The notes below the pieces were generated by a model that was not told the DNA's origin, did not search any database, and saw only the letters and a program-made list of their open reading frames with translations. This document shows positions 1 to 64,000 of a stretch of 64,000 nt of DNA, one piece after another; the first letter of the stretch is position 1, and every line of letters starts with the position of its first letter. This DNA is from Thermodesulfobacteriota bacterium (GTDB taxonomy: Bacteria; Desulfobacterota; Desulfobacteria; Desulfobacterales; JAUWMJ01): the NCBI GenBank assembly GCA_034189135.1, contig JAXHVO010000026.1:64900-128899 (forward strand), written 5' to 3'. Both the position numbers and the translations under genes were made by a program.

Positions 1-409
1 TTTAATTATTGATTCACCCCCGGGAACAGGTGATGAACCATTGACAATCGCCCAGACAATTAAAGATGCCAGAGCAATTATTGTTACCACCCCACAGGAA
101 GTTTCCTTGGCCGACGTCAGAAAATCGATTAATTTCTGTAAAACAGTTAAAATGGAGATTTTTGGTTTAATAGAGAATATGAGCGGTTTTGAGTGCCCAC
201 ACTGCGGCAAAACAATAAACCTGTACGGGTCAGGCGGCGGAGAGAACACCGCCCAGGCGATGGGTGTACAGTTTCTCGGTAGAATTCCATTTGACCCGCA
301 TGTGGTACAGTGCGGGGATTCCGGCACCTCTATTCTGGATACACATAAAGACTCCATGGTAACCAAAGCGTTTGAAAAGGTGGCTACAAAAATGTCCGAA
401 CTGGTGTAA
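1..409 (+). CDS. Mrp/NBP35 (ApbC-like) P-loop ATPase / Fe-S cluster carrier, C-terminal part (5' end outside window)
   Basis: The frame is open from base 2 and reads LIIDSPPGTGDEPLT, the Mrp/NBP35 signature. It is followed by ENMSGFECPHCG, the CxxC pair typical of this family. Stop at 407-409. Confidence 0.85.
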   Translation, partial: LIIDSPPGTGDEPLTIAQTIKDARAIIVTTPQEVSLADVRKSINFCKTVKMEIFGLIENMSGFECPHCGKTINLYGSGGGENTAQAMGVQFLGRIPFDPHVVQCGDSGTSILDTHKDSMVTKAFEKVATKMSELV

Positions 410-471
410 TATGACATTTTTTAGGTGAAGGTAATCGTTTGGTTTCCAAGGTAGGGTACAGATTTTCATAA

Positions 472-559
472 ATGAACACGGATTTTCCAAATTCTTGTTC
501 TATTGTTGACATTTTAAAAATGAAAATTAATATATCCATGTAATCCGTGTTCATCCGTG
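472..559 (+). promoter_or_regulatory. Sigma70-like promoter bracketed by a perfect 13-bp inverted repeat (candidate operator pair)
   Basis: ATGAACACGGATT (472-484) and AATCCGTGTTCAT (542-554) are exact reverse complements. TTGACA at 506-511 and TAATAT at 528-533 lie between them. A second TCCGTG at 554-559 follows the first by 10 bp. The region is upstream of the 612 ATG. Confidence 0.45.
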
Positions 560-611
560 TCCCTTTATTGAAAACGACAAAGTATAAAAAAATTTTTGGA
601 GGAAATTTATA

Positions 612-944
612 ATGAAATTTGCAATACCATTGGCTGAAGGAAAATTGACGGCTCATTTTGGGCATTGTCAGGAGTTTGCACTTGTTGAAGTTGAACAAAA
701 CGAAGTAAAAAATAAAGAAATTCTTGTGCCCCCGCCACATGAACCCGGAGTGCTTCCGAAATGGCTCCATGATATGGGTGCAAATGTGATTATTGCGGGA
801 GGAATGGGTGCCATGGCGGTCAACCTGTTTAACCAGAATGGGATAGAAGTGGTCACCGGAGCGCCGTCGTTAGAACCCGAAGTTCTGGTAAAGAGCTATC
901 TGGAAAATAATCTCGAAACCGGTGATAATGCCTGCGATCATTAA
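612..944 (+). CDS. NifB/NifX/NafY-type cofactor-binding domain protein (small DUF-like dinitrogenase FeMo-cofactor biosynthesis family)
   Basis: 110 aa: MKFAIPLAEGKLTAHFGHCQEF...NVIIAGGMGAMAV, the pattern of small NifX-like proteins. GGAGG lies 9 nt upstream of the ATG. Confidence 0.75.
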   Translation: MKFAIPLAEGKLTAHFGHCQEFALVEVEQNEVKNKEILVPPPHEPGVLPKWLHDMGANVIIAGGMGAMAVNLFNQNGIEVVTGAPSLEPEVLVKSYLENNLETGDNACDH

Positions 945-954
945 TTAAAAAAAA

Positions 955-1032
955 ATGGCTAAAATGGAAAAAGTTGCCATAGTCGGTTGTGGTGCTTATA
1001 TGGAAAGTGATTACGGTTGTGCAGGAGAATAA
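955..1032 (+). CDS. 25-codon ORF, possibly the 5' remnant of a Cys-rich (CGGC-type) gene
   Basis: Reads MAKMEKVAIVGCGAYMESDYGCAGE then stop. It starts 11 nt after the NifX-like stop. No continuation in any frame that I could follow. Confidence 0.2.
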   Translation: MAKMEKVAIVGCGAYMESDYGCAGE

Positions 1033-1103
1033 AACCGGGGTAAAGTTAGTTTCAGGTACACACGATTATGTGTAACAGCTGAGTTTGACAGATTCGTAGA
1101 AAG

Positions 1104-1136
1104 CTAGAAAACACCCTCTCCTCTAGTGGGAGAGGG
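1104..1136 (-). terminator. Intrinsic terminator of the DUF134-DUF5320 operon
   Basis: CCCTCTCC (1114-1121) pairs with GGAGAGGG (1129-1136). On the minus strand the hairpin is followed by TGTTTTCT. Confidence 0.5.
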
Positions 1137-1179
1137 TCGGTGCAAAAGGAAAGGGAAAGTATTATTTTTAAGGAGTTTA

Positions 1180-1321
1180 GAGACCTTTGAAAAATGATAA
1201 TTTTTGTTCGAGTTTAAGGAAGGTGAAAATTTCAACCACAGGAATATATTGAATATTTCGAGAATTGAAATTTGAACCTGACGCAGAAATCGGACAAAAA
1301 GTGCCTTTTTGCAAAGGTCTC
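1180..1321. repeat. MITE-like palindromic repeat, copy 1 (142 bp)
   Basis: Termini are GAGACCTTTGAAAAA ... TTTTTGCAAAGGTCTC (inverted). The internal hairpin is AAATTTCAA/TTGAAATTT. The 3' 101 bp are about 92% identical to 45021-45121. Confidence 0.8.
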
Positions 1322-1343
1322 GTTTATTAATCTCAGCAGGCAC

Positions 1344-1691
1344 CTATTCTGTAGGCTTTTTGCCCAACTCTTTTATTCGTTTATGGATGGCATCCAATGA
1401 GGTTTTGATATAATCTGCTTGGGTCTTTAGCATGCTCATTTCATCTTCCGCTGTCATTTGATAAAATGTGCCGCCAACAGGTGGATAAAACCCAAAGCCT
1501 CTGCCATATCCCGGGCCTACACCCATTCCCTGGCCGGCTCCGCCCCTGAAGCCGCGTCTTAAACCCATACCTCTGCCATAACCCCTTCCAAATTGCAGGT
1601 TGAATCCGGCATTTGCCGGATTGCAAACACCTCTTGCGCCACCGGTCATCGGACCGGCGCCCATTGGTCCACTTCCGTCAAATCCTGGCAT
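1344..1691 (-). CDS. DUF5320 family protein (Gly/Arg-rich N-terminus, C-terminal coiled coil)
   Basis: MPGFDGSGPMGAGPMTGGARGVC... with GRGYGRG repeats, then MTAEDEMSMLKTQADYIKTSLDAIHKRIKEL. AGGAGG RBS 7 nt upstream. Confidence 0.75.
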   Translation of the reverse strand: MPGFDGSGPMGAGPMTGGARGVCNPANAGFNLQFGRGYGRGMGLRRGFRGGAGQGMGVGPGYGRGFGFYPPVGGTFYQMTAEDEMSMLKTQADYIKTSLDAIHKRIKELGKKPTE

Positions 1692-1796
1692 GATAAGTTC
1701 CTCCTTTTTTAGCGTGATTGTAAGGGGATGGTTTCATCAAAAGCTACAAACTGTTTTTATGAAACCATCCATTTTGTGTGTTAGATTTATCAAATA

Positions 1797-2015
1797 TTAT
1801 CGGTTGCCACGGCCCCGGCCGATACCTCCGCCACGACCCTGACCTCTGCCGACACCTCTGCCTTGGCCTTGGCCTCTGCCGCCGCCCCGTCCTGATCCCA
1901 TGCCTCCCTGACCTCCCTGGGAAGGATTATTCCGGGTGCCTTTGCCGCATTTTCCTAAGCCTCTTCCAGTTTTAGGCCCCTGACCATCCGGTCCTGTTGC
2001 GTCACCTCTTGGCAT
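1797..2015 (-). CDS. Gly/Arg-rich small protein, DUF5320 N-terminal-like paralog lacking the coiled coil
   Basis: Start chosen at MPRGDATGPDGQGPKTGRGLGKC, with AAGGAGGTG 7 nt upstream. The C-terminus is GRGGGRGQGQGRGVGRGQGRGGGIGRGRGNR. Confidence 0.6.
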   Translation of the reverse strand: MPRGDATGPDGQGPKTGRGLGKCGKGTRNNPSQGGQGGMGSGRGGGRGQGQGRGVGRGQGRGGGIGRGRGNR

Positions 2016-2044
2016 ATGATTCACCTCCTTAACACTATTTATTT

Positions 2045-2374
2045 TCAAAACCTTCTGCCGCCTCTTCGCCGCTGACGTCGGTGCATCCCTCGAAATTTGT
2101 ATGTTCCACCACTTACCTTTAAGGCTTTTCCAGTCACCAGAGCTTCTCCAACCGTACTTCGCGCTTTTGCTAAAATCCTGCCATACGTTTGACGTGATAC
2201 TTTCATCATGCTGGCAGCAGCTTCCTGATCAAGATGCTCAAAATCGGTCAGTCTGATCGCTTCCAGTTCTTCTACAGAGAGAAAAACTTCACCTGTTACC
2301 GGCACTCCCTGAGGTATAAAAGCGATGATGGTGGGATATCCGGAAACAAATCTCGGTTTTATCGGTCTGGGCAT
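2045..2374 (-). CDS. DUF134 (UPF0251) family predicted HTH DNA-binding protein
   Basis: MPRPIKPRFVSGYP...FLSVEELEAIRLTDFEHLDQEAAASMMKVSRQTYGRILAKARSTV, a sigma-70 region-4-like HTH typical of DUF134. Confidence 0.8.
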   Translation of the reverse strand: MPRPIKPRFVSGYPTIIAFIPQGVPVTGEVFLSVEELEAIRLTDFEHLDQEAAASMMKVSRQTYGRILAKARSTVGEALVTGKALKVSGGTYKFRGMHRRQRRRGGRRF

Positions 2375-2618
2375 AAAGAAAACCTCATATTATGATCATT
2401 TGACCATAATATAAATACTGTAAAACATTTTGTCAAGGACTATTATGGGCATAGGCTCAAATAAAATTGTTTGATATTTTGTCTGAAGAATCTATAGCGG
2501 TTGTTTGAGACTTGGGGGTGAATAAGCAGTTGTATTAATACTCAGTTAGTTGAGGGATTGGGGAATTTTTCATCAATGCCTTTTTTGTGAACCATTTGCG
2601 CTTTAATGATTGTTAGAG

Positions 2619-2857
2619 GCTCATCCGGGGAAGCGACCCTATGCCGGTACAAGCCTTAACCAATGAGTATAGCGCTTTGTACACGCCCCCTATCTTTTAC
2701 GTTAAACCGATACAGGCAGTGATGATCATTGCCGCCGTGAAAATCTGTTTGATGGGGCTGGTTCAAATCCTATCTCAGCGAGATAGCTGCCGTACGTCAG
2801 TTTCTCGGTAATATTGTTAAGGCTTGTACCGGCATAGGGTCGCTTCCCCGGATGAGC
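2619..2857. ncRNA. Unclassified hairpin-closed conserved element, copy A (candidate structured RNA or invertible/cruciform DNA element)
   Basis: 2619-2660 is the exact reverse complement of 2816-2857 (42/42). The 155-nt core has a 114-nt block (2681-2794) that aligns without gaps to 49329-49442. Confidence 0.55.
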
Positions 2858-2891
2858 TGAGTAGAGATGGAAAAACGGCCCGAACCCTCAG

Positions 2892-3848
2892 TTAGTTATG
2901 GGAAAAGGAGGGATCTTCCTGGATTTGATAAAAAAACCCTCGATTTTGTTTCACCACTTTGATTTTTTTGTCTGCCTCAAGTACATCAAGATATTTATTC
3001 ACCTCATTCATATGCATACCCAGCAATTCGGTGAGATCCTGCAAGGTACAGGGGCGTCTTGCAATGGTTTCCAGAATGGCTGATTCGGCGTCTTTTCGAT
3101 AGGAGAGAAGTTCTTTCCGTTTGGGTGGTTTGGCGATTATTTCGGCATAATCAAGGTGCCAGAAATCAATAATGCTTTTAAGCTCGTTGCTGGTGGCTGA
3201 GCGAATATTCTGGACGGTTCCCGGCCTGTCCAATGTATTGAGTTGCACCCGGTCCGGTTTTATTTTTTCTATCGCGTCTTTAAGTGCAGTTAATTCCTCC
3301 TTTGTATTATTAATGCTGGGGACGATGAAAATTTCCAGCCAGATTTGTCCGGAATATTCTTTTCTAAATTGGATCAAGCCCTCGATAACGGTATCGATAT
3401 TAAGCTTTGGATTGGGCCGAACGATTTTGGCAAAAGATATTTCACTAGCCGCGTCTAAAGAAGGTATGACCACGGTGGCATCTTTGATATCGTCACGGAC
3501 ATTTTTCTGGAAAAGGAGTGTGCCGTTGGTAAGCACAGCCACAGGAATATTAAAAGCCTGTGTTTTGATGAAACGAATCACATCCCCAATGGCCGAATTT
3601 AAGGTGGGCTCACCAGAACCTGAGAATGTGATATAGTCCGGCTTCGGATGGTGAGACAAAAAATGAGAAAGTTCTTTCTTGATCTCTTCGAAGGGCACAT
3701 ATTCTCTACGATTTAAAGTAAGGTGAGTGGTTCGTCCGCATTCACAGTAGATACAGTTTAAGGTACATGTTTTCATGGGAACCAGATCGAGTCCCAATGA
3801 TATTCCCAATCGTCTTGAAGGTACCGGACCGAATAGATGGTTGTACAT
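2892..3848 (-). CDS. Radical SAM protein with C-terminal winged-helix-like domain
   Basis: The N-terminus reads GPVPSRRLGISLGLDLVPMKTCTLNCIYCECG, which contains the CxxxCxxC cluster motif. 318 aa. Confidence 0.8.
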   Translation of the reverse strand: MYNHLFGPVPSRRLGISLGLDLVPMKTCTLNCIYCECGRTTHLTLNRREYVPFEEIKKELSHFLSHHPKPDYITFSGSGEPTLNSAIGDVIRFIKTQAFNIPVAVLTNGTLLFQKNVRDDIKDATVVIPSLDAASEISFAKIVRPNPKLNIDTVIEGLIQFRKEYSGQIWLEIFIVPSINNTKEELTALKDAIEKIKPDRVQLNTLDRPGTVQNIRSATSNELKSIIDFWHLDYAEIIAKPPKRKELLSYRKDAESAILETIARRPCTLQDLTELLGMHMNEVNKYLDVLEADKKIKVVKQNRGFFYQIQEDPSFSHN

Positions 3849-4235
3849 AGATACGTCCTTTTTTATCGGTTAACAATTTTAATCATGGCGAGGTTATTGC
3901 TAAGCTTTTTTGAGTTTTTCGATGAACTGCATTTTTTGGTTTTTAGCTTTTATTCTTTAAGGGAATTTTATGCCTAATAAATCATATGTCAAGATTAATA
4001 GTAACTAGTTGCTTTAGGTGTTCACAGCTTGGTGTTTGAAGCAGCCTAACTGCATAAAAAATGATATTTCATTTTAAATGGCAGTTATCTTTTACCCATT
4101 GGATGAAAGCGATCAGTTTGAGTATTGGCAATAAAGTGTGATATGTCAATATATTATGAGCACTGAACGCTAAATTTTGTACCTTTGGACTATTCCATTC
4201 AGTTTTTTCTTGCTAATTTATCCTTACCAATATAT

Positions 4236-4307
4236 ATTTACACCGTTTACTCCATTTACACCAATTTCACCATTTTCACCATTTACACCATTTACACCAT
4301 TTATACT
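4236..4307. repeat. Tandem array, 8 x 9 bp (consensus ATTTACACC)
   Basis: Units read atttacacc gtttactcc atttacacc aatttcacc attttcacc atttacacc atttacacc atttatact. The array ends 37 nt before the response-regulator ATG. Confidence 0.9.
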
Positions 4308-4343
4308 AATTATATCGTTATGGCCAGGCGACAAAGGAGAAAT

Positions 4344-4916
4344 ATGAATAAAGAAAACGATGAGATATTTAGTATTCCACAGGCGGCAAAACGCTGCGCC
4401 ATAAGCAGATGGACGCTGATGAAGTGCGTGACTTCCGGTGAACTGAAGGCATCGCGCACACCCGGCGGACATTACAGAATTCTAAAAGGAGATCTGGAAG
4501 ATTTTATTATTAAAAAGAAGATGTATCCTTTGGTACACAACCATTCTTCCCATAAAAAGATCCTAATTGTAGACGATGATCCCCAGATTCAGAAATTTCT
4601 TACCGTAATGCTTTCAGCTAAAAGATACGAAACAGAAACGGCATCCAGTGGTTTTGAAGCCGGGGCCAAGGTGGTAAAATTTAATCCAGGCCTGATTGTC
4701 CTTGATTTGTTTATGCCGGAGATGAGCGGGTTTGAGGTCTGCAGACAGATAAAGAAAGATCCGGAAACCTCACATATAAAAATACTGGCCCTAACTGGCC
4801 ATGACAGCAAACAAAACAGGGACCGCATAATAGAAGCCGGGGCAGATGGCTATATGGTAAAACCGGTGGAAAAAGCAGACCTGTTTCGGTATGTCGAAGA
4901 GCTTTTGAATTTTTAG
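4344..4916 (+). CDS. Response regulator with N-terminal excisionase/MerR-type HTH and C-terminal receiver domain
   Basis: IFSIPQAAKRCAISRWTLMKCVTSGELKASRTPGGHYRI forms the HTH. KILIVDDDPQ...DLFMPEMSGFE...KILALTG...GADGYMVKP forms the REC domain. Start chosen at ATG 4344 (AAGGAGA RBS); the track ORF from 4185 reads through the 9-bp array. Confidence 0.8.
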   Translation: MNKENDEIFSIPQAAKRCAISRWTLMKCVTSGELKASRTPGGHYRILKGDLEDFIIKKKMYPLVHNHSSHKKILIVDDDPQIQKFLTVMLSAKRYETETASSGFEAGAKVVKFNPGLIVLDLFMPEMSGFEVCRQIKKDPETSHIKILALTGHDSKQNRDRIIEAGADGYMVKPVEKADLFRYVEELLNF

Positions 4917-4957
4917 GACTCGCTTAAAGATATCTTCAAAAAGGAAAATAAATTTTA

Positions 4958-7252
4958 ATGAAACCGCTTGAGACGAAACCCGGTTACTTTCAGAAATTTC
5001 GAAATTCAACCCTGAACAGGATGGCTCCAGGAGTTGTAATAGAGAAAGAAAACCTGATTTACTGGCGGGTGCGTATCCTGTTTGCGATTATTGTAACTGG
5101 GTTGTTGATAGGCATTTTTGTGTTAGTGCCCTCAATCACTTTGGTAATCAAGAAAAAATTATGGGGCCTGTTTCTCTTTGACATAGTGGTTTGGTCAGTT
5201 AGCATGAGCCTCCTGCTTTCAAGCCGCCTAAGGTATGAAATGCGTGCGGCAATAGCTTTGATACTATTTTATACCTTGGGGTTGGTTATAACCATTTCGG
5301 TAGGACCATTGAGTGGTGGTCCCATATGGCTGTTTACTTTTGCAGTTCTTGTCGGGGTTCTCCTTGGAGCACGAGCAGCAATCGTTGCACTATGCGTTAA
5401 CGCAATTACACTAATGATCATCGGCTGGCTGATCAGCGCAGGCATTTTTGGCCATATATTTCCATTTTTCGACACCATAGAAACCATGATATCTGCCATG
5501 GCAAATTTTGTGCTTTTAAACACAATTGCCGCCATATCTGTAGCAGTATTGGTAAAAGGCCTTGTATCGACCCATGAGAGGCAAAAGTCTTTGTATCGTA
5601 ATTTGGAAACAGAGCGGTTAAATTTACTACAAGCAAAGAAAAAGCTGGAGCATGAAGTTGAGGAACGGTTGCATACTGAGAAAGTTCTTCAGGAGAGTGA
5701 AAGACTTTACCGACTTCTTGCTGATAACGTGGATGACAATATCTGGACTATGAATATGGAAATGAAGTTTACCTACATCAGTCCTTCCATCACCCGATTG
5801 CGAGGTTATACGGTCGAAGAGGCTATGGCCCAATCTTTTGAGGAAGTTATAACTCCTGCCTCTGTGGATATTGCCCTGAAAGCATTTACTGAAGAGCTGG
5901 AGGAGCATAACAAAGGACAAAAACCCCGACACAGATCCAGAAAAGTGGAGCTTGAACTTAACTGTAAAGATGGTTCTACGGTATGGACTGAGACTGAAGC
6001 GAATTTTATATACGGTGCTGATGGCCAACCCCAAAGTATTATTGGGGTAACACGCGATATTACCGAGCGCAGGCAGGCGGAGTCGGTCCTGAGGGAGAGC
6101 GAAGAAAAGCTCGCAAGATCGAAAAAAATGGAGTCCCTGGGACTTCTGGCAGGTGGTGTGGCTCACGATTTGAATAACGTCCTGTCGGGGATTGTAAGCT
6201 ATCCGGAATTGATTTTATTGGATTTACCTGAAGACAGCAAATTTCGAAAACCTATTGAGACCATTCAGGAGTCCGGGCACCGGGCGGTCGCCATCGTTCA
6301 AGACCTGTTAACCGTGGCAAGAGGGGTGGCTACTACCAAAGAAGTTCTGAACTTAAATGATCTTATTGATGATTACTTAAGTTCTCCAGAGCATAATAAA
6401 CTGAAACAGTTTCATCCAACAGTTAGGATCAAGACCAAGCTTGATACGGACTTGTTTAACATAAGCGGTTCTCATATTCATATCGAAAAGGTGGTAATGA
6501 ATCTAGTGTCAAACGCCTCGGAAGCCATTGAGGGTGGCGGCAATGTTACCATATCAACCCTGAACCGTTATATTGACAGACCTTTAAGGGGGTATGATGA
6601 TGTAAACATCGGTGAATACGTTGTTCTTTCTGTATCAGACGATGGTTCAGGAATATCATCGGTTGACCTTGAGAGGATATTCGAACCATTCTATACCAAG
6701 AAGGTCATGGGCAGAAGCGGTACCGGTTTAGGCCTGGCGGTGGTATGGAATACGATGCAAGATCACCAAGGCTATATAGATGTGACAAGTGACGAAAACG
6801 GTACAACCTTTGAGCTGTTTTTCCCCATAACCAGAGATGGAATATCGGATAAAGCCTTGTCCATACCCATCAAAGATTACCAAGGAAGCCAGGAAACGGT
6901 GCTGGTTGTTGATGATATGGAAAGCCAACGTGAAATATCTTGTAAAATGTTGGATACATTAGGCTATAAAACGAAAGCAGTATCCAGGGGCGAAGAGGCC
7001 GTTGAGTATTTAAAAGATAACACAGTGGATTTAGTCTTGCTTGATATGATTATGGACCCGGGCATAAATGGTCGGGAAACATACGAAAGGATCATTAAGA
7101 TTCATCCCAAACAAAAGGCCATTATAGTCAGTGGGTTTTCTCAAACAGATGAAGTAAAGGAAGCTCAAAAATTAGGCGCCGGTCAATACATAAAGAAGCC
7201 GGTTACGTTAGAAAAAATAGGCATTGCGGTTCAACAGGAACTGGGGAAATAG
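4958..7252 (+). CDS. Hybrid sensor histidine kinase, class 1: polytopic membrane domain - PAS - HisKA - HATPase - REC
   Basis: About 6 TM helices in aa 30-215. PAS segment includes WTMNMEMKFTYISPSITRLRGYT. H-box is MESLGLLAGGVAHDLNNVLSGI. The G-box and a C-terminal receiver (VLVVDDMESQ...DMIMDPGINGRE) follow. Confidence 0.9.
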   Translation: MKPLETKPGYFQKFRNSTLNRMAPGVVIEKENLIYWRVRILFAIIVTGLLIGIFVLVPSITLVIKKKLWGLFLFDIVVWSVSMSLLLSSRLRYEMRAAIALILFYTLGLVITISVGPLSGGPIWLFTFAVLVGVLLGARAAIVALCVNAITLMIIGWLISAGIFGHIFPFFDTIETMISAMANFVLLNTIAAISVAVLVKGLVSTHERQKSLYRNLETERLNLLQAKKKLEHEVEERLHTEKVLQESERLYRLLADNVDDNIWTMNMEMKFTYISPSITRLRGYTVEEAMAQSFEEVITPASVDIALKAFTEELEEHNKGQKPRHRSRKVELELNCKDGSTVWTETEANFIYGADGQPQSIIGVTRDITERRQAESVLRESEEKLARSKKMESLGLLAGGVAHDLNNVLSGIVSYPELILLDLPEDSKFRKPIETIQESGHRAVAIVQDLLTVARGVATTKEVLNLNDLIDDYLSSPEHNKLKQFHPTVRIKTKLDTDLFNISGSHIHIEKVVMNLVSNASEAIEGGGNVTISTLNRYIDRPLRGYDDVNIGEYVVLSVSDDGSGISSVDLERIFEPFYTKKVMGRSGTGLGLAVVWNTMQDHQGYIDVTSDENGTTFELFFPITRDGISDKALSIPIKDYQGSQETVLVVDDMESQREISCKMLDTLGYKTKAVSRGEEAVEYLKDNTVDLVLLDMIMDPGINGRETYERIIKIHPKQKAIIVSGFSQTDEVKEAQKLGAGQYIKKPVTLEKIGIAVQQELGK

Positions 7253-7321
7253 AGATTTTTGAAGCATCAAGAAAATCCCATAAACGATGAGTGAATTGGC
7301 AGGTTTAAAAAGGATACGGCC

Positions 7322-10237
7322 ATGACCCTTTTGCAAAAGAGGTGTAAAAAGAGACTATTTTGCTTCCTTTACCAACACTTTAAGAGAAGCATCTTATGCT
7401 TTATTTTATCTATCATTTTATTCTGGTTTGTTCCGTGGTCAGGGGCACAGAACCCAAATGAAATAATTTCAGTTCAGCTAACCGACCATGAGAGGAAATG
7501 GCTTTCCCAACACAGGACTATTAAGATTGCTCCCGACCCGTTTTTTCCTCCCATCGATTGGATAGATGATAAGGGCCACTACGGGGGAATTTCGGCTGAC
7601 TTTATACAGATTGTGAAAAAGAAAACCGGAATTAATTTTAAAGTGATCAAGTGCAAAAACTGGGATGAGGTCCTTGAAAAAGCCAAATCCAGAGAGGTGG
7701 ATGCCATTCCCGCGGCAGCGCAAACGCCGGAACGATCCAAATACCTCACCTTTTCCGAGCCCCATATCATACTACCGGGGGTAATCATAACCAGAACAAA
7801 AGTATCCGGCGATATTACACTTGAGGATCTCTCCACCATGAAAGTTTCCGTGGTCAAGGCCTATCTCTGGCAGGAGTTTTTGGAAAACGATTTTCCCACC
7901 ATGAAACTCGATTTAGTCAATGACTTGCAGGAAGGCCTGAGAAAAGTGGCCTTAGGTATATCGGACGCCCTGGTGGCAACCCTTCCGGTGGCACTTTATT
8001 ATATTGAAAAGGAAGGGATCACCAATCTTCGTGTCGCAGGTGAGACCGGCTATTATACCAGACTTTCCTTTGCCTCACGCAAGGACTGGCCGGAGCTCAA
8101 TGTGATAGTGAAGAAGGCGTTGGATCAAATCTCACCTAGCAGGAAGGAAGAAATTTTAGGTAAGTGGATCCATTTGGAGGAAAAATCGCTATTTAAGCAG
8201 AAAGAATTCTGGCTTACAATTCTGGTGATCGTCGGTGGTTGTGGCTTAATAGTTGTTGGCATTGCGCTGTGGAACAGATCCTTAAGAAGAAGGGTTGATC
8301 AAAGAACAGGGGAATTAAAAAAAGAATTGATTCAGCGCGTACAGGCAGAGGAGGCACTGCGGGAGAGTGAAGAGAAATATCGATTGCTAATAGAAAATCA
8401 AACGGATCTTATTGTCAAGGTTGATTCCGATGGAAGGTTCGAATTTGTAAGCCCATCTTACTGTGAGATGTTTAACAAGACAGAGGAAGAGTTGATCGGC
8501 CAGAGGTTCATGCCCCTCGTTCATAAGGATGATCAGCAAAACACGGAAAAAGCAATGGAAGCTCTTTATCAACCACCCTATACCGCCTATATGGAACAGC
8601 GTGCCGCCACAAAGGATGGATGGAAATGGCTGGCGTGGGTGGATACTGCCATGCTCGATGAAAACGAAAATGTGGTGAGTATCATTGGAGTTGGAAGGGA
8701 CATCAACAATAGGAAGCAGATTGAGGAGGCACTGCAGGAGAGTGAAGATAAATTCAGAACTTTTTTTAATTTATCTCCTCAGTGTATTGCCATTACAGAG
8801 GCGGATACAGGCAAGTTGGTGAATGTCAACGATATGTTTTGTGAGCTGACCCAATATCCGCGTGATGAAATTATTGGAAAAAGTACAATAGAAATAGGTT
8901 TATATTCTGTCAATGACAGAGACAGATTGATAAATGAGGTGTATAGGTCAGGGGAAAGCAGGGGATTGAAGATGGATTTTAAGACTAAGGACGGCTCCAT
9001 TCTCAATACGTTGATGTTTGCCAAATTGCTTCGGGTAAAAGAGGAAAAGTTTATTTTTACAATATTTGTTGACATAACCAGACAACAAAAACTCGAAGCG
9101 CAACTTCAGCAAGCCGAAAAGATGGAGTCCATCGGTACCCTAGCAGGTGGCATCGCCCACGATTTTAACAATATTCTTTTTCCCATGTTCGGTTATCTGG
9201 AAATGATGCTGGGAGACGTTCCCCAAGACAGCCCATTGCATGAAAGCCTTGAAAAGGTTTTTAACGGAGCGAAGCGTGCCAGGGACTTGGCCAAACAGAT
9301 ACTCACCTTCAGCCGGCAAAAGGATCATGAGATGAAACCCTTGAAGGTGCATCTGGTTATCAAAGAGGCCCTGCATCTGGTCGAGTCATTTTTACCGAGC
9401 ACAATTGAGATCAGTCAAAGCATAAAGACCGATTGCGGGCCGGTCATGGCCGATCCCACCCGGATTCATCAGATCGTCATGAACCTGTGTACCAATGCCT
9501 TCCATGCAATGGAAGATACCGGTGGAAAACTGACTATAAACCTGAAGGAAGTTGAGTTAGTCTCTAAGGACATCAAAGACCCGGCCATAACTCCGGGTCC
9601 ACATATTTGCCTGACGGTGGCCGACACCGGCCCGGGTATGGCGCAAAGCACCATAGGAAGGATATTCGATCCCTATTTTACCACCAAAAAAGAAGGGAAA
9701 GGCACCGGTTTGGGACTTTCGGTAGTTCATGGGATTGTTAAAAGCCATGGCGGTCAGATTAGCGTTGTCAGCGAGCCCGGTAAGGGGAGTGAGTTTCATG
9801 TTTATCTGCCGTTAATAAAACCCGGGAGAGAAGCAGCAAAGGGCGAAACCGATACACCCGTTCAAAAAGGGGATGAACGGATTCTACTGATCGATGACCA
9901 GGGCACCATTATTCAGATGGAAAAAAAGATGCTGGAACGACTGGGGTATCATGTGGTCCCATATACCAGTAGCGTGGATGCTTTAGAAGCATTCAAGAAA
10001 AATTCCCAACGGTATGATTTGGTCATTACCGACATGACCATGCCGAAAATGACTGGTGAGCAACTGGCAGAGGAGATAAGCAAAATTCGTGCGGATATAC
10101 CGGTGATTCTCTGTACCGGATTCAGCAAAATGATGTCTGAGGAAAAGGCGGAGTCTTTGGGGATAAAGGGATTCCTCATGAAACCGGTGGTGATGAAAGA
10201 CCTTTCCAATATGATTCGCCGCGTGTTGGATGAGTGA
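7322..10237 (+). CDS. Hybrid sensor histidine kinase, class 2: periplasmic SBP_bac_3-like domain - TM - 2 PAS - HisKA - HATPase - REC
   Basis: Solute-binding-like N-terminus (IKIAPDPFFPPIDWIDDKGHYGGISADF), then a TM segment and two PAS domains. H-box is MESIGTLAGGIAHDFNNILFPMFGY. Receiver has ILLIDDQ...DMTMPKMTG. Confidence 0.9.
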   Translation: MTLLQKRCKKRLFCFLYQHFKRSILCFILSIILFWFVPWSGAQNPNEIISVQLTDHERKWLSQHRTIKIAPDPFFPPIDWIDDKGHYGGISADFIQIVKKKTGINFKVIKCKNWDEVLEKAKSREVDAIPAAAQTPERSKYLTFSEPHIILPGVIITRTKVSGDITLEDLSTMKVSVVKAYLWQEFLENDFPTMKLDLVNDLQEGLRKVALGISDALVATLPVALYYIEKEGITNLRVAGETGYYTRLSFASRKDWPELNVIVKKALDQISPSRKEEILGKWIHLEEKSLFKQKEFWLTILVIVGGCGLIVVGIALWNRSLRRRVDQRTGELKKELIQRVQAEEALRESEEKYRLLIENQTDLIVKVDSDGRFEFVSPSYCEMFNKTEEELIGQRFMPLVHKDDQQNTEKAMEALYQPPYTAYMEQRAATKDGWKWLAWVDTAMLDENENVVSIIGVGRDINNRKQIEEALQESEDKFRTFFNLSPQCIAITEADTGKLVNVNDMFCELTQYPRDEIIGKSTIEIGLYSVNDRDRLINEVYRSGESRGLKMDFKTKDGSILNTLMFAKLLRVKEEKFIFTIFVDITRQQKLEAQLQQAEKMESIGTLAGGIAHDFNNILFPMFGYLEMMLGDVPQDSPLHESLEKVFNGAKRARDLAKQILTFSRQKDHEMKPLKVHLVIKEALHLVESFLPSTIEISQSIKTDCGPVMADPTRIHQIVMNLCTNAFHAMEDTGGKLTINLKEVELVSKDIKDPAITPGPHICLTVADTGPGMAQSTIGRIFDPYFTTKKEGKGTGLGLSVVHGIVKSHGGQISVVSEPGKGSEFHVYLPLIKPGREAAKGETDTPVQKGDERILLIDDQGTIIQMEKKMLERLGYHVVPYTSSVDALEAFKKNSQRYDLVITDMTMPKMTGEQLAEEISKIRADIPVILCTGFSKMMSEEKAESLGIKGFLMKPVVMKDLSNMIRRVLDE

Positions 10238-10433
10238 TTATTCAGCTGGATAGGTTGAAGGCCGAAGACTGTTAGGGAAAATCAATTTTTCAGCCATGTT
10301 TGGTACAGGAATTAAATTCCAGCAAAATTGGGCAATCGTATTCTTCTGCTCCCTTCAGCCTTCGGTCTAAACAGCTCCAGCCTGACGACGTGAGTAGTTG
10401 TGCAGGAACCTTAAAAAAGGAAAAATAGGTTTA

Positions 10434-12857
10434 ATGAAACCAATTGAGAAGAAATCGGGTTATTTTCAAAGATTTAAGGCGTTTGCGATAAGCAGGATGG
10501 CCCCAGGTGTTGTAGTAGAGAAAGACAGCCTCACCTACTGGCGGGTGTATATCCTGTTTGCTATTATTCTGACCGGGGTGATCATCGGTATTTTTGCCTT
10601 AGTGCCGGTAGCTGTGATGTTGATCAAGGAAAAAATGTGGGCCTTGTTGGCCTTTGATTGGTTTGTGTGGCTAATGGGTATGTATCTGTTGCTTTCAAAC
10701 CGTTTAAGATATGAAATTCGGGCAGCTATTGCTTTAATGCTGGTCTATGGCCTGGGATTGGTCATTATTATTAATGTGGGCCCTTTGAGCGGTGGCCCCG
10801 CCTGGCTGTTTGCCTTTGCGGTGTTGATGGGGATTCTTCTGGGAGCCAGAGCCGCCATGGCGGGCTTGGCCATCAATGCCATTACACTTACAATTTTATA
10901 CTGGCTGATTAGTGCGGGTTTCTTTGGCCAGACCTTTCCATTTTTTAATACCATGATAGCAATGATCGTTGCGGGTGCAAATTTTGTGCTTCTGAACGCG
11001 ATTGCCGCCATATCTGTAGCTGTACTGGTAAAAGGCCTGGCCTCCACCCACGATGCGGAAAAGTCTTTGAATCGCACTTTGAAAACAGAGCGTTTGTATT
11101 TAATGGAAGCAAAAAAAAAGCTGGAGCATGAGGTTGAAGAGCGTTTGCGTGTTGAGAATGTACTGCGGGAGAGTGAGGAGAAAGAAAAATTAAGAAATCG
11201 GATTGCCAACATTTTCCTCACTAAAACGGATGAACAAATGTACTGGGAAGTATTGACGATTGTTTTACATATAATGAAAAGCAAATTTGGCGTGTTTGGT
11301 TATATTAATCAACAGGGTGCATTGGTTTGTCCATCAATGACCAGAGACATCTGGGATCAATGTCAAATGACAGAAAAAGATATTGTCTTTCCCAGAGACA
11401 CTTGGGGAAACAGTATCTGGGGGAAAGGATTAAGAACGAAAAAATCAGCATACGCCAACAAACCGTTCAAAGTTCCCCAAGGACATATTCCGATTGACCG
11501 ATGTTTGACTGTACCCATCGTGTTTAAGGATAGATCAATAGGCGTGCTCACCGTTGCCAATAAAACAGAAGATTATGTTAAATCAGATAAAATCGTTCTT
11601 GAATCGGTCGCTGAATATATCGCTCCGGTATTGCATGCCATATTGGAAAGAAAACAGGCAGAAAAAGAGTTGCAGGAAAGCAATGAAAAGCTTGCCCGGT
11701 CAAAGAAGATGGAATCCCTGGGACTGATGGCAGGAGGGATCGCCCACGATTTGAATAATATTCTCTCTGGAATTGTAAGCTATCCTGATTTGCTTTTAAT
11801 GGATTTACCGGCAGACAGCCCGATTAGAGAACCTGTTGAGGTCATAAAAGAGTCCGGCGAGAGAGCTGCTGATGTGGTTTCGGATTTGTTAACAGTGGCC
11901 AGAGGGGTTGCTACCGGTAAAGAGGTTATCAACTTAAATGCCTTGGTGGAAGAATACCTGAATTCTGCTGAATACCAACAGATCAATAAAACACATCCAT
12001 CTGTGTATGTAGAAGCAAAGCTTGATGAGGATTTATTGAATATACACTGTTCTCCAACCCATATTAAAAAATCATTGATGAATTTGGTTGCCAACGCTTC
12101 CGAGTCTATTGAAGATGGGGGAACAATCACTATATCCACCATTAACAGGTATTTAGACGAGCCTTTAAAAGGATATGAGGATGTTCGTACCGGTGAATAT
12201 GCCATGCTGACCGTATCGGACGATGGCTCGGGTATATCTTCCCAAGATCTAGAGAGAATTTTTGAGCCATTCTATACCAAAAAAATAATGGGCAGGAGCG
12301 GCACCGGTTTAGGTTTGGCCGTGGTATGGAATACAGTACAGGATTGCGATGGATATATAAATATAAGGAGCAATGAGAACGGCACGGTATTTGAACTATA
12401 TTTTCCGGTAACCAGAGATGAATCTAGACTGGTTAAACAGGATATACCCTTTGAGGATTATGTCGGCCATGGAGAAAAAATTCTTGTGGTTGATGATGAG
12501 GAGAATCAAAGAGAAATCGCATCAAGATTATTGATCAAGCTGGGTTATACTACGGAAGCGGTGCTAAGTGGAGAAAAAGCGGTTGAATATTTAAAAGAGA
12601 ATTCCGTGGACTTGATCGTGCTGGACATGATTATGCCGAATGGAATGAACGGACATGAGACATACCGGGAAATAATCAAAATTCATCCTGGTCAAAAGGC
12701 GATTATAGCCAGCGGGTTTGCCGAAACGGAGGACGTAAAGGCCGCCCAGAAATTGGGGGCGGGAAAATACATCAAAAAACCCTATACCATAGAAAAAATT
12801 GGACTGGCGGTAAAAGAAGAATTGGAAGCCGGCAGTCGTTTACGGTCTGAAACTTGA
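10434..12857 (+). CDS. Hybrid sensor histidine kinase, class 1 paralog: same membrane domain - GAF-like - HisKA - HATPase - REC
   Basis: The N-terminal 240 aa and the transmitter and receiver are collinear with 4958-7252 (MKPIEKKSGYFQRF vs MKPLETKPGYFQKF). The middle segment is GAF-like (FGVFGYINQQGALV...SIGVLTVANK) rather than PAS. ATG 10434 chosen by homology. Confidence 0.9.
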   Translation: MKPIEKKSGYFQRFKAFAISRMAPGVVVEKDSLTYWRVYILFAIILTGVIIGIFALVPVAVMLIKEKMWALLAFDWFVWLMGMYLLLSNRLRYEIRAAIALMLVYGLGLVIIINVGPLSGGPAWLFAFAVLMGILLGARAAMAGLAINAITLTILYWLISAGFFGQTFPFFNTMIAMIVAGANFVLLNAIAAISVAVLVKGLASTHDAEKSLNRTLKTERLYLMEAKKKLEHEVEERLRVENVLRESEEKEKLRNRIANIFLTKTDEQMYWEVLTIVLHIMKSKFGVFGYINQQGALVCPSMTRDIWDQCQMTEKDIVFPRDTWGNSIWGKGLRTKKSAYANKPFKVPQGHIPIDRCLTVPIVFKDRSIGVLTVANKTEDYVKSDKIVLESVAEYIAPVLHAILERKQAEKELQESNEKLARSKKMESLGLMAGGIAHDLNNILSGIVSYPDLLLMDLPADSPIREPVEVIKESGERAADVVSDLLTVARGVATGKEVINLNALVEEYLNSAEYQQINKTHPSVYVEAKLDEDLLNIHCSPTHIKKSLMNLVANASESIEDGGTITISTINRYLDEPLKGYEDVRTGEYAMLTVSDDGSGISSQDLERIFEPFYTKKIMGRSGTGLGLAVVWNTVQDCDGYINIRSNENGTVFELYFPVTRDESRLVKQDIPFEDYVGHGEKILVVDDEENQREIASRLLIKLGYTTEAVLSGEKAVEYLKENSVDLIVLDMIMPNGMNGHETYREIIKIHPGQKAIIASGFAETEDVKAAQKLGAGKYIKKPYTIEKIGLAVKEELEAGSRLRSET

Positions 12858-12896
12858 GATTAGAAAGGAGAAATTCGAGAAAAAGGGAGGTTATTC

Positions 12897-13868
12897 ATGA
12901 AATTCCCCAGATTAAATAATTTTCCATTCTTGCTGACAGCAGTTTTTGCACTTACTGTCTTTATCTCAACCTATTCTCACGGAGAGAGTGAAAAAAAACA
13001 TAGGTTTACCATAGGCTTTGCTGCAATGAATGTGGAGATGACATGGATGAAGTTTGCCTACTATGCCATACGTAAAAAGGCTGCCGAGTTGGGTGTAGAT
13101 TTGATTACCTATGATGCGGGGAATAATGTGGCCAAACAGGCTATTAATATCGAGAATTTAGTCAAAAGAGGCGTGGATGCGATCATTACGGATCCCGTAA
13201 ATGTAAAAGGGTTGATTCCGACACTTGAGTTTGCCTCTGGAAAAAAAATCCCCGTAGTGGCCTTTGACCGCTCTGCAACTGGAGCACCGTACCTTTTCTT
13301 TGTAGGTTCAGATGATGTAGAGGCAGGCCGCCTTGCATGCCGGTTCCTTGCAGACAGGCTGAAAGGTGTTGGCGATATCATCGTTTTGGAAGGAGCTGTC
13401 GGCTCTTCACCTGCAATCAATCGTTCAAAGGGCTTTTATGATGAAATTAAAAAATACCCTTCCATGAAGGTCGTGTTCAACAAGAGCGGTGGGTTTTTTC
13501 ATGATGAGGGTTATTGGGTTATGGAAGAGGCTCTGGCTACGGTTGCTGGTTTCAACGCAGTGTATTCGCAGAATGACGATATGCTATTGGGAGCCATAGA
13601 GGCAATGGAAAACGCAGGTATACCTCCTAAAAAGATATTAACCATTGGGACTGATGCCATTCCGAAGGCGTTGATAGCCATACGTGAAGGCCGATTGGAT
13701 GCGACCATCCAATACCCCATCAGCCAGGTAGAGATCGCATTGGAGAGGCTCGTTCACTACTTGAAAACCGGCAATCTCCCGGAATGGAAAGAGCATCTGG
13801 TGAAGCCTTGGGTCATTACAAGTGAGAATATATCTACCGGTGATTTTTATTCATCTATTGAGGATTAA
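12897..13868 (+). CDS. Periplasmic binding protein, type I sugar-binding family (RbsB-like), probable kinase co-sensor
   Basis: Signal peptide, then FTIGFAAMN...GVDAIITDPVN...IPVVAFDR...VGSDDVEAGR...NDDMLLGAIEA. GGGAGG RBS. Confidence 0.8.
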   Translation: MKFPRLNNFPFLLTAVFALTVFISTYSHGESEKKHRFTIGFAAMNVEMTWMKFAYYAIRKKAAELGVDLITYDAGNNVAKQAINIENLVKRGVDAIITDPVNVKGLIPTLEFASGKKIPVVAFDRSATGAPYLFFVGSDDVEAGRLACRFLADRLKGVGDIIVLEGAVGSSPAINRSKGFYDEIKKYPSMKVVFNKSGGFFHDEGYWVMEEALATVAGFNAVYSQNDDMLLGAIEAMENAGIPPKKILTIGTDAIPKALIAIREGRLDATIQYPISQVEIALERLVHYLKTGNLPEWKEHLVKPWVITSENISTGDFYSSIED

Positions 13869-13906
13869 ACTCCTGGTAACCATCAGGGAAGTATTCGGGT
13901 GCAATT

Positions 13907-16900
13907 ATGTTTAAGAAAAATTACATGCTGTTTTTGGGGGGTGTACTCATATTTTTCGGTTTTTGCCTAGGTATTTTGAGCGTTACGTTCAACTACGTAA
14001 AATTAAACCGGGAAGCCGCTGTGGGCGAATTTGAAGAGCAGGTGAAAGCCGGTGCGAAACAGCTTCAATTTTACTCTGAATCCTTACGTTCCGATCTTCT
14101 CAGGATTGAAAAATATCTGTCCAACAGCGACATGAAGGTGAGCAGAGAGCTCTATGGTTACCTGGATTTTGTATTGGGCCATCACCCAAATGCCATTGCT
14201 GAAATTTTGATTTTGGATGTCAATGGAAAGGGTGTTGCCGGAACAAACCCGGTATCAGTGAAATCAAGTTTTCACGAATCCAAATATTTTATAAAAACGC
14301 AGCACCGGCCAAATAGAGTCTATTTTTCAGAGGCAATTATTGCAGGGGATTTATCCAGACTCTCTGAAGTCGGCACTAATGGTTTCATGGATCCCCTGGA
14401 TTTGGGATTTGTGCTTTACTCAGGCGTTTATTCAAGAGGAGTATTTAAAGGAGCTGTTTTGTTTATCGTCAGGGCGGAACCGTTTTTCAAACGATACTCG
14501 GAGGCACTTACTAAACTTACCTCGGGATATGGATTTATATTACAGGAAGATGGCCGCATTCTGTTTCATCGTGATGTTGAACTTCGTGGTAAATTTATTT
14601 CGGATTTGCCCGAATCTTCCGATTTATCAAACGATTTACTGAAAAAAAATGAAGGAAAGATTTCAGGGTATGGTTTGACCGGACAGCATATGAATATTAT
14701 TTCTGAAGTATTTCTTCAGAACCGAAAATGGATTTTAGGTGTTTCAACCAATACATCAAAGCTGGCTCAAAAAACCCTAATCACCCTTTACACCCTCAGC
14801 GGTATCTTGCTGCTTCTCGGTATTATTGTATTCGGGCTTGTATTTTCTTTGATCCGTCTGGGTAAGGCCAAAGAAAGGCTGAGCGCCGGTGAAAAGCGGC
14901 TTTCTTTGATTCTTAAGCAGGTCGGTGCTGTCCTGTGGACCACAGATACCGATCTTCGCTTTACCTCATCACATGGCAGTGGGCTTGCAGTATTAAAGCT
15001 CAAGCCCGGGCAAGTCACAGGGCAAACGCTTTACCAATACTTCCAGACCGACGACCCGATGTTTCTACCCATTGCATCTCACCTCTGCGCCCTCGACGGT
15101 GAATCGGTAAACTATGAGCAAACCTGGGGTGGCATAACCTTTCAAACACACGTTGAACCGCTCCGAGACACGGAAGGAAATATCTCAGGCTTAATCGGGG
15201 TTTCGCTGGAAATTACCGAGCGCAAGCGGATGGAGATGGCATTGAAGGCGAGCGAGGAGAAGTATCGCAGCCTGGTGGAAACCATTACCGATCTTGTTTT
15301 CATCATCGATCCGGATGGAAGGTTTACCTATCTTAACCCTGAATTTGAAAAAGTGACCGGCTTTGTCGTCGTAGACTACATTGGGCGTTCTTTTACTGAA
15401 ATTCTTGTCCCTGAATATATTGAACCGACGGTTGACCGATTTAAACGCGGGCTTTCCGGCGAGGTCATTCCCATTTATGAGGTAGAGATTAAACATAAGG
15501 ATGGAAAGACGGTCCCGGTGGAATTAAAGGTGGCATCACTCCTGGATGATGATGGTCATGCCATGGGCAGAATCGGTGTAGCCCGTGACATTTCTAAACG
15601 CAAGCAGAACGAAGAAGCGCTGCGGGAAAGCGAGGAGCGAATTAAGGCGATCCTTAAAGCTTCTCCAGTGGGGATCGGTTTGGTTATCAACCGCACAATG
15701 GACTGGGCGAACGAGACCATGTACCGCATGGTCGGCTATAAATCAGGCTCACTTTTGGGAAAAAGCGCCAGAATTTTCTACCCGGACGATGAAGAGTTTC
15801 ATCGGGTAGGCCGAGAGCTTTACGCCGGCATTGAGGAATCAGGCAATGCCCAGGTAGAAACAAAATGGGTGCGAAAGGATGGATCGGTTTTTGATTGTAT
15901 CCTTCGGTTGAGCGCCCTTGACCCATCCGACCCTGCCAAGGGCCAAATCGTAGCATTAACCGATGTTTCTGAACTTAAACGTGCCCATGAAGAAATGAGA
16001 AAAAGTGAAGCGGAAAAAAAGGCGATACTGGACGGCATCACCACCAGCATCAGATTCGTTAATACAAACCTGGAAATACTATGGGCAAACAAGGCTGCCG
16101 CTGATTCGGTTAGTAAATCTCCCCAAGAAATGGTGACGCATAAATGCTATAGTTTTTGGGGGGATGGCTCGAAAAGGCACTGTGAAAGTTGCCCGGTAGT
16201 GAAAACCTTCAAAACAAAAAAGACAGAACATGTCATCCAACATACTTCGGATAAGAAAATGTTCGATCTAAAAGCTGAGCCGGTTTTTGACATTAATGGA
16301 AACTTGATCGGTGTTATTGAAATTGCCCATGATATTACTGACAAGTACCGGCTTGAAGACCAGCTTCAACAGGCTCAGAGGATGGAATCCATCGGCACCC
16401 TAGCCGGGGGGATCGCTCATGATTTTAATAACATTCTTTTTCCCATATTCGGCTATCTGGAGATGCTGCTGGCAGACATTCCGCAAGACGACCGGTTCCA
16501 CGGCTACCTTGTGGAGGTTTTTAACGGTGCCAAACGGGCACGGGATTTGATTAAACAGATCCTGGCGTTCAGCCGCCAATCGGATCACGAGCGTAAACCT
16601 ATAGAAATTCAGCGCATAATCAAAGAAGCCTTGAAGCTGCTCAAGTCTTCATTGCCGAGCACCATTAAGATCAGGCGAAATATAAAAAGCGATTGCGGGC
16701 TGGTGATGGCGGATCCGACTCAGGTTCACCAGGTTGTCATGAACCTGTGCACCAATGCCTTTCATGCCATGGAGGGAACCGGCGGGAAACTGTCAATATC
16801 CTTAAAGGAAGTCTGGTTGGAGACCGAAGACTTAAAAGACCCGGCCATGATTCCGGGGGAATATGTCTGCCTGACTGTGGCAGACAACGGCCCGGGGATG

Positions 16901-17497
16901 GAACAGAGCATAGTCAACCGAATATTTGATCCCTATTTTACCACCAAGAAAGAAGGCAAGGGAACGGGTTTGGGCCTTGCCGTGGTTCATGGGATTGTTA
17001 AAAGTCATAACGGACATATTGATGTTAACAGCAAGCCTGGTGAGGGAGCACTATTTCATGTTTATCTACCTTCAATAAAAACCGAGGAGGTAAGTCAGAA
17101 AGAGGAAACCGATATACCCGTTCAAAAAGGGAATGAGCGAATTCTACTGATTGATGACCAGGATATGATTGTTCAGATGGAAATGCAAATGCTTGAGCGG
17201 TTGGGGTATCATGTGACAACTCGTACCAGCAGCACTGATGCCTTGGAGGCATTCAGGGCCAACCCCCAGGTGTTTGATCTGGTCATTACCGATTTGACCA
17301 TGCCGAATATGACCGGAGATAAACTGGCAGGTGAGTTGATAAAAATTCGACCTGAAATTCCGATTATTCTGTGCACCGGATTCAGCGAAATGATGTCCAA
17401 AGAAAAAGCGGAGTCTATAGGGATAAAGGGATTTCTGATGAAACCGGTGGTGATGAAAGATCTTTCCCATGTCATTCGTCAAGCACTGGATAAGTAG
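13907..17497 (+). CDS. Hybrid sensor histidine kinase, class 2 paralog: Cache-like periplasmic domain - TM - 4 PAS - HisKA - HATPase - REC
   Basis: The C-terminal roughly 400 aa are highly similar to 7322-10237 ([25 protein letters not shown] ... [13 protein letters not shown]). The N-terminus has TM - about 270-aa extracytoplasmic domain - TM. Confidence 0.9.
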   Translation: [1196 protein letters not shown]

Positions 17498-17644
17498 CGG
17501 CTCAGGTATAAACAGCTTCAGCCTGGATATATGGGCAGCTTAAAAAAATTAATCAGCGAACGTCGAATTAAGGAAGAAAGTGCTGATGAAATCTTCAGAA
17601 AAGAAACCACGGGACCCTTGAAATTCTTATACCCTCTTTTCCAT

Positions 17645-18181
17645 CTAAATTCTACAAGGACCAATATTTTTTAACAGACCGCCACTTTGTAAAATACACC
17701 ATTTTCTGGGTAAATTAAAAAAGAGCGACTGCAAACCTAAAATAAAATATATGAGGTCCCGTACAAATAAGCCCAAAACCGAATATCCATATCCCCGTTC
17801 ACCAAATGAAAAACAGCCGCAGTCGAAGTTATAACCCCGTATCAAATTGATAAGCAAAGCCACCATAAAAACCGACAGCATTGTCTGTAAAATAAGCATG
17901 GCGGATCGAGGGTATATTCCCAGTATCAGGGCAATACCGGATGAAAGTTCCAGGTAGGGTAAAATAATGGCGGTCAGATTTATGATACATTCAGGGAAAA
18001 GATAATACCCGTAAATGATTTTTGCAAAATGGGCAGGCGCAACGATTTTGTGATAGCTGGCATATATAAATGTAATACCAATCAGCCATCGAATAAGTAA
18101 TTCCATCCAGTGGCTGTAAAATAGTATTTTTAGGTTATGGTTCAACCGGATAGCCTCTTTTTTTCCATTCTTGGTAGCCAT
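17645..18181 (-). CDS. MauE/DoxX family membrane protein
   Basis: Four TM helices. IGITFIYASYHKIVAPAHFAKII and a YNFDCGCFSF motif are typical of MauE-like proteins. The true start may be the internal MELLIRW (18106). Confidence 0.65.
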   Translation of the reverse strand: MATKNGKKEAIRLNHNLKILFYSHWMELLIRWLIGITFIYASYHKIVAPAHFAKIIYGYYLFPECIINLTAIILPYLELSSGIALILGIYPRSAMLILQTMLSVFMVALLINLIRGYNFDCGCFSFGERGYGYSVLGLFVRDLIYFILGLQSLFFNLPRKWCILQSGGLLKNIGPCRI

Positions 18182-18635
18182 CTATAAAAACGTTTACATT
18201 TTCATATCCCTCTTCCATAAGATATTGAGCCAGTTCATGGCTGTCATTGCACTCTCTTCCGGAACAGTAGACAATGACGGGTGTAGTAGAGGGGTATTTT
18301 GTTTTAAAGTGATCGATAAACTCAAAAAACTGATTTGCCGGAATCGATACCGCATTTTTAATATGACCATTAATAAACACTTCAAAACTTCGGGCATCGA
18401 CAAAAACAGCTTTTCCCGCGTCATAAATTTTTTTGGCTGTATTTGCATCGTTTATTTGCAAAAAATCGCCGGAAACAGGATCGTTTTTTGGTTTTGCAGT
18501 AATCACTCCCTGAGATGTATCCCACTGCCCAAACAGAGCGATGCCGTTGGGGGAAAAATAATTAACGGTAAATGCAGCAATAACCGTAACACTTAGAATG
18601 ATGATAAGTTCTTTGGCAATGTCTTTATATGGCAT
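18135..18635 (-). CDS. Membrane-anchored rhodanese-domain sulfurtransferase
   Basis: N-terminal TM, then VFVDARSFEVFINGHIKNAVSIP...VIVYCSGRECNDSHELA, the active-site CxGxxC loop region of rhodanese. Confidence 0.8.
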   Translation of the reverse strand: MPYKDIAKELIIILSVTVIAAFTVNYFSPNGIALFGQWDTSQGVITAKPKNDPVSGDFLQINDANTAKKIYDAGKAVFVDARSFEVFINGHIKNAVSIPANQFFEFIDHFKTKYPSTTPVIVYCSGRECNDSHELAQYLMEEGYENVNVFIDGYQEWKKRGYPVEP

Positions 18636-18893
18636 AGCAATACATTCTCAATTAGGCGGAGTTGACGGTTCAATAAATACATTGCCTTATCCATCATTGC
18701 TAATAAATTGTCAATATGACATGCATTTTAATATTCACAAGATGACCATACTTTGATATGAATGGTTAAAAATATGGAGAGTGTTCGCAAAGCGTTGAAA
18801 TCGGAAATTTTATCTTCAACCCGTAAATCCGTTTCATCTCTCCCGAATTTCTAATTTTTATTTCAAGTTTAAAGTCGTTAACGGTTGCACCAA

Positions 18894-19823
18894 ATGATTA
18901 TTAATAAAACAGGTCCAATCATTGAAAATTTTTACTCTATCGGACATGCGGCCATACCGGTTTATGTTATGGACGGGGTTCATCCCCTCATTTTTGACGC
19001 AGGATTTACTTTTTTAGGTGAAATATATGCGGGAGAGATTAAAAAAATTCTTGGCAATAGACAACCCGAGTATCTTTTTTTAACCCATGCCCATTTTGAC
19101 CATTGTGGATCTGTATCCATCCTTAAAAAGCATTTTCCGTTAATGAAAGTCATTGCATCCCAAAAAGCAAAAGAGATCCTTGGCCGTCCCCATGCAATCA
19201 AATTAATAAGAACATTGAATCAGGCTTCAAAGGAAATGGCCGGGGAGATGGAAATAGACTTTGCTTCATCTGTGATGTTTCAGCCGTTTGAGATAGACCA
19301 AACCGTTAAGGATGGTGATATTGTTGAAATTTCAAACGGGTTGAATATTCGGGTGATAGAGACGCCAGGTCATACTTCAGACTGTCTGAGTTATTATATA
19401 CGGGAAAAAAGGATCTTAATGTCATCTGAAGCCGCAGGACAGCCGGATCGAACCGGATATATCGTTTCAGATTGTCTTCTTGATTATGATCAGTATTTCA
19501 ACTCGTTAAAAGGGCTTGCTTCAATAGATATTGAAATATTATGCCCCGGCCACCTTTTTGTATATACCGGTGATGATGCTAAAAAATATCTGAAAGAGTC
19601 AATGCAGGAGTGTGAACGGTTTCGACAACGGGTAGAGCTTTGCCTGGTTGAAGAGGGCGGAGATCTTGATAGGGTAAAGATGCGGATTAAAGAAATCGAA
19701 TACGACAATAACGACGGACCCAAGCAGCCGGAGCCCGCCTATTTGCTTAATCTGGAGGCCCGAATCAAAGCGGTGGCGAAAAAAATGAATAAAACTTGCA
19801 ACAGGGAAGGGTCTGTTTTATAA
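18894..19823 (+). CDS. MBL-fold metallo-hydrolase
   Basis: LFLTHAHFDHCGS is the HxHxDH motif, followed by ETPGHTSD. About 309 aa. Confidence 0.8.
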   Translation: MIINKTGPIIENFYSIGHAAIPVYVMDGVHPLIFDAGFTFLGEIYAGEIKKILGNRQPEYLFLTHAHFDHCGSVSILKKHFPLMKVIASQKAKEILGRPHAIKLIRTLNQASKEMAGEMEIDFASSVMFQPFEIDQTVKDGDIVEISNGLNIRVIETPGHTSDCLSYYIREKRILMSSEAAGQPDRTGYIVSDCLLDYDQYFNSLKGLASIDIEILCPGHLFVYTGDDAKKYLKESMQECERFRQRVELCLVEEGGDLDRVKMRIKEIEYDNNDGPKQPEPAYLLNLEARIKAVAKKMNKTCNREGSVL

Positions 19824-19831
19824 GTTACACG

Positions 19832-20752
19832 ATGGCAACAAAACCTGATTTAACCACAGACATTGGAGGGATAGAGCTTAAAAATCCTGTAATGACGGCA
19901 TCCGGTACATTCGGCTATGCCGCGGAGTTTGAGGCGCTGGTTGATTTAAACCGGCTGGGTGGTATTATTGTGAAGGGGTTGTCACTTGAACCTTCGATGG
20001 GAAACAAGCCACCCAGAATTGTGGAAACCGCCTGTGGGATGCTAAATGCCATCGGTCTTGAAAATGTGGGGATTGAAGCATTTGTAAAGGAAAAGCTACC
20101 CTATTTAAAAAAGCTCACCACACCGGTTTTTACCAATATTTACGGAGAAAATATCGGCGACTATGCACGCCTTGCCGCACGCATAGATGAGCTATATGAA
20201 ATTGCCGGTATTGAGGTCAATATTTCGTGTCCCAATGTAAAGGCCGGGGGAATCGCTTTTGGAGTGGTTCCGGAAACTGCGGCAGAGGTGGTCGGTGCTG
20301 TCAGAAAAAATACTTCCAAGCCACTTATCGTCAAACTGTCTCCCAATGTGACGGACATAACCCAAATAGCCAAAGCCGTTGAAGGTGCCGGCGCAGATTC
20401 TCTGTCACTGGTAAACACAATTACCGGTATGTCCATTGACATTGAGACCCGAAGGTCAAAACTTGCAAATATTACCGGGGGACTTTCCGGTCCGGCAATC
20501 AAGCCTGTTGCATTGCGCATGGTATGGCAGGTGGTTCAGGGTGTAAAAATTCCTGTGATTGGAGTGGGTGGTATCGCATGTGCTGAAGATGCACTTGAAT
20601 TTTTGATTGCTGGCGCTGTCGCTGTACAAGTCGGCACAGCAAATTTTGTAAATCCACATGCGACCGTTGATATAATAGAAGGCATAGAAGGGTTTCTCAT
20701 AGAAAGAAAAATTAAATCTATAAAAGATATTATCGGGACTATAGAGACCTGA
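19832..20752 (+). CDS. pyrD: Dihydroorotate dehydrogenase, class 1B catalytic subunit
   Basis: LKNPVMTASGTFGY...NAIGLENVG...NISCPNVK...SLVNT...GGLSGPAIKPVALR...IGVGGI are canonical PyrD class 1 motifs. Confidence 0.9.
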   Translation: MATKPDLTTDIGGIELKNPVMTASGTFGYAAEFEALVDLNRLGGIIVKGLSLEPSMGNKPPRIVETACGMLNAIGLENVGIEAFVKEKLPYLKKLTTPVFTNIYGENIGDYARLAARIDELYEIAGIEVNISCPNVKAGGIAFGVVPETAAEVVGAVRKNTSKPLIVKLSPNVTDITQIAKAVEGAGADSLSLVNTITGMSIDIETRRSKLANITGGLSGPAIKPVALRMVWQVVQGVKIPVIGVGGIACAEDALEFLIAGAVAVQVGTANFVNPHATVDIIEGIEGFLIERKIKSIKDIIGTIET

Positions 20753-20946
20753 TCGATTTACCATGGAAACTAAGTGAAAAGCTGGGAGGCAGGAGGCTAT
20801 GAGGTTGGGAAGTGATTAACCGGTCAGGCCGGTCATCCTGGCTTGACAGGTTTCCCACATATGTATTTTTACTGACTGGTGGGTGTTAATTTTTAAGTTC
20901 CGGCTTGTTCCAATGAATTTGGGACATTTTCGGGTAAGGGGGATGA

Positions 20947-21477
20947 ATGAAAAAGATGGTTTTACTATGGGTGGCTTCTATGTTTTTGCTGGGGACACCT
21001 GTATTCGCAGGTGAACTTGAAGTGGGACAGAAGGCGTCTGACTGGTCGTTTAAAGACAGTGATAAAAAAGATTTCACCATGGAGTCATGGGCCGGAAAGG
21101 TTCTTATGATAAACTATGTTGATCCGGATGAGTCGGATTTGAATGAGCCTTTCACTGATGCCATGAAAAAGGCAAAAGACGATGGGCGTTTGACCGATGC
21201 AGGTTATAAAGGGATGGGGATTGCAGATTGCGCGGCCACCTGGAAGCCTGATTTTGCCATCCGGCTCATTGCCGGGAAAAAGGCGAAAAAGTATAAAACA
21301 GTTATCCTTTTCGACTACGATGCTGTCTTACGCGAAGCCTGGGGACTTAAAAAAGATACTTCCAATATAATCATCCTTGACAAAAACAGGGTGTGTCGGG
21401 CACTTGTGCGCGGAAAAGTTCCTGATGATCAGGTGGAAAAGCTGATTCAGCTATGTGTTGATTTGCAAAGCAAGTAA
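20947..21477 (+). CDS. Secreted thioredoxin-fold protein, YtfJ-like (no CxxC)
   Basis: Signal peptide MKKMVLLWVASMFLLGTPVFAG. WAGKVLMINYVDPDESDLNEPFTDAMKKAK resembles the YtfJ/HI0045 family, from memory only. Confidence 0.45.
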   Translation: MKKMVLLWVASMFLLGTPVFAGELEVGQKASDWSFKDSDKKDFTMESWAGKVLMINYVDPDESDLNEPFTDAMKKAKDDGRLTDAGYKGMGIADCAATWKPDFAIRLIAGKKAKKYKTVILFDYDAVLREAWGLKKDTSNIIILDKNRVCRALVRGKVPDDQVEKLIQLCVDLQSK

Positions 21478-21635
21478 AGAGACTTCGAGCTAAAGAATAC
21501 TTTTAGCCGATTTTAAAAACCACGTCCTTCAGCGCTTAAGGGGATTTTTAATGAACGCAGTCTATGATAATCGACTTTACCTGGGCAAAATTTAAAGTGA
21601 GCCTGAAGAGCAAAAAGTCTCTTTTATAGTGGTTG

Positions 21636-21672
21636 TTAAAAAAAAACGTTCCGTTATCGAAACGTTTTTTTT
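21636..21672. terminator. Bidirectional intrinsic terminator
   Basis: A-run, then AACGTTcCG ttat CGaAACGTT, then T-run, between convergent genes. Confidence 0.55.
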
Positions 21673-21728
21673 ACAACCGCTTATACCGCAATTCCATATT
21701 TCGGAACATATTTATGGCAAGCGGTATA

Positions 21729-21830
21729 AACATCGAACGTTGAACATCGAATGATGAAATCGATTCGTTCCATCGGTTTTTAAATGGGTATAATACCTTA
21801 TTCAAAATTCGACGTTGGGTGTTCGATGTT
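21729..21830. repeat. Imperfect long inverted repeat / ACATCGAA motif cluster just downstream of leuA
   Basis: AACATCGAAC (21729-21738) pairs with GTTCGATGTT (21821-21830). The arms match at 19 of 24 positions. The 9-mer AACATCGAA also recurs directly at 21742-21750. Confidence 0.6.
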
Positions 21831-21849
21831 GAATGTTTGTTTATTTGCT

Positions 21850-23382
21850 TCAAATCGCTACCACCACCGGGTTGGCTTTAAGATATTCCAGCCTGTTCAG
21901 TCCGTTGACGTAAGCCTTGGCGCTGGCGGTGATAATGTCCGGGTCTGCCCCCTTACCGAGTGCGACCAGACCATTTTCTCTCAGACGTACCGTCACTTCG
22001 CCTTGAGCATCCGTTCCACCGGTCAGGGCACTTACGGAAAATCGTAAAAGTTCTGATTCCGTGCCTGTAAGTTTGGCAATCGCATTAAAAGCACTGTCAA
22101 TAGGGCCGTTTCCGTAATCGGCACCCTTAACCGACCTTCCGCTTATGTTGAGCTTTACACTGGCCATGGGAAGAACGGTTGTTCCACTGGTCACATGGAG
22201 GTATTCAAGACGGAAGATATCTTTGGTACGCAAGATTCCTTCCGTTACAATCACTTCCAGGTCTTCATCCACCACATGCTTCTTCTTGTCAGCCAGCTCT
22301 TTAAATTTCTTAAAAACCAGTTTTAATTCCTCATCGGAAAGGTCATACCCCAACTCTTTTAAACGAGAGCGTAAGGCATGTCTTCCGGAATGTTTTCCCA
22401 GCACAAGCGTATTTGTGTTTAGCCCGATTGTTTCCGGCCTCATAATTTCGTATGTCATGGGATTTTTTAGCACCCCGTCCTGGTGAATTCCGGATTCGTG
22501 CGCAAAAGCGTTTGCGCCTACAATCGCTTTATTCGGTTGAACAATGATCCCGGTAATCATACTGACAAGCCTGCTGGTGGGATAGATCAGGTTTGTTTGA
22601 ATTCCTGTTGATAGGGGGAGGAAATTTGGCCTGGTGTGAAGCGCCATGATCACTTCTTCCAGAGAGGTGTTCCCCGCCCTTTCTCCTATTCCGTTTATGG
22701 TTACCTCAGCCTGTCTTGCACCGGCGTTAACTGCGGCCAGAGTATTTGCGGTGGCAAGGCCAAGATCGTTATGGCAATGAATACTCAATATCGCTTGGTG
22801 GATATTGGGAGTGTGGGTCATGACGTATTTTACCAGTTCTGAAAATTCTTCAGGGATTGCATATCCCACTGTATCCGGCAGGTTGACTGTTGTTGCCCCG
22901 GCTGCTATTGCCGCTTCGAAAACCTTGCACAGAAAATCCCGGTCGCTCCGGGACCCGTCTTCGGCGGAAAATTCCACGTTATCGGTAAGCGACCGGGCAT
23001 ATTTGACCGATTCCACTGCAGTCTTTACTAGCTCATCCCGTGTCATTTTAAGCTTGTAGTCCATATGGATGTCGGAAGTGGCGATAAAGGTGTGTATTCT
23101 TGGTTTTGCTGCATGGTTAATAGCTTCCCAGGCACAGTCGATATCTTCTTTTGATGTCCGTGCAAGGGCGGTAACCTCGGTCTTTTCAAGTTTTTGCGCT
23201 ATCTGTGAAACCGCATCAAGATCTCCCTGTGAGGCCGCCGGAAAACCGGCTTCAAGAATATCCACCCCAAGTTTTTCCAATTGAACTGCAAGTCGCAATT
23301 TTTCAGCCGTATTCATGCTTGCACCCGGAGACTGTTCGCCGTCTCTTAAAGTGGTGTCAAAAATGTATACTCGATCTTTCAT
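21850..23382 (-). CDS. leuA: 2-isopropylmalate synthase
   Basis: MKDRVYIFDTTLRDGEQSPGASM...HCHNDLGLATANTLAAV. 510 aa with a C-terminal LeuA dimerisation/regulatory domain. Confidence 0.9.
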   Translation of the reverse strand: MKDRVYIFDTTLRDGEQSPGASMNTAEKLRLAVQLEKLGVDILEAGFPAASQGDLDAVSQIAQKLEKTEVTALARTSKEDIDCAWEAINHAAKPRIHTFIATSDIHMDYKLKMTRDELVKTAVESVKYARSLTDNVEFSAEDGSRSDRDFLCKVFEAAIAAGATTVNLPDTVGYAIPEEFSELVKYVMTHTPNIHQAILSIHCHNDLGLATANTLAAVNAGARQAEVTINGIGERAGNTSLEEVIMALHTRPNFLPLSTGIQTNLIYPTSRLVSMITGIIVQPNKAIVGANAFAHESGIHQDGVLKNPMTYEIMRPETIGLNTNTLVLGKHSGRHALRSRLKELGYDLSDEELKLVFKKFKELADKKKHVVDEDLEVIVTEGILRTKDIFRLEYLHVTSGTTVLPMASVKLNISGRSVKGADYGNGPIDSAFNAIAKLTGTESELLRFSVSALTGGTDAQGEVTVRLRENGLVALGKGADPDIITASAKAYVNGLNRLEYLKANPVVVAI

Positions 23383-23429
23383 GGTTTTTCTCCTTTTTTA
23401 AATAAATTATTCTATAGTTTATAAGCCCC

Positions 23430-25022
23430 TTATTTTGACAATTTATATTGAAAACTATCTGCCAGGGCCTGCCAGCTTGCTTCTATGACATCAGAGGAGA
23501 CGCCTATGGTACTCCAGATGTCATCCTGATCGCGCGACTCTATAAAAACGCGTACCTTTGCGGCGGTTCCGTCACGTCCGTCAATCACTCTTACTTTGAA
23601 ATCGACCAGGCGCATGGCATCAATATCCGGAAAAAATTTATCGAGAGCCTTTCGCAAGGCATTGTCCAACGCGCTGACAGGGCCGTTGCCTTCTGCAGCC
23701 GTTATCTCTTGAAATCCATCCACAGCTATCTTAATGGTTGCATAGGATGAACAGGGTCGATTTTTATCCTTTTCAATCGTTACCCTGAACGATTCCAGTT
23801 CAAACAGTGGTTTAAACTGTTCAGTAAACTTTTCCACCAGAATTTTAAAAGAACCGTCGGCCACATCAAACTGGTACCCCTCCTGTTCCATATTTTTTAT
23901 TTTAGATACGATTTTATTGCTGTCATGCCCGTTTCCACCCAGCTTAATTCCAAGCTCTTTGGCTTTGTATTCCACGTTGCTTCTGCCTGAAAGATCGGAG
24001 ATAAGCACCCGTCTCATGTTTCCCACAAGCTGAGGATCTATATGTTCATATGCCTTGGGCACTTTCGTAATCGCACTTACATGAATACCCCCCTTATGGG
24101 CAAAAGCGCTTTTACCGACAAATGGCCGGCTGTTTAAAGGAATCATATTGGCGGTTTCACTGACAAACCTGGAGAGTTTTCTTATTTTTTCAAGATTTTC
24201 CATGGAAACACAAGGCAGATTCATTTTTAAACTGAGAATGGGAATGATTGAGGTGAGGTCGGCATTTCCGCATCTTTCTCCATAACCATTGATGGTGCCC
24301 TGTACCATTACAGCTCCGGCCTTTATTGCAGTGATGGAATTTGCCACAGCCAGCCCGCTGTCGTTATGGGTATGAATTCCGATTTTAACCGGAAAAGCAC
24401 TTGCTGTGCCGGCGTATTTTTCATTTAGAGAATTTTTTACATGGTTAGTCACAGATTCAATATCAAAGGGGAGGGTGCCGCCATTGGTATCACAGAGCAC
24501 AATGACATCCGCACCGGAGTCAATAGCGGAAAACAGGGTTCGCATGGCATAATCCTTATCATCCTTGAACCCGTCGAAGAAGTGCTCTGCGTCGTAAATG
24601 ACTTCTTTATTATTTGCTTTGAGGTACTCAACGGAATCACCTATCATTGCAAGATTTTCTTCCAGGGAGTTGTCCATGATCTTTTTAACATGAAGTCCCC
24701 AGCTTTTTCCGAATATGGTAACAGCAGGCGTGCTGCTTTCAAGGAGTGCAGCGATATTATGATCTTTTTTCACATCAATGCCTGGTTTGCGCGTTGAACC
24801 AAACGCAGTTAGTCTGGCATTTTTAAATACGGTGTCTTTGGCAAGGTCAAAAAACTTCTTGTCCCTTGGGTTGGAATCCGGCCAGCCGCCCTCGATATAA
24901 TGCATCCCTGCATCATCAAGTCTTTTTGCAACCTTGATTTTCTCTTCAGCAGTGAAACTGACATTTTCACCTTGGGTTCCGTCTCTTAGGGTGGTATCAT
25001 ATAGCATGATAGGGTCCATCAC
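23430..25022 (-). CDS. cimA: (R)-citramalate synthase (LeuA-family type 2)
   Basis: MLYDTTLRDGTQGENVSFTAEEKIKVAKRLDDAGMHYIEGGWPDSNPRD...HTHNDSGLAVANS. The length (530 aa) and N-terminus match CimA-type enzymes. Confidence 0.8.
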   Translation of the reverse strand: MMDPIMLYDTTLRDGTQGENVSFTAEEKIKVAKRLDDAGMHYIEGGWPDSNPRDKKFFDLAKDTVFKNARLTAFGSTRKPGIDVKKDHNIAALLESSTPAVTIFGKSWGLHVKKIMDNSLEENLAMIGDSVEYLKANNKEVIYDAEHFFDGFKDDKDYAMRTLFSAIDSGADVIVLCDTNGGTLPFDIESVTNHVKNSLNEKYAGTASAFPVKIGIHTHNDSGLAVANSITAIKAGAVMVQGTINGYGERCGNADLTSIIPILSLKMNLPCVSMENLEKIRKLSRFVSETANMIPLNSRPFVGKSAFAHKGGIHVSAITKVPKAYEHIDPQLVGNMRRVLISDLSGRSNVEYKAKELGIKLGGNGHDSNKIVSKIKNMEQEGYQFDVADGSFKILVEKFTEQFKPLFELESFRVTIEKDKNRPCSSYATIKIAVDGFQEITAAEGNGPVSALDNALRKALDKFFPDIDAMRLVDFKVRVIDGRDGTAAKVRVFIESRDQDDIWSTIGVSSDVIEASWQALADSFQYKLSK

Positions 25023-25048
25023 TTTTTCTCCCTTGAATAAATGAATCC

Positions 25049-26098
25049 TTACTTTCTGTTTTCAGGTCTTAAAGAACGTACCGTCGCACCTGTTTTCCAC
25101 ATTTCTGAATTCTTTATTTCATCCAGTTCTTTTTGCAACTTTTCTCTGTAATCAGGCGCACTGTTTGCTTCAAGAACCCGTTTGGTCTCTTTCCCTGATA
25201 CAACATTTTGATACAGCATATCAAAGACCGGAGCCACGGCATCCCTGAATTTTGGCGCCCAGTCAAGGGCGCCCCTTTGCGCGGTGGTGCTGCAGTTTGC
25301 AAACATCCAGTCCATGCCGTTTTGCGCCACGAGTCTGATAAGACTCTGAGTCAGTTCTTCAACTGTTTCGTTAAAGGCCTCACTGGGACTGTGACCGTTT
25401 TTTCGTAAAACCTTATACTGGGCTTCCATAACTCCTGCCAGGCAGCCCATCAGAACACCACGCTCGCCGGTAAGGTCGCTGTATACTTCATTTTCAAAAG
25501 TCGTGGAGAAAAGATAACCGGAACCGATAGCAATTCCCAGGGCAATTGTTCTTTGTTTAGCTTTCCCTGTAAAGTCCTGATGCACCGCAAAACTGGAATT
25601 GATTCCACTGCCGTCTAAAAAGTTTGTGCGCACCGTTCGTCCGGAACCTTTGGGCGCAACCAGTATCACGTCAATATTTTCCGGAGGGATCACATTCGTC
25701 TGATCTTTATATACAATGGAAAAACCATGGGAAAAGTAAAGGGCATCTCCTTCATTGAGACATTTTTTAATCTCCGGCCATGTTGCAACCTGGCCTGCAT
25801 CTGAAAGGAGAAATTGAATAACCGTTCCTTTTTGCGCTGCTTCTACAAGTGGATAAAGTGTTTTGCCGGGAATGAATCCATCTGCGACGGCCCTGTCCCA
25901 TGAATCGCTTCCTTCTCTTTGACCGACAATGACGTTGACACCGTTGTCTTTCATATTTAAAGCCTGTCCCGGTCCCTGAACACCGTAACCGAGCACCGCA
26001 ACAGTTTCATCCTTTAAAAGTTGCTTTGCTTGCCGAATAGAAAATTCATCAGCTGTAACCACCTCTTCCAAAACACCGGCGAAATTAATTTGTGTCAT
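25049..26098 (-). CDS. ilvC: Ketol-acid reductoisomerase
   Basis: VAVLGYGVQGPGQALNMKDNGVNVIVG provides the NADP-binding GxGxxG. Class I length (349 aa). Confidence 0.9.
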   Translation of the reverse strand: MTQINFAGVLEEVVTADEFSIRQAKQLLKDETVAVLGYGVQGPGQALNMKDNGVNVIVGQREGSDSWDRAVADGFIPGKTLYPLVEAAQKGTVIQFLLSDAGQVATWPEIKKCLNEGDALYFSHGFSIVYKDQTNVIPPENIDVILVAPKGSGRTVRTNFLDGSGINSSFAVHQDFTGKAKQRTIALGIAIGSGYLFSTTFENEVYSDLTGERGVLMGCLAGVMEAQYKVLRKNGHSPSEAFNETVEELTQSLIRLVAQNGMDWMFANCSTTAQRGALDWAPKFRDAVAPVFDMLYQNVVSGKETKRVLEANSAPDYREKLQKELDEIKNSEMWKTGATVRSLRPENRK

Positions 26099-26166
26099 GT
26101 TAGGCCCCTTTTTGTTTATTGATTAGTAAATTGGTGTATTTATCCTTTGAAAACTAATTTAATCGT

Positions 26167-26208
26167 TCTCAGTTCTCAGTTGTCAGTTCACAGTTCACAT
26201 TTCACAGT
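26167..26208. repeat. Tandem array, 6 x 7 bp (minus-strand consensus ACTGWGA) in the ilvN-ilvC spacer
   Basis: Plus-strand units read tctcagt tctcagt tgtcagt tcacagt tcacatt tcacagt. Confidence 0.85.
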
Positions 26209-26426
26209 TTTTTTAAAGAGTCAGGCAATGACTGAAGCATTTTTCATATCGATTTCAATGCTCGAATGAGCTGTTTTAAATCTAAGTCATCAAAACAGGA
26301 TTCCATAATTGGCTTACGTTTTTTGTCTTTTTCAACCGGGCATCGTATAACCGGCACCCGTAAACCAATACAAAATTCTTTGTGCCTTTTTGGCCCATGT
26401 GTTTTTAATCACTTTTCGTTCGGATA

Positions 26427-26915
26427 CTAACTGGGTTCACGAAACAGTGCCATGATTCCTGTTCTTGCGATTTTTTTAATTCCCATGGGCTTTAAAAGGT
26501 TCAATATTGCCTGCATTTTGCCTTCATCACCGGTCACCTCAATGGTGTAATGATTAAGTCCCACGTCGATGACCTTGCATCGGAAAATATCAACAATTCT
26601 TAATAATTCAGCGCGGTGTTCTGATTTGGCTCTAACACATATGAGAGCCATTTCACGTTTAACAGCATTGGGACCTGTAAGATCTCGTATTTTAATCACA
26701 TTCACCAGCTTGTTCAGCTGCTTTTCGATCTGCTCAATCACCGGCCGGTTTGCCTTGGTGACAATGGTAATGCGGGAAATATCGGGATCAGTGGTTTCGG
26801 CCACGCACAGGCTTTCGATATTAAACCCTTTTCCACTGAAAAGGCCAACAACCCTTGACAATACTCCCGGCTGGTTGTCCACCAGCATGGAAAATATGTG
26901 TTTTTCTTCTGTCAT
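26427..26915 (-). CDS. ilvN: Acetolactate synthase small (regulatory) subunit
   Basis: The ACT domain start is HIFSMLVDNQPGVLSRVVGLFSGKGFNIESL. 162 aa, immediately downstream of ilvB. Confidence 0.9.
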   Translation of the reverse strand: MTEEKHIFSMLVDNQPGVLSRVVGLFSGKGFNIESLCVAETTDPDISRITIVTKANRPVIEQIEKQLNKLVNVIKIRDLTGPNAVKREMALICVRAKSEHRAELLRIVDIFRCKVIDVGLNHYTIEVTGDEGKMQAILNLLKPMGIKKIARTGIMALFREPS

Positions 26916-26930
26916 TATATCCTTTTCCTC

Positions 26931-28616
26931 CTATACCAGCAGCATCTCTGTGATGGGAGCACCGGCCGGCACCATGGGGTACACGCTTTCTTCTTTTTCA
27001 ACCATAAAATCCATGATGACTGTTTCGGAAGAAGAGAGGCCTTTGGCAAGAATAGGTTCTACTTCGTCAGGTTGGGTTGCTCTCAATCCGAGGGCACCAT
27101 AAGCGTGTGCCAGCTTTACGAAGTCGGGTGTGTGCTCCATCCGTGTTGAGGCATATCTCTTTTCATAAAAAAGTTCTTGCCATTGTCTTACCATTCCGAG
27201 GTAGCCGTTATTTAATATAACGATTTTAATCGGCAGAGAGTATTGGACGGCAGTTGCCATTTCCTGAATGTTCATTTGAATGCTTCCATCACCTGCAATA
27301 TCCACCACCAGCTTATCCGGGCAGGCGATTTGTGCTCCGATTGCTGCGGGAAGTCCGAAACCCATACAGCCCAGACCCCCGGATGTGATGAAATGGCCGG
27401 GTTGATCAAAATGATAATACTGGGCTGCCCACATTTGGTTCTGTCCCACTTCGGTGGTTATGATGGCTTGGCCTTTGGTCAGTTTATATAGTTTTTCAAT
27501 GACGTATTGCGGTTTTATAATATCTTTCTGCTTATACGCCAGGGGTTTGGTGTTTTTCCATTGATTGATTCGTGCAAACCATTTTGTTCTTTGGTTACTG
27601 ATATTACTCAAATCAACATTATCAATGAGTTGATTGAGGTGACCAAGGCTTATTTTGCAGTCGCCGACAATCGGGATGAAGACCGGGATGTTTTTGCGTA
27701 TTGATGTGGGGTCGATATCAATATGCACTATTTTAGCTTGGGCGGCAAAAGCGTCCGTTTTTCCGGTCACCCGGTCATCAAACCTGACACCGATGGAAAT
27801 AAGAAGGTCACAGTCTCCCGTGCACATGTTCGCCCTGTAAGTCCCATGCATGCCGATCATGCCGAGCCATAAAGGATCAGTCGCAGGAAAGGCGCCCAGA
27901 CCCATAAGGGAAGTTGTGACAGGAATTTGAGTTTTCCGGGCAAATTCCGTGAGTTCATTGGAAGCTTTTGAAAGGATAACACCCCCTCCGGCAAAGATAA
28001 GCGGTCTTTTTGCTTTTTTTATAAGCGATACTGTTTTCTTAAGCTGCTTGATATTGGGGTCATATGTTGGATTATAGGATTTAAGATTTACTTGCGTTGT
28101 CCCATTATAATCTGTACGCTGATTGGTAAGATTTTTAGGGATATCAATCAGGACAGGTCCGGGACGGCCGGAACGGGCAATATAAAATGCTTCTTTAATG
28201 ATCTTGGAAAGATCCTCTGTTTTGCTGACTAAATAGCTATGCTTGGTACAGGGCCTGGTTATTCCCACAATGTCCACCTCTTGAAAAGCATCATTTCCAA
28301 TCAGATGGGTGGGGACCTGCCCGCTGATTACAACCATGGGGATGGAATCCATATAGGCGGATGCAATGCCGGTTACAGTATTTGTGGCACCGGGGCCGGA
28401 AGTCACCAGACAAACGCCTACTTTTCCACTGGCTCTGGCATATCCATCTGCGGCATGTACAGCGCCCTGCTCATGGCGGACCAATATATGGCGTATATCC
28501 GTCCTTTCAAGTTCATTGTATATGTCTATAACCGCACCACCGGGGAAACCGAAGATTCTGTCAACCCCTTCTTCTTTTAATACTTCCATCATAATCTGTG
28601 CGCCGGTTAATTTCAT
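26931..28616 (-). CDS. ilvB: Acetolactate synthase large subunit (biosynthetic type)
   Basis: MKLTGAQIMMEVLKEEGVDRIFGFPGGAV...GGLGCMGFGLPAAIGA...GDGSIQMNIQE (ThDP motif). ATG 28616 chosen (AAAGGA RBS); the track ORF starts at 28643. Confidence 0.9.
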   Translation of the reverse strand: MKLTGAQIMMEVLKEEGVDRIFGFPGGAVIDIYNELERTDIRHILVRHEQGAVHAADGYARASGKVGVCLVTSGPGATNTVTGIASAYMDSIPMVVISGQVPTHLIGNDAFQEVDIVGITRPCTKHSYLVSKTEDLSKIIKEAFYIARSGRPGPVLIDIPKNLTNQRTDYNGTTQVNLKSYNPTYDPNIKQLKKTVSLIKKAKRPLIFAGGGVILSKASNELTEFARKTQIPVTTSLMGLGAFPATDPLWLGMIGMHGTYRANMCTGDCDLLISIGVRFDDRVTGKTDAFAAQAKIVHIDIDPTSIRKNIPVFIPIVGDCKISLGHLNQLIDNVDLSNISNQRTKWFARINQWKNTKPLAYKQKDIIKPQYVIEKLYKLTKGQAIITTEVGQNQMWAAQYYHFDQPGHFITSGGLGCMGFGLPAAIGAQIACPDKLVVDIAGDGSIQMNIQEMATAVQYSLPIKIVILNNGYLGMVRQWQELFYEKRYASTRMEHTPDFVKLAHAYGALGLRATQPDEVEPILAKGLSSSETVIMDFMVEKEESVYPMVPAGAPITEMLLV

Positions 28617-28713
28617 AGCATAGTCCTTTTTTACTTTTACCACGGATTTTCACGGAATCACCACAGAGACTAATAATCAATCTTCAAGCCGTGAACGACT
28701 GCTTTTATTAAGC

Positions 28714-28753
28714 AAAAAAAAACCGTTATCAGTATTGGGCTGATAACGGTTTT
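28714..28753 (-). terminator. Attenuator terminator upstream of ilvB
   Basis: On the minus strand AAAACCGTTATCAG, a 7-nt loop and CTGATAACGGTTTT are followed by further T residues (a 9-nt A-run on the plus strand, 28714-28722). Confidence 0.75.
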
Positions 28754-28785
28754 GAATTTTTTATATATTATAAATTAAGTCATTA

Positions 28786-28875
28786 TCAACCCGGATGCTC
28801 GTAGTAGACTAGTATATCTACTACGAGTAGAATAATGATGTTAATTAGGTTGTTAATGACTTTAGTTGTTTTCAT
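28786..28875 (-). CDS. Putative ilv operon leader peptide (29 aa, 14 Ile/Leu/Val)
   Basis: Hand translation gives MKTTKVINNLINIIILLVVDILVYYEHPG then stop. It sits between a TTGACA/TAATTG promoter and the terminator, upstream of ilvB. Confidence 0.6.
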   Translation of the reverse strand: MKTTKVINNLINIIILLVVDILVYYEHPG

Positions 28876-28905
28876 GGTATGTTGCAAATTCCTGTTGTAT
28901 TTTCC

Positions 28906-28934
28906 CAATTAACAGCCTGAAAATATGTTGTCAA
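28906..28934 (-). promoter_or_regulatory. Sigma70-like promoter of the ilv leader
   Basis: On the minus strand TTGACA (28934-28929), a 17-nt spacer and TAATTG (28911-28906), about 30 nt before the leader ATG. Confidence 0.5.
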
Positions 28935-28940
28935 GCTTTT

Positions 28941-31211
28941 TTATTTCGTTTCTTGGTAGCCACACCCTTTTTTAATGCATGAATGAACAGTTCCATGTTT
29001 CTTAGTTGTTTTTTCCAGTAGAAACGGTGCACCGCAGTCCGGGCATTTTTTATCTATGGGTTTATCCCATGTAGCGAATGTACATTTAGGAAAGTGACTG
29101 CAGCCGTAAAAGATTTTTCCTCTTTTGGATTTTCTTTCCACCAGATCGCCGGTGCAGTCCTTTTCGGGGCATTTAAGGCCAATCTTTTTACCGTTTCCGG
29201 CTGAATTGATGGATTCGGTATGTTTGCACTCCGGATACCCGCTGCATGCAAGAAATTTTCCATAGCGTCCGGTTTTCAACACCATGGGTTTGCCGCATTT
29301 TTTACATACCTTTTCAGATAGTTGTTCCTTGGAAGGTTCCACCGGTTTTATCTTACCTTTCTCATCACGGATGTAATCCCTCGAATAGGTGCACTCCGGA
29401 TACCCGCTGCATGCAAGAAAATGTCCGTTTTTCCCGACTTTGATATTAAGTTCATTGCTGCATTGAGGACACCTCAGGCCTGTCGGAAGGCCAACGCCTT
29501 TCATGCTGAGCATGGCCTTTGAAGCTTTATCCAGTTTCTTTTTAAACGGGTCGTAAAAGCGGGTAAGAATGTCGAGGGAATTAATTTCAGCAGATTCCAC
29601 CCGATCCAAATCTTCTTCCATCCTGGCAGTGAATTCCACATCGAATACTTCCGGAAAGTTTTCTACCAGAAGGTCATTTACGATAAAACCGAGTTCGTTG
29701 GGTATGAAGTGTCCTTTTATGAGTTCGACATATCCTTTCCCTCTAATTGTTGACAGAATTGCCGTATAAGTACTTGGACGGCCTATTCCGTTTTCTTCAA
29801 GCTCTTTTACTAAAGAGGCTTCGGAAAACCTGGGGGGCGGCAGGGTAAAGTGTTGTTTGGGTTCTAACTGCAAAAGCTTTAATACCATACCCGGTGAAAG
29901 TTCAGGAAGCTGTTTGCTTTTCTTCTCACTTTCAATTTCTTCATCCACCGACATGTAAAGGGCCATAAAGCCTGGAAATTTAACGGAAGATCCGTTGGCG
30001 GAAAATAAATACTCACCGGACACAATTGAAACCGAAACCTGATTAATAATAGCAGGTTGCATCTGAGAGGCAACGAATCTCTGCCATATCAGACGATATA
30101 ACGCGAGCTGCTCTGTTGAAATGTGGGACGCCACTTTTTCAGGGGTGTTAAAAACGGATGTGGGCCGAATCGCCTCATGTGCATCCTGAACTTTTTTTCT
30201 ATTTTTGAAAAATCTTGGCTTATCAGGGGCATATTCTTTCCCAAAACGCCGACTTATCAGCTCAAGTGCTTCCGTGGCGGATTCTTTTGATATCCGGGTG
30301 GAATCGGTTCGCATATAAGTGATCAGTCCGACAGGTTCACCGGAACCAAGGGTGACCCCTTCATACAACTGCTGGGCGATAATCATGGTTTTTCTTGCAG
30401 AAAATCTGAGTTTCCGTATGGCTTCCTGCTGAAGTTTGCTGGTGATGAAAGGGGGCAGAGGGTTTCTTTTTCTGGTTTTTTTTAGCACCTTTTGTATGAC
30501 AAAATCTTTTCCGGACAGCTCATCTACGATAGCAGAGGATTTCCTTTCGTCCGGGATTTTAATTTTCTTTCCTTTTTGTTTAACCAGTTTTGCGGTGAAA
30601 GGGGGAGGAGAGTCACCTTCAAGATGAGCGGTAATCGACCAGTATTCTTCAGATTCAAAGGCCCAGATTGCGCGTTCTCTTTCACAGATGATTCGCAGCG
30701 CAACGGATTGAACCCTTCCTGCGCTGAGGCCACCTTTTACTTTGCGCCACAGCAGGGGAGACGTCTGGTATCCAACGAGCCGGTCGAGTATTCGTCGCGC
30801 CTGCTGGGCTTCATACTTATTTTTATGAAGTTCCTGAGGTGAGGAGATTGCTTCTATTATGGCGTTTTTGGTAAGTTCATGAAAAAGGACCCGGTAAAAC
30901 TTTCTCCCCTTTTTTTTCAAAACCTCAGCGGCATGCCATGCAATGGCTTCTCCTTCCCTGTCCGGATCAGGTGCCAGATAGATGTTTGTTGCACTGCCTG
31001 CCGCCTGTTTGAGTGCTCGTATAACCTTTTGCTTTCCAGGAATATTGATGTATTTTGGTTTGAAGCCATTTTCAACATCGATACCCATTTCCTTTGCGGG
31101 AAGGTCCTTTATATGGCCAACAGTAGCGGCCACATTGTACTTATTGTCGAGGTACTGTTTTATGGTTCGAATTTTAGTGGGTGATTCAACAATGATTAAA
31201 GGCTTGCTCAC
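28941..31211 (-). CDS. topA: DNA topoisomerase I with C-terminal zinc-ribbon repeats
   Basis: The Toprim start is LIIVESPTKIRTI. It is followed by YITYMRTDS-like ITYMRTDSTR (active-site Tyr region) and four CxxC...CxxC zinc ribbons. GTG start with GAGGAA RBS. Confidence 0.95.
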   Translation of the reverse strand: MSKPLIIVESPTKIRTIKQYLDNKYNVAATVGHIKDLPAKEMGIDVENGFKPKYINIPGKQKVIRALKQAAGSATNIYLAPDPDREGEAIAWHAAEVLKKKGRKFYRVLFHELTKNAIIEAISSPQELHKNKYEAQQARRILDRLVGYQTSPLLWRKVKGGLSAGRVQSVALRIICERERAIWAFESEEYWSITAHLEGDSPPPFTAKLVKQKGKKIKIPDERKSSAIVDELSGKDFVIQKVLKKTRKRNPLPPFITSKLQQEAIRKLRFSARKTMIIAQQLYEGVTLGSGEPVGLITYMRTDSTRISKESATEALELISRRFGKEYAPDKPRFFKNRKKVQDAHEAIRPTSVFNTPEKVASHISTEQLALYRLIWQRFVASQMQPAIINQVSVSIVSGEYLFSANGSSVKFPGFMALYMSVDEEIESEKKSKQLPELSPGMVLKLLQLEPKQHFTLPPPRFSEASLVKELEENGIGRPSTYTAILSTIRGKGYVELIKGHFIPNELGFIVNDLLVENFPEVFDVEFTARMEEDLDRVESAEINSLDILTRFYDPFKKKLDKASKAMLSMKGVGLPTGLRCPQCSNELNIKVGKNGHFLACSGYPECTYSRDYIRDEKGKIKPVEPSKEQLSEKVCKKCGKPMVLKTGRYGKFLACSGYPECKHTESINSAGNGKKIGLKCPEKDCTGDLVERKSKRGKIFYGCSHFPKCTFATWDKPIDKKCPDCGAPFLLEKTTKKHGTVHSCIKKGCGYQETK

Positions 31212-31330
31212 TTTTGTTCCTCATAACAGTTAATTTTTTACCACGGATTATCAACAAAATTTTACAGATTTTAAAAGGAGAAAAAATCAGTGATTTTCCC
31301 TGCAACTTCGTGGCGGATTTTTTTTTAATA

Positions 31331-32440
31331 CTATTTTTCCAATTTGGTAAAATATTTTCCAGGGGATTGCTGGATAATCCCCTTTAATTCAAGTCTTAAA
31401 AGTACACTGGAAATTTTTCCAGGCTCCAAAGGAACCTTTCGTATGAGATCATCTATATGGGTTGGGTATGGCCCCAGTGAATCAAAAACAATCGATTCAT
31501 CCGTTGAAAGCGGATCAACCGTTTTGGGTGGCTTATTTTTAACTGCGTTGGTTTCACCGGTGTAAGCCGTTATTACCGGGGAAAGCTCTTCAATAATATC
31601 CTGGGCGTGTTCAACAAGCTTGGCCCCCTGTTTAATAAGGGTATGTGTTCCGGTACTTTTAAACGACCGGATACTGCCCGGTACGGCAAAAACTTCTCTG
31701 TTTTGTTCTGCCGCCAGGCGCGCGGTTATGAGTGAACCACTTTTTTTAGTGGCTTCAACGATCACCGTTCCCAGACAAATACCGCTGATGACCCTGTTTC
31801 GTAGAGGAAAGTTATGTGCCTCCGGTTCAGTGTTAAGGGGAAATTCGGTAATAACCGCTCCGTTTTCTGCGATTTTATGAAAAAGTTTCAAATTTTGTGC
31901 CGGATAGACTTTGTCAAGCCCGCTTCCGAGAACCGCAATGGTCTTACCTTTGCCTGTCAGTGCGCCCTCGTGGGCAGCGGTATCAATACCGATTGCCATT
32001 CCGCTGACCACGGTGATTTGGCGGGAAGCCAAGTCGGCACAAAGACGGACTGTAGCGGAAACGCCATAGTCAGTTGCATTTCGTGATCCTACCACAGCCA
32101 CACACCCGGTTGAAGTGTCCAGTGAACCATAAACATATAAAAAAGGCGGAGGATCAGGGATTTGAAGCAACAGCGGAGGATACTCGGAGTCAGACATGGT
32201 TATAATCCGGTAGCCTCTTTGGATGGTATCATCAAGTTCCTTTCTGATCCGGTCAGGGGGTTTATGTTTTTTGATGGCAGAGGCAAGACGCCGGGTCATG
32301 CCGTCAACCTGCAGAAGTTCATCATAGGATGACTGCAACACATTGGCAGGTGAACTGAAATGGTCAAAAAGCCTCTTAAAAGTATGGTTTCCGATTCCAG
32401 GAACACTTTTAAGGAAAAACCATGGCAAAATTTTTTCCAT
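31331..32440 (-). CDS. dprA: DNA-processing protein DprA (Smf)
   Basis: VAVVGSRNATDYG...VVSGMAIGIDTAAHEGAL...FPLRNRVISG are typical DprA Rossmann-like core motifs. Confidence 0.9.
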   Translation of the reverse strand: MEKILPWFFLKSVPGIGNHTFKRLFDHFSSPANVLQSSYDELLQVDGMTRRLASAIKKHKPPDRIRKELDDTIQRGYRIITMSDSEYPPLLLQIPDPPPFLYVYGSLDTSTGCVAVVGSRNATDYGVSATVRLCADLASRQITVVSGMAIGIDTAAHEGALTGKGKTIAVLGSGLDKVYPAQNLKLFHKIAENGAVITEFPLNTEPEAHNFPLRNRVISGICLGTVIVEATKKSGSLITARLAAEQNREVFAVPGSIRSFKSTGTHTLIKQGAKLVEHAQDIIEELSPVITAYTGETNAVKNKPPKTVDPLSTDESIVFDSLGPYPTHIDDLIRKVPLEPGKISSVLLRLELKGIIQQSPGKYFTKLEK

Positions 32441-32580
32441 AAAAAGTTGACGACCTTTGAATAAATCATTTGGTAATTTAGTAGCTCATGTATTGGTTCC
32501 TAGCTCAAAGCGGATAGCTCATAGTAACATAATTGAATCTTTCATGTTATGAGCTATGAGCCTTTTTGTTTCTGCCTTGT

Positions 32581-33621
32581 TTACTTTTTCTTTCCGCGCC
32601 CCTGCCAGGCGAGCAAAATTGGACTTGCCACATATATGGAGGAATACGTTCCCACCAGAACACCGATAATCATCGCAAATGCAAAGTCATGAATAATTCC
32701 TCCACCCAGAACAAACAGGGTAATAAGCACAATAAGGGTGGTTAAAGAGGTAAGCAGTGTGCGTGAGAGGGTTTCGTTTATACTTCTGTTCAATATGAAT
32801 GCAAGAGATTTTTTGTGGTGTTTTTTCAGGTTTTCGCGAATCCGATCAAAAACGATGATGGTATCGTTTAATGAATATCCGATAATAGTAAGGAGTGCCG
32901 CGATAATGGGCAGGGTGAACTCTTTGTCAAAGATGGAAAACAGACCCACGGTGATAGTCACGTCATGAATGAGTGCCACGATGGCACCCATGGCATATTT
33001 AAGCTCAAGAAACCAGAAAAGAATAAGGGTGACAACCAGGGCTGTGGTAATCAGAAAAGGGATACTCACGTTAAAAAGATTAAAAAAGTAAATGGCGCCA
33101 ATAAGTGCTGCTGCCATCACTCCACTTAACATCCATTTTAATTCAAAACGGCCGGAGATATATATGGTTATAAATAAAAGGGCATAGAACATCGCAAATA
33201 ACGCCTTTTCCCTGAGATCCTTGCCGACCTGAGGGCCAACCATTTCAACCCGGCGGATTTCAACTTTGGCACCAGTGGATGATTTGAGAGCCTGCTCCAC
33301 TTTCTGGGAAAAACCTTCGGAAGTCATCACCGCCACATCGGTACGGATAAGGAATTCATTTTCTTTCTTTTCACCAAACATCTGTACCGATGATTTTCCC
33401 AGTCCAATGGCATGGAGTCCGGATTTAATATCGTCCAGTATGACAGAATCAAAAAACTTTACCTGTACAAGTGTCCCACCGGCAAAATCCACTCCGTATT
33501 TAGGGCCTTTGTGTATGGTGAGGGAGGAGATGCTTACTATGATCATGGCAACCGATATTAAGAAAGCGATTTTTCGTTTACCGGTAAAATTGATGTTAAT
33601 GTCAGGTTTTAAAAATTGCAT
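32581..33621 (-). CDS. secF: Protein translocase subunit SecF
   Basis: GVDFAGGTLVQV, six TM helices and IIGYSLNDTIIVFDRIRE. Directly downstream of secD. Confidence 0.9.
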   Translation of the reverse strand: MQFLKPDININFTGKRKIAFLISVAMIIVSISSLTIHKGPKYGVDFAGGTLVQVKFFDSVILDDIKSGLHAIGLGKSSVQMFGEKKENEFLIRTDVAVMTSEGFSQKVEQALKSSTGAKVEIRRVEMVGPQVGKDLREKALFAMFYALLFITIYISGRFELKWMLSGVMAAALIGAIYFFNLFNVSIPFLITTALVVTLILFWFLELKYAMGAIVALIHDVTITVGLFSIFDKEFTLPIIAALLTIIGYSLNDTIIVFDRIRENLKKHHKKSLAFILNRSINETLSRTLLTSLTTLIVLITLFVLGGGIIHDFAFAMIIGVLVGTYSSIYVASPILLAWQGRGKKK

Positions 33622-33651
33622 TCATGTGACCTCTTGGTTTAATATGTTTTA

Positions 33652-35229
33652 TCATATGCTTATATGCTTAATCTTACGCTTCATCAAAATGTAATCAAAT
33701 ATCATCCGGGTCATGATAAGGGCGGTAAAAAGGCTTGCCAGTACGCCAAGGCTTAAAGTAACGGCAAAACCCTTGACAGGACCTGTTCCAAACTGAAAAA
33801 GAACAAGCGCCGCAATAAGGGTGGTGACGTTGGCATCAAGGATGGTAAGAGTTGCCCTGTCGTAGCCGGCATCCACAGCGGCCCTGGGGGTTCTTCCAAT
33901 ATTTATTTCTTCCCGGATACGTTCAAATATTAAAACATTGGCATCAACCGCCATTCCTATGGTAAGGATGATACCTGCAATTCCGGGAAGTGTCAGGGTG
34001 GCCTGGAAGCCTGCCAGACCTGCTGCAATCAGAATGATATTAAACACCAGAGCGAGATCGGCGATTATGCCGGAAAATCTATAATAAACAACCATAAAAA
34101 GAACCACCAGGATGCCGCCGATGCACATGGATATAAGTCCTTTTCTAATTGAGTCAGCGCCAAGGGAAGGCCCGACGGTCCTTTCTTCAAGAATTTTTAC
34201 CGGTGCCGGCAAAGCACCTGCCCTGAGTGCTATGGCAAGATCGTTGGCTTCTTCAGTGGTGAAACTGCCGGTAATTCGGGCCTGGCCGCCGGATATTTTT
34301 TCCTGAATGACCGGTGCCGAATAAACCTTGTTGTCCAGGACGATGGCGAGTCGCTTTTTAACATTTTCCCCGGTTATCTTGGCAAAAGTTCGCCCACCTT
34401 TTTTATCAAAAGATATGGAGACATAAGGTTCATTATACTGTGAATCAATCTGAACCCTTGCATCGGTGAGATTTGCTCCGGTTAGCAGGGTTCTCTTTTT
34501 TACCAGAAAGGGTGTTTTTACCGAACGATTGGTTTCGGAATTCTGGGTAATCTGATACAGAATCTCACTCCCGCGAGGGACGGAACCTTTAAGTGCAGAG
34601 TCAATATCGTTGATTTCATCCAACAGCTTGAATTCAAGAAGCGCTGTTTTTCCGATAAGGTCCTTTGCCCTTTGTGTATCCTTTATGCCCGGCAGTTGAA
34701 TGAGAATCCGTTTTTCACCCTGGAGCCGTATGTCTGGTTCACTGACACCAAACTGGTCGATACGGTTTCTGATCGTTTCAAGGGCCTGCCGGGTAGCCAT
34801 TTCTTTGATATGATCCGTTTCTTTTTCCGGAAGATCCAGGGTAAGGGAAAACTCTCCGTCTTTGGTTGATTTTGAGACGATGCGAAGACCTCTGAATTCT
34901 TTGTCCAAAAACGTCTCAAATTTCTTAATGCTTCCTTCATCCTTGATAGTGACCAGTATTTTTGCATCCTGAATTCGTTCTATGTGTATTCGTCTGATGC
35001 GTTCTTTTTTGCAAAGACTGCGAATTTCCTGACTAATTCGTTCAATATTACTTTCCACGGCCTTTTGAGTGTCCACTTCAAGGACAAGATGCATCCCCCC
35101 TTGAAGGTCAAGGCCCAAATTAATTTGTTTATGCGGCCATAAAGTCGGTTTTATGGTCGGAACAAGATAGATCACAGCGGTAACAATCACAATAAGAACA
35201 AATACCGGTTTCCAAGAAATATTCTTCAA
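33652..35229 (-). CDS. secD: Protein translocase subunit SecD
   Basis: LGLDLQGGMHLVLEVD...LGADSIRKG...GMAVDANVLIFERIREE. 525 aa. Confidence 0.9.
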   Translation of the reverse strand: MKNISWKPVFVLIVIVTAVIYLVPTIKPTLWPHKQINLGLDLQGGMHLVLEVDTQKAVESNIERISQEIRSLCKKERIRRIHIERIQDAKILVTIKDEGSIKKFETFLDKEFRGLRIVSKSTKDGEFSLTLDLPEKETDHIKEMATRQALETIRNRIDQFGVSEPDIRLQGEKRILIQLPGIKDTQRAKDLIGKTALLEFKLLDEINDIDSALKGSVPRGSEILYQITQNSETNRSVKTPFLVKKRTLLTGANLTDARVQIDSQYNEPYVSISFDKKGGRTFAKITGENVKKRLAIVLDNKVYSAPVIQEKISGGQARITGSFTTEEANDLAIALRAGALPAPVKILEERTVGPSLGADSIRKGLISMCIGGILVVLFMVVYYRFSGIIADLALVFNIILIAAGLAGFQATLTLPGIAGIILTIGMAVDANVLIFERIREEINIGRTPRAAVDAGYDRATLTILDANVTTLIAALVLFQFGTGPVKGFAVTLSLGVLASLFTALIMTRMIFDYILMKRKIKHISI

Positions 35230-35325
35230 TGGTTTTTTCCCTTAAATATTTATCTAATCATAATGATGGTTGTAATAAAAACCACCTGTTACGAAAGGTT
35301 GATTCAGGTTTTAACAAGTCTGAAA

Positions 35326-35694
35326 TTATTTTGATTTTTTTGAATCAGGTTTGGATTTTTTTTCAGGCGGGGGTTGAGATGCCGTTTCTATTCTTGCTCC
35401 GACATTACCCCTGGCGACTTTAACCCGAACCCGGTCGGATATTTCAACCGTTAATGTTGTTTCGTCAAGACCTGTGATACGTCCATGAATACCGCCGCTG
35501 GTAATGATACGGTCTCCTTTTTTAAGAGCGGATATCATTTCGCGGTGTTGTTTTGTCTTTTTCTGTTGAGGCCGAATAAGCAGGAAATAAAAAATAACAA
35601 ACATCAGGATAAGTGGGATAAACCCTGAAAATCCGCCTGCTCCTTGTCCGGCAGCTTCTCCTCCCTGGCCCATTGCGTATGCGATGCTAATCAA
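35326..35694 (-). CDS. yajC: Preprotein translocase subunit YajC
   Basis: FYFLLIRPQQKKTKQHREMISALKKGDRIITSGGIHGRI. TTG start 6 nt after AAGGAGG. Confidence 0.85.
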   Translation of the reverse strand: MISIAYAMGQGGEAAGQGAGGFSGFIPLILMFVIFYFLLIRPQQKKTKQHREMISALKKGDRIITSGGIHGRITGLDETTLTVEISDRVRVKVARGNVGARIETASQPPPEKKSKPDSKKSK

Positions 35695-35768
35695 GATAAA
35701 CCTCCTTTAATTATTGATAAATGAATAAAGTTGCGCTGATATACTTTAAAAATCAAAATAGGTCAAAC

Positions 35769-37232
35769 CTATTTTTCACAAATAATATTGCTTTCCCCGG
35801 GAATCATTGAACGGTCAGCTTCGATGACGATATTAATGTTGCGGCTTAATTCAAGATCCAGAATTTCTTTGCGCTTTTTGTTCAGAATATAATCCGCAAC
35901 ATCCACCGGTACAATACCTTTTACCTTGGAAATATCATTTCCCAGACTTTCTAGACGAAGTTTTCTAATAAAACGTAGCACTAAGGTTTCGGTGGAAGGG
36001 GTAACACCTTTTCCACGGCAGAGTTTGCATGGCTCAAAACTGCCAAATTCAATGGATGGTCGGATTCGCTGCCTTGACATTTCCATGAGTCCGAATCGGG
36101 AAATTTTACCGACTTTAGTTCTGGCTTTATCATTTTTGACCTGTGTCTTCACCGCCCTTTCTACTTCAAGCCGGTGCTTTTGATCTTTCATATCTATAAA
36201 ATCAATGATGATTAAACCGCCTAAATCTCTTAGCCGAAGCTGGCGGGTGATTTCTTCGGCCGCTTCGATATTTGTCTGCAGGGCGGTTTGTTCGATTGAT
36301 TTTTTACGGGTTGCTTTTCCCGAATTAACATCGATTGATACCAGGGCTTCAGTCGGCTCTATCACAATACTGCCCCCGGATTTCAGCGGAACACGACTTT
36401 CAAATATGGATGCAATCTGATTTTCAAGCTGATATTTGGTAAATATCGGTTTATCCCCTTTGTAGTGCTTAACAATTTTAGCATGCCTGGATGAGATGAT
36501 TTTAATAAATTTTTTTACTTCCTGGAAAACCAGACCATCGTCTATAAGAATTTCAGTGATGTCAGGGGTAAAATAGTCACGAATGGATCTTAACACAAGA
36601 TTTCTTTCTTTGTACAGGAGACAAGGCGCCTTTTCCTTCATCACATTTTTTTTAATGGTTTTCCACAGTCGCATCAGATACTTCAAGTCTTTGGTTAAAA
36701 GGGTTTTGGTACAGGTCATCCCTGCTGTTCGGACAATGATACCAAAACCTGGCGGCAGCTTTAACTTTGCGATAATTTCTTTTAGCCGGTTGCGTTCATC
36801 TTCATCCTCGATTTTCCGCGAAATACCGCGGTTTTCACTTCCGGGCATCAGCACCAAATACCTGCCCGGCAAAGATATGAATGTGGTGAGCATGGCTCCT
36901 TTCTTCATGAACGGATCTTTGGTGACCTGAACCAAAAGCTCCTGGCCGCGCTTGGCTATGTGATTTATAGAACGGTCACCTGAAGTATTGTCCTGGAAAT
37001 AGTCGCTGTGAATTTCATGCTTTTGCAGGAATCCATGTCGCTGTGCCCCGTAATCGACAAACACGGCCTGAAGGCTGGGTTCTACGCGGGTGATGACGGC
37101 TTTGTAAATGTTTCCGTGGGTAATTTCTTTTGAAGCACTTTCGATATGAAATTCTTCCAGTTTGCTTTCCTTGACTTTTGCTATCCTGCATTCTTCGGGA
37201 TCCACCGCATTGATTAGGATTTTATTGCTCAT
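35769..37232 (-). CDS. rng: Ribonuclease E/G family endoribonuclease (RNase G-like, 487 aa)
   Basis: The S1 domain has GNIYKAVITRVEPSLQAVFVDYG. It is followed by VSIDVNSGK and GLIIIDFIDM catalytic-core motifs. Confidence 0.85.
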   Translation of the reverse strand: MSNKILINAVDPEECRIAKVKESKLEEFHIESASKEITHGNIYKAVITRVEPSLQAVFVDYGAQRHGFLQKHEIHSDYFQDNTSGDRSINHIAKRGQELLVQVTKDPFMKKGAMLTTFISLPGRYLVLMPGSENRGISRKIEDEDERNRLKEIIAKLKLPPGFGIIVRTAGMTCTKTLLTKDLKYLMRLWKTIKKNVMKEKAPCLLYKERNLVLRSIRDYFTPDITEILIDDGLVFQEVKKFIKIISSRHAKIVKHYKGDKPIFTKYQLENQIASIFESRVPLKSGGSIVIEPTEALVSIDVNSGKATRKKSIEQTALQTNIEAAEEITRQLRLRDLGGLIIIDFIDMKDQKHRLEVERAVKTQVKNDKARTKVGKISRFGLMEMSRQRIRPSIEFGSFEPCKLCRGKGVTPSTETLVLRFIRKLRLESLGNDISKVKGIVPVDVADYILNKKRKEILDLELSRNINIVIEADRSMIPGESNIICEK

Positions 37233-37461
37233 ATATTATATGTCCTTGGGCCCAGGTAAATTATTAAAAAGGTCTTCAAGCACTCATGTCCGAGTCCCTG
37301 ATCGCTTTAATGTTCATTGGGGAATATTTAAATCAGTTAAATTAGTCCGTCTTATTTTTATTGCATCACGGTTGCTTGCATTGCCTGCATATGAAATTGT
37401 AGAATACAAGTCAAACTATTTTTACATAAGGGCTTTTTAAAAGCCTAATAACAAATAAAAT

Positions 37462-37490
37462 TTGCCTTGTTGCTATTTATTTAATATTAT
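37462..37490 (+). promoter_or_regulatory. Sigma70-like promoter upstream of leuS
   Basis: TTGCCT (37462-37467), a 17-nt spacer and TATTAT (37485-37490). Confidence 0.45.
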
Positions 37491-37563
37491 GGCATGTGAA
37501 ATCACAGTTTGGGCAAGGCCGTCACATGCATGGCAAAATGAATTTCAGGAGGTAAAGCGGGTA

Positions 37564-40167
37564 ATGGATGAACGGTACAATCCAGTCAGCGTAGAAAAAA
37601 AATGGCAAAGCGTCTGGGAGGCAACAGACCTGTTCAAGGCGTATGAGGATCCTGACAGAAAAAAATACTATCTACTTGAGATGTTTCCATATCCGTCCGG
37701 AAAAATACATATGGGGCATGTGAGAAATTATACCATTGGCGATGTGGTCGCAAGGTATAAAAGGATGCGGGGATTTAATGTCCTGCATCCAATGGGATGG
37801 GATGCATTTGGGATGCCCGCGGAAAATGCGGCCATAGCCAACAACACTCATCCGGCTAAATGGACCTACGATAATATTACTGCCATGCGCACACAGTTAA
37901 AGCGCATGGGATTCAGTTACGACTGGGACAGAGAAATCGCTACATGTAAACCCGAATATTACCGGTGGGAACAATGGTTGTTTTTAAAAATGTATGAAAA
38001 GGATATGGCATACCGAAAGAAGTCTTTTGTAAACTGGTGTGATAAATGCCGGACGGTTCTTGCCAACGAACAGGTGGAGGCCGGAATGTGTTGGAGATGC
38101 GGAGAGGCGGTTCGTCAGAAGAAGCTGTGGCAGTGGTTTTTTCGGGTGACCGACTACGCCGAGGATCTGCTTGTATATTCCGATAAACTGTCCGGCTGGC
38201 CTGATAAAGTAATTACCATGCAGAAAAACTGGATCGGCAAGAGTGTGGGGGCTGAAATCCGGTTTTCCATTGAAAACCCTGTGGATAGCACAGATGAATA
38301 CATCAATGTTTTTACCACCAGGCAGGATACGGTTTTTGGCGCAACTTTCATGGTTCTTGCGCCGGAGCATCCCCTGGTACTTAAGCTTTCCAGAGGAACC
38401 GTTCAGGAGAAAGAGACCGCAGATTTTGTGGATCGTATGTCCAGGCAGGACAGATCCGGAAAGGCCATAGAAAACCATGAAAAGGAAGGGGTTTTTACCG
38501 GGGCCTGGTGTATAAATCCCATGCACGGCAAACGTATGCCGATTTATACGGCCAATTTTGCCCTTATGGAATATGGAACGGGTGCGGTGATGTCTGTACC
38601 CGCACATGACCAGCGTGATTTTGAGTTTGCCAAAAAATATGGGTTGGATATTGTACCGGTGGTAAAGCCCTATGATGAAGACCTTAGCCCGGTTTCCATG
38701 ACCGAGGCATATACCGGTGAAGGCGTGATGATCAACTCGGGCCAATTTGACGGGATGGATAGTAATAAAGCCCGAAATGAAATTACCGCATATCTCGAAA
38801 AAAATGATATCGGTCAAAGAACCGTCAGTTTCAGACTGAGAGACTGGGGAATTTCCAGGCAGCGGTACTGGGGTGCTCCGATCCCCATGATTCACTGTAA
38901 AAAATGTGGGATTGTTCCGGTCGCTAAAGAACAGCTTCCCATAGTACTTCCGGAAGACGCAGATATTCTTGAAGGCGGCAAATCTCCGCTTCCCGAACTG
39001 GATCATTTTACCAAGACGGAGTGTCCCCAGTGCCATAGTCTTGATGCAAAAAGAGAAACCGATACCATGGATACCTTCGTAGAATCTTCCTGGTATTTTG
39101 AAAGGTACTGCAGTCCGGACTGCAACACCGGTATGTTTGACCGGGTGGCTGTGGATTATTGGATGCCGGTGGATCAATATATTGGCGGAGTGGAGCATGC
39201 TATTTTGCATCTTTTGTATTCAAGGTACTATACCAGAGTGCTCAAAGAAATGGGACTGGTTAATTTTAAGGAGCCGTTTACGCGGCTTTTAACCCAGGGA
39301 ATGGTTTGCAAGGAAACATCCTTTTGTACGGAACACGGCTTTCTTAGCCCTGAAGAAGAGGATGTGCGCGGCAAAAAGCGATTGTGCCGTATTTGTGGCC
39401 GGGAAACTGAGGTGGGTCGCATAGAAAAAATGTCTAAATCGAAAAAAAATGTGGTTGATCCGAACATATTGCTGGAAAAATACGGTGCGGATACCACCAG
39501 ACTTTTTTGTCTTTTTGCCGCACCCCCTGAAAGGGACTTGGAATGGAGCGAGCAGGGAGTTGAGGGGGGTTACCGTTTCCTCAATCGTGTCTGGCGACTT
39601 GCGGCGAATCTCATGGATTCAATAAAAGGCGTTCAAACTTTTGAAGGCAAGGTGGAAGATCTTGATGGCGGGTTAAGACATCTTTACCGGAAAACCCATC
39701 AGACCATAAGCAAAGTGACCAGAGATATAGAAGACAGGTTTCACTTTAATACCGCCATAAGTGCCGTCATGGAGCTTTATAATACCATGAACGGTATGAA
39801 ACTTGAAGAAAACAGCCCGGTTTCGGCGGGTGTAATGAGATTTGCCATGGAATCCGTTGTACTCCTCCTGGCGCCCATAGTACCTCATTTTGCCGATGAA
39901 ATATGGGAAGCGATGGGGCATGAATCGAGTGTTCTGTTGGAATCTTGGCCGACCTATAATAAAGATATTCTGTATGAGGATGAATGGCTGATTGTGGTCC
40001 AGGTCAATGGCAAACTCAGGAGCAGGTTTTCAGTCGGTGCTGGTACGGATGAAGATACCATAAAGCAAATGGCTCTTTCGGATGAACGGGCAAAAAAATT
40101 CATAAACGATCAGCCTGTTAAAAAGGTTATTGTGGTAAAGAATAAGCTGGTTAATATTGTGGTATAG
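37564..40167 (+). CDS. leuS: Leucine--tRNA ligase
   Basis: [19 protein letters not shown]...[16 protein letters not shown] (HIGH) ...KMSKSKKN (KMSKS). AGGAGG lies 9 nt upstream of ATG 37564. Confidence 0.95.
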
Positions 40168-40255
40168 CCAATGGTCGAGCCATACCGATCAGTTGCTGCC
40201 GGTCTTGTCGCGCATGTTGTTTTTCTGTTGACCGTTCATCAACTGAGGTCAAATT

Positions 40256-40777
40256 ATGTTTGTAAAAAAAAGAAATAATTTTTTTATCCTTATATTACTG
40301 ATACTTGTTTCAGGTTGTGGGTACAGGTTTGCAGGAACCGGTGATTTTCCGGAAAACACCAAAAACATTTTCATACCGATACTTGAAAACCGCACCTCCG
40401 AAAGCAGGCTGGAAAAGCTGGTAACAGATGATATCATCTATGAATTTACCAGTAACAGAAAAGATATCTTGGCAAAGAGCATGGAAGATGCGGATGCCGT
40501 TCTTTATGGAAACATCCATTCTATAAGCATTGCAACTATTTCCCGGGACGATCCGAACACTTCCACAGAAAGAAGTGTAAAACTGTTCGTCGACATGAAA
40601 CTGGTTGCTCCTGACGGCAGAGTCATCTGGCGGGTAGAACAAATTATGGCAGACGAAGCTTACAACGTCGTACTGGGGGATAAGTACAGGACGTTACAAA
40701 ACAGGCGAGAGGCGATTTCAAAGGTTTCTCAAAGGCTGGCAGAAAAAATTTTTACACGCATGACGGATAATTTTTAA
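40256..40777 (+). CDS. lptE: LPS-assembly lipoprotein LptE
   Basis: Lipobox LLILVSGCGYRF, conserved position downstream of leuS, 173 aa. Confidence 0.75.
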   Translation: MFVKKRNNFFILILLILVSGCGYRFAGTGDFPENTKNIFIPILENRTSESRLEKLVTDDIIYEFTSNRKDILAKSMEDADAVLYGNIHSISIATISRDDPNTSTERSVKLFVDMKLVAPDGRVIWRVEQIMADEAYNVVLGDKYRTLQNRREAISKVSQRLAEKIFTRMTDNF

Positions 40778-41040
40778 TGAACGGCATTGTTGGCAAATTT
40801 TGCCAGGCGGGATATTTTTCTGGCAGCCGTTTTTTTATGGATGACCCCCTTTTTGGCTGCGATATCTATCACAGACTTTGCCATGTTAAGATTGGCGGTC
40901 ATTGTTTCGCCTGACGATTCACCTTCGGCAAGTCGAACTTGCTTGGTCACGTTATTTATTTTTGTTCGGTAAGACTTGTTACGCATGCGTCTTATTTCAT
41001 TCTGACGGGCGCGTTTTAAAGCGGATTTGTGATTGGCCAA
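40774..41040 (-). CDS. rpsT: 30S ribosomal protein S20
   Basis: MANHKSALKRARQNEIRRMRNKSYRTKI. Confidence 0.95.
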   Translation of the reverse strand: MANHKSALKRARQNEIRRMRNKSYRTKINNVTKQVRLAEGESSGETMTANLNMAKSVIDIAAKKGVIHKKTAARKISRLAKFANNAVH

Positions 41041-41144
41041 AGTAGTAAGCTCCTTTTCTGAAATTTGATAAAAATGAATTACCTATAAAATAAAAAAAAG
41101 GATGTCAAGGTATTTATTCTGATTTTAGCAGAACTTAATATAAA

Positions 41145-42716
41145 ATGTCTGAAAATACCCGTGTGACAAAGGCTGCAGGTGTTGTAAGCTCAGCCACTTT
41201 GTTAAGCCGCATTTTTGGTTATATAAGGGATATGGTTATCGCCGCAATTTTTGGCGCGGGCTTTTATTCCGATGCATTTGTTGCCGCTTTCAGGATTCCC
41301 AACCTTATCAGGAGGCTTTTTGGCGAAGGTTCCTTAAGCATTTCATTTGTTCCTGTTTTTACCCAATACATCACAGAAAAAGGAAAAGACGAAGCCTTTG
41401 AGATGGCAAGATCTGCCATAAAACTGCTTTCGGTTCTACTGGTTATTATAACTGTTGCGGGTATTGCCCTCTCGCCCTGGATCGTTCATATTTTTGCCCC
41501 GGGGTTTACCGGGTCGCCTGAAAAGTATGCGCTTACCGTCGTGCTGACGCGCATCATGTTTCCTTATATCTTTTTTATATGCCTGGTTGCGCTGAGCATG
41601 GGTATTTTAAATGTCTTGGGGCATTTTGCCGCACCTGCGCTTGCACCGGTATTTTTAAATATAGCGATGATTGTCTCGGTAACCGCAGTATCTATAGCGT
41701 CAACCGATCCAGCAAACCGTGTATATGGACTTGCATTTGGCGTGGTGGTTGGAGGGTGTTTGCAGCTTGCACTTCAGGTACCGTTTTTGATTAAAAACGG
41801 TTTTTATTTCTGGCAAAAAACCGCAATATGGCATTCGGGGTTAAAAAGAATCGTTAAGCTGTTTTTCCCCGCCATATTCGGTTCAGCCGTGTATCAGATT
41901 AACACTCTGGTGATCACCCTTCTTGCCTCGATACAATCTGAAGGTAGTGTTTCGTATCTTTACTATGCAGACCGGCTGGTTCAGTTTCCTTTGGGGATTT
42001 TTGCTATTGCTGCTGCAACCGCACTGCTGCCCAGCATTTCCAGGCAGGCAGCAGCAAAAGACATGCAGGCGGTAAGGGATTCTTTTGCATATACATTGAA
42101 ACTTGTTTTTTTTATAACCATTCCTGCCATGGTGGGGCTTATTGTATTGCGGCAGCCGGTGGTGGCCCTGCTATTTCAAAGAGGGGCCTTTGGAGGTGAA
42201 GCCACCCTGTTGACTGCCAAGGCTGTTTTGTATTATAGCATCGGCCTGTGGGCTGTTTCAGGTGTAAGGATTATTGTATTTACCCTTTATGCACTAAAAG
42301 ATACAAAAACACCTGTTTATACTGCAGCTATATCCATCATGGCCAATATAATACTTGGAGTTGTTTTAATGGAGCCCATGGGACATGCCGGCCTTGCATT
42401 GGCTTTATCCCTTGCTTCAATGCTTAACTTCGGACTTCTGATGCGGTCATTAAATATAAAGCTGGGTCCATTGAAGCAGCCGGGTCTAGCTGAATTTGTT
42501 TGCAAAAATATAATATGTTCTGTATTAATGGGGACGGTGGTGTGGACGGTGGCCCTATATATTATTCCGCCGGGAACGGAAAGCCTGTCTGGTCTAATTA
42601 TAGGGCTTTTGGGAAGTATTTTAACCGGTCTTGTCATTTACGGTGGTTTTTCCATAATTTTTAAAACCCTGGATATTAAAACGGTTTTAAATCTGGGTTT
42701 ATTTAAGCGACAATAA
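41145..42716 (+). CDS. murJ: Lipid II flippase MurJ (MviN)
   Basis: LLSRIFGYIRDMVIAAIFGAG...DAFVAAFRIPNLIRRLFGEGSLS. About 14 TM helices, 523 aa. Confidence 0.9.
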   Translation: MSENTRVTKAAGVVSSATLLSRIFGYIRDMVIAAIFGAGFYSDAFVAAFRIPNLIRRLFGEGSLSISFVPVFTQYITEKGKDEAFEMARSAIKLLSVLLVIITVAGIALSPWIVHIFAPGFTGSPEKYALTVVLTRIMFPYIFFICLVALSMGILNVLGHFAAPALAPVFLNIAMIVSVTAVSIASTDPANRVYGLAFGVVVGGCLQLALQVPFLIKNGFYFWQKTAIWHSGLKRIVKLFFPAIFGSAVYQINTLVITLLASIQSEGSVSYLYYADRLVQFPLGIFAIAAATALLPSISRQAAAKDMQAVRDSFAYTLKLVFFITIPAMVGLIVLRQPVVALLFQRGAFGGEATLLTAKAVLYYSIGLWAVSGVRIIVFTLYALKDTKTPVYTAAISIMANIILGVVLMEPMGHAGLALALSLASMLNFGLLMRSLNIKLGPLKQPGLAEFVCKNIICSVLMGTVVWTVALYIIPPGTESLSGLIIGLLGSILTGLVIYGGFSIIFKTLDIKTVLNLGLFKRQ

Positions 42717-42717
42717 T

Positions 42718-43026
42718 ATGCTGAACAAAGTTAAGCTAAAATTATCCATGGCCATATTGATATTGTTTTCCATGCTTTTTCTTATTTTGTTTGCTGAAAA
42801 CGGCCTTGTTGATCTTAATTCGCTTAGAAAGGAAAGAGACAGGCTGATTGAAAAAAATGAAAATCTTGCCAGGGATAATCTTGATTTGTATAATGAAATA
42901 GAACGGTTAAAAAATGATGATAAATATATTGAAAATATTGCAAGGCAGGAACTCGGTATGATCGGGAAAGACGAAATAATATTAAAACCAACCCATGGTT
43001 CAGCAAAACGGTTGAAACAGAAATGA
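42718..43026 (+). CDS. ftsB: Cell division protein FtsB/DivIC family (septum formation initiator)
   Basis: N-terminal TM, then a coiled coil and IENIARQELGMIGKDEIILKP. Confidence 0.8.
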   Translation: MLNKVKLKLSMAILILFSMLFLILFAENGLVDLNSLRKERDRLIEKNENLARDNLDLYNEIERLKNDDKYIENIARQELGMIGKDEIILKPTHGSAKRLKQK

Positions 43027-43304
43027 TACCGGATAACGATTTTAAAACAGTCACCATGGCCAAGGTTTATGCCGGTCAGGGCCATTATGAAAAAGCAGCA
43101 GAAATTTATAAGCACCTTTTAAAAAATGAACCCGACAATCCGGATCTTGCCAGAGCACTTGCAGGAGTTGAAAACAAATTACACCCAAAAATAAGAGGGG
43201 GGAGTGAGGATCTTGGAGACCTGTTCAGCACATGGATCGATCTTATTCTCAGGTATAAAAAGATGAGGTATTTAAGGAAGATAAAAGGAACGTTTAAGGG
43301 GTGA
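43023..43304 (+). CDS. Small TPR-like protein
   Basis: MAKVYAGQGHYEKAAEIYKHLLKNEPDNPDLARALA is one TPR-like unit. The start overlaps the ftsB stop (ATGA). Confidence 0.55.
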   Translation: MIPDNDFKTVTMAKVYAGQGHYEKAAEIYKHLLKNEPDNPDLARALAGVENKLHPKIRGGSEDLGDLFSTWIDLILRYKKMRYLRKIKGTFKG

Positions 43305-43447
43305 GATCTTGGTATATTAAAATGTTATTGATTTTATTTTATATTGAAGGTAATATTTAAACAATGTAATAACTGAACATTTTAATACATTAAGGAGAAA
43401 AGGAAAAACCAACACATTCTTATCTATGAGAAAGGGAGGAAAACGTT

Positions 43448-43981
43448 ATGAAAAAGTTTTTGTATATAAGCCTGGTACTTTTGATTGGACTTTCTTTTAC
43501 TGTTGGATGTGCAAACATGCCCTTGGTGGGAGGTTCTAAGAAGAAGACGAAAACGGTTTCTGAACAAACCCTCTATTCACAGGTGCCGGAATCTATGCGA
43601 GCTGATGTGAAAGAGGCGGAGTTTGACCTACAGGAGGCAAAAAGAAACCTGAAACTGGCCCAGCAAAAAGTAAAGGTCGGAAAACTTAAAAAAGAACTGG
43701 GCAGTTTGCAGAAAGATGGTGCGGATTCTGAATTGGAAGCAGCAGAAAAGAAAGTGGAAGAAAAAGAACTTGCAGTGGAAGTTGCAAAATTAGAGGCGAT
43801 TGACAATGCAAATCTGGGTGATAAAATCGATAACATCAAAAAAATTGCAAAAGTAAAGTCTAAAAAACTCAATGCCGAGGCGGATGCAGTAGAAGCCAAG
43901 GCTGAATATACCACCACCAACCTTGAGGTAAAAAAGCTGAAGAAAAAAATAGAAAAAATGGAGGCAAAAATAAAAGATTAA
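43448..43981 (+). CDS. Lys/Glu-rich coiled-coil lipoprotein, function unknown
   Basis: Lipobox LSFTVGCANM. The rest is K/E/A-rich heptad-like sequence. Confidence 0.6.
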   Translation: MKKFLYISLVLLIGLSFTVGCANMPLVGGSKKKTKTVSEQTLYSQVPESMRADVKEAEFDLQEAKRNLKLAQQKVKVGKLKKELGSLQKDGADSELEAAEKKVEEKELAVEVAKLEAIDNANLGDKIDNIKKIAKVKSKKLNAEADAVEAKAEYTTTNLEVKKLKKKIEKMEAKIKD

Positions 43982-44001
43982 AACCAATATGTTGTAACAG
44001 G

Positions 44002-44036
44002 AAAGGCGGGGCTAAAACCCCCGCCTTTTAATTTTT
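44002..44036. terminator. Bidirectional intrinsic terminator
   Basis: AAAGGCGGGG, a 7-nt loop and CCCCGCCTTT, followed by TAATTTTTT. Lies between convergent genes. Confidence 0.7.
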
Positions 44037-44696
44037 TGGCGGTTTTGTTTTTTTTGTTGGGTCCAAAACAGGAGTATCCGGATCGGGCTTAGATGACAAA
44101 TCTTTTGTAGAGTAGAACAGCGCTTTTACACGATTTTCCGTACCGCTTTCAACCTTAACCGTGTTTTCTGACCGGTTAAGGGTTATTTTTGAACCGGAAA
44201 CATAATTTTTATTGCTGAATACAGTTGAATTTTCTCCGGTTAATACCAGCACCATGGTCTTTGTTGTGTAGACTGCCTGCTGTGTGGTCGCTTCCTTGCC
44301 ATCTGCCCATATCTTCACGTTGCCGGTGGCAATAATTTTATCTATGGATTCTTCACCTGCCTTTGACTTTTCTTTTTTCCCCGGATCATGTTTATAAAAA
44401 ATTTTCAGTCGATCCGATTTTATAATGAAATCTCCATACACCGCTTCAACACTACCGGTAAACTCAGCATAATTTCTATCATAGCTGCCCACCAGCCTGT
44501 CTGCAGTAATCCGTATTTTATCTGCTTTATTTTTTATATTTTTTGCCAAAGGCTCAGCCGAAGTCTGGGGCAGCGATATAAAAAAATAGGCGCTGAGTAC
44601 TGTGGCTGCCGATAAAAAGAAAGATAATCTAATATGTAGCAGCATATTCAGAAACAAAGCTTTCACAGGATGGTTCCCCAAAGAAACGCGATTCAA
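44028..44696 (-). CDS. LptA/OstA-N family periplasmic LPS-transport protein
   Basis: ITADRLVGSYDRNYAEFTGSVEAVYGDFIIKSDRLKIFY...ATGNVKIW are OstA-like beta-jellyroll repeats. The start may be ATG 44645 (MLLHIRL..., signal peptide). Confidence 0.7.
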   Translation of the reverse strand: MNRVSLGNHPVKALFLNMLLHIRLSFFLSAATVLSAYFFISLPQTSAEPLAKNIKNKADKIRITADRLVGSYDRNYAEFTGSVEAVYGDFIIKSDRLKIFYKHDPGKKEKSKAGEESIDKIIATGNVKIWADGKEATTQQAVYTTKTMVLVLTGENSTVFSNKNYVSGSKITLNRSENTVKVESGTENRVKALFYSTKDLSSKPDPDTPVLDPTKKTKPPKN

Positions 44697-44813
44697 GGTG
44701 TATTTTTTAAATTTTGGTAAAAAAAGTTAAAAAATTTAACTTTTTTGTATTTACATATTTTTATAATGTATATCATATAGATCAAATATGTAAAGTTTAT
44801 TGAAATGATGCAG

Positions 44814-44848
44814 CAAAAAGCCCCTGGAGTGGACTATTCTCCAGGGGC
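44814..44848 (-). terminator. Intrinsic terminator downstream of the PilZ gene and repeat copy 2
   Basis: GCCCCTGGAG (44820-44829) pairs with CTCCAGGGGC (44839-44848). On the minus strand the hairpin is followed by TTTTTGCTG. Confidence 0.7.
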
Positions 44849-44962
44849 AGGTTAAGGAGGTAGCTCTCAGGGGAATCGTTTTAAACCTAAGAGCCAAAGC
44901 ACTTATAAGCTATATCGGCAGTTACGCTACAGAACTTTAGCTATTTTTTTTATTCAATAGAA

Positions 44963-45121
44963 GAGACCTTTGAAAAATGGTAATTTTCGAAGTCTACGCT
45001 TATCTGTCCGAGTTCAAGAAAGGCAAAGATTTCAACCACAGGAATATATTGAATATTTCGAGGATTGAAATTTGAGACTGACGTAGAAATCGGACAAAAA
45101 GTGCCGTTTTGCAAAGGTCTC
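44963..45121. repeat. MITE-like palindromic repeat, copy 2 (159 bp)
   Basis: Same GAGACCTTTGAAAAATG ... TTTTGCAAAGGTCTC termini and internal hairpin as 1180-1321. It carries an extra roughly 17 bp near the left end. Confidence 0.8.
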
Positions 45122-45329
45122 TAGAAGATGGGCCCATGGTCTGTGTCAGAGACAAACAGTATAACATTGAAGGGTAAGCGTTCACTGGAGGTTGAAACAG
45201 GGAATTTGGCCCTCTCCCGGATTTCTAATTTCCCATTTCATGTTTATAGCTGTAAATTGCTGAACACATCGAATGCAGAGTGTGTGAAAAACCGCTACAA
45301 CACAGTAAATAGGACTTTTTCCAACGCCA

Positions 45330-45980
45330 TCAATTGTTGACCATGCTTTTAAACTTCACCCCGACGCCTTCCTGAACAGCCCGGACCACTTCACCGTTGA
45401 CGATTGTATTTTTATTTTTATTGGAAAATGGGATAGCCAGCATAAGCATCTGTCCGGAAGGGAAGGAATCCTTGGTTGCAATAAAAATTCCAGTTTTGCT
45501 TATATCTTTGATCAGGCCGGTGTAAAAACGATTGTTGGTAGTGAAATTTATGGGTTTGGAAGATTTTTTTCTTTGATGTTTTCTGATGATTATTCCGTTT
45601 ATTAAATCTTTGCGTCGTTCATCAAAATTTCTCATAAATTTAACGCCATAGCCAAAATAAAATCTGGAAAAATCATCAGGCAATTTGTCACGTCGGATCA
45701 CTTTGGCGCAGTAACATTGATAAGCATTGGAATTGGAAGAGTAAGGGGAATTAATGATGCCAAGGTCCAGTTCGTTTCCCGGGTGAAGCTCAAGATCCGT
45801 TTCAAAATACAAGCCTTCACTGCTATAATTGTACATTATCGCGTCATCAGTCCTGCCGGTTTTTAAATCCTTGCATTTAACCGGGGATTCATACTCAAAG
45901 CGTGTATTATTTCTGCTTTCAAGATTTGAGTCCAGTGTCTGTACCTCCTTATTGGTTTTTACGGGAAGCAGCAAAATCAT
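45330..45980 (-). CDS. PilZ-domain (c-di-GMP-binding) protein, two PilZ-like halves
   Basis: The C-terminal half has RKHQRK (RxxxR) and DISKTGIFI (DxSxxG). The N-terminal half is a degenerate PilZ barrel. Confidence 0.75.
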   Translation of the reverse strand: MILLLPVKTNKEVQTLDSNLESRNNTRFEYESPVKCKDLKTGRTDDAIMYNYSSEGLYFETDLELHPGNELDLGIINSPYSSNSNAYQCYCAKVIRRDKLPDDFSRFYFGYGVKFMRNFDERRKDLINGIIIRKHQRKKSSKPINFTTNNRFYTGLIKDISKTGIFIATKDSFPSGQMLMLAIPFSNKNKNTIVNGEVVRAVQEGVGVKFKSMVNN

Positions 45981-46407
45981 ACAGGACTTAAAGAACTTTA
46001 AGCGGAAAACTTAAACAGTATTGTTTTGTAACAAATAAATTATCATAAAAAAGAGCAGATGTAAAGGCCCTGTACGCCGGACATCCAAAAAAGGAGGGCA
46101 TTTTAAGAGTTACGGTTCAACGACTCAAGATTTTTTAACAAAAATCATGCCTTGAGGTGACCAGAGCTGATGTGTATATTGATTTGTTGTATTGTGAATC
46201 CTTGAAAAATGTTATATATATAACTGAAGTTTCGCATCCATGGTTAAAAAACAGCTAATAAAGCGAATTGACCCCGGAGGCCATTGAACGAACAGAGATA
46301 ACGAATCAAAGTACATTTTATGGGTTCCCGGTGAGCGCCAGGGTGAAGAATGACTTTAATAAAACCATCATTATTCATTCATATATAAAACATATGGAGG
46401 CTGACGG

Positions 46408-47604
46408 ATGTTAAAAGAGTTAAAAGCCAATGCGAAATCCCTGATCATACCGCTAAGCCTTTGTGGCCTAGCTCTATTTTTATCCGGTGGTGTATCGGCA
46501 GAAGATGGGGTCACGCAAAGCAGCATTACTATCGGCCAGTCTTGCGCACTTAAAGGACCGGCACAGGCACTCGGGCAAGGTATGAGAGACGGCGCGCTGG
46601 CTTATTTTAGACATATTAATGCCGAAGGAGGCATTAAAGGAAAAAAAATAAAGCTGATTACCTTAAATGACGGATATGAGCCCACAGCCTGTGTTGCAAA
46701 TACCAGGCAACTTTTGGAAAAAGACAAGGTTTTTTTATTGTTTGGCTATGTCGGTACTCCTGCTTCAAAAGCTGTATTCGACCATATTAAAAAATCAAAG
46801 GTTCCGTATTTTGCCCCACTCTCAGGAGCAGAATTTCTAAGAAATCCTTTGACACCCGGGATATTCAATATCCGTGCTTCCTTTTATCAGGAAACCGAAG
46901 CCATGATAAAGATTCTTTTGATGAACAACTTAACACGTATAGCTGTTTTTTATCAGAACGATTCATACGGTAAGGCTGGACTTAAAGGGGTGCAAATCGC
47001 CCTTAAAGAAAGAGGCAGGCAGATTACAAGCAAGGCTTCATATGAAAGGAACACACTTGACGTGGAAAATGCAGTCAGTGAAATTGCGATCAGCAATCCT
47101 GATGCAGTGATTATGATCGGTGCGTATAAGGCCTGTGCCATGTTTGTCCGGCTGACGAGAGATGGTACCAGGAGCAGACCGGTATTCCTCAACGTGTCCT
47201 TGGTGGGTTCAGAGCCACTTGCAACCACGCTGTCAAATAAGGGTCTTGGAGTGGTTATTACACAGGTTGTGCCGTTTCCTTTTGACAAAAGGAAACCTGT
47301 GGTTGATCAATATCATCAGATGACGCGAGAATATATGAAGGGGGCAACCATCAGTTTTACGGGTATGGAGGGCTTTATTGCAGCAAAGACCCTTTGCAGC
47401 ATTCTGGAAAAAATGAGTCATTTTACCCACGCCGAGTTTGTTCGCACTGCAGAATCGATTTCCGAGTCTCTGGGGGGCTTTAACGTTCAGTTTAGTCCTA
47501 AAAGCCGTCAAGGGTCTGAACTGGTTCATTTTACCCAGATCGGACCGGGGGGGTCTATATCTAATATAGACAATCTCAGTCAGCTTTATAAATACTGGGA
47601 TTAG
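46408..47604 (+). CDS. ABC-type substrate-binding protein, LivK/branched-chain-amino-acid-binding family
   Basis: Signal peptide, then ITIGQSCALKGPAQALGQGMRDGALAYF...NDGYEP...FGYVGTP...YQNDSYGKAG. Confidence 0.75.
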   Translation: MLKELKANAKSLIIPLSLCGLALFLSGGVSAEDGVTQSSITIGQSCALKGPAQALGQGMRDGALAYFRHINAEGGIKGKKIKLITLNDGYEPTACVANTRQLLEKDKVFLLFGYVGTPASKAVFDHIKKSKVPYFAPLSGAEFLRNPLTPGIFNIRASFYQETEAMIKILLMNNLTRIAVFYQNDSYGKAGLKGVQIALKERGRQITSKASYERNTLDVENAVSEIAISNPDAVIMIGAYKACAMFVRLTRDGTRSRPVFLNVSLVGSEPLATTLSNKGLGVVITQVVPFPFDKRKPVVDQYHQMTREYMKGATISFTGMEGFIAAKTLCSILEKMSHFTHAEFVRTAESISESLGGFNVQFSPKSRQGSELVHFTQIGPGGSISNIDNLSQLYKYWD

Positions 47605-47678
47605 CCTTTAACCCCATAACGCAACTTACCAGCTTTGTTTAGCAACAGCTTCTTTTTGTGTCATGCGATATTGTTGCA

Positions 47679-47754
47679 GGTTACGGGTTGCGGGATACGG
47701 GTTATAAAAAAGGATTATTTCCTATTAATAACTCGTAACACGCAACTCGTAACC
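47679..47754 (+). repeat. Long imperfect hairpin (27-nt arms)
   Basis: GGTTACGGGTTGCGGGATACGGGTTAT / ATAACTCGTAACACGCAACTCGTAACC give 23 Watson-Crick pairs, 2 G-T pairs (G-U only on the plus strand) and 2 mismatches. No T-run follows. Confidence 0.7.
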
Positions 47755-47828
47755 CGGAATACTTACGTGATAGGCAAAAAAAAGCAAGTTAATTAGTATT
47801 ATGGATATCGACAAATGTCGTTGTGGGG

Positions 47829-49172
47829 TTAAACAACAAGAATAATTCGCAGATCCATCACGTTGGTGTTGGTAGGCCCGGTAATCAGCAGGTCGTTCAA
47901 CTTGTTAAAGAATGGATAGGAGTCATTATTTAAAAGATAGTGATAAGGGTTTAGGCCCATATTTTCTGCCCGTTTAAAGGTGTGGTTATCCGCTATTGCA
48001 CCGGCGGCATCAGTGGGGCCGTCGCCACCATCTGTTCCGCCGCTGAGTACAACAATATCATTTTTTTCTGCAATATCTATTGCTGCTGCCAGAACAAACT
48101 CCTGATTTCGCCCCCCAAGCCCGCTGCCGGTTATATTTACAGTGGTTTCCCCTCCTGAGAGGATACAGGCAGGCGGCGGTATGGGGTTGCCGGTTTTCAG
48201 TATCTCTTTTGCTATTGCGGTGTGAACCTTAGCCGCGTGCCTTGTCTCGCCTTCTACCATGGAAGAAAGCACCAGAGTTTTATAACCCATTGTTTTCGCT
48301 TCCCGTCTGGCAGCGTTTATTGCGTCCATATTGCTTGCAACAATCAGATTGTATGTATCTTTAAAAATTCGATTACCTGCTTTGGGGGTTTCAGGCACTT
48401 TCCCCGAGGCCCCTTGCCGGATGTATGATACAACCGCTTTTGGCAACCTCTTGGTTAGTTTGTATTTTTTAAAAATTTGAATGCATTCTTCAAAGGTACT
48501 TGGGTCAGGGACACCCGGACCTGATGCAATAACGTCCAGATCATCTCCGACCACATCTGAAAGTATCAAAGAAATCATACCGGCAGGATAAGCCGCTCTG
48601 GCGAGTCTTCCTCCTTTTATTTTTGACATATGCTTTCTGATTGTATTTATTTCGTGAATGGTGGCCCCGCATGAAAGAAGAATCTTGATGGTATCCTGTT
48701 TGTCTTTTAAGGAGATTCCTGCTGCAGGCAGCGCCAGGAGGGCGGACCCGCCTCCTGAAAGAAGGCAAAGCACCAGATCGTCTTTTTTTGCCTCCTCAGC
48801 AAGCCCTAAAATTTCGTCAGCGCCCTGCATTCCATTGTGATCGGGCACCGGATGACCGGCCTCTATGAGTCGGATACGATCAAGCTTGGCAGTATGGTCA
48901 TATTTTACATTGATAATGCCACGGGTAATATTTTCACCGAGAATATCTTCTATTGCCGCTGCCATGGGTGCTGTCGCCTTTCCTGCCCCAATGACAAAGA
49001 TGTTGTTAATGTGGGAAAGGTTATAGTTTCTGTTTCCGATAAAAAGATGATCACCGTCGCGTTTGCAGGATCTCTTTATTGCAGAGCCGGGCTCCACAGC
49101 CTGTACACCTTGGTGAAAAATTTTAATCGCATTGCTGCGCATTTTTTCAATACTATTCGACTTGGTGTTCAT
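47829..49172 (-). CDS. Glycerate 2-kinase / hydroxypyruvate reductase family (DUF4147 + MOFRL)
   Basis: VIGAGKATAPMA...LLSGGGSALL...ILSGGETTV...GLGGRNQEF...LSGGTDGGDGPTDAAGA. Confidence 0.85.
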   Translation of the reverse strand: MNTKSNSIEKMRSNAIKIFHQGVQAVEPGSAIKRSCKRDGDHLFIGNRNYNLSHINNIFVIGAGKATAPMAAAIEDILGENITRGIINVKYDHTAKLDRIRLIEAGHPVPDHNGMQGADEILGLAEEAKKDDLVLCLLSGGGSALLALPAAGISLKDKQDTIKILLSCGATIHEINTIRKHMSKIKGGRLARAAYPAGMISLILSDVVGDDLDVIASGPGVPDPSTFEECIQIFKKYKLTKRLPKAVVSYIRQGASGKVPETPKAGNRIFKDTYNLIVASNMDAINAARREAKTMGYKTLVLSSMVEGETRHAAKVHTAIAKEILKTGNPIPPPACILSGGETTVNITGSGLGGRNQEFVLAAAIDIAEKNDIVVLSGGTDGGDGPTDAAGAIADNHTFKRAENMGLNPYHYLLNNDSYPFFNKLNDLLITGPTNTNVMDLRIILVV

Positions 49173-49267
49173 GATTTCTAAGCACGTTTATCTTTATATA
49201 CGGTTTTTGTTCGTTTAAACGGAATATATTTATTAAAAACAAACATACGTTTTTCCATTTTAGCTCG

Positions 49268-49506
49268 GTTCGATCGGGGCATCACCTATGGGCCTGTTCC
49301 CATACTTAACAAATAATATCAGTATCTTACACGCCCCCTATCTTCTCAGTTAAACCCATACAGGCAGAGACGATCAACGCCACCGTGGGATTCTGTCCCC
49401 TGGGGCTGGCTCAAAATTAATTGAAGCGAGATAGCTGCCGTATGTTCATTTCCAGATAGGATTGTTAAGTATGGGAACAGGCCCATAGGCGATGCCCCGG
49501 TCGAAC
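49268..49506. ncRNA. Unclassified hairpin-closed conserved element, copy B
   Basis: 49268-49310 pairs with 49464-49506 at 41 of 43 positions. The 153-nt core contains the same ACACGCCCCCTATCTT ... GTTAAACC ... ATACAGGCAG ... TGGGGCTGG ... AGCGAGATAGCTGCCGTA blocks as copy A. Confidence 0.55.
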
Positions 49507-49560
49507 TGAAAAGAGATTGAACCCCCCCCGACCCTTTAGATAATTATTCACAGTATAAGG

Positions 49561-50985
49561 TCAATCCTCCTTACCGATTGTATGAATCTTGATCAGGTTT
49601 GTGGAACCGGTTTTTAGTGCCAGACCGGTGACAATGATCATCAGATCATTTTTTTTTGCAAATTTATGACTGAGTAAAATTTTTTCGCCCGCCTCTATGA
49701 TGCGTTTGGTGTCATTAATAGGGGGGACCAGCAACGGAGTAACTCCCCAGACCAAAGATAATCTGTTATAAATTTTTTTTAAAGGTGAAAAAGCGTAAAC
49801 CGGGCTGGAGGGACGTTGTTTTGAGATCAGCTTTGAAGTTTTTCCGCTTATGGAAAAGGTCACAATTGCCCTGGCATTTACCTCGTGAAGAATGTTCACA
49901 CAGGCTTGTGCCACGGCATGGGTGACCGGTTTATGTCGGTCTTTTTTATACTGGATATTATATTTCATAAAAGGTGAGCGCTCTGTTTCAGAGGCAATTC
50001 GGCTCATCATTTTGACAGCCTGCACAGGATATCTTCCTGTTGCAGTTTCAGCGGAAAGCATGATCGCATCCGTGCCATCATAAATGGCATTGGCCACGTC
50101 GGAGGCTTCCGCTCTGGTCGGGATCGGGTGGTCAGTCATTGTTTCAAGCATCTGGGTGGCTGTGATTACAGGCTTATTTGCCATGATTGATTTAGCTATG
50201 ATTTCCTTTTGAGTCTGAGGCACCATTTCCGGTTTCATTTCCACGCCTAAATCTCCACGCGCAACCATCACAGCGTCTGCGATCTCTAATATTTCATCCA
50301 ACTTGCCGATTGCCTCCGGCTTTTCAATTTTTGCAACGACCGGGATATCGGATTTATGTTTTTTTAATATGGATTTGATACGCTTCAGATCCTTTGCATG
50401 CCTCACAAAAGAAAGTGCAAAAAAATCCACGCCTGTTTTAATGCCAAACAAAAGATCTTTTTTATCCTTTTCGGTCAGGGAAGGGGCAGAGATTTTAACG
50501 CCCGGTAAATTTATCCCCTTGTGTTCGTTTAATTTTCCCCCGCTAATAATTTTACAGGTAACCGTCCCTTTGGCTTTGGATACTACTTTCAGTTCAATGA
50601 GTCCGTCGTCAATTAGGATTTTGTCTCCTTTTTTTACGTCTTTTGCTAAGTGTTTATAAGTGGTGGACACAATATCTGCATCTCCGGGCACATATTTTGA
50701 GGTGATTTGAATGGTTTTATTTTTTTTCAGTAAAGCAGGCATGCCTTTTTTTAACGTGTTTGTTCTTATTTTGGGGCCCTGAAGGTCAATGAGTATTCCC
50801 ACCGGTCTGTTCATCTCTTTAGAAAGGCTGCGTATGTCACTGATCGCTTTTTGGTGATCTTGGTAATTGCCGTGTGAAAAATTGAGCCTTGCCACATTCA
50901 TACCGGCTGAGATTAATTTTTTTAATATCGGCCTGCTGGTTGATGACGGACCGATTGTTGCCACAATTTTTGTTTTGTTGGCCAT
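49561..50985 (-). CDS. pyk: Pyruvate kinase
   Basis: KTKIVATIGPSS...MNVARLNFSHG...VMVARGDLGVE...TQMLETM. Confidence 0.95.
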   Translation of the reverse strand: MANKTKIVATIGPSSTSRPILKKLISAGMNVARLNFSHGNYQDHQKAISDIRSLSKEMNRPVGILIDLQGPKIRTNTLKKGMPALLKKNKTIQITSKYVPGDADIVSTTYKHLAKDVKKGDKILIDDGLIELKVVSKAKGTVTCKIISGGKLNEHKGINLPGVKISAPSLTEKDKKDLLFGIKTGVDFFALSFVRHAKDLKRIKSILKKHKSDIPVVAKIEKPEAIGKLDEILEIADAVMVARGDLGVEMKPEMVPQTQKEIIAKSIMANKPVITATQMLETMTDHPIPTRAEASDVANAIYDGTDAIMLSAETATGRYPVQAVKMMSRIASETERSPFMKYNIQYKKDRHKPVTHAVAQACVNILHEVNARAIVTFSISGKTSKLISKQRPSSPVYAFSPLKKIYNRLSLVWGVTPLLVPPINDTKRIIEAGEKILLSHKFAKKNDLMIIVTGLALKTGSTNLIKIHTIGKED

Positions 50986-51249
50986 AATGACACCTTCTTA
51001 TAAGCCGATCCTTGGGAGTTTCTATTAAATATTGTAAAAAAGCTGTAATTGCAAACCTTTATTTCAAGAGTATCTTTGAGATTGTATCGAATTTTAAACC
51101 GCAACCTTATTTGAGCCCTTCTGCTGCTGTGATGAATTTCACACATTTCCTGTGATTTATATCATTGTGGCTTAAGCCTTTCAGTTATAAGCTGAATTTT
51201 ACACGAGGTGGAGGATTTCCAAAGAATGGTAAAAAAGATAGGGGATATA

Positions 51250-51651
51250 ATGGAAATTGACCGAAAAACAGCGAGCACTGTGCTGATAGTTGATGAATAT
51301 CCGCTGTTTCGCAAGTCTTTGAAATCCCTTTTAGAAAAGGTGTCCTGTTATGAAGTCATTGATGAAGCGGAATCTGGATTGGAAGGGTTTAAAAAAGCGA
51401 TGAAACACAAACCCGATCTGATCATTATGGATATTTCTCTCCCGGATATGAGCGGTATTCGTTTTATTAACAGTCTGAAAGATTCAAAAATAAATTCTCG
51501 GATCATCATCGTCAGTCTTCACTCAAATGCGGTATATGTCTCTGAAGCGTTCAAATACGGGGTGAGTGGATATTTTTCAAAACTTTCCGATCTCGAGTTG
51601 CTGGTTAATGATTTAAAGGCATCCCAAAAAAGCCGCATGTCAATAGGATAA
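51250..51651 (+). CDS. Stand-alone receiver-domain response regulator (NarL-type REC, no output domain)
   Basis: VLIVDEYPLFRKSL...DLIIMDISLPDMSG...IIIVSLH...GVSGYFSK. ATG 51250 chosen (AGGGGA RBS). Confidence 0.75.
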   Translation: MEIDRKTASTVLIVDEYPLFRKSLKSLLEKVSCYEVIDEAESGLEGFKKAMKHKPDLIIMDISLPDMSGIRFINSLKDSKINSRIIIVSLHSNAVYVSEAFKYGVSGYFSKLSDLELLVNDLKASQKSRMSIG

Positions 51652-51713
51652 CGCTATCGCTTATTAATAGGATATTGAATAAACCAGCCCCGGAATAAAT
51701 CAGTTTCGGAAAG

Positions 51714-54702
51714 CTAACCTTGATTCGATCTTTTCGCTTGGTCCAGAGTATTTCGAACTTTTTGGGAGAATTCGGAGATGTTGAACGGCTTTTGAATGAA
51801 TCCGTTGCATCCTTTTTTCAAAATTTCATTCGCTTGTCCGTTGATCGCATAGCCACTGGAAAGTATCACCGGTAATTGTGGTTGGATATCTTTAATACGG
51901 TCAAACACCTTTCCGCCATCCATTCCGGGCATGATGAGATCAAGAATGACAAGCTCGATTTCATCGCCTTTCAGCTGGATTGTATCTAATGCTTGCTCGC
52001 CACCATGTGCGACCAGGACACGGTAACCCAGTCTTTTCAGCATTCCCTTCCCCACATCCAGAATCATTTTTTCATCGTCGACCAGAAGAATGGTTTCCGA
52101 TCCCTTGACAATCTTTTCTTCCACAGCCGGTTCTTGATAAGCTTGCTTTTTTGTTATCGGTATATAGATGTTGAACGTTGTTCCGTGTCCCACTTCGCTA
52201 TAGACCGTAATGATGCCATCGTGATTCTTGATGATTCCATATGCCGAAGCCAGTCCCAGGCCTGTTCCACGGCTCTTTTCTTTCGTTGTAAAGAAAGGGT
52301 CAAAAATCCGCTTTCGTACGGCTTCGTCCATGCCGACCCCGGTGTCCGTGACCGAAATCTTGGCAAAGCGGCCCGGTGTTGCCTGATATGGCAGGCAGTA
52401 GTCTTCGTCCAGGCTGGTGGTTTTGGTTTCCAGATAGAGTTTGCCGCCTTCCGGCATGGCCTGCCATGAGTTGACATATAAGTTCAACAGGACTTGCTCG
52501 ATTTGATTTCGGTCTACTGCTGCCACCAATGGTGTGTTTTGCAATTTGATGTGGATTTGAATTTCTTTTTTTGTACGCCCGAACATTTTTCCGCTGTGTT
52601 TTACCAATATATTGATATCGGTGGGTTTGACCTCATACTTCCCGCCACGGGCAAATCCTAAAAGCTGTCTGGTCAGGTCCGTCGCACTTCGGATGTAGGC
52701 ATCAATGGCCTGGATATGCTCAAAATGAGAAGGGGTGGTTTCAATATCTGTCGATATGAGCGAGGCCCGGCCCTGGATGCCCATTAATAGATTATTAAAA
52801 TCATGAGCAATTCCACCTGCAAGCGTTCCGATTGCCTCGAATTTCTGGGTCTGTTGAAGCTGTTGTTCCATCTTTTTAAGATTGGTAATGTCTGTTGCTA
52901 TTTGAAGCCTGACCAAACGTCCGTCTGTCCATTCTATGGCACTCGTAGTTGATGTACCATTTCTTATTGACCGGGTTTTCACCTTGCCAGATACAAACGC
53001 CGGTGGGTTTTCCGTTTTTGTCAATGAGTTGATCATTGCTACATATCGAACAGGGTTCGGATTCTCCTCGGAAAACAGCAAAACATTTTTTGCCGGTCAT
53101 ATTCTTGCCAAAGCTTTTTATCATGTTTTTATTCATAAAGAGAATGTCGTATGTTTCCATGTCAGCCACATAAATGGTGGCGTCGATGCTGTCCAAAACA
53201 GTGAGAAATCTATTATGGGAAGCCCGCAGCGCTTCTTCCGCCTGTTTGCGGTCGGTGATGTCCCGAGCCACGGACAGGATCACTTTTTGTTCATTGAGAT
53301 CAATTATGCTTGAGCTGATTTCAACAGGGAAGCTTTTGCCCCACCTGTTAATATGTTCGGCCTCAAAAATCATAAAGCCGTTTTCCAATAGTTTTTTCCG
53401 AGCTTGGCTTCTTCCATGTTTCTGAACATCTTTTTGTACGCTAATGTCACCGGGTGTTAATTCAAGAAATTCTTCTTTACTATAACCGTAGCGCTGACAG
53501 GCGATGTCGTTAACTTCGATAATCTTTTCAAAGCCCTTATTTGCATAAAGATGCACAAAAACCGCATCATTAATCGAATTAAAAAATACTCTGAACTTTT
53601 CTTCGCTTTCCTGCAGTGCTGCGGCCATTCGGCTGCTTTCTGCCAGTTTTTCCTCCATTGCCAGGGTTTTGACTTTCACCTGCTCACGAAGGCTTCGATT
53701 CCAGGCTGAAACAACAGTAATGGCGAAAAGGGCCGAAACCGCAACTGCCGCCAGTGCGAGAAGCAAAATTTTCCACTGCCGGCTGAATCCGCTCTCCTGA
53801 AAAGAGGCTACAAGTGCCTCGTCAGCGTGCCATTTTTGCTGCCAGGCCTGCCATTCTGTTTGATCAATGAGGGAAAGTGCTTTGTCCAAGATAGCGGCCA
53901 GTTCTGGCCAGTCTTTTCGCACACCGATGCTCTCCAGAGCACTGCTCCGGTCGTAAACGGCGGCAAATTTCAAGTTTGATATTCCATATTTGGTTTTCAG
54001 GTGGCTGGCGGCCCCAAAAAATATGATGGCAGCATCGGCATTGCCGGTGGCCACGGCATTGAGGCCATCCAGCATGGTGTCGACGTAATAGGGTTTGAGT
54101 GTGGGGAAATCTTTAAAGATGTCCTGTACGTAATGATAATCGCGTACCAGAGCCACCTGTTTGCCGGCAATGTCTTCGCGTTTACCGATGGATTTATCAT
54201 CAGCCCGGGTCATGATGGCCAGGGATTTGTATATGTACGGGCGGGTGAAAGTAAACCACTCCATACGCTCAGATTTCTGAACCATGGTGGCCACCACATC
54301 CACCTCTTTTTTCTTGGCGGCTTCGAAAAGATCTTTCCACACGAAAGACGGGTGGATATCGAAACGAATGCCGATCCGATCGGCCAGGGCTCTCAGGACA
54401 TCCACGGACAATCCTTCCACATGGCCTTCATCCGTTAAATAACTGTATGGGGGAAAATAACCGTCGAAAGCTACCCGGATAGTGGGATGTGTCGACAGCC
54501 AGGTACGCTGTGCGGGAGTCAATATAAGGGCATTTTTTTCCCCATGGGCTGCGCCTGTTGTAACTGGAAAAACATTGGGCGGGTGGCTGTTGCTTCCGGT
54601 CTTGAGAGGTGTTTCAGCGGCATGAATCACTACGCTGCCAAGCACACAGATCATGACGATAAAGGATAACCCGTAACAGGAGAAACCAGCTTTTTTTTTC
54701 AT
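51714..54702 (-). pseudogene. Class 2 hybrid histidine kinase (SBP_bac_3 - TM - PAS x2 - HisKA - HATPase - REC) split by a 1-nt frameshift
   Basis: The ORFs 52876-54702 and 51714-53081 overlap in different frames. The PAS domain reads ...NKKWYINYE in one frame and continues AIEWTDGRLVRLQIATDIT in the next, around 52930-52950. Confidence 0.75.
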
Positions 54703-54834
54703 GAAGCAACTCTACTATTTGAAAGAAATTTGATTTGTTAGTCAGTCAATCATGTTTTTATACAAGAGAACATCAGGATCTTCGTGTTCAACATCCGGAT
54801 TAATAGACCTGAAGCGATTCGTTTGTACCTGAAA

Positions 54835-57201
54835 TTATTTTCTTAATTCTTCTTTTACGACAACCCCTATTTTTTCCAGAGTGTAGGGTTTTTTTATGTA
54901 TTTGCCCGCACCCAATCTTTGAGCTTCTTTAACCCGATCCGTTTCCGAATATCCGCTGGCAATGATCGCCTTTTGGTTGGGGTGAAGTTTTATAACTCTT
55001 TGATACGTTTCCAGGCCATCAATTCCCGGTTTCATGATCATGTCTAAAATCAATAGGTCCACAGAATTATTTTTCAGGTATTCAACGGCATCTTCACCGC
55101 TTGAAACCGTGGTGACAGTATAATTCAATTTAGTTAAGATATTTGCCGCAATATTCCTTTGTTGTTTAACGTCGTCAATAACCAATATTGTCTCTTTCCT
55201 GCCCATATATTCTTCAACAGGGGTAAAGTCTTTTTTCCTAATATTCTTTTTACGGGTTGCCGGAAAATATAGTGAGAATGTCGTTCCCACTCCTTCAGTA
55301 CTTTTTACGTCAATATACCCATGATGGTCATGGATTGTCCCCCAAACCACAGCCATTCCGAGTCCGGTGCCACTCTTACCCATGGCTTTTTTAGTGTAAA
55401 AAGGCTCAAATATCCTGGTTAGGTCTTCAGGCGCGATGCCCAATCCGTTGTCCTTTACCGCTAAAACAACGTAATCTCCTTCTTCCATTTCTTCATGTTT
55501 TATTATCGGTGCGTCAATATATTGGTTATATGTTGAAATGACGGTTTTTCCGCCCGCAGGTTGGGCTTCCGCAGCATTGGATACCAGATTCATTATCATT
55601 TTTATCAGCGGGGTCGAAGATCCTTCAATATTCAACAAGTTTGCATCAAGGTCGGTGTCTACAGAGACATTTGAATGATATTTTTTTAACTTTATATATT
55701 CCGGTGATTTTAAATACTCTGAGATGATATCATTTAAGTTTAAAACGTTTTTATTTTCTACCCCTCTTCTTGCAAGGGTTAAAAGATCCTGAACGATTTC
55801 AGCCGCTTTTTGACCCGAGTTTTTGATTGTCAGGATCGGTTCTCTTAAAGGGCTGTCTTTTTCAAGATCCATGAGTAATAGATCCGGATAAGAAATAATT
55901 CCGGACAAAATATTGTTAAGATCATGGGCCACTCCTCCGGCAAGCAGGCCGATGGCTTCCATTTTTTTCGATTGTTGAAGCCGGGTCTCAAGTCTCAGCT
56001 TGTCTTTTTCTTTTGTTAAAAATTCAAATTCTACCGCCACCATCCGACAGACGGTTTTAATTAAGTTCAAATCCCATTCGTCAAAATCTCTTTTTTTGCC
56101 GAACACGTTTATGGTGCCGGTCACCGCTCCCTCTCGATCGAAAATGGGTATCCCGACATAACTCTCCGCTTCTAACACTGATAAACTTTGTGCCAAGGGA
56201 AAATGTTTATACGCATCCGAGGTAATGATAATCGGCTTCTTTTCGGTGACGATCTGCAAACTGGGCAGACCGTTTATGGGATCAAAAGGATTATTATCGT
56301 TTAAGCCTATCGGTGAAAAGGCGACCTTGTGGAAACTGTTTTCCGACTGCTGGACTTTTATAATCAGCGTATGGGTGCCCAATAATTCCGATAAGGCATC
56401 GGCCACCCGATTGAAGAGGTCCTCCCCGCGATTGGTGATTGCGATGTTGTAAAAATATTCAACCCATTTGTTTCTTTCCTCAAGCGAAAGCATCATTTTG
56501 CAGATGTTATCGCTTAAAAATTCAAGTTCATAGATCCCTTTATATTGCGGTGATTGCCCCATTCGTATGGCGCTGATAATCCGGTTAAGCGGTTTTCTGA
56601 GAAAGCGATTCTGAAACAACAGGATCAATATCAGACCCAACAACAGCAGAATACCGGTAATAATATATGTCGTCTTAACCTGTGCAATAAGGGGTGTATA
56701 AGCCTGGGTATCTTTTATCAGGTCTATATCCCATTTCCAGGGTTTAAAGGTAATATGCTCAAAGTAATAGATTTTTTCCTTGAAATGAACGGTTGAAAAG
56801 GATTCTTTTGGATGATGCTTGGCAATAAATTTGATCAAATCCGTTTCGATTTGGTGCTGAAGCAATTCACCTTTATTAAACTCGAACAGTCGGCACCCGA
56901 TGTTGTTTCTTTGGGTATAATCCTCAATCGCTCCCAAAGTGACCGCCTTTTTAATGATGACCGCCTTTCGGTTGTCCATTTTTCCGGTTTGCATCAACTC
57001 GGTAAAATTTTTATCACAGATATCATATATCTCACTGGCAATATCGGCCAACCCCTCTTTTATCTGTGCGTCGGCAAATTCCGAAACAGACCGCAGGACG
57101 AAAAAATATAGTCCCATGCCTACCAGGCCAATGGTCATTACCACCGGGATGACCATCCGAATAGGCAAGCTTTTAAAAATCTGTTTGATAGATGTTGGCA
57201 T
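54835..57201 (-). CDS. Class 1 hybrid histidine kinase: TM - extracytoplasmic domain - TM - HAMP-like - GAF - HisKA - HATPase - REC
   Basis: The H-box is MEAIGLLAGGVAHDLNNILSGI. The transmitter and receiver are collinear with 4958-7252 and 10434-12857. ATG 57201 overlaps the upstream stop (TAATG). Confidence 0.85.
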   Translation of the reverse strand: MPTSIKQIFKSLPIRMVIPVVMTIGLVGMGLYFFVLRSVSEFADAQIKEGLADIASEIYDICDKNFTELMQTGKMDNRKAVIIKKAVTLGAIEDYTQRNNIGCRLFEFNKGELLQHQIETDLIKFIAKHHPKESFSTVHFKEKIYYFEHITFKPWKWDIDLIKDTQAYTPLIAQVKTTYIITGILLLLGLILILLFQNRFLRKPLNRIISAIRMGQSPQYKGIYELEFLSDNICKMMLSLEERNKWVEYFYNIAITNRGEDLFNRVADALSELLGTHTLIIKVQQSENSFHKVAFSPIGLNDNNPFDPINGLPSLQIVTEKKPIIITSDAYKHFPLAQSLSVLEAESYVGIPIFDREGAVTGTINVFGKKRDFDEWDLNLIKTVCRMVAVEFEFLTKEKDKLRLETRLQQSKKMEAIGLLAGGVAHDLNNILSGIISYPDLLLMDLEKDSPLREPILTIKNSGQKAAEIVQDLLTLARRGVENKNVLNLNDIISEYLKSPEYIKLKKYHSNVSVDTDLDANLLNIEGSSTPLIKMIMNLVSNAAEAQPAGGKTVISTYNQYIDAPIIKHEEMEEGDYVVLAVKDNGLGIAPEDLTRIFEPFYTKKAMGKSGTGLGMAVVWGTIHDHHGYIDVKSTEGVGTTFSLYFPATRKKNIRKKDFTPVEEYMGRKETILVIDDVKQQRNIAANILTKLNYTVTTVSSGEDAVEYLKNNSVDLLILDMIMKPGIDGLETYQRVIKLHPNQKAIIASGYSETDRVKEAQRLGAGKYIKKPYTLEKIGVVVKEELRK

Positions 57202-58412
57202 TAGAATATGGGTTCCGCTGTTTTTATTTGATCGGGCCACACCACCTGCTTTTGTCCATTCTGCCATTGTATAATAAAAGTGTGCTGTCTTACCTGCTTT
57301 CCGTTTTTATCGACACCAAACCGGCCAATAATGGTCATGGTATCCAGATGAAACAATGCGTCACGAACCTTATCCTTATTGATGCTTCGCGCTTCGTTCA
57401 CTGCTTTTTCCAAGACCTGGCCCCCCGCGTAGGCCAGACCTGCATGATAACCCGGAGTTTCTCCATAGGTTTCAATGAACTGCTGATTGAATTTTTGTGC
57501 ACCTGGATAGTTGGCTCTGGGTTCCCATAGCGATGTTCCAAAAACAGATTCGGCGTCTGCCCCGCATCGGTCGAAAAAACCCTGAAGGGCGGGTCCCACC
57601 GAGGCGTAAAAGGCTTTCGGTCGCCATCCAATCCTTTTCAAAGCTTTTGATATGTTGACCGCTTCATTCATATGGCCGGATACCATCAGTACTTGCGAAT
57701 TGTTTTCTTTAGCTTTTAACACCAAGGGTTCCAGATTTAGCGTTCCCTTTTTGAATTTTTCATAATCAACAATATCCAAGCCGAATCGCCGGGCCCATTT
57801 TTTTGCGCTTTCGGCCAAATCAACGGAAAACGGATCGTCGGCATAGAGCAATGTAATTCTATCCAGCTCGTTTAAAACAAGCAGTTCTAAGAATCCGAGG
57901 GTAAATTTGCTGGCGGGTGTATAGACGCCGATGGTATTGCGATAACCTTTTTCCCACAGCCTATCGGCCGCTGCTCCTGCAATTAAGATGGGCATATCAT
58001 TTTCTTCCGCAACGGGTAAAACAGCTTCTGTAATAAGGCTGGAGTACGGGGCAAACAGAAAGTCGACATGCTCCTTTTGTATCAGTTCTCGATATATGGT
58101 GATGGCACGCTCGGGGTCGCTTTGATCATCTTTAACGATCACCCGTACAGGCCTTCCCAATATACCTTTTTGGTGGTTCACATTCTGTTCCCACAGTCTA
58201 AACCCTTTATTCAGAGCATCTGACATGACGGCAAACCGGCCGGTAAGTCCAAGACTGACGCCGATTTTTATCGGCTTTTCCGCCATGCATGGGGATGGGA
58301 AAAAAATCATCGCAATAATGAAAACCAGGGCAACCCGTTTCCATCGGACTGTCGACTTCAATACTGTCGAATGAAAAAAACCGAACCAAATGCTAAATAA
58401 AGGCATAACCAT
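57201..58412 (-). CDS. Periplasmic binding protein, LivK-like family, probable kinase co-sensor
   Basis: IKIGVSLGLTGRFAVMSDALNKGFRLW...DDQSDPERA...FAPYSS. Translationally coupled to the downstream kinase. Confidence 0.75.
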   Translation of the reverse strand: MVMPLFSIWFGFFHSTVLKSTVRWKRVALVFIIAMIFFPSPCMAEKPIKIGVSLGLTGRFAVMSDALNKGFRLWEQNVNHQKGILGRPVRVIVKDDQSDPERAITIYRELIQKEHVDFLFAPYSSLITEAVLPVAEENDMPILIAGAAADRLWEKGYRNTIGVYTPASKFTLGFLELLVLNELDRITLLYADDPFSVDLAESAKKWARRFGLDIVDYEKFKKGTLNLEPLVLKAKENNSQVLMVSGHMNEAVNISKALKRIGWRPKAFYASVGPALQGFFDRCGADAESVFGTSLWEPRANYPGAQKFNQQFIETYGETPGYHAGLAYAGGQVLEKAVNEARSINKDKVRDALFHLDTMTIIGRFGVDKNGKQVRQHTFIIQWQNGQKQVVWPDQIKTAEPIF

Positions 58413-58761
58413 ATGTATTTTTTCCTATTGTTGGGGTTAATGAAAAAAAGGATTGATCATTTCAAGTATTAAAGCGTTTGTCTGACAAATCGATTTTACA
58501 GCCCAGGTTTATTTTTTAGTTTGGTATCATATGCGGGCGTTGGGTGACGACCCAATTGAAATTGGTTGACCGGTATTATTATCTCATATTTCACAAATTT
58601 TCTCAAGTATAAGTATATTTAAGATATTTTTCAATATTGGTTATTCATAACCAAATATTATTTTCAACATTTCGCAGGCAGGTTACTCGCAGGTTAACTT
58701 GAGGGATAAGAGAGTTTTTCTAACAAACTGTAAAGATAGGAAAGAAAAACTGTAGGACCAA

Positions 58762-60342
58762 TTAAATATTTCTATTGCTTTGCAAAAGACCACTGATCAC
58801 CGTATGGAAAATGGACATTTTTGGTTTGTAAGTTTTTCCGCCAAGATATAACCGGTCCGTCTTTAATTGAAGGAGATCCTTTGGATTCATTTCAAGGGGA
58901 TTCTGATTTAAGACAACCATGTCAGCCATTTTGCCCTGTTGCAAACTACCGCGCTGATGTTCATCAAAAGTGGTCCGGGCCACTTCACAGGTGGCCATTT
59001 TCAGGGCCTGTTGAATAGATACGGATTGATCGGCGTCATAAGGATGATTGCATGCGCCATATATGGCTTCGATTGGATCAGGATGAGTCACCGGTGCATC
59101 CGAACCGGTGCTAAGATGTATTCCTGAATCGATCATGTCTTTCAGGGGTGAGCCTGTTTTTATCCGGGAACCTAAAATTTCTGCTAAATATGCCACCGGT
59201 TCTAAAGGACTGATTAAAAAGCCCGGCTGGAGGGTAATCCCGATTCCCAGTTTGGCACATTTTTCCAAATCTTCAGGTGATATTAAACATGCGTGGATAA
59301 TTGTATGTCGGTGGTCTTCTCTGGGAAAATCTTTTAAGGCTTGTTCGATAGCCATGACCGCTTGGTGGGTTGCCGCATCTCCGATGGCATGCATTTCGAT
59401 TTGCAAACCGGCCCGGTTTGCTTCTCTGGCAAATTTGGTCACTTCTTCATCTTTATAAAACAAAATGCCTTTATTATGAGGATCATTAGAATAAGGGTCC
59501 ATTAGGGCGGCATCACATGCACCAAAACATCCATCCAGAGCCGTGGCAAAACATCCTCCGATTCTGGGCAATTTTCGCTTTAAAACCTTTGCTACATCCA
59601 TGGTCTGGAAAAAAAGTCTGGTTTGGAATCTGTTTTGTTTCGTTTGAGCCCGTGCAATTAAACTTACTAAAGTAACATCCATATCCAGGGGAAACCCGAC
59701 CCCTTCAACCGGATGAATCATCCCGATACCTTTTTCGGCAAGCAGATCATAACCCTTGATGATGCTTTTAACCAGGATTAAAGGAGGGACCATAGAGGTG
59801 GCAAAATCGGTTGCGGCATAATAGGCTTCGTTAAAAAGTTGTCCGGTATCTTTATTGAATCCGCGTAGTTTATGGATATGTTGCGGAAGTTTATTTAAAA
59901 AATAGCTGTTTATGATACATGAATGCCCATCATAGCAAAACATGATCAATGGTTGATTTGGAGAAAACTCATCAAGTTCCTGTCTGGTAATCAATCTTTT
60001 TTCTTTGACCCTATGTTTTGACGCTCCGAAACAAAGAACCAGTTTGTTTTTTTTATTATTGGCCATGAAGGCCTTGATCATTTCTCCTGTTCCCGCAAAA
60101 TTTTGTGCGGACCGAATATCAAAAAATGAAGCAGCGATGAGTGCCCAGTTAGAAAAGTGAATATGACCGTCTCCAAATGAGGGTATCAGCGCTTTTTCCC
60201 CCAATTCAACTTGTGTTGCAGCTGAATAAGTCTCGGGCAGATGATCTCCCACATGTATAATTTTGCCTTTATCTTCAACTAAATAGCTGAATACATGGTT
60301 ATGCTGATCACAGGTGATTATGGTTCCATGGAAAATCTGCAT
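58762..60342 (-). CDS. Amidohydrolase-family metal-dependent hydrolase (YtcJ-like)
   Basis: PSFGDGHIHF (HxH), HAIGD, HTIIHAC and GSDAPV (Asp) are the amidohydrolase_3 pattern. Start uncertain: ATG 60342 or TTG 60366. Confidence 0.8.
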   Translation of the reverse strand: MQIFHGTIITCDQHNHVFSYLVEDKGKIIHVGDHLPETYSAATQVELGEKALIPSFGDGHIHFSNWALIAASFFDIRSAQNFAGTGEMIKAFMANNKKNKLVLCFGASKHRVKEKRLITRQELDEFSPNQPLIMFCYDGHSCIINSYFLNKLPQHIHKLRGFNKDTGQLFNEAYYAATDFATSMVPPLILVKSIIKGYDLLAEKGIGMIHPVEGVGFPLDMDVTLVSLIARAQTKQNRFQTRLFFQTMDVAKVLKRKLPRIGGCFATALDGCFGACDAALMDPYSNDPHNKGILFYKDEEVTKFAREANRAGLQIEMHAIGDAATHQAVMAIEQALKDFPREDHRHTIIHACLISPEDLEKCAKLGIGITLQPGFLISPLEPVAYLAEILGSRIKTGSPLKDMIDSGIHLSTGSDAPVTHPDPIEAIYGACNHPYDADQSVSIQQALKMATCEVARTTFDEHQRGSLQQGKMADMVVLNQNPLEMNPKDLLQLKTDRLYLGGKTYKPKMSIFHTVISGLLQSNRNI

Positions 60343-60606
60343 GGGGTTAAATCCTTTTTGAATCAATAAAATGAAGAGTTTTCAAAGCAGTATTCAATTT
60401 TATCCACACTTTAACCAGTCATTTCAATTTTTATCAAGGTTTAATTCAGCATACCGGGAAGATCGAAAGCGTTGAAATTGGCTTGCTGATACGTGTTAGT
60501 CCGGTATTTATTAATACCGGTAACTAAAAGCGTGTGCAAAAGCTCGACATTGACAATAATTTTCGGTTTTGATATTTTATGATCAGTCGTTGACTTGGAG
60601 GAAATA

Positions 60607-61170
60607 ATGCAGAAACTTACAAATGTAATCTTTCTTTCATTGTTGGTCGTTTTTGTTGGTTGCTCCGGAATCGAAGTCAGTCAGGATTATGATGTGACAG
60701 CCGATTTTTCCCATTGGAAAACATTCGACTGGTATTTGGCGAAGCAGAAAAAAACAGGCGATTTACGAGTGGACAATCCCTTGCTCGACTCACGAATACG
60801 CAAGGCGGTGGACAGGTCACTTGCCCAAAAAGGCTTTCGCAGAATTTTTAAGGGCATTCCGGATTTTTATGTCGGGTACAAATATGCGATTTTCACCAGG
60901 ATCGGTTCGGAACGTGTTCGCAGCGGAATCGGATTCAGGTTTGGGGGATCCGGCAGCTTCGGTGGTATCGGTATTGGAACAGGAACCGATGTCAGGGGGT
61001 ATGATGAGGGGATGCTGGTGATCGATATCACTGATACTCAAAACAAAAAACTCCTGTGGCGGGGAACCGGCACTCGTCGTGTGTCCAGGCATTCGGACCC
61101 AAAAAAAATAACCAAACAGATAAACCAAAACGTTGAGAAAATTCTTGCTCAATTTCCTCCCCATCCGTAA
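60607..61170 (+). CDS. DUF4136-type lipoprotein
   Basis: Lipobox LLVVFVGCSG. YDEGMLVIDITDTQNKKLLWRG matches the DUF4136 pattern. GGAGG RBS before ATG 60607. Confidence 0.65.
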   Translation: MQKLTNVIFLSLLVVFVGCSGIEVSQDYDVTADFSHWKTFDWYLAKQKKTGDLRVDNPLLDSRIRKAVDRSLAQKGFRRIFKGIPDFYVGYKYAIFTRIGSERVRSGIGFRFGGSGSFGGIGIGTGTDVRGYDEGMLVIDITDTQNKKLLWRGTGTRRVSRHSDPKKITKQINQNVEKILAQFPPHP

Positions 61171-61391
61171 ACAGCATTGCATGTTTGTTCAATTTATCTT
61201 TTCGGTTTTGAGTAGTCCTCAGTACCATTCCAAACAGTTTCCAGCGTTTTTGCAATCTTAGGTGAACGTTGGATTGTAAAACTTTTGTCATAACAGGTAA
61301 AGCTCCTTGCATTCGTGATGCGAACCGGTTCTAGTACCAATTTATTATCAATAAATGGCGCTATTTCTGTTAGAATGAGGAGAAGGTCGAT

Positions 61392-62282
61392 ATGTTCACT
61401 TGGATGCCGGGCCCGCAGCGCGGGGTTGTGGCCTTGGGACTGATGGCGGTCAATACCATATTCTGGTGTGTGCCGCTTTTTTTGGTTGCACTTTTCAAAC
61501 TGCTGGTTCCGGTTGGGACCTGGCGGCGCTGGTGTTCCGGCATACTTAACCAGATTGCGGTCTGCTGGATCCGGATGAATAATTTGAATCACCGCTTGAC
61601 CGCAAAAACACGCTGGAATGTGCATGGCCTTGATTCACTAAATCGGCTTGAATGTTACATGGTGGTTGCCAACCATCAATCCTGGACAGACATTCTGGTG
61701 TTACAGAGAGTGTTTAATCGACGGATTCCGTTGCTTAAATTTTTTATAAAAAAAGAATTGATATGGTTTCCCATGCTTGGGTTGGCTTGGTGGGCGCTGG
61801 ATTTTCCTTTTTTAAAACGGTATTCAAAAAATTTCATTAAAAAGCACCCCCATCTGGCCGGTAAAGACCTGGAAACCACACGCCGGGCATGTGAAAAATA
61901 TAAAAACCTGCCGGTGGCGGTGATGAATTTCGTTGAAGGCACCCGATTTACCAAAGCCAAGCAAGACAGACAGAAGGCACCGTTTGACAATTTGCTGCGA
62001 GCCAGAGCCGGCGGGCTTGCCTTTGCGCTGTCATCCATGGGCGGCAGGATGAAACGTCTGATAGATGTGACCATTGTTTACCCTCATCAGGGTAAAAAAA
62101 GTTTTTGGAATTATTTATGCGGCAATATCCGCGAAATCAAAGTGCAGGTGCGGCAACTTCATATCACTGAGCAACTCCAGGGCGATTATATCGGTGACCG
62201 GGATTTTCGTAAAGGGTTCCAAAATTGGCTCAATGACTTGTGGACCGAAAAGGATCAATTGATTAGCCAATTGCAATCCTGA
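61392..62282 (+). CDS. Lysophospholipid acyltransferase family protein (PlsC/YihG-like)
   Basis: NHQSWTDILVL is the HX4D motif and NFVEGTRF is the EGTR block. N-terminal TM segment. Confidence 0.8.
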   Translation: MFTWMPGPQRGVVALGLMAVNTIFWCVPLFLVALFKLLVPVGTWRRWCSGILNQIAVCWIRMNNLNHRLTAKTRWNVHGLDSLNRLECYMVVANHQSWTDILVLQRVFNRRIPLLKFFIKKELIWFPMLGLAWWALDFPFLKRYSKNFIKKHPHLAGKDLETTRRACEKYKNLPVAVMNFVEGTRFTKAKQDRQKAPFDNLLRARAGGLAFALSSMGGRMKRLIDVTIVYPHQGKKSFWNYLCGNIREIKVQVRQLHITEQLQGDYIGDRDFRKGFQNWLNDLWTEKDQLISQLQS

Positions 62283-62293
62283 ATGACAGACGC

Positions 62294-62557
62294 TCACGAG
62301 CTAAAAAGAGATTCTTCCCACCAACCGATGATCGAATCATATCTTTTAAATAAAACACCTTCGCTTTTTTCTATTTTCCTTATCCAGTCTCCCAGCGCCG
62401 AAGCATGATGAATAATCAAAGGGGTGCTGTGGTCGGGGAGAATATCATCAGCAAGTGCGTAAAGATCTATGACTTGCTGTATATTGACTGAGGTTTTTTT
62501 ATTGTCCCACGGGGTGGGATGGATGAACCCATGATTGCCGCCCTCCTTTCTCAGATA
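62294..62557 (-). other. 87-codon open continuation of the upstream gene, same frame, past an in-frame TGA
   Basis: Hand translation after TGA (62560-62558) gives YLRKEGGNHGFIHPTPWDNKKTSVNIQQVIDLYALADDILPDHSTPLIIHHASALGDWIRKIEKSEGVLFKRYDSIIGWWEESLFSS then stop at 62296-62294. Confidence 0.6.
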
Positions 62558-63688
62558 TCAGAAGTGGGACGGGAAATCGCTCTTTAGCTGTCTCATCAGC
62601 GTAACGGCCTTGAGGTTGGTTTCAACGGTTGTGCCTTTATTTAAATTGCGCAATATGGTGTCGTCAAAAGATTCAAAACCAATAGAAGCGAGTATGATTC
62701 GCATTTCCATCTTTTTTGCCAGATGAAGCGCTTTGATTAAATATTTATGCCCCTTAATGAACCAGTCCGCTCTCATGGTAAGGTTAATTTGTGAAAGGTG
62801 AATTCCTTTGGAAGTGATTTCAACTAACAAATCAGGAAGACCGGGCAGCGGATTTTCGTTTATCAGTTCAAAGGCAATTTTTCTTCCATCCGAACTTTCC
62901 GGAAGACAACGGATCTGGTCTAAAACTGTATTGATTCCCAGTGTTCCGTAAAATCCTTTGTCCACCGCTACATCACAGAAACTGCATCCCTTGCAATAAA
63001 GGCGGAATTTATGGTTTCCATTATTTTTCATAAAGGTCGGATAATCGATTTCCATGGATTTCTGCCGCGCAGCATATGGACATCCTATCTGTTGCAGGAC
63101 CTGGCCGGTTGTGATCTGGTGAGGCACAAGGGAAGAATCCTCCAACCTGTACAAAGTATTCCAGTTTACCTTGCCCAAAAATTGTTCATCCCAATTCTTT
63201 TTGGGGTGATGAATTGTTTTTTGGTATTTGTTCAAATAGAGAAGTCCGGGATTTTTCTGCCAGCCTTTATGATCCAGGTTTAGCAAAAGGCCTATCGCTT
63301 GCTCTGCAGGACCGTGGAGTGCAAAGGAAAAACAATCTGACAGGCCGGGAAACCGATGAGGATGATGCTGCCAATTTTTTTCTCCCCAATAGTCCACATC
63401 GGCCTGAGGCCCGGCCAGAATTGTTACTGCTCCCTCGTTCTTTAACTCTTTTGCAAAGGAGAAGAGATCGCTTCGGCCACTTAATGTCGAGAAACCAATG
63501 ATGGGTCTGTCTTTTGCGAAATAACCCAGCAGAGCTTTCTTGAGAAGGGTTTTGTCGTTGTTTCTAGTGACGGCGATAACGATGCAATCAAAAGGCGTGT
63601 TTTCCCGGATAACCGTGGCTGCCGTCTGGGGTCCGAGAAGTCCGTAAGTTTCATCTGAAAAGTAGCTGGTGATGATGGCGGTCTTCAT
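62558..63688 (-). CDS. B12-binding-domain-like / radical-SAM-like protein with atypical Cys motif; ends at an in-frame TGA
   Basis: Rossmann-like N-terminus, then QIGCPYAARQ and RLYCKGCSFCDV. The C-terminal part resembles a radical SAM barrel (IGFESFDDTILRNLNKG). ATG 63688 overlaps the upstream stop (ATGA). Confidence 0.6.
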   Translation of the reverse strand: MKTAIITSYFSDETYGLLGPQTAATVIRENTPFDCIVIAVTRNNDKTLLKKALLGYFAKDRPIIGFSTLSGRSDLFSFAKELKNEGAVTILAGPQADVDYWGEKNWQHHPHRFPGLSDCFSFALHGPAEQAIGLLLNLDHKGWQKNPGLLYLNKYQKTIHHPKKNWDEQFLGKVNWNTLYRLEDSSLVPHQITTGQVLQQIGCPYAARQKSMEIDYPTFMKNNGNHKFRLYCKGCSFCDVAVDKGFYGTLGINTVLDQIRCLPESSDGRKIAFELINENPLPGLPDLLVEITSKGIHLSQINLTMRADWFIKGHKYLIKALHLAKKMEMRIILASIGFESFDDTILRNLNKGTTVETNLKAVTLMRQLKSDFPSHF

Positions 63689-64000
63689 TCCCACCGGTTG
63701 CCGCCGACATTTTTCAAATCAATATAGTCAACCGTTCCACGGTTGCCGATAAATGAGGTGAGAAGCCAGCTTATGAGGCTGATCAAAAGTGAGCCGAACA
63801 CGGCCGACCAGAAGCCATGCACTTGGAAACCGGTTATGACGCCTGACGCCATCAGAAGCATAACCGCATTGATGACGAAGGTAAAGAGTCCCAGGGTCAA
63901 TACATTCAGAGGTAGTGTCAACAACAGCAATAAGGGCCGGAAAAAAGCATTCAGTATTCCCAGTATGGCGGCTGCAAAAAAGGCGGAGAAAAAACCGCTC
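63685..64000 (-). CDS. DUF360 / phage-holin-4-like small membrane protein (5' end outside window)
   Basis: The frame is open to the window edge. It reads ...ILNAFFRPLLLLLTLPLNVLTLGLFTFVINAVMLLMASGV, typical of YvlD/DUF360 proteins. Confidence 0.7.
   Translation of the reverse strand, partial: SGFFSAFFAAAILGILNAFFRPLLLLLTLPLNVLTLGLFTFVINAVMLLMASGVITGFQVHGFWSAVFGSLLISLISWLLTSFIGNRGTVDYIDLKNVGGNRWE

Follow-up and report, generated by a model that had tools for sequence, protein, structure and literature searches.

A nested, invertible repeat unit within a putative MITE family of Desulfobacterales-type genomes

Background

The closest described counterparts of the repeat family reported here are the Correia repeat enclosed elements (CREE) of Neisseria. 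CREE are 100-155 bp in length, with terminal repeats of about 26 bp, a TA target duplication, promoters, and a binding site for IHF. For the Correia element, inverted repeats around a conserved core are described in PMC2649163, and inversion of the CREE interior has been reported (Elbeyioglu et al. 2017, Microbiology 163:31, as cited in PMC10969869). The present family resembles CREE in that both are small non-coding MITEs with inverted repeats and a conserved core, both are abundant in intergenic DNA, and in both the interior inverts. There is, however, no sequence similarity between them, and the present elements are about 338 bp long, with an 8 bp duplication, a different terminal repeat, and Desulfobacterales-type hosts. 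They also differ in that inversion occurs via a second, internal pair of 42 bp repeats nested within the terminal repeats, and in that no promoter has been found.

Invertons, such as fimS and the invertible regions of Bacteroides, likewise consist of a short segment bounded by inverted repeats that is seen in both orientations, but these are fixed chromosomal loci with a dedicated recombinase, conserved repeats, and an internal promoter. In the present family, the switch is carried by a mobile element dispersed in dozens of copies, its repeats vary freely in sequence except for the conserved inner 9-10 bp of the arms, and neither a recombinase nor an internal σ70-type promoter was found in the sequences scanned. 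REPINs are reportedly dispersed non-coding sequences whose two halves pair as a hairpin that compensatory changes preserve (Bertels and Rainey 2011), and the present family is also a dispersed non-coding hairpin with compensatory changes. REPINs, however, are doublets of REP sequences mobilised by RAYT transposases, of about 100 bp, in which the REP arms are conserved and the spacer is short and variable, and they make no target duplication. The conserved spacer, the classical terminal inverted repeats, and the 8 bp duplication of the present family rule out a REPIN, and identification as an attC site was likewise rejected.

Two further comparisons concern the arms of the hairpin. Quasipalindrome correction in bacteria, with the related rearrangements mediated by inverted repeats, proceeds by RecA-independent template switching, acts at the level of the DNA, perfects imperfect inverted repeats, and inverts the spacer between them, which matches the mirrored arms and the lack of wobble bias described below. 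It is a general mutational mechanism, studied in reporter constructs, and to our knowledge it has not been described as a stable property of a transposon family. The TIMEs of the Tn3 family have 38 bp repeats, whose outer tip is GGGG and whose inner end is TAAG, together with a 5 bp duplication. The arms here also hold GGGG and end in TTAAC, but their pairing extends 8 bp outside the GGGG, there are no flanking direct repeats, and the outer arm is variable, so that a Tn3-family TIME was rejected.

The repeat unit in the window and its second copy

The sequence analysed, referred to here as the window, is a single stretch of 64,000 nucleotides from a Thermodesulfobacteriota bacterium (GCA_034189135.1, JAXHVO010000026.1:64900-128899). 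An earlier reading of this sequence alone (the sequence-only reading) had singled out a unit, here called copy A, with perfect arms around a 155 nt core, and the repeat search agrees on both points: the left arm at 2619-2660 and the right arm at 2816-2857, both given as read on the plus strand, are exact reverse complements over 42 nt (42/42, 100%), and the core between them, at 2661-2815, is 155 nt. The unit lies, as had been said, in the 517 bp gap between a radical SAM gene and a DUF134 gene, both on the minus strand. The second unit some 46 kb away is also present, with the repeat search placing this copy B at 49265-49509 and not at 49268-49506. Its arms, at 49265-49312 and 49462-49509, are 48 nt long and 94% complementary, in keeping with the claim that pairing is near perfect within each copy, and they enclose a core of 149 nt (49313-49461) that is 77-79% identical to that of copy A (nhmmer, 220 bits).

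The hand count of 24 mismatches in the 114 nt that align without gaps (2681-2794 against 49329-49442; 79% identity) was exact. The figure of about 40% for the difference between the arms of the two copies was too low, there being differences at 22 of 42 positions in an ungapped comparison and at 43-49% in a gapped alignment. Within the 64 kb window, the two most conserved core blocks, TACACGCCCCCTATCTT and GCGAGATAGCTGCCGTA, are found in just these two places, against a chance expectation of 0.04-0.09. The genes on either side of copy B, encoding DUF4147/MOFRL and pyruvate kinase, are on the minus strand, as are those beside copy A. These neighbours, and the dozens of unrelated contexts in which the family is found, led to rejection of a retron msr-msd, with its a1/a2 repeats and adjacent reverse transcriptase.

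Structure of the element

The sequence-only reading took the arms to be the ends of the element and its conservation to be the reverse of that of a MITE. The greater conservation of the core than of the arms is real, but it is modest across the family, the arms being about 70% and the cores 75-79% identical, and the inference that the unit is unlike a MITE was wrong in its main point, as terminal repeats and 8 bp duplications lie outside it. The first hint of a larger element was that the alignment of copies A and B continues to be conserved to the right of the right arm; conservation runs 67 nt further left and 32 nt further right than the arms. It is probable that the hairpin unit is the interior of a non-coding, non-autonomous MITE of about 338 bp, the internal inverted repeat of which recombines, flipping the core and homogenising the arms.

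In copy A, the element is 338 bp (2552-2889) and has 20 bp terminal inverted repeats. The left terminal repeat, GAGGGATTGGGGAATTTTTC, is at 2552-2571 on the plus strand, and a pattern search with it finds its partner at 2870-2889. The long outer flank, LF1, is 67 nt (2552-2618) and is made up of the terminal repeat and a conserved asymmetric segment (...GTGAACCATTTGCGCTTTAATGATTGT...); the short outer flank, RF1, is 32 nt (2858-2889) and ends in the right terminal repeat. The target-site duplication AGTTAGTT is at 2544-2551, with an identical sequence at 2890-2897, and the right-hand duplicate contains the TAA stop codon of the radical SAM ORF (2892-3848, minus strand). A σ70-type promoter is located upstream of the DUF134 operon at 2408-2436 on the minus strand (TTGACA, 17 nt, TATATT; 11/12). 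As this near-consensus promoter is just outside the MITE, insertion was between the DUF134 promoter and the stop codon of the upstream gene. It is the single such match in the scanned region, with none inside 2552-2889.

The family alignment gives a terminal repeat consensus of GAGGGGTCGGGGAGTTTTTC for the outermost 20 nt on either side, inverted, with 8 bp direct repeats immediately outside. The LF1 flank is conserved among family members at unrelated loci, and its profile has 74 matches in the fetched DNA. In the 38 unique complete copies, which are those with both ends recognisable, the element is 336-342 bp; core lengths in the family alignment range from 153 to 157 nt. The 8 bp target duplication is perfect in 13 of the 38 complete copies and matches at 7 of 8 positions in another 13 (26/38 together), compared with 6.4% of between-copy comparisons that reach at least 7/8; this background is high because the target is itself conserved, being AT-rich and roughly AATTAATT. 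The family thus has what characterises a MITE, namely small size without coding capacity, terminal inverted repeats, a duplication of fixed 8 bp length, and numerous copies scattered over unrelated loci. The length of the duplication may point to an IS family such as IS256, ISL3, or IS1595.

Neither the roughly 800 kb of fetched loci nor the window yielded an autonomous element or a transposase that shares these ends, and there is no transposase or recombinase among the scanned window ORFs, which are housekeeping genes such as ilv/leu, topA, dprA, secDF, rng, leuS, and murJ. No shared transposase was seen near the copies, whose neighbours are unrelated; just two-component system genes recur. 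The mode of transposition proposed below is one that we infer from the terminal repeats and the target duplication only.

Stray matches to the terminal repeat elsewhere are solo remnants. At one such site, in locus L052 (6363-6180, minus strand), a solo 31 nt terminal repeat remnant is followed by a 27 codon fragment resembling the HxxRH region of tyrosine recombinases (...ITAHTFRHRFTSH...), an adjacency that may be coincidence.

A nested arrangement, in which the arms would be the termini of a second MITE, was rejected. No direct repeats flank the arms, whose outer ends vary more than any other part of them, and the search gave no truly empty shell, the single short version (L092) still having outer arm ends.

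Distribution of the family

A homologue search with the core, which had been proposed from the window sequence, recovered further copies, and about 97 are now recognised in public genomes and metagenomes by an nhmmer core profile. Of these, 82 are near full-length and the rest are shortened or cut by contig ends; about 40-50 of the total are in one assembly, CAJHXW01. They come from several Desulfobacterales MAGs and from marine or hypersaline metagenomes, and the loci are unrelated. When species-representative genomes were searched with a two-block core pattern, there were 8 true homologues and 2 chance matches, the former in Desulfobacterales MAGs, in the Olavius-associated Delta 1 proteobacterium, and, as five copies, in one Deltaproteobacteria MAG. 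A scan of metagenomes added 87 further loci. A blastn comparison of the 338 bp element with plasmid and phage collections gave no match.

About 12 copies have other outer flanks, designated type 2, as does one side of copy B, with the same arms and core inside. In these type-2 shells, no terminal inverted repeat or target duplication was recognised and the boundaries are not definable. This counts against the MITE explanation as put forward here, since the inner module may have more autonomy than would a passive interior. The left flank of copy B (49211-49267) is, from alignment with type-2 copies, the reverse complement of the type-2 right flank (RF2), and its right flank (49510-49537) is of the RF1 type (...AGAGATTGAACCCCCCCCGACCCTTT; RF profile match 17.6 bits), so that the shell of copy B is chimeric and decayed.

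Two inverted copies of the element are found about 5 kb apart on one contig of CAJHXW01 (L021 and L093). A third copy in this assembly (L029, 12763-13280) shares its left flank with the L021 copy (97% over 473 bp) and its right flank with the L093 copy (90%). It may mark a junction formed by recombination between copies, or the region may be paralogous.

Inversion of the core

Because the outer flanks are asymmetric (67 nt for LF1 and 32 nt for RF1 in copy A), the orientation of the arms and core within the element can be scored. Among the 82 near full-length copies, 30 share the forward orientation of copy A and 37 have the inverted one; the remaining 15 are bounded by flanks of other kinds. 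Orientation is not correlated with relatedness, the nearest neighbours by sequence having the same orientation in 25 cases and a different one in 38, and opposite orientations are seen even in pairs that are 95-96% identical, such as L004 and L008 from one MAG. At two orthologous loci, the inner segment alone is reversed (L038 compared with L037, L055, and L049; L041 compared with L001 and L054), while the outside flanks, shell, and arms are colinear; the members of these groups were recovered from different assemblies. Perfect target duplications are present in copies of both orientations, so that the flip took place inside intact inserted elements. An invertible segment with arms homogenised by recombination had been the second of three suggestions in the sequence-only reading, and it is the one that these orientations, and the mirrored arms described below, bear out.

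All of the orientation calls are from assemblies. The fetched contigs include six pairs of near-identical loci, of which four or more combine different assemblies, and the orientation agrees in every case, which argues against an arbitrary choice of orientation by the assembler. Logan contigs from SRR24907504 and SRR24907505, which are from the organism of the window, end in or beside the arms and are uninformative on orientation. The assemblies show that the core inverts; the mechanism given below is inferred.

One genomic site has the whole element, including the shell, reversed between L045 (7785-8027) on the one hand and L069 (1915-2156) and L048 (506-748) on the other. The target duplication there is reverse-complemented, as AGCTAATT in one and AATTAGCT in the others. 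This could be either inversion of the whole element across its terminal repeats or repeated insertion at a hot spot.

Core orientation might have consequences for adjacent genes. Where the neighbouring genes are co-directional, the "+" strand of the core is antisense to them in 16 of 22 cases (16:6), or in 14 of 18 (14:4) with stricter ORFs, although with crude gene calls and an uncorrected p of about 0.03-0.05; across the family (L001-L100) the outer shell has no such bias. A bias of this kind is not predicted by purely neutral flipping and so counts against the MITE explanation given above. It would be in keeping with a programmed inverton carried by the MITE, in which a site-specific recombinase encoded elsewhere acts on the inner ends of the arms, CCTTAACAAAT and ATTGTTAAGG, and orientation is read out on the neighbours as phase variation. 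That orientation is near 50:50, and flips faster than the sequence diverges, would also be expected of such a system, as would the weak bias of the core and not the shell. The bias is, however, marginal and derived from crude ORF calls, no recombinase gene is found in the scanned window ORFs or recurs near other copies, and the core of copy A has no σ70-like promoter or terminator. We regard a programmed inverton as unlikely, with further evidence on both sides coming from the arms and the core.

Pairing of the arms

The arms of the family keep their pairing while their sequence is free to change. In 48 of 70 copies there is at most one mismatch in the 42 bp of arm, and across these 70 copies most arm positions have three to four Watson-Crick pair types. 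Among the mismatches, 32 are G·T-type and 28 are A·C-type, with no preference for wobble pairs on either strand. An RNA helix under selection should tolerate G·U and not A·C, and the absence of such a bias argues that the pairing is kept at the level of the DNA and not of the RNA. Orthologous copies show that changes arise in both arms together, with the differing arm positions mirrored on both arms at 6/6, 9/10, 8/9, 14/16, and 4/6 positions, although such mirroring could also come from conversion, if the inner segment were replaced as a whole by that of another copy. Copies with decayed shells, such as copy B and L007, keep near-perfect arms, so that selection for competence in transposition cannot be what maintains the pairing. 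The simplest account of the perfection of the arms is concerted evolution by the same intramolecular exchanges that flip the core.

The first suggestion made from the window sequence was a structured RNA with a long closing helix of the RNase III type. Spelled out further, the arms would be an RNase III substrate that closes off a conserved, functional core, and the element would either spread as an RNA gene or be cut out of read-through transcripts. The predicted fold is indeed very stable, with a folding energy about 10 standard deviations below that of shuffled sequences on either strand (z about -10), but any perfect 42 bp palindrome must give this result. The covariation analysis that had been proposed does find massive two-sided covariation in the arms; in the core, RNAalifold finds no compensatory change in the predicted pairs, which are invariant or have one-sided changes. 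There is an analogy in the Correia transcripts, which are bound or cleaved by RNase III according to PMC2649163. The lack of wobble excess in the mismatches does not fit with an RNA, and the comparison with Rfam that had also been proposed returned nothing: Rfam 15 has no match at gathering score anywhere in the window, and the interval 2400-3100, scanned permissively with E up to 10, gave just a chance lncRNA match. Copy A has neither a σ70-type promoter nor an intrinsic terminator. As the core lies either way round with respect to both the flanks and the adjacent genes, transcription in a given context does not consistently use the same strand, and the orthologous copies decay rapidly. Taken with these observations, a structured RNA is highly improbable.

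The strictly Watson-Crick nature of the pairing is what DNA would give, and it is therefore also to be expected if the arms are kept as a DNA hairpin or cruciform for a mobilising enzyme or host protein, with arms and core as the transposition unit, interchangeable outer flanks, and pairing that is due to selection and not conversion. The presence of the same arms and core within at least two different outer shells fits with this, as does the retention of a mini-palindrome of the outer arm ends in the deletion derivative L092 and the fact that the half-copies L028 and L024 are broken at the exact centre of symmetry. Against this, near-perfect arms are found in copies with decayed terminal repeats, which can no longer be selected for mobility, and mirrored changes accumulate in situ at orthologous loci. 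The outer arm ends are, moreover, the most variable, unlike termini bound by a transposase, and the arms have no flanking direct repeats. Selection for a hairpin is on balance quite unlikely to account for the pairing, and it is compatible with, rather than exclusive of, the recombining MITE that is preferred here. A cruciform or protein-binding site, the third of the original suggestions, is conceivable on the present evidence.

The shortened copies have features of their own. In L092 (11887-12014), the outer shell is intact and the arms and core are cut to a 27 nt stub from the outer arm ends, a central deletion such as an unstable palindrome would be expected to undergo. The half-copies in L028 (about 8041-7917, minus strand) and L024 (1852-1975) are internal, not at contig ends, and begin no more than 2 nt from the exact centre of the core (...|GTGGGAATC...), a hint that breakage took place at this point of symmetry.

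The inner 9-10 bp of the arms (CCTTAACAAAT and ATTGTTAAGG, with the inner motif CCTTAACAA) are far more conserved than the remainder, and it is at the outer ends that the arms vary most. The conservation of the inner ends is more than homologous recombination by itself would account for and counts against the preferred explanation, and nearly invariant inner ends in an arm that otherwise varies freely are what would be expected of the sites of a recombinase. Site-specific exchange there would, however, leave the outer 30 bp of each arm unhomogenised, whereas this part is in fact perfectly mirrored. It is the type-2 flanks, the conservation of the inner arm, and the orientation bias that keep a programmed switch under consideration. 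Carried furthest, this would make the arms and core a portable, self-contained flip-flop switch, a conserved 155 bp cargo with an orientation of consequence to host or element that is flipped by a putative recombinase at CCTTAACAAAT and has been captured by at least two shells. Orientation would then have its effect through, for example, RNA processing, termination, or protein binding. This proposal we consider improbable.

Conservation of the core

The core of copy A contains the conserved blocks GTACACGCCCCCTATCTT, ATACAGGCAG, TGGGGCTGG, and AGCGAGATAGCTGCCGTA. Across the family, GCCCCCTATCT, ATACAGGCAG, and CTGGGGCTGG are nearly invariant, and the block AGCGAGATAGCTGCCGT is also invariant, which is in part ascertainment from the search patterns. 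The terminal repeats are no more conserved than the core, again partly through ascertainment from the search patterns, and this counts against the core being merely the interior of a MITE.

Strong conservation of the core across species would be in favour of a programmed inverton. At orthologous loci, however, divergence of the core, arms, and shell alike runs ahead of that of the flanking DNA, which is mostly coding, so that there is little sign of constraint at the level of the host; that the cores outpace the flanking genes argues against host-level selection for a switch. Rather more speculatively, the conserved blocks might be cis-acting sequences that are kept in actively transposing lineages.

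A coding function for the core was rejected; the consensus frames are open, but there are indels of 1-4 nt between copies, long invariant runs, and no three-base periodicity. A tRNA-like origin, suggested by GGTTCAAATCC in copy A, was also rejected, as the motif is not kept as a T-arm in the family and Rfam finds no tRNA.

Proposed mechanism

The preferred explanation, a MITE with a recombining internal repeat, can be set out as a series of steps. A candidate transposase acting in trans would presumably recognise the outer 20 bp terminal repeats, GAGGGGTCGGGGAGTTTTTC, and insert the element into an AT-rich 8 bp target of approximately AATTAATT, which would be duplicated. Intramolecular exchange between the 42 bp arms, either by homologous recombination or by template switching during replication, could then flip the 155 bp core in place. 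Heteroduplex repair or gene conversion accompanying this exchange would copy new mutations from one arm to the other, and such copying would leave the arms perfectly complementary within a copy while they drift apart between copies.

Other repeats in the window

A second, unrelated family of short repeats of about 145-165 bp is present in the window at 1178-1321 and 44977-45123, these two copies being 91% identical over 117 nt. Their ends form inverted repeats, GAGACCTTTGAAAAATG... and ...TTTTGCAAAGGTCTC, and this is probably another MITE. At 4236-4325, about 10 tandem 9 bp units (similar to ATTTACACC) are found at the 5' end of an ORF starting at 4185, where they encode a repetitive IYT/YTI stretch upstream of a protein with HTH_17 and response-regulator domains. 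Between 4934 and 17404 there are large paralogous sensor histidine kinase genes, with offsets of 5476, 5581, and 7260 bp and 67-82% nucleotide identity (families D1-D5, D10, and D12).

Conclusions

Perfect and covarying long helices in bacterial intergenic DNA can arise wholly from concerted evolution at the level of the DNA. Inverted repeats of this kind are a trap for the discovery of RNA motifs by covariation, for which two features can serve as diagnostics, namely the lack of a G·U bias and an enclosed segment that flips.

Should the orientation bias prove real, which the present evidence does not show, the elements would be mobile switches, and if the core does act as a captured switch, mobile phase-variation cassettes would be seeded throughout Desulfobacterales genomes.

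The present family adds to the known elements a MITE family from Desulfobacterales-type genomes and from marine or hypersaline metagenomes, with no match to described elements in the collections searched. Since a recombining inverted repeat is nested within it, every copy, of which there are dozens, is an invertible segment of small size from which larger rearrangements might start.

Follow-up and report, generated by a model that had tools for sequence, protein, structure and literature searches.

In Escherichia coli and Salmonella, the attenuators of the trp, leu, ilvGMEDA (IlvL) and ilvBN (IvbL) operons combine a short open reading frame (ORF) rich in cognate codons with RNA strands that pair as 1:2 (protector), 2:3 (antiterminator) and 3:4 (terminator with U-run). 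The ORF ends at a position where a ribosome halted on the stop codon masks strand 2. The codons of ilvL form a multivalent Ile/Leu/Val (ILV) mix, as they do in the leader described below. In Firmicutes, T-box ilv-leu leaders serve the same pathway and make the same choice between terminator and antiterminator depending on tRNA charging. A further system, the ilvB-II motif of Corynebacterium (Narunsky et al. 2023; PMC10272879), is described in PMC11109978 as a lineage-restricted, conserved uORF rich in ILV codons 5′ of ilvB, found by comparative genomics in 103 representatives, with two stems, namely a P2 terminator and a complementary P1 antiterminator.

We analyzed a stretch of 64,000 nucleotides, hereafter the window, from a member of the Desulfobacterales (Thermodesulfobacteriota), an uncultured relative of sulfate-reducers. 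According to NCBIfam, the gene order is dprA-topA-[gap]-ilvB-ilvN-ilvC-cimA-leuA. The element studied here sits in the gap, and we conclude that it is very probably a ribosome-mediated (leader-peptide) transcription attenuator heading ilvBNC-cimA-leuA. The NCBIfam matches agree with the gene identities originally proposed for this operon, whose products are exactly Ile, Leu and Val.

The element shares with the enterobacterial attenuators the short ORF rich in cognate codons, the three alternative pairings and the stop placement. It differs in that most of its ILV codons fall in the stretch that separates strand 1 from strand 2, around a nested 11-bp hairpin, whereas those of the enterobacterial attenuators lie within strand 1; the leader ORF here also lacks a Shine-Dalgarno sequence, and the host belongs to the Desulfobacterales. 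Set against Corynebacterium ilvB-II, the number of members is comparable and the choice between terminator and complementary antiterminator is the same, but the sequence family and the phylum are different, helix 1:2 and its nested hairpin are additional, and the element also heads ilvD-ilvB operons. A T-box senses uncharged tRNA directly and needs no ORF, while the sensor here would be the ILV-rich, putatively translated ORF. The features of the locus are collected in Table 1.

Table 1. Coordinates of the leader elements and of the downstream genes, in window numbering
Feature	Position	Strand	Details
-35 hexamer TTGACA	28929..28934	(-)	Starts 7 nt past the topA stop (28941)
Extended -10	28906..28914	(-)	TGT (28914-28912) and TAATTG (28911-28906); 17-nt spacer to the -35
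Leader ORF, 29 codons + TGA	28786..28875	(-)	MKTTKVINNLINIIILLVVDILVYYEHPG; putative regulatory Ile/Leu/Val codons 10-23
seg1, anti-antiterminator 5′ strand	28847..28862	(-)	AAGTCATTAACAACCT; leader codons 5-10
Hairpin P, 11 bp	28798..28827	(-)	CTCGTAGTAGA/TCTACTACGAG; arms 28827-28817 and 28808-28798; codons 17-26, nested within helix 1:2
seg2, switch strand	28777..28792	(-)	GGGTTGATAATGACTT; holds the leader stop TGA (28788-28786); partner seg1 or seg3
seg3, terminator 5′ arm and first loop bases	28737..28749	(-)	CCGTTATCAGCCC; antiterminator partner of seg2
Intrinsic terminator	28710..28753	(-)	14-bp hairpin 28753-28719 (seg3:seg4) and T9 28718-28710
Operon, putatively regulated	21850..28616	(-)	ilvB, ilvN, ilvC, cimA, leuA; NCBIfam equivalog matches above cutoff for 5/5 genes
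ilvB	28616-26931	(-)	ATG at 28616, with AAGGA 5′ of it
ilvN	26915-26427	(-)	NCBIfam equivalog
ilvC	26098-25049	(-)	NCBIfam equivalog
cimA	25022-23430	(-)	NCBIfam equivalog
leuA	23382-21850	(-)	NCBIfam equivalog

The original prediction had placed a promoter in the gap, consisting of TTGACA, a 17-nt spacer and TAATTG. All three parts are present at these positions, but TAATTG agrees with TATAAT at 2 of 6 positions and is not reported by a generic consensus promoter scan, and the site is better described as a -35 hexamer with an extended -10. TTGACA or TTGACT is found about 59 nt (range 47–75) 5′ of the leader ATG in approximately 44 of the 48 homologous loci, and inspection of the sequences by eye shows a TGYTA-like motif in most relatives, about 14–15 nt past the -35. 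Transcription would start near position 28899, some 23 nt 5′ of the leader start codon. A second promoter-like site, inside the ORF (28856-28829), was set aside, as the alignment read by eye gave no sign of its conservation. An alternative TTG start at 28908, which would yield a 40-aa ORF, was likewise discarded because it falls inside the -10 region.

The leader RNA is predicted to consist of four pairing segments (seg1–seg4) and the nested hairpin P. Its overall fold reaches −52.6 kcal/mol, compared with −22.6 kcal/mol for shuffled sequences (z = −8.6). The stabilities of the four helices are balanced: −18.4 kcal/mol for helix 1:2 (15 bp between seg1, 28862-28847, and 28792-28777), which is present in the minimum-free-energy fold, −18.1 kcal/mol for the perfect hairpin P, −19.2 kcal/mol for the antiterminator seg2:seg3 and −17.3 kcal/mol for the terminator hairpin. 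Within the antiterminator, GGGTTGATAATG (28792-28781) and CGTTATCAGCCC (28748-28737) form 12 consecutive pairs, 10 Watson-Crick and 2 G-U, and the energy given is that of the helix with one pair more (13 bp). Helix 2:3 is mutually exclusive with both helix 1:2 and the terminator.

Most of this anatomy had been anticipated. The perfect 11-bp hairpin at 28827-28798, to which the original prediction gave no role, the 12-pair antiterminator whose 5′ strand contains the leader stop, and the 14-bp terminator followed by a U-run (T9) are all found in the sequence. The pairing scheme itself had to be amended; pairing 2:3 and the terminator stand, but the scheme lacked the anti-antiterminator seg1:seg2, and an untranslated leader would then read through. 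With helix 1:2 added, the trp-like 1:2 / 2:3 / 3:4 scheme is complete and termination becomes the default, so that seg2 would be released only by a ribosome halted at ILV codons.

We propose the following mechanism. With the ribosome absent or departed, seg1:seg2, enclosing P, would form a rod and the seg3:seg4 terminator would form, giving a terminated transcript that ends at about 28710–28715. With an ample supply of Ile, Leu and Val, the ribosome would reach the TGA in seg2 and mask this strand, so that seg3:seg4 pairs and transcription terminates. Under a shortage of charged tRNA-Ile, -Leu or -Val, the ribosome would instead stall in codons 10–19, where it would cover seg1 and open P, leaving seg2 free roughly 30–55 nt downstream of the A site. 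The free seg2 could then capture seg3 on its emergence, thereby blocking the terminator and allowing RNA polymerase to enter ilvB. Stalling, transcription-translation coupling and a response to Ile/Leu/Val supply are the inferred parts of this scheme. As the late ILV codons (21–23) lie near seg2, stalling there might leave seg2 covered by the ribosome, and only the ILV codons earlier than these would fit the model cleanly.

Constrained folding is consistent with part of this scheme. With the ribosome masked at codon 14 and the transcript ending in the terminator loop, the minimum-free-energy fold switches from 1:2 plus P to 2:3. For stalls at codons 17–22, hard-constraint folding still draws helix 1:2; such masking is informative only for partial transcripts and for stalls at codons 11–14, and a thermodynamic mask does not capture the steric hindrance by a ribosome lodged between seg1 and seg2.

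With nhmmer, homologues of the leader were detected at 49 of the 80 genome loci from Desulfobacterales; ilvB is the next gene in 18 of these, and in the other 31 the leader heads ilvD-ilvB. In about 25 related loci nhmmer detected no leader, although the upstream DNA was long enough. A pattern scan of metagenomes returned 120 loci, at least 114 of them with a homologous leader; ilvB or ilvD comes next in 108, the contig breaks off first in 6, and 2 matches are spurious. Conservation upstream of orthologous ilvB genes, which the original prediction had set as a refutation test, thus came out positive, with recurrence of the ORF and the alternative pairings in these loci. In total, the family spans about 160 related genomes and metagenome contigs, from which about 150 distinct members were aligned. 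Some leaders are Ile-only (11 Ile, 0 Leu, 0 Val). Two metagenome contigs have such a leader in front of genes for an HTH/cupin regulator and an AMP-forming acyl-CoA synthetase, and one genome has it in front of ilvB.

The aligned sequences reveal covariation in both alternative folds. The set comprises 150 sequences; 102 came from a search pattern in which seg2, seg3 and seg4 are partly specified, which inflates the conservation of those parts but not their covariation. Positions of the terminated state are 83.2% paired in this set, compared with 30–50% when the partners are slid. Both sides have changed in 30 of its 40 pairs, and none of 500 shuffles reaches the observed values. These changes comprise 11 of the 15 pairs of the seg1:seg2 helix (77% paired), 10 of the 11 pairs of hairpin P and 9 pairs of the terminator (95% paired). 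The seg1 partner is less clear in about one third of the divergent members, and most relatives have a stable hairpin at the position of P. The antiterminator 2:3 is 95.6% paired in the same 150 sequences (21–57% when slid); both partners have changed in 6 of its pairs, and 0 of 500 shuffles attain its score. Compensatory changes for both folds also occur in the 48 sequences picked without the pattern, and within these genome sequences alone the core pairs of the antiterminator are kept at 85–98%.

Furthermore, bases that take part in both folds change together. Triple covariation across seg2, seg3 and seg4 is seen as the combinations A-T-A (81 sequences), G-C-G (21) and A-T-G (21), and it extends across seg1, seg2 and seg3 as well. 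The bases of the terminator loop co-vary with the 5′ G-run of seg2.

The leader ORF carries a coding signature. As first described, the 29-codon frame at 28875-28786 is rich in ILV, which make up 14 of its 29 residues, and among the 304 small ATG-ORFs of the window it is an extreme outlier: its best 14-residue stretch contains 12 ILV, compared with 8 in the next-best ORF. Homologous ORFs were collected from 48 genome-derived leaders (47 loci and the window) and 106 distinct metagenome sequences. All 48 genome-derived leaders contain an ATG ORF of 26–37 codons, with four long N-terminal extensions trimmed to an internal Met. In the core, codon position 2 is a nearly invariant T while positions 1 and 3 vary, with column entropies of 0–0.9 bits and 0.8–1.9 bits, respectively.

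The position of the stop codon is similarly constrained. It falls in seg2 or at most 4 nt past it in 46 of the 48 genome-derived leaders, and in every one of the 48 the segment that pairs best with the terminator 5′ arm and loop overlaps the stop codon or directly adjoins it. Although the frame changes, 114 of 117 metagenome loci have an ATG and an in-frame stop at seg2, the stop ending mainly at offsets 0, +3 and +11 from TAATG, with few outliers. The 3′ end of the leader is read in two frames, giving peptide tails that end in HPG or in GLIMA before the stop. That the stop position is kept in both frames indicates selection on where translation ends rather than on the C-terminal peptide. The conserved ATG, the open frame and the three-base periodicity are indirect signs that the leader ORF may be translated, against which stands the missing Shine-Dalgarno sequence in most members.

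A different way to read the same helices is that the switch is set by an RNA-binding protein, an uncharged tRNA or a small ligand, and that the reading frame is incidental. The translation signals lend this some weight: in the window, the leader ATG has no Shine-Dalgarno sequence in front of it, with the closest AGGA 15 nt off, and among the 48 genome-derived leaders (window included) just 6 have a four-base purine-rich match no more than 18 nt from the start codon, mostly at an unsuitable distance. The ilvB gene itself has a Shine-Dalgarno sequence. The strong nucleotide conservation of seg1–seg4 could by itself keep the frame open, and T-box leaders on Firmicutes ilv-leu operons, as well as a ppGpp riboswitch sometimes found on ilvB (PMC11109978), provide precedents.

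We searched 4227 Rfam models, at a permissive E-value over the gap and at the gathering threshold over the whole window. No family reached the gathering threshold anywhere in the window, the T-box gave no match, and the ppGpp riboswitch and other families stayed below threshold. The best sub-threshold scores were 23.1 bits for Thr_leader (RF00506; threshold 55) and 15.7 bits for Trp_leader (RF00513; threshold 41). The Thr_leader alignment covers little beyond the terminator, and the three sub-threshold alignments viewed rest mainly on the terminator hairpin. The leader alignment has no visible conserved unpaired pocket or specifier-like loop. An incidental frame would also have to accommodate the NTN codons kept between the helices, since RNA pairing does not explain three-base periodicity, together with the ATG and the in-frame stop on or next to seg2 retained in 48 of 48 genome-derived leaders and in nearly all metagenome leaders. 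We therefore regard a switch that does not depend on the ribosome as improbable.

Alternatively, the product of the ORF could be a small hydrophobic peptide that functions in the membrane (a proteolipid, a toxin or a regulator of a membrane protein), with the helices and terminator representing the structure and end of its own mRNA. Its conservation in about 150 sequences would fit such a role, and the peptide resembles a single transmembrane helix. Scans of four leader peptides against NCBIfam and Pfam at E ≤ 10 matched no leader-peptide family and gave weak, noise-like sub-threshold similarities to transmembrane segments (EbrB, Sensor_TM1). In typical membrane helices, however, Phe, Trp and Ala are much commoner than in these peptides, whose composition in the 48 genome-derived leaders is 47% ILV (I 20, L 16, V 11%), with Phe at 1.4%, Ala at 4.5% and Trp at 0.5%. 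A membrane peptide would also be hard to reconcile with a C-terminal tail that occurs in two frames across lineages while the stop remains on seg2, with the missing Shine-Dalgarno sequence, or with the position of the element immediately 5′ of ilvB or ilvD on the same strand. Covariation of the terminator 5′ arm and loop with the stop-codon strand would be needless for a plain gene end. Finally, an exact look-up of the four peptides in a collection of 15 billion proteins found none of them. Taken together, we consider a membrane peptide very unlikely.

The remaining reading, in which the hairpin and T9 are the plain terminator of topA and everything else is chance, is scarcely credible and already refuted, because the ORF, seg1, P and seg2 upstream of the hairpin are conserved and co-vary with it, a conserved promoter separates it from topA and the ORF is a statistical outlier, even though this is the sole terminator between the topA stop (28941) and ilvB, and many related loci likewise have topA as the neighbouring gene upstream. 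The hairpin probably also stops topA read-through. Ribosome-mediated attenuation, the classical mechanism named in the original prediction, is supported in that all sequence-level predictions (conservation, compensatory changes, coding signature and stop position) gave positive results.

With regard to earlier descriptions, a blastn comparison of the leader DNA with 5,426 complete E. coli genomes, covering homology to ilvL, ivbL and leuL, returned nothing relevant. Our literature search found no paper on ilv attenuation in Desulfobacterales. The surveys of classical attenuation by Vitreschak in 2004 and Lopatovskaya in 2010 may include some delta-proteobacterial cases. The study of delta-proteobacterial regulons (Rodionov 2004; PMC545781) makes no mention of ilv or leader peptides, and PMC4833913 has no bearing on the subject. 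The attenuator family is new, being absent from the searched catalogues; its mechanism is ordinary and changes no principle.

What the family offers is an extension of classical ribosome-sensing branched-chain attenuation to the Desulfobacterales (Thermodesulfobacteriota), a group for which we found no curated RNA or peptide family or paper. With about 150 distinct members and covariation in two alternative folds, the alignment could seed an Rfam-type model and be used to annotate operons in sediment metagenomes. It also raises a mechanistic question, namely how a leader ORF without a Shine-Dalgarno sequence is translated efficiently enough for coupling to RNA polymerase. In addition, the family constitutes a natural experiment, in which one four-strand scaffold is combined with differing codon mixes (Ile/Leu/Val or Ile only) and two 3′-end frames. 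It is possible, although we put this forward only tentatively, that the locus is the founding example of an order-wide Desulfobacterales attenuator family that is missing from the searched catalogues and dispenses with a Shine-Dalgarno sequence, and whose codons have been re-programmed and scaffold re-deployed in some lineages. If the Ile-only variants are real isoleucine sensors, the adjoining non-ilv genes would belong to isoleucine supply, an example being the activation of 2-methylbutyrate for reductive isoleucine synthesis in anaerobes. If true, this would show the amino-acid specificity of an attenuator evolving on a fixed RNA scaffold.

The gap between topA and ilvB contains all five elements of the original prediction, namely a promoter, an ORF rich in Ile, Leu and Val (ILV), a hairpin, an antiterminator strand and a terminator, each where it had been placed. 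NCBIfam assignments give the gene order dprA, topA, then ilvB, ilvN, ilvC, cimA (citramalate synthase) and leuA, in agreement with the operon proposed behind the leader. The leader folds at -52.6 kcal/mol, compared with -22.6 kcal/mol for shuffled versions (z = -8.6), and among 304 ATG-ORFs of 20–45 codons in the six frames of the window, the leader ORF alone has 12 ILV residues in its best 14-residue stretch, the runner-up having 8. The leader is therefore not a chance feature. Within the operon, the ilvN-ilvC spacer is unusually long for an intra-operon gap (328 nt) and carries about six tandem heptamers of the form ACTGNGA (26165-26208, minus strand: ACTGTGA AATGTGA ACTGTGA ACTGACA ACTGAGA ACTGAGA); no terminator or Rfam match was found in this spacer.

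Features of the topA-ilvB gap and the pairing strands of the leader RNA
Feature	Position	Strand	Remark
topA stop	28941	minus	upstream edge of 324-nt gap
-35 TTGACA	28934-28929	minus	sequence
-10 hexamer TAATTG	28911-28906	minus	17 nt after TTGACA
Leader ORF, 29 codons, MKTTKVINNLINIIILLVVDILVYYEHPG	28875-28786	minus	14 Ile/Leu/Val
seg1, AAGUCAUUA-CAACCU, leader codons 5-10	28862-28847	minus	partner of seg2, minimum-free-energy fold
Hairpin P, perfect 11 bp	28827-28798	minus	nested inside helix 1:2
seg2, GGGUUG-AUAAUGACUU	28792-28777	minus	partner of seg1, minimum-free-energy fold
GGGTTGATAATG, includes TGA stop	28792-28781	minus	complementary to CGTTATCAGCCC
CGTTATCAGCCC	28748-28737	minus	pairs with GGGTTGATAATG
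Terminator hairpin, 14 bp, then nine T	28753-28719 (T-run 28718-28710)	minus	terminator scan
ilvB start ATG	28616	minus	AAGGA just 5' of ATG

The minimum-free-energy fold reveals a helix between seg1 and seg2 that encloses hairpin P. The terminator and antiterminator pairings of the original prediction hold, and the strand seg1 was missing from it. Seg2 can pair with either seg1 or seg3, which comprises the 5' arm and loop of the terminator, and seg3 with either seg2 or seg4. With two partners each, these strands follow the complete scheme known from trp, leu and ilv attenuators, in which 1:2 is the protector, 2:3 the antiterminator and 3:4 the terminator. The helix energies are balanced (1:2, -18.4; P, -18.1; 2:3, -19.2; terminator, -17.3 kcal/mol). 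If the transcript stops in the terminator loop and carries no ribosome, folding predicts 1:2 plus P with seg3 free; with a ribosome footprint masked around codon 14, the prediction for this transcript switches to 2:3.

An IlvB scan with one genome per species returned 80 loci from Desulfobacterales or related Thermodesulfobacteriota metagenome-assembled genomes, with IlvB identities of 66–82%. An obviously homologous ILV-rich ORF lies just 5' of ilvB in 17 of them, and a profile HMM built from the alignment of these 17 detected the leader at 49 of the 80; in at least six of the remainder, the upstream DNA is too short for a judgement. The architecture varies, with the leader preceding ilvB in 18 loci and ilvD-ilvB in 31. 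In the window, ilvD does not lie between leader and ilvB, and in one relative (L014) topA is again the upstream neighbour. Metagenome contigs, scanned with a pattern from part of seg2, seg3 and seg4, yielded at least 120 loci; among the 120 matches listed, the leader is followed by ilvB (62), ilvD (46), the contig end (6) or other genes (4), and 2 are false matches. An ORF ends at seg2 in 114 of the 117 listed loci with enough upstream DNA, and all but one of these 114 peptides are ILV-rich, the exception coming from the false matches. The listed loci hold 106 distinct leader peptides. The window itself was found in one Logan assembly of a metagenome run only.

The original prediction had proposed looking for the small ORF and both alternative helices upstream of ilvB in relatives; both are found there, and the helices covary. 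Among an initial 18 sequences, 82.5% pairing was seen in the terminated state (1:2, P and terminator) and both partners differ in 19 pairs, a result that none of 500 shuffles matched; pairing in the antiterminator is 89.6%. Across 48 genome-derived sequences (47 loci and the window), 13 core antiterminator pairs are kept at 85–98%, with changes on both sides in 10 of the 17 pairs tested. With 150 distinct sequences, pairing reaches 83.2% in the terminated state versus 30–50% with partners slid by 1–3 columns, and 95.6% versus 21–57% in the antiterminator; the observed percentages are inflated in the TAATG, seg3 and seg4 parts because 102 of the 150 were retrieved by a pattern that fixes TAATG together with most of seg3 and a portion of seg4. 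Both sides changed in 30 of the 40 terminated-state pairs, none of 500 shuffles matched the observed values on any of five measures, and none of 500 reached the antiterminator covariation score. The same answer comes from counting the genome sequences alone and from the regions that the pattern left free (seg1, P, the loop and the 5' half of seg2). Three alignment columns, 158 in seg2, 217 in seg3 and 240 in seg4, are combined as A-T-A in 81 sequences, as G-C-G in 21 and as A-T-G in a further 21. Furthermore, the terminator loop bases follow the 5' G-run of seg2 (GGG/CCC, GGA/TCC, GTG/CAC, CGG/CCG), at positions free of constraint from the terminator itself. Judged from these alignments, joint change at positions common to two helices is the most telling evidence for the alternative helices.

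All 48 genome-derived leaders start with ATG and, with four long N-terminal extensions cut back to an internal Met, span 26–37 codons. Ile, Leu and Val together make up 47% of their residues (I 20%, L 16%, V 11%), against 1.4% for Phe, 4.5% for Ala and 0.5% for Trp. In the core of the codon alignment, position 2 is almost always T (entropy 0–0.9 bits) and positions 1 and 3 are free (0.8–1.9 bits), a three-base periodicity explained by selection for Ile, Leu and Val codons and not by RNA pairing. In 46 of the 48, the stop codon falls within seg2 or no more than 4 nt past it; among the listed metagenome loci it occupies mainly three discrete offsets. Two frames are used across seg2, one ending ...HPG-stop within it and the other ...GLIMA-stop just past it. 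Since the stop is nevertheless kept at seg2, selection acts on the place where translation ends, not on the C-terminal peptide, which favours a sensor ORF over a functional peptide. A small membrane peptide is also unlikely given a composition unlike that of an ordinary membrane helix, a C-terminal tail that varies in frame, an ORF without a Shine-Dalgarno sequence and a position always, in the genome loci, in front of ilvB or ilvD. The codon periodicity, together with the conserved ATG and stop on seg2, likewise makes it unlikely that the ORF is incidental to a switch set by a factor or ligand, for which no Rfam match, T-box included, was obtained. That the hairpin is only the topA terminator is excluded by the conservation and covariation of the upstream elements; the terminator scan of the gap found no other terminator-like site after the topA stop, so the attenuator hairpin probably doubles in that role. 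The hairpin (28710-28753) is terminator-like on the plus strand as well.

It is this coding signature, rather than any initiation signal, from which we infer translation of the leader ORF. The proposed promoter gains support from relatives: TTGACA or TTGACT lies ~59 nt 5' of the leader ATG in roughly 44 of the 48 leaders, followed in most of those, as seen by eye in the printed sequences, by a TGYTA-like motif 14–15 nt after the -35. This motif reads as a TGn extended -10 before a poorly conserved hexamer; a generic promoter scan, with its minimum of 4 matching bases out of 6 in the -10, therefore omits the site. Given the predicted promoter, the leader 5' UTR would be ~23 nt long and A-rich. 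A Shine-Dalgarno sequence within 5–13 nt of the leader ATG is absent in almost all of the set formed by the window (28876-28899) and 47 genome loci; ilvB, unlike the leader ORFs, has one. It is here that the attenuation argument has its main gap.

Classical ribosome-mediated attenuation, the reading originally offered, is supported by the coding signature, the stop position and the covarying helices, with seg1 as an added strand. By default, or with the ribosome gone, 1:2 and P would form, seg3 would pair with seg4 and the transcript would end in the T-run (28718-28710). When amino acids are plentiful, a ribosome at the TGA would cover seg2, leading to termination. When charged tRNA-Ile, -Leu or -Val is scarce, a ribosome stalled at codons 10–19 would cover seg1 and melt the 5' arm of P, freeing seg2 to capture seg3; the terminator would then not form and ilvBNC-cimA-leuA would be transcribed. 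A stall at codons 21–23 would put the leading edge of the ribosome on seg2, so the last ILV codons probably contribute little. The strands, helices and ORF of this scheme are shown in the sequence; stalling, transcription–translation coupling and the response to amino acid supply are inferred.

Several leaders depart from this pattern. Two metagenome loci (L132:7265-9763, Ga0272441_10001007; L142:3781-6232, Ga0265294_10009029) carry an Ile-only ORF on the same scaffold of seg1, P, seg2 and terminator, encoding MKIYIAIISIISIIIAAGIIGCCDTGG (11 Ile, 0 Leu, 0 Val) and the similar MKTDTAIINIISIISIFVAGIIIGCENGV. The genes behind them encode a 184-aa HTH_3/Cupin_2 regulator and a 556–557-aa AMP-binding acyl-CoA synthetase rather than ilv products, and the two leaders may be Ile-specific attenuators on an accessory Ile-supply operon. 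The peptide before ilvB in the MAG Desulfobacterales AnMBR.bin174 (L067:2724-2907), MTNVSSIINRAGIIIIIAAGMITRCGRRG, is Ile-biased (8 Ile, 0 Leu, 1 Val). Neither ilvB nor ilvD comes next after the normal ILV leader at L138:4299-4463 (minus strand of that locus), which lies downstream of topA; in their place are genes for a 326-aa hexapeptide-repeat transferase and a 419-aa PLP enzyme of Cys/Met metabolism. This locus may have been rearranged, or it may represent a second target.

Enterobacterial leaders belong to the same class in function, but the Desulfobacterales leader is not homologous to them. Searches with blastn found no similarity to the leader in 5,426 E. coli genomes, no leader-peptide family in NCBIfam or Pfam matched, and Rfam leader models scored far below threshold, the alignments shown matching the terminator only. 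No description of such a leader in Desulfobacterales was found in the literature searched; older surveys of classical attenuation may list scattered delta-proteobacterial predictions. The survey of delta-proteobacterial regulons by Rodionov et al. 2004 does not treat ilv (PMC545781). Among published systems, the Corynebacterium ilvB-II uORF motif is nearest in kind; it is genus-restricted, has 103 representatives and is described with one antiterminator stem and one terminator stem (PMC10272879; PMC11109978). A protector helix and a nested hairpin set the Desulfobacterales family apart from the motif as described there, as does its occurrence at the head of ilvD-ilvB as well as ilvB operons. 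The mechanism is thus already known and the leader family appears to be uncatalogued; the sequence evidence supports a classical leader-peptide attenuator in function, with all structural features of the class, and the comparative support for it is unusually complete.

Follow-up and report, generated by a model that had tools for sequence, protein, structure and literature searches.

The Correia MITEs of Neisseria (CREE/NEMIS) combine an inverted repeat with a conserved core and are described as binding RNase III (PMC2649163). As reported for CREE, the hairpin in the transcript is bound or cut by RNase III and the ends of the element can create promoters (PMC2649163; PMC10969869); the elements can also invert (PMC10969869, citing Elbeyioglu 2017). 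The Desulfobacterales repeat described in this study shares with CREE/NEMIS the build of a small non-coding MITE, in which inverted repeats enclose a conserved core, and the presence of many intergenic copies. The core inversion reported for CREE resembles the in situ inversion of the middle of the Desulfobacterales repeat at orthologous loci, and the ends of CREE that make promoters resemble the right end of one of our copies (copy B), where an outward promoter-like site was found. CREE have 26-bp Neisseria-type TIRs and a TA target duplication, whereas the repeat studied here has an 8-bp duplication and differs in TIR sequence and host phylum, so that it stands outside the CREE family proper. 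It is also longer (~338 bp, compared with ~100–155 bp in that different phylum), and it has two tiers of repeats, namely outer TIRs of conserved sequence and longer inner arms in which complementarity alone is conserved. The resemblance to CREE, which were compared by description, is functional and architectural only.

Three other groups share part of this organization. The IS-derived MITEs Chunjie of Geobacter, MITEAba12, RUP and ERIC, as described in PMC10969869, have the same attributes of TIRs, target-site duplications (TSDs), small size, lack of a transposase and dispersed intergenic copies, and internal deletions have given rise to variants of other sizes, as the same source describes for them and as was found for the Desulfobacterales repeat. 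A long perfect internal inverted repeat with a flipping spacer and mosaic or hybrid ends are non-standard for these MITEs, and no parent IS was found among the loci fetched here. Invertons are likewise short segments between inverted repeats that occur in both orientations at one locus; in the repeat studied here, however, neither a recombinase partner nor a sigma-70-like promoter in the segment was found, there is no bias toward positions upstream of genes, the arms are ~44 bp long and differ between copies, and the element is itself transposable. The short inverted repeats of yeast and the palindromes of primate sex chromosomes are described as having arms that are near-identical within a copy and diverge between copies or species, with an inverted spacer (PMC8604942; PMC8327919), although they are not transposable elements and belong to another scale and other organisms.

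Literature searches on the TIR sequence and on MITEs in Desulfobacter returned nothing relevant. Our best reading is that the repeat represents a new MITE family of Desulfobacterales, and its distinctive trait is a pair of ~44-bp inner arms that evolve in concert and flip the ~150-bp middle enclosed by them.

Structure of the two copies in the window

The window, that is, the whole stretch of 64,000 nucleotides that was analysed, is ordinary chromosome of a Desulfobacterales-like bacterium, with genes for pyk, a DUF4147/MOFRL glycerate kinase, DUF134, DUF5320, hybrid histidine kinases, ilv/leu, topA, secDF and leuS. Hybrid sensor histidine kinases (with MASE11, PAS, GAF, SBP_bac_3 and receiver domains) are unusually dense at 4185-17497 and 51714-58412, and each of them adjoins periplasmic binding proteins. 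The ORFs at 51714-53081 and 52876-54702 share an overlap of ~200 nt, and taken together they resemble a single sensor kinase that is either split or mis-started.

A sequence-only reading of the window had noticed two copies, A and B, of a hairpin-closed element, with arms of 43 nt in copy B. These arms are real and slightly longer than described (48 nt, 94% complementary). The core blocks that were said to be shared are identical in both copies, the two longest of them have no other occurrence within the window, and copy A is a true homolog of copy B, so that the element is a repeated one. The two copies can be aligned from end to end, and their arms differ between the copies yet stay complementary within each. 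The coordinates given by that reading hold for the inner module, but they had left out the outer ends of a larger repeat unit, which covers 2552-2889 in copy A and ~49210-49537 in copy B. The parts of the two copies are as follows.

2544..2551, + strand: copy A, left TSD AGTTAGTT
2552..2571, + strand: copy A, left outer TIR GAGGGATTGGGGAATTTTTC
2572..2618, + strand: copy A, one-sided spacer X, conserved among copies, which sets the orientation of the outer frame
2619..2660, + strand: copy A, left inner arm (repeat search; 42 nt, 100% complementary)
2661..2815, + strand: copy A, invertible middle, consisting of linkers and conserved core (alignments)
2816..2857, + strand: copy A, right inner arm (repeat search)
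2858..2889, + strand: copy A, Y spacer (2858-2869) and right outer TIR (2870-2889)
2890..2897, + strand: copy A, right TSD AGTTAGTT
49210..49264, + strand: copy B, left outer end of the subfamily-2 type TTCGTTTAAACGGAATATATTTATTAAAAACAAACATACGTTTTTCCATTTTAGC, its flanks aligned to L042, L086, L094, L110 and L043; outer boundary uncertain by ~20 nt
49265..49312, + strand: copy B, left inner arm (repeat search; 48 nt, 94% complementary to 49462-49509)
49313..49461, + strand: copy B, invertible middle, consisting of linkers and conserved core (aligned with copy A and 95 family members)
49462..49509, + strand: copy B, right inner arm (repeat search; partner of 49265-49312)
49510..49537, + strand: copy B, right Y spacer and degenerate subfamily-1 outer TIR AAAGAGATTGAACCCCCCCCGACCCTTT

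The octamer AGTTAGTT flanks copy A perfectly on both sides (2544-2551 and 2890-2897). The right end of copy B is directly followed by a target-like octamer, AGATAATT (49538-49545), with no matching copy on the left. The left outer end of copy B contains the reverse complement of a Y-like spacer adjoining the arm, and it has neither the subfamily-1 TIR nor the X spacer. The core of copy B is in the '+' orientation, as is that of copy A.

Copy B occupies nearly all of the 388-bp spacer between pyk and the glycerate kinase gene and ends ~40 nt from the start codon of the latter. From this position, transcription of the glycerate kinase gene would be expected either to start within the element or to read through its 48-bp duplex. 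A weak outward promoter-like site (49517-49544, + strand, TTGAAC-16-GATAAT, 9/12), formed by the right end of copy B together with the adjacent AT-rich target, runs antisense into the 3' end of pyk.

Copy number and mobility of the family

The canonical unit of the family is ~338 bp long and consists of an outer TIR, the 47-nt X spacer, an inner arm, the middle, the second inner arm, the 12-nt Y spacer and an outer TIR. The TIR at both ends is GAGGGGTCGGGGAGTTTTTC (mean pairwise identity 0.81), the inner arms are ~44 bp and the middle is ~150 bp long, and X stands on one side only. Across the aligned copies, conservation continues beyond the inner arms, and the modal length was 338-339 bp for the 49 copies with both outer TIRs. 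A flanking direct repeat of 8 bp with at most one mismatch was present in 36 of these 49 copies and was perfect in 21, whereas control pairs of octamers always had at least 4 mismatches. The duplicated target approximates A-W-T-T-A-R-T-T.

Scanning species-representative genomes by sequence pattern gave 8 true copies and 5 chance matches. All 8 copies are in Desulfobacterales or 'Deltaproteobacteria' MAGs, including a symbiont of the worm Olavius, and 5 of them lie on 4 contigs of one MAG, CSMAG_1936. The metagenome scan gave 106 loci, nearly all of them true copies, and among the 80 metagenome loci listed, most came from distinct contigs of a single assembly, CAJHXW01. All of the ~111 copies are intergenic, and the orientations of their neighbouring genes are mixed, 83 gene flanks having the element on the 5' side and 88 on the 3' side of the gene. 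Therefore, the position between two co-directional minus-strand genes that had been noted for copies A and B holds for both window copies and does not extend to the family as a rule. A conserved gene neighbourhood or orientation was considered as a family property and rejected, since the flanks are mixed.

One contig of CAJHXW01 (L047, 482-3491) is 80% identical over 3 kb to window 4197-7221, which holds a response regulator and a MASE11 kinase, and it also carries the repeat, nearby but at another position; this identity makes the high-copy assembly a fairly close relative of the window's organism. Every short-read Logan contig from SRR24907504 and SRR24907505 (L120-L124) that carries the window's pyk, glycerate kinase or DUF134 gene ends inside or at the edge of the repeat. 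As these contigs stop inside the core on both sides, as is expected for a repeat, the element fragments assemblies of this organism.

Conserved outer TIRs, 8-bp TSDs and dozens of dispersed intergenic copies, which are hallmarks of a transposable MITE, show by these sequence features that the element is mobile DNA. It is also under ~500 bp, has no transposase gene of its own and is present in many dispersed copies, two of them in this window. No transposase or recombinase was found in the window when 41 of its 47 ORFs of at least 90 aa were scanned against Pfam. No autonomous IS partner with the same TIRs was found among ~1 Mb of fetched loci, neither by a scan for orphan TIRs followed by a Pfam search of the adjacent ORFs, which gave no transposase, nor by an all-vs-all BLAST of the fetched loci for multi-copy segments. 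The plasmid and phage collections held no similarity to the repeat. As these searches returned no partner, we infer the mechanism of transposition from the TIRs and TSDs only. The outer TIR is conserved in sequence between copies and is presumably the transposase-binding site, and transposition would rely on a putative DDE-type transposase supplied in trans.

In situ inversion of the middle

The orientation of the core relative to X was nearly balanced (25 vs 21 copies; 28 vs 20 among copies with both TIRs), and both orientations also occur in subfamily 2. Direct evidence of inversion was obtained from L022/L050 and L059, which are orthologous loci with flanks 93-96% identical. These loci are colinear through the flanks, the AAATATTT TSD, the TIRs, X, both arms and Y, while the ~150-bp middle is reverse-complemented; they therefore record an in-place inversion and not independent insertions. 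One arm carries a mismatch (TTGTAAAG vs TTGTTAAG) close to its inner end, and this mismatch moved along with the middle, which places the exchange points inside the arms.

The orthologs also differ at two other places in the arms, and each of these differences has its mirror image on the other arm (T..A vs G..C, and A..T vs G..C). As only ~0.05 mirrored changes were estimated by chance in 44 pairs at ~5% flank divergence, these changes are well above the chance estimate, and the arms therefore change in concert in situ. These data show that the middle flips in situ and that the arms change in concert in situ, the inversion being one between related populations, at one orthologous locus. Within the populations of the source samples, the contigs of SRR24907504 and SRR24907505 show only the window's orientation at the window copies.

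A segment that lies between inverted repeats and is seen in either orientation at the same locus, as in L022/L050 and L059, has the form of an inverton. The repeat could thus be a programmed inverton carried on a MITE, with a dedicated site-specific recombinase that would recognise conserved motifs in the arms (e.g., CGGGGAAT and CTTAACAA) and flip the middle as a phase-variation switch, and with transposition having scattered this switch next to many genes. The in situ inversion itself, the near-balance of the two states in each of two subfamilies and the conservation of the middle and of some arm segments agree with such a switch. However, no recombinase gene was found in the window or beside the copies examined, no sigma-70-like promoter signal was found in the middle, and the copies are not enriched upstream of genes. 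Additionally, the arms, at ~44 bp, are much longer than typical recombinase sites and vary more, the crossover took place at some point within the arms, which is what homology-driven exchange predicts, and the contigs of the source samples show a single orientation. Taken as a whole, the programmed switch and its scattering by transposition are therefore judged unlikely.

Concerted change of the inner arms

The complementarity of the two arms had a median of 0.96 within a copy, compared with 0.73 between the left arm of one copy and the right arm of another, which confirms the earlier suggestion that the long arms co-evolve to stay complementary. The arms covary very extensively, and double transversions are frequent among the changes; one pair, for instance, is C-G in 39, T-A in 32 and A-T in 14 copies. 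An RNA helix selected on one strand is expected to have many G·U mismatches but few of the A·C and transversion types. Among the arm mismatches, GT/TG occurred 77 times and AC/CA 59 times (binomial p = 0.14), and the 104 transversion-type mismatches were as common as the transition-type ones. The arms thus covary without a bias of G·U over A·C, which differs from the covariation of a structured ncRNA, where G·U is tolerated and A·C is not.

On both strands, the fold of the hairpin is far more stable than that of shuffled controls (z = -9.7 to -13), a result that any long inverted repeat would be expected to give. The view that the 'compensatory' changes reflect selection on a folded RNA is unsupported, given the two orientations of the middle, the TIRs and TSDs, the missing G·U bias and the missing conserved fold. 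Arm complementarity would equally be maintained by selection for a hairpin in single-stranded DNA or in RNA transcribed from one strand or the other.

DNA-level homogenisation of the arms, coupled to inversion of the spacer, best explains the 'compensatory' arm changes without invoking RNA. Template switching between the arms of inverted repeats is described as homogenising the arms and inverting the spacer (PMC8604942). By analogy, we infer the mechanism of arm homogenisation and inversion in the present family: repeated DNA-level exchange between the arms would maintain near-perfect complementarity despite ~25% divergence between copies, the likely routes being template switching during replication or intramolecular recombination with gene conversion. 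The same exchange events would invert the spacer and would thereby have brought its two orientations to roughly 50:50. On balance, we consider it probable that the repeat is a MITE family whose inner arms evolve in concert via arm-to-arm DNA exchange, which also flips the spacer.

A read-through transcript of the element would carry a perfect duplex of 42-48 bp, which RNase III could cut, as in Correia elements. An RNase III-dependent or regulatory effect of the Correia kind is therefore possible by analogy, and it would be a side-effect of the arm pattern and not its cause.

Conservation and signals of the middle

The mean pairwise identity was highest in the outer TIRs (0.81), followed by the middle (0.78, excluding the positions forced by the search pattern), the arms (0.74-0.75) and the two linkers (0.64-0.68). 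The middle is only modestly more conserved than the rest of the element, and this conservation points to some constraint on the middle that lies outside the explanation offered by the arm-exchange model.

Essentially no conserved core structure was found on either strand, as RNAalifold on the middle (~170 nt) of 95 distinct copies gave -8.6 kcal/mol (plus) and -4.2 kcal/mol (minus) with a covariance term near 0. The sequence-only reading had taken a 3-bp internal hairpin, GGA..TCC in copy B and AAA..TTT in copy A, as covarying. Across the 95 copies, the second of its three pairs was counted 63 times as G-C, 24 times as A·C and 3 times as A-T, and the hairpin is broken in 24 of 95; the two sides thus vary independently, which that reading had itself named as evidence against its proposal. 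The complementary blocks it had called invariant (CTATCT/AGATAG, GGCAG/CTGCC and GCCCC/GGGGC) do not vary appreciably, but with no compensatory change among them they carry no information on folding or on a pseudoknot. GCCCC/GGGGC, CTATCTT/GAGATAG and GGCAG/CTGCC are essentially invariant, and in the few cases where they vary the pairing is lost. This invariance is partly an effect of ascertainment, as two of the blocks were obligatory in the search pattern.

The middle is non-coding, as had been proposed: across 95 copies there is no conserved ORF, no 3-periodicity in the variation and no frame open throughout. Rfam gave no match in the whole window at the gathering threshold and only chance-level matches in both copies at E up to 10 (a miRNA hairpin, SAM_alpha and snoRNAs).

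Two specific structures were tried and rejected. A tRNA-like T-loop in copy A (GGTTCAAATCC) has no complementary stem, most copies read GGCTCAAATC at this place, and ARAGORN finds nothing. For an HDV-like double pseudoknot (GCCCC..CTATCT..GGGGC..GCTG/CAGC..AGATAG), the helices are either invariant or broken where they vary, and no Rfam ribozyme matches; the GCTGG/TCAGC stem is mismatched at one pair in ~40% of copies.

No sigma-70-like promoter or terminator was found in the middle of copy A or copy B. A near-consensus sigma-70-type promoter (TTGACA-17-TATATT, 11/12) stands at 2436-2408 on the minus strand, between copy A and the DUF134 gene; since it lies outside copy A, the DUF134 operon need not take its promoter from the element. 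An outward hybrid promoter, formed by a -35 TTGAAA in the Y/TIR end and the AT-rich target, was dismissed as a family property because only 18 of 104 ends qualify.

In the structured-ncRNA explanation, the arms would be a selected RNA helix and the middle a pseudoknotted RNA, and RNase III would release the RNA or regulate downstream genes. The high predicted stability of the hairpin (z about -10 to -13), the strong covariation of the arms, the invariant complementary blocks, the slightly higher conservation of the middle relative to the linkers and the description of Correia MITE hairpins as RNase III substrates (PMC2649163) are in its favour. It is weakened by wobble-type mismatches without strand bias alongside many transversion mismatches, by a middle without a conserved nested fold on either strand and by the independently varying sides of the proposed internal hairpin. 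Moreover, the middle is found either way round with respect to any promoter outside the element, neither a sigma-70-like promoter nor a terminator was found inside it, Rfam gave no match, the flanking contexts are mixed, and the TIRs and TSDs show that the copies spread by transposition. A structured ncRNA is thus an improbable basis for the arm pattern.

Hybrid copies and deletion derivatives

Copy B combines a subfamily-2 left end (…GGAATATATTCATTAGAAACAAACAG…TTTTTCAATCTTAGC) with a subfamily-1 right end and has neither the X spacer nor a TSD; the lack of a TSD fits a hybrid (recombinant) copy. From this composition of its ends, copy B appears to have arisen by recombination between two elements. 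L087, likewise a hybrid, joins a subfamily-1 end to the subfamily-2 X2 end. Hybrids of this kind suggest that separate copies recombine and that the family may mediate rearrangements of the chromosome. The outer arm of subfamily 2 has a small hairpin of its own on the right flank of the inner module (TTTCATGC…GCCCAGTCGGGC…GCATGAAA; L021, L042, L075, L080, L081, L086, L094 and L109), and the two subfamily-2 ends share the motif GAAAC(AA)ACAGT as a direct, not an inverted, repeat.

Short derivatives of approximately 127 bp and 75 bp keep the outer TIRs and the flanking octamer repeats and have neither the hairpin nor the middle:

L042, 1833-1959: short derivative
L109, 11887-12012: short derivative
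L092, ~10777-10851: short derivative

They retain part of the right arm and are therefore deletion derivatives, not empty sites. The ~127-bp derivative is present in two different assemblies and may still be mobile.

That the inner module is a second MITE, with the 44-bp arms as its TIRs, inserted either way into an older small palindromic element would agree with its occurrence within at least two kinds of outer ends and in hybrids and with the existence of short outer-only elements, but it is very improbable, because those short forms keep part of the right arm, the junctions of the module with X and Y are identical in all copies, the orthologous pair was inverted in place with colinear arms, the TIRs of a MITE would be conserved between copies and not merely complementary within each, and the module never stands outside a Y-bearing frame among the copies examined.

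Conclusions

It is also conceivable, though we consider it doubtful, that the inner module is a portable phase-variation cassette, in which a genome-encoded recombinase or a controlled host pathway would flip the conserved ~150-bp middle, whose activity would be strand-specific. If this were true, that activity might be, for example, that of a promoter of unconventional type or of a small RNA that is processed out of the 44-bp stem, and MITE transposition would have wired the switch beside dozens of genes, giving a genome-wide, heritable and reversible regulatory network in Desulfobacterales.

For the preferred reading of a MITE family with arm-to-arm DNA exchange, the main lesson is that long inverted repeats in mobile DNA can mimic RNA covariation through such exchange, and this calls for caution in covariation-based RNA discovery. 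The two-tier repeat is a natural system in which to measure how fast inverted repeats drive inversion and gene conversion in bacteria. This high-copy MITE family of the sulfate-reducing Desulfobacterales, including symbionts of gutless worms, breaks genome assemblies, can seed rearrangements, as the hybrid copies indicate, and may alter the expression of neighbouring genes.
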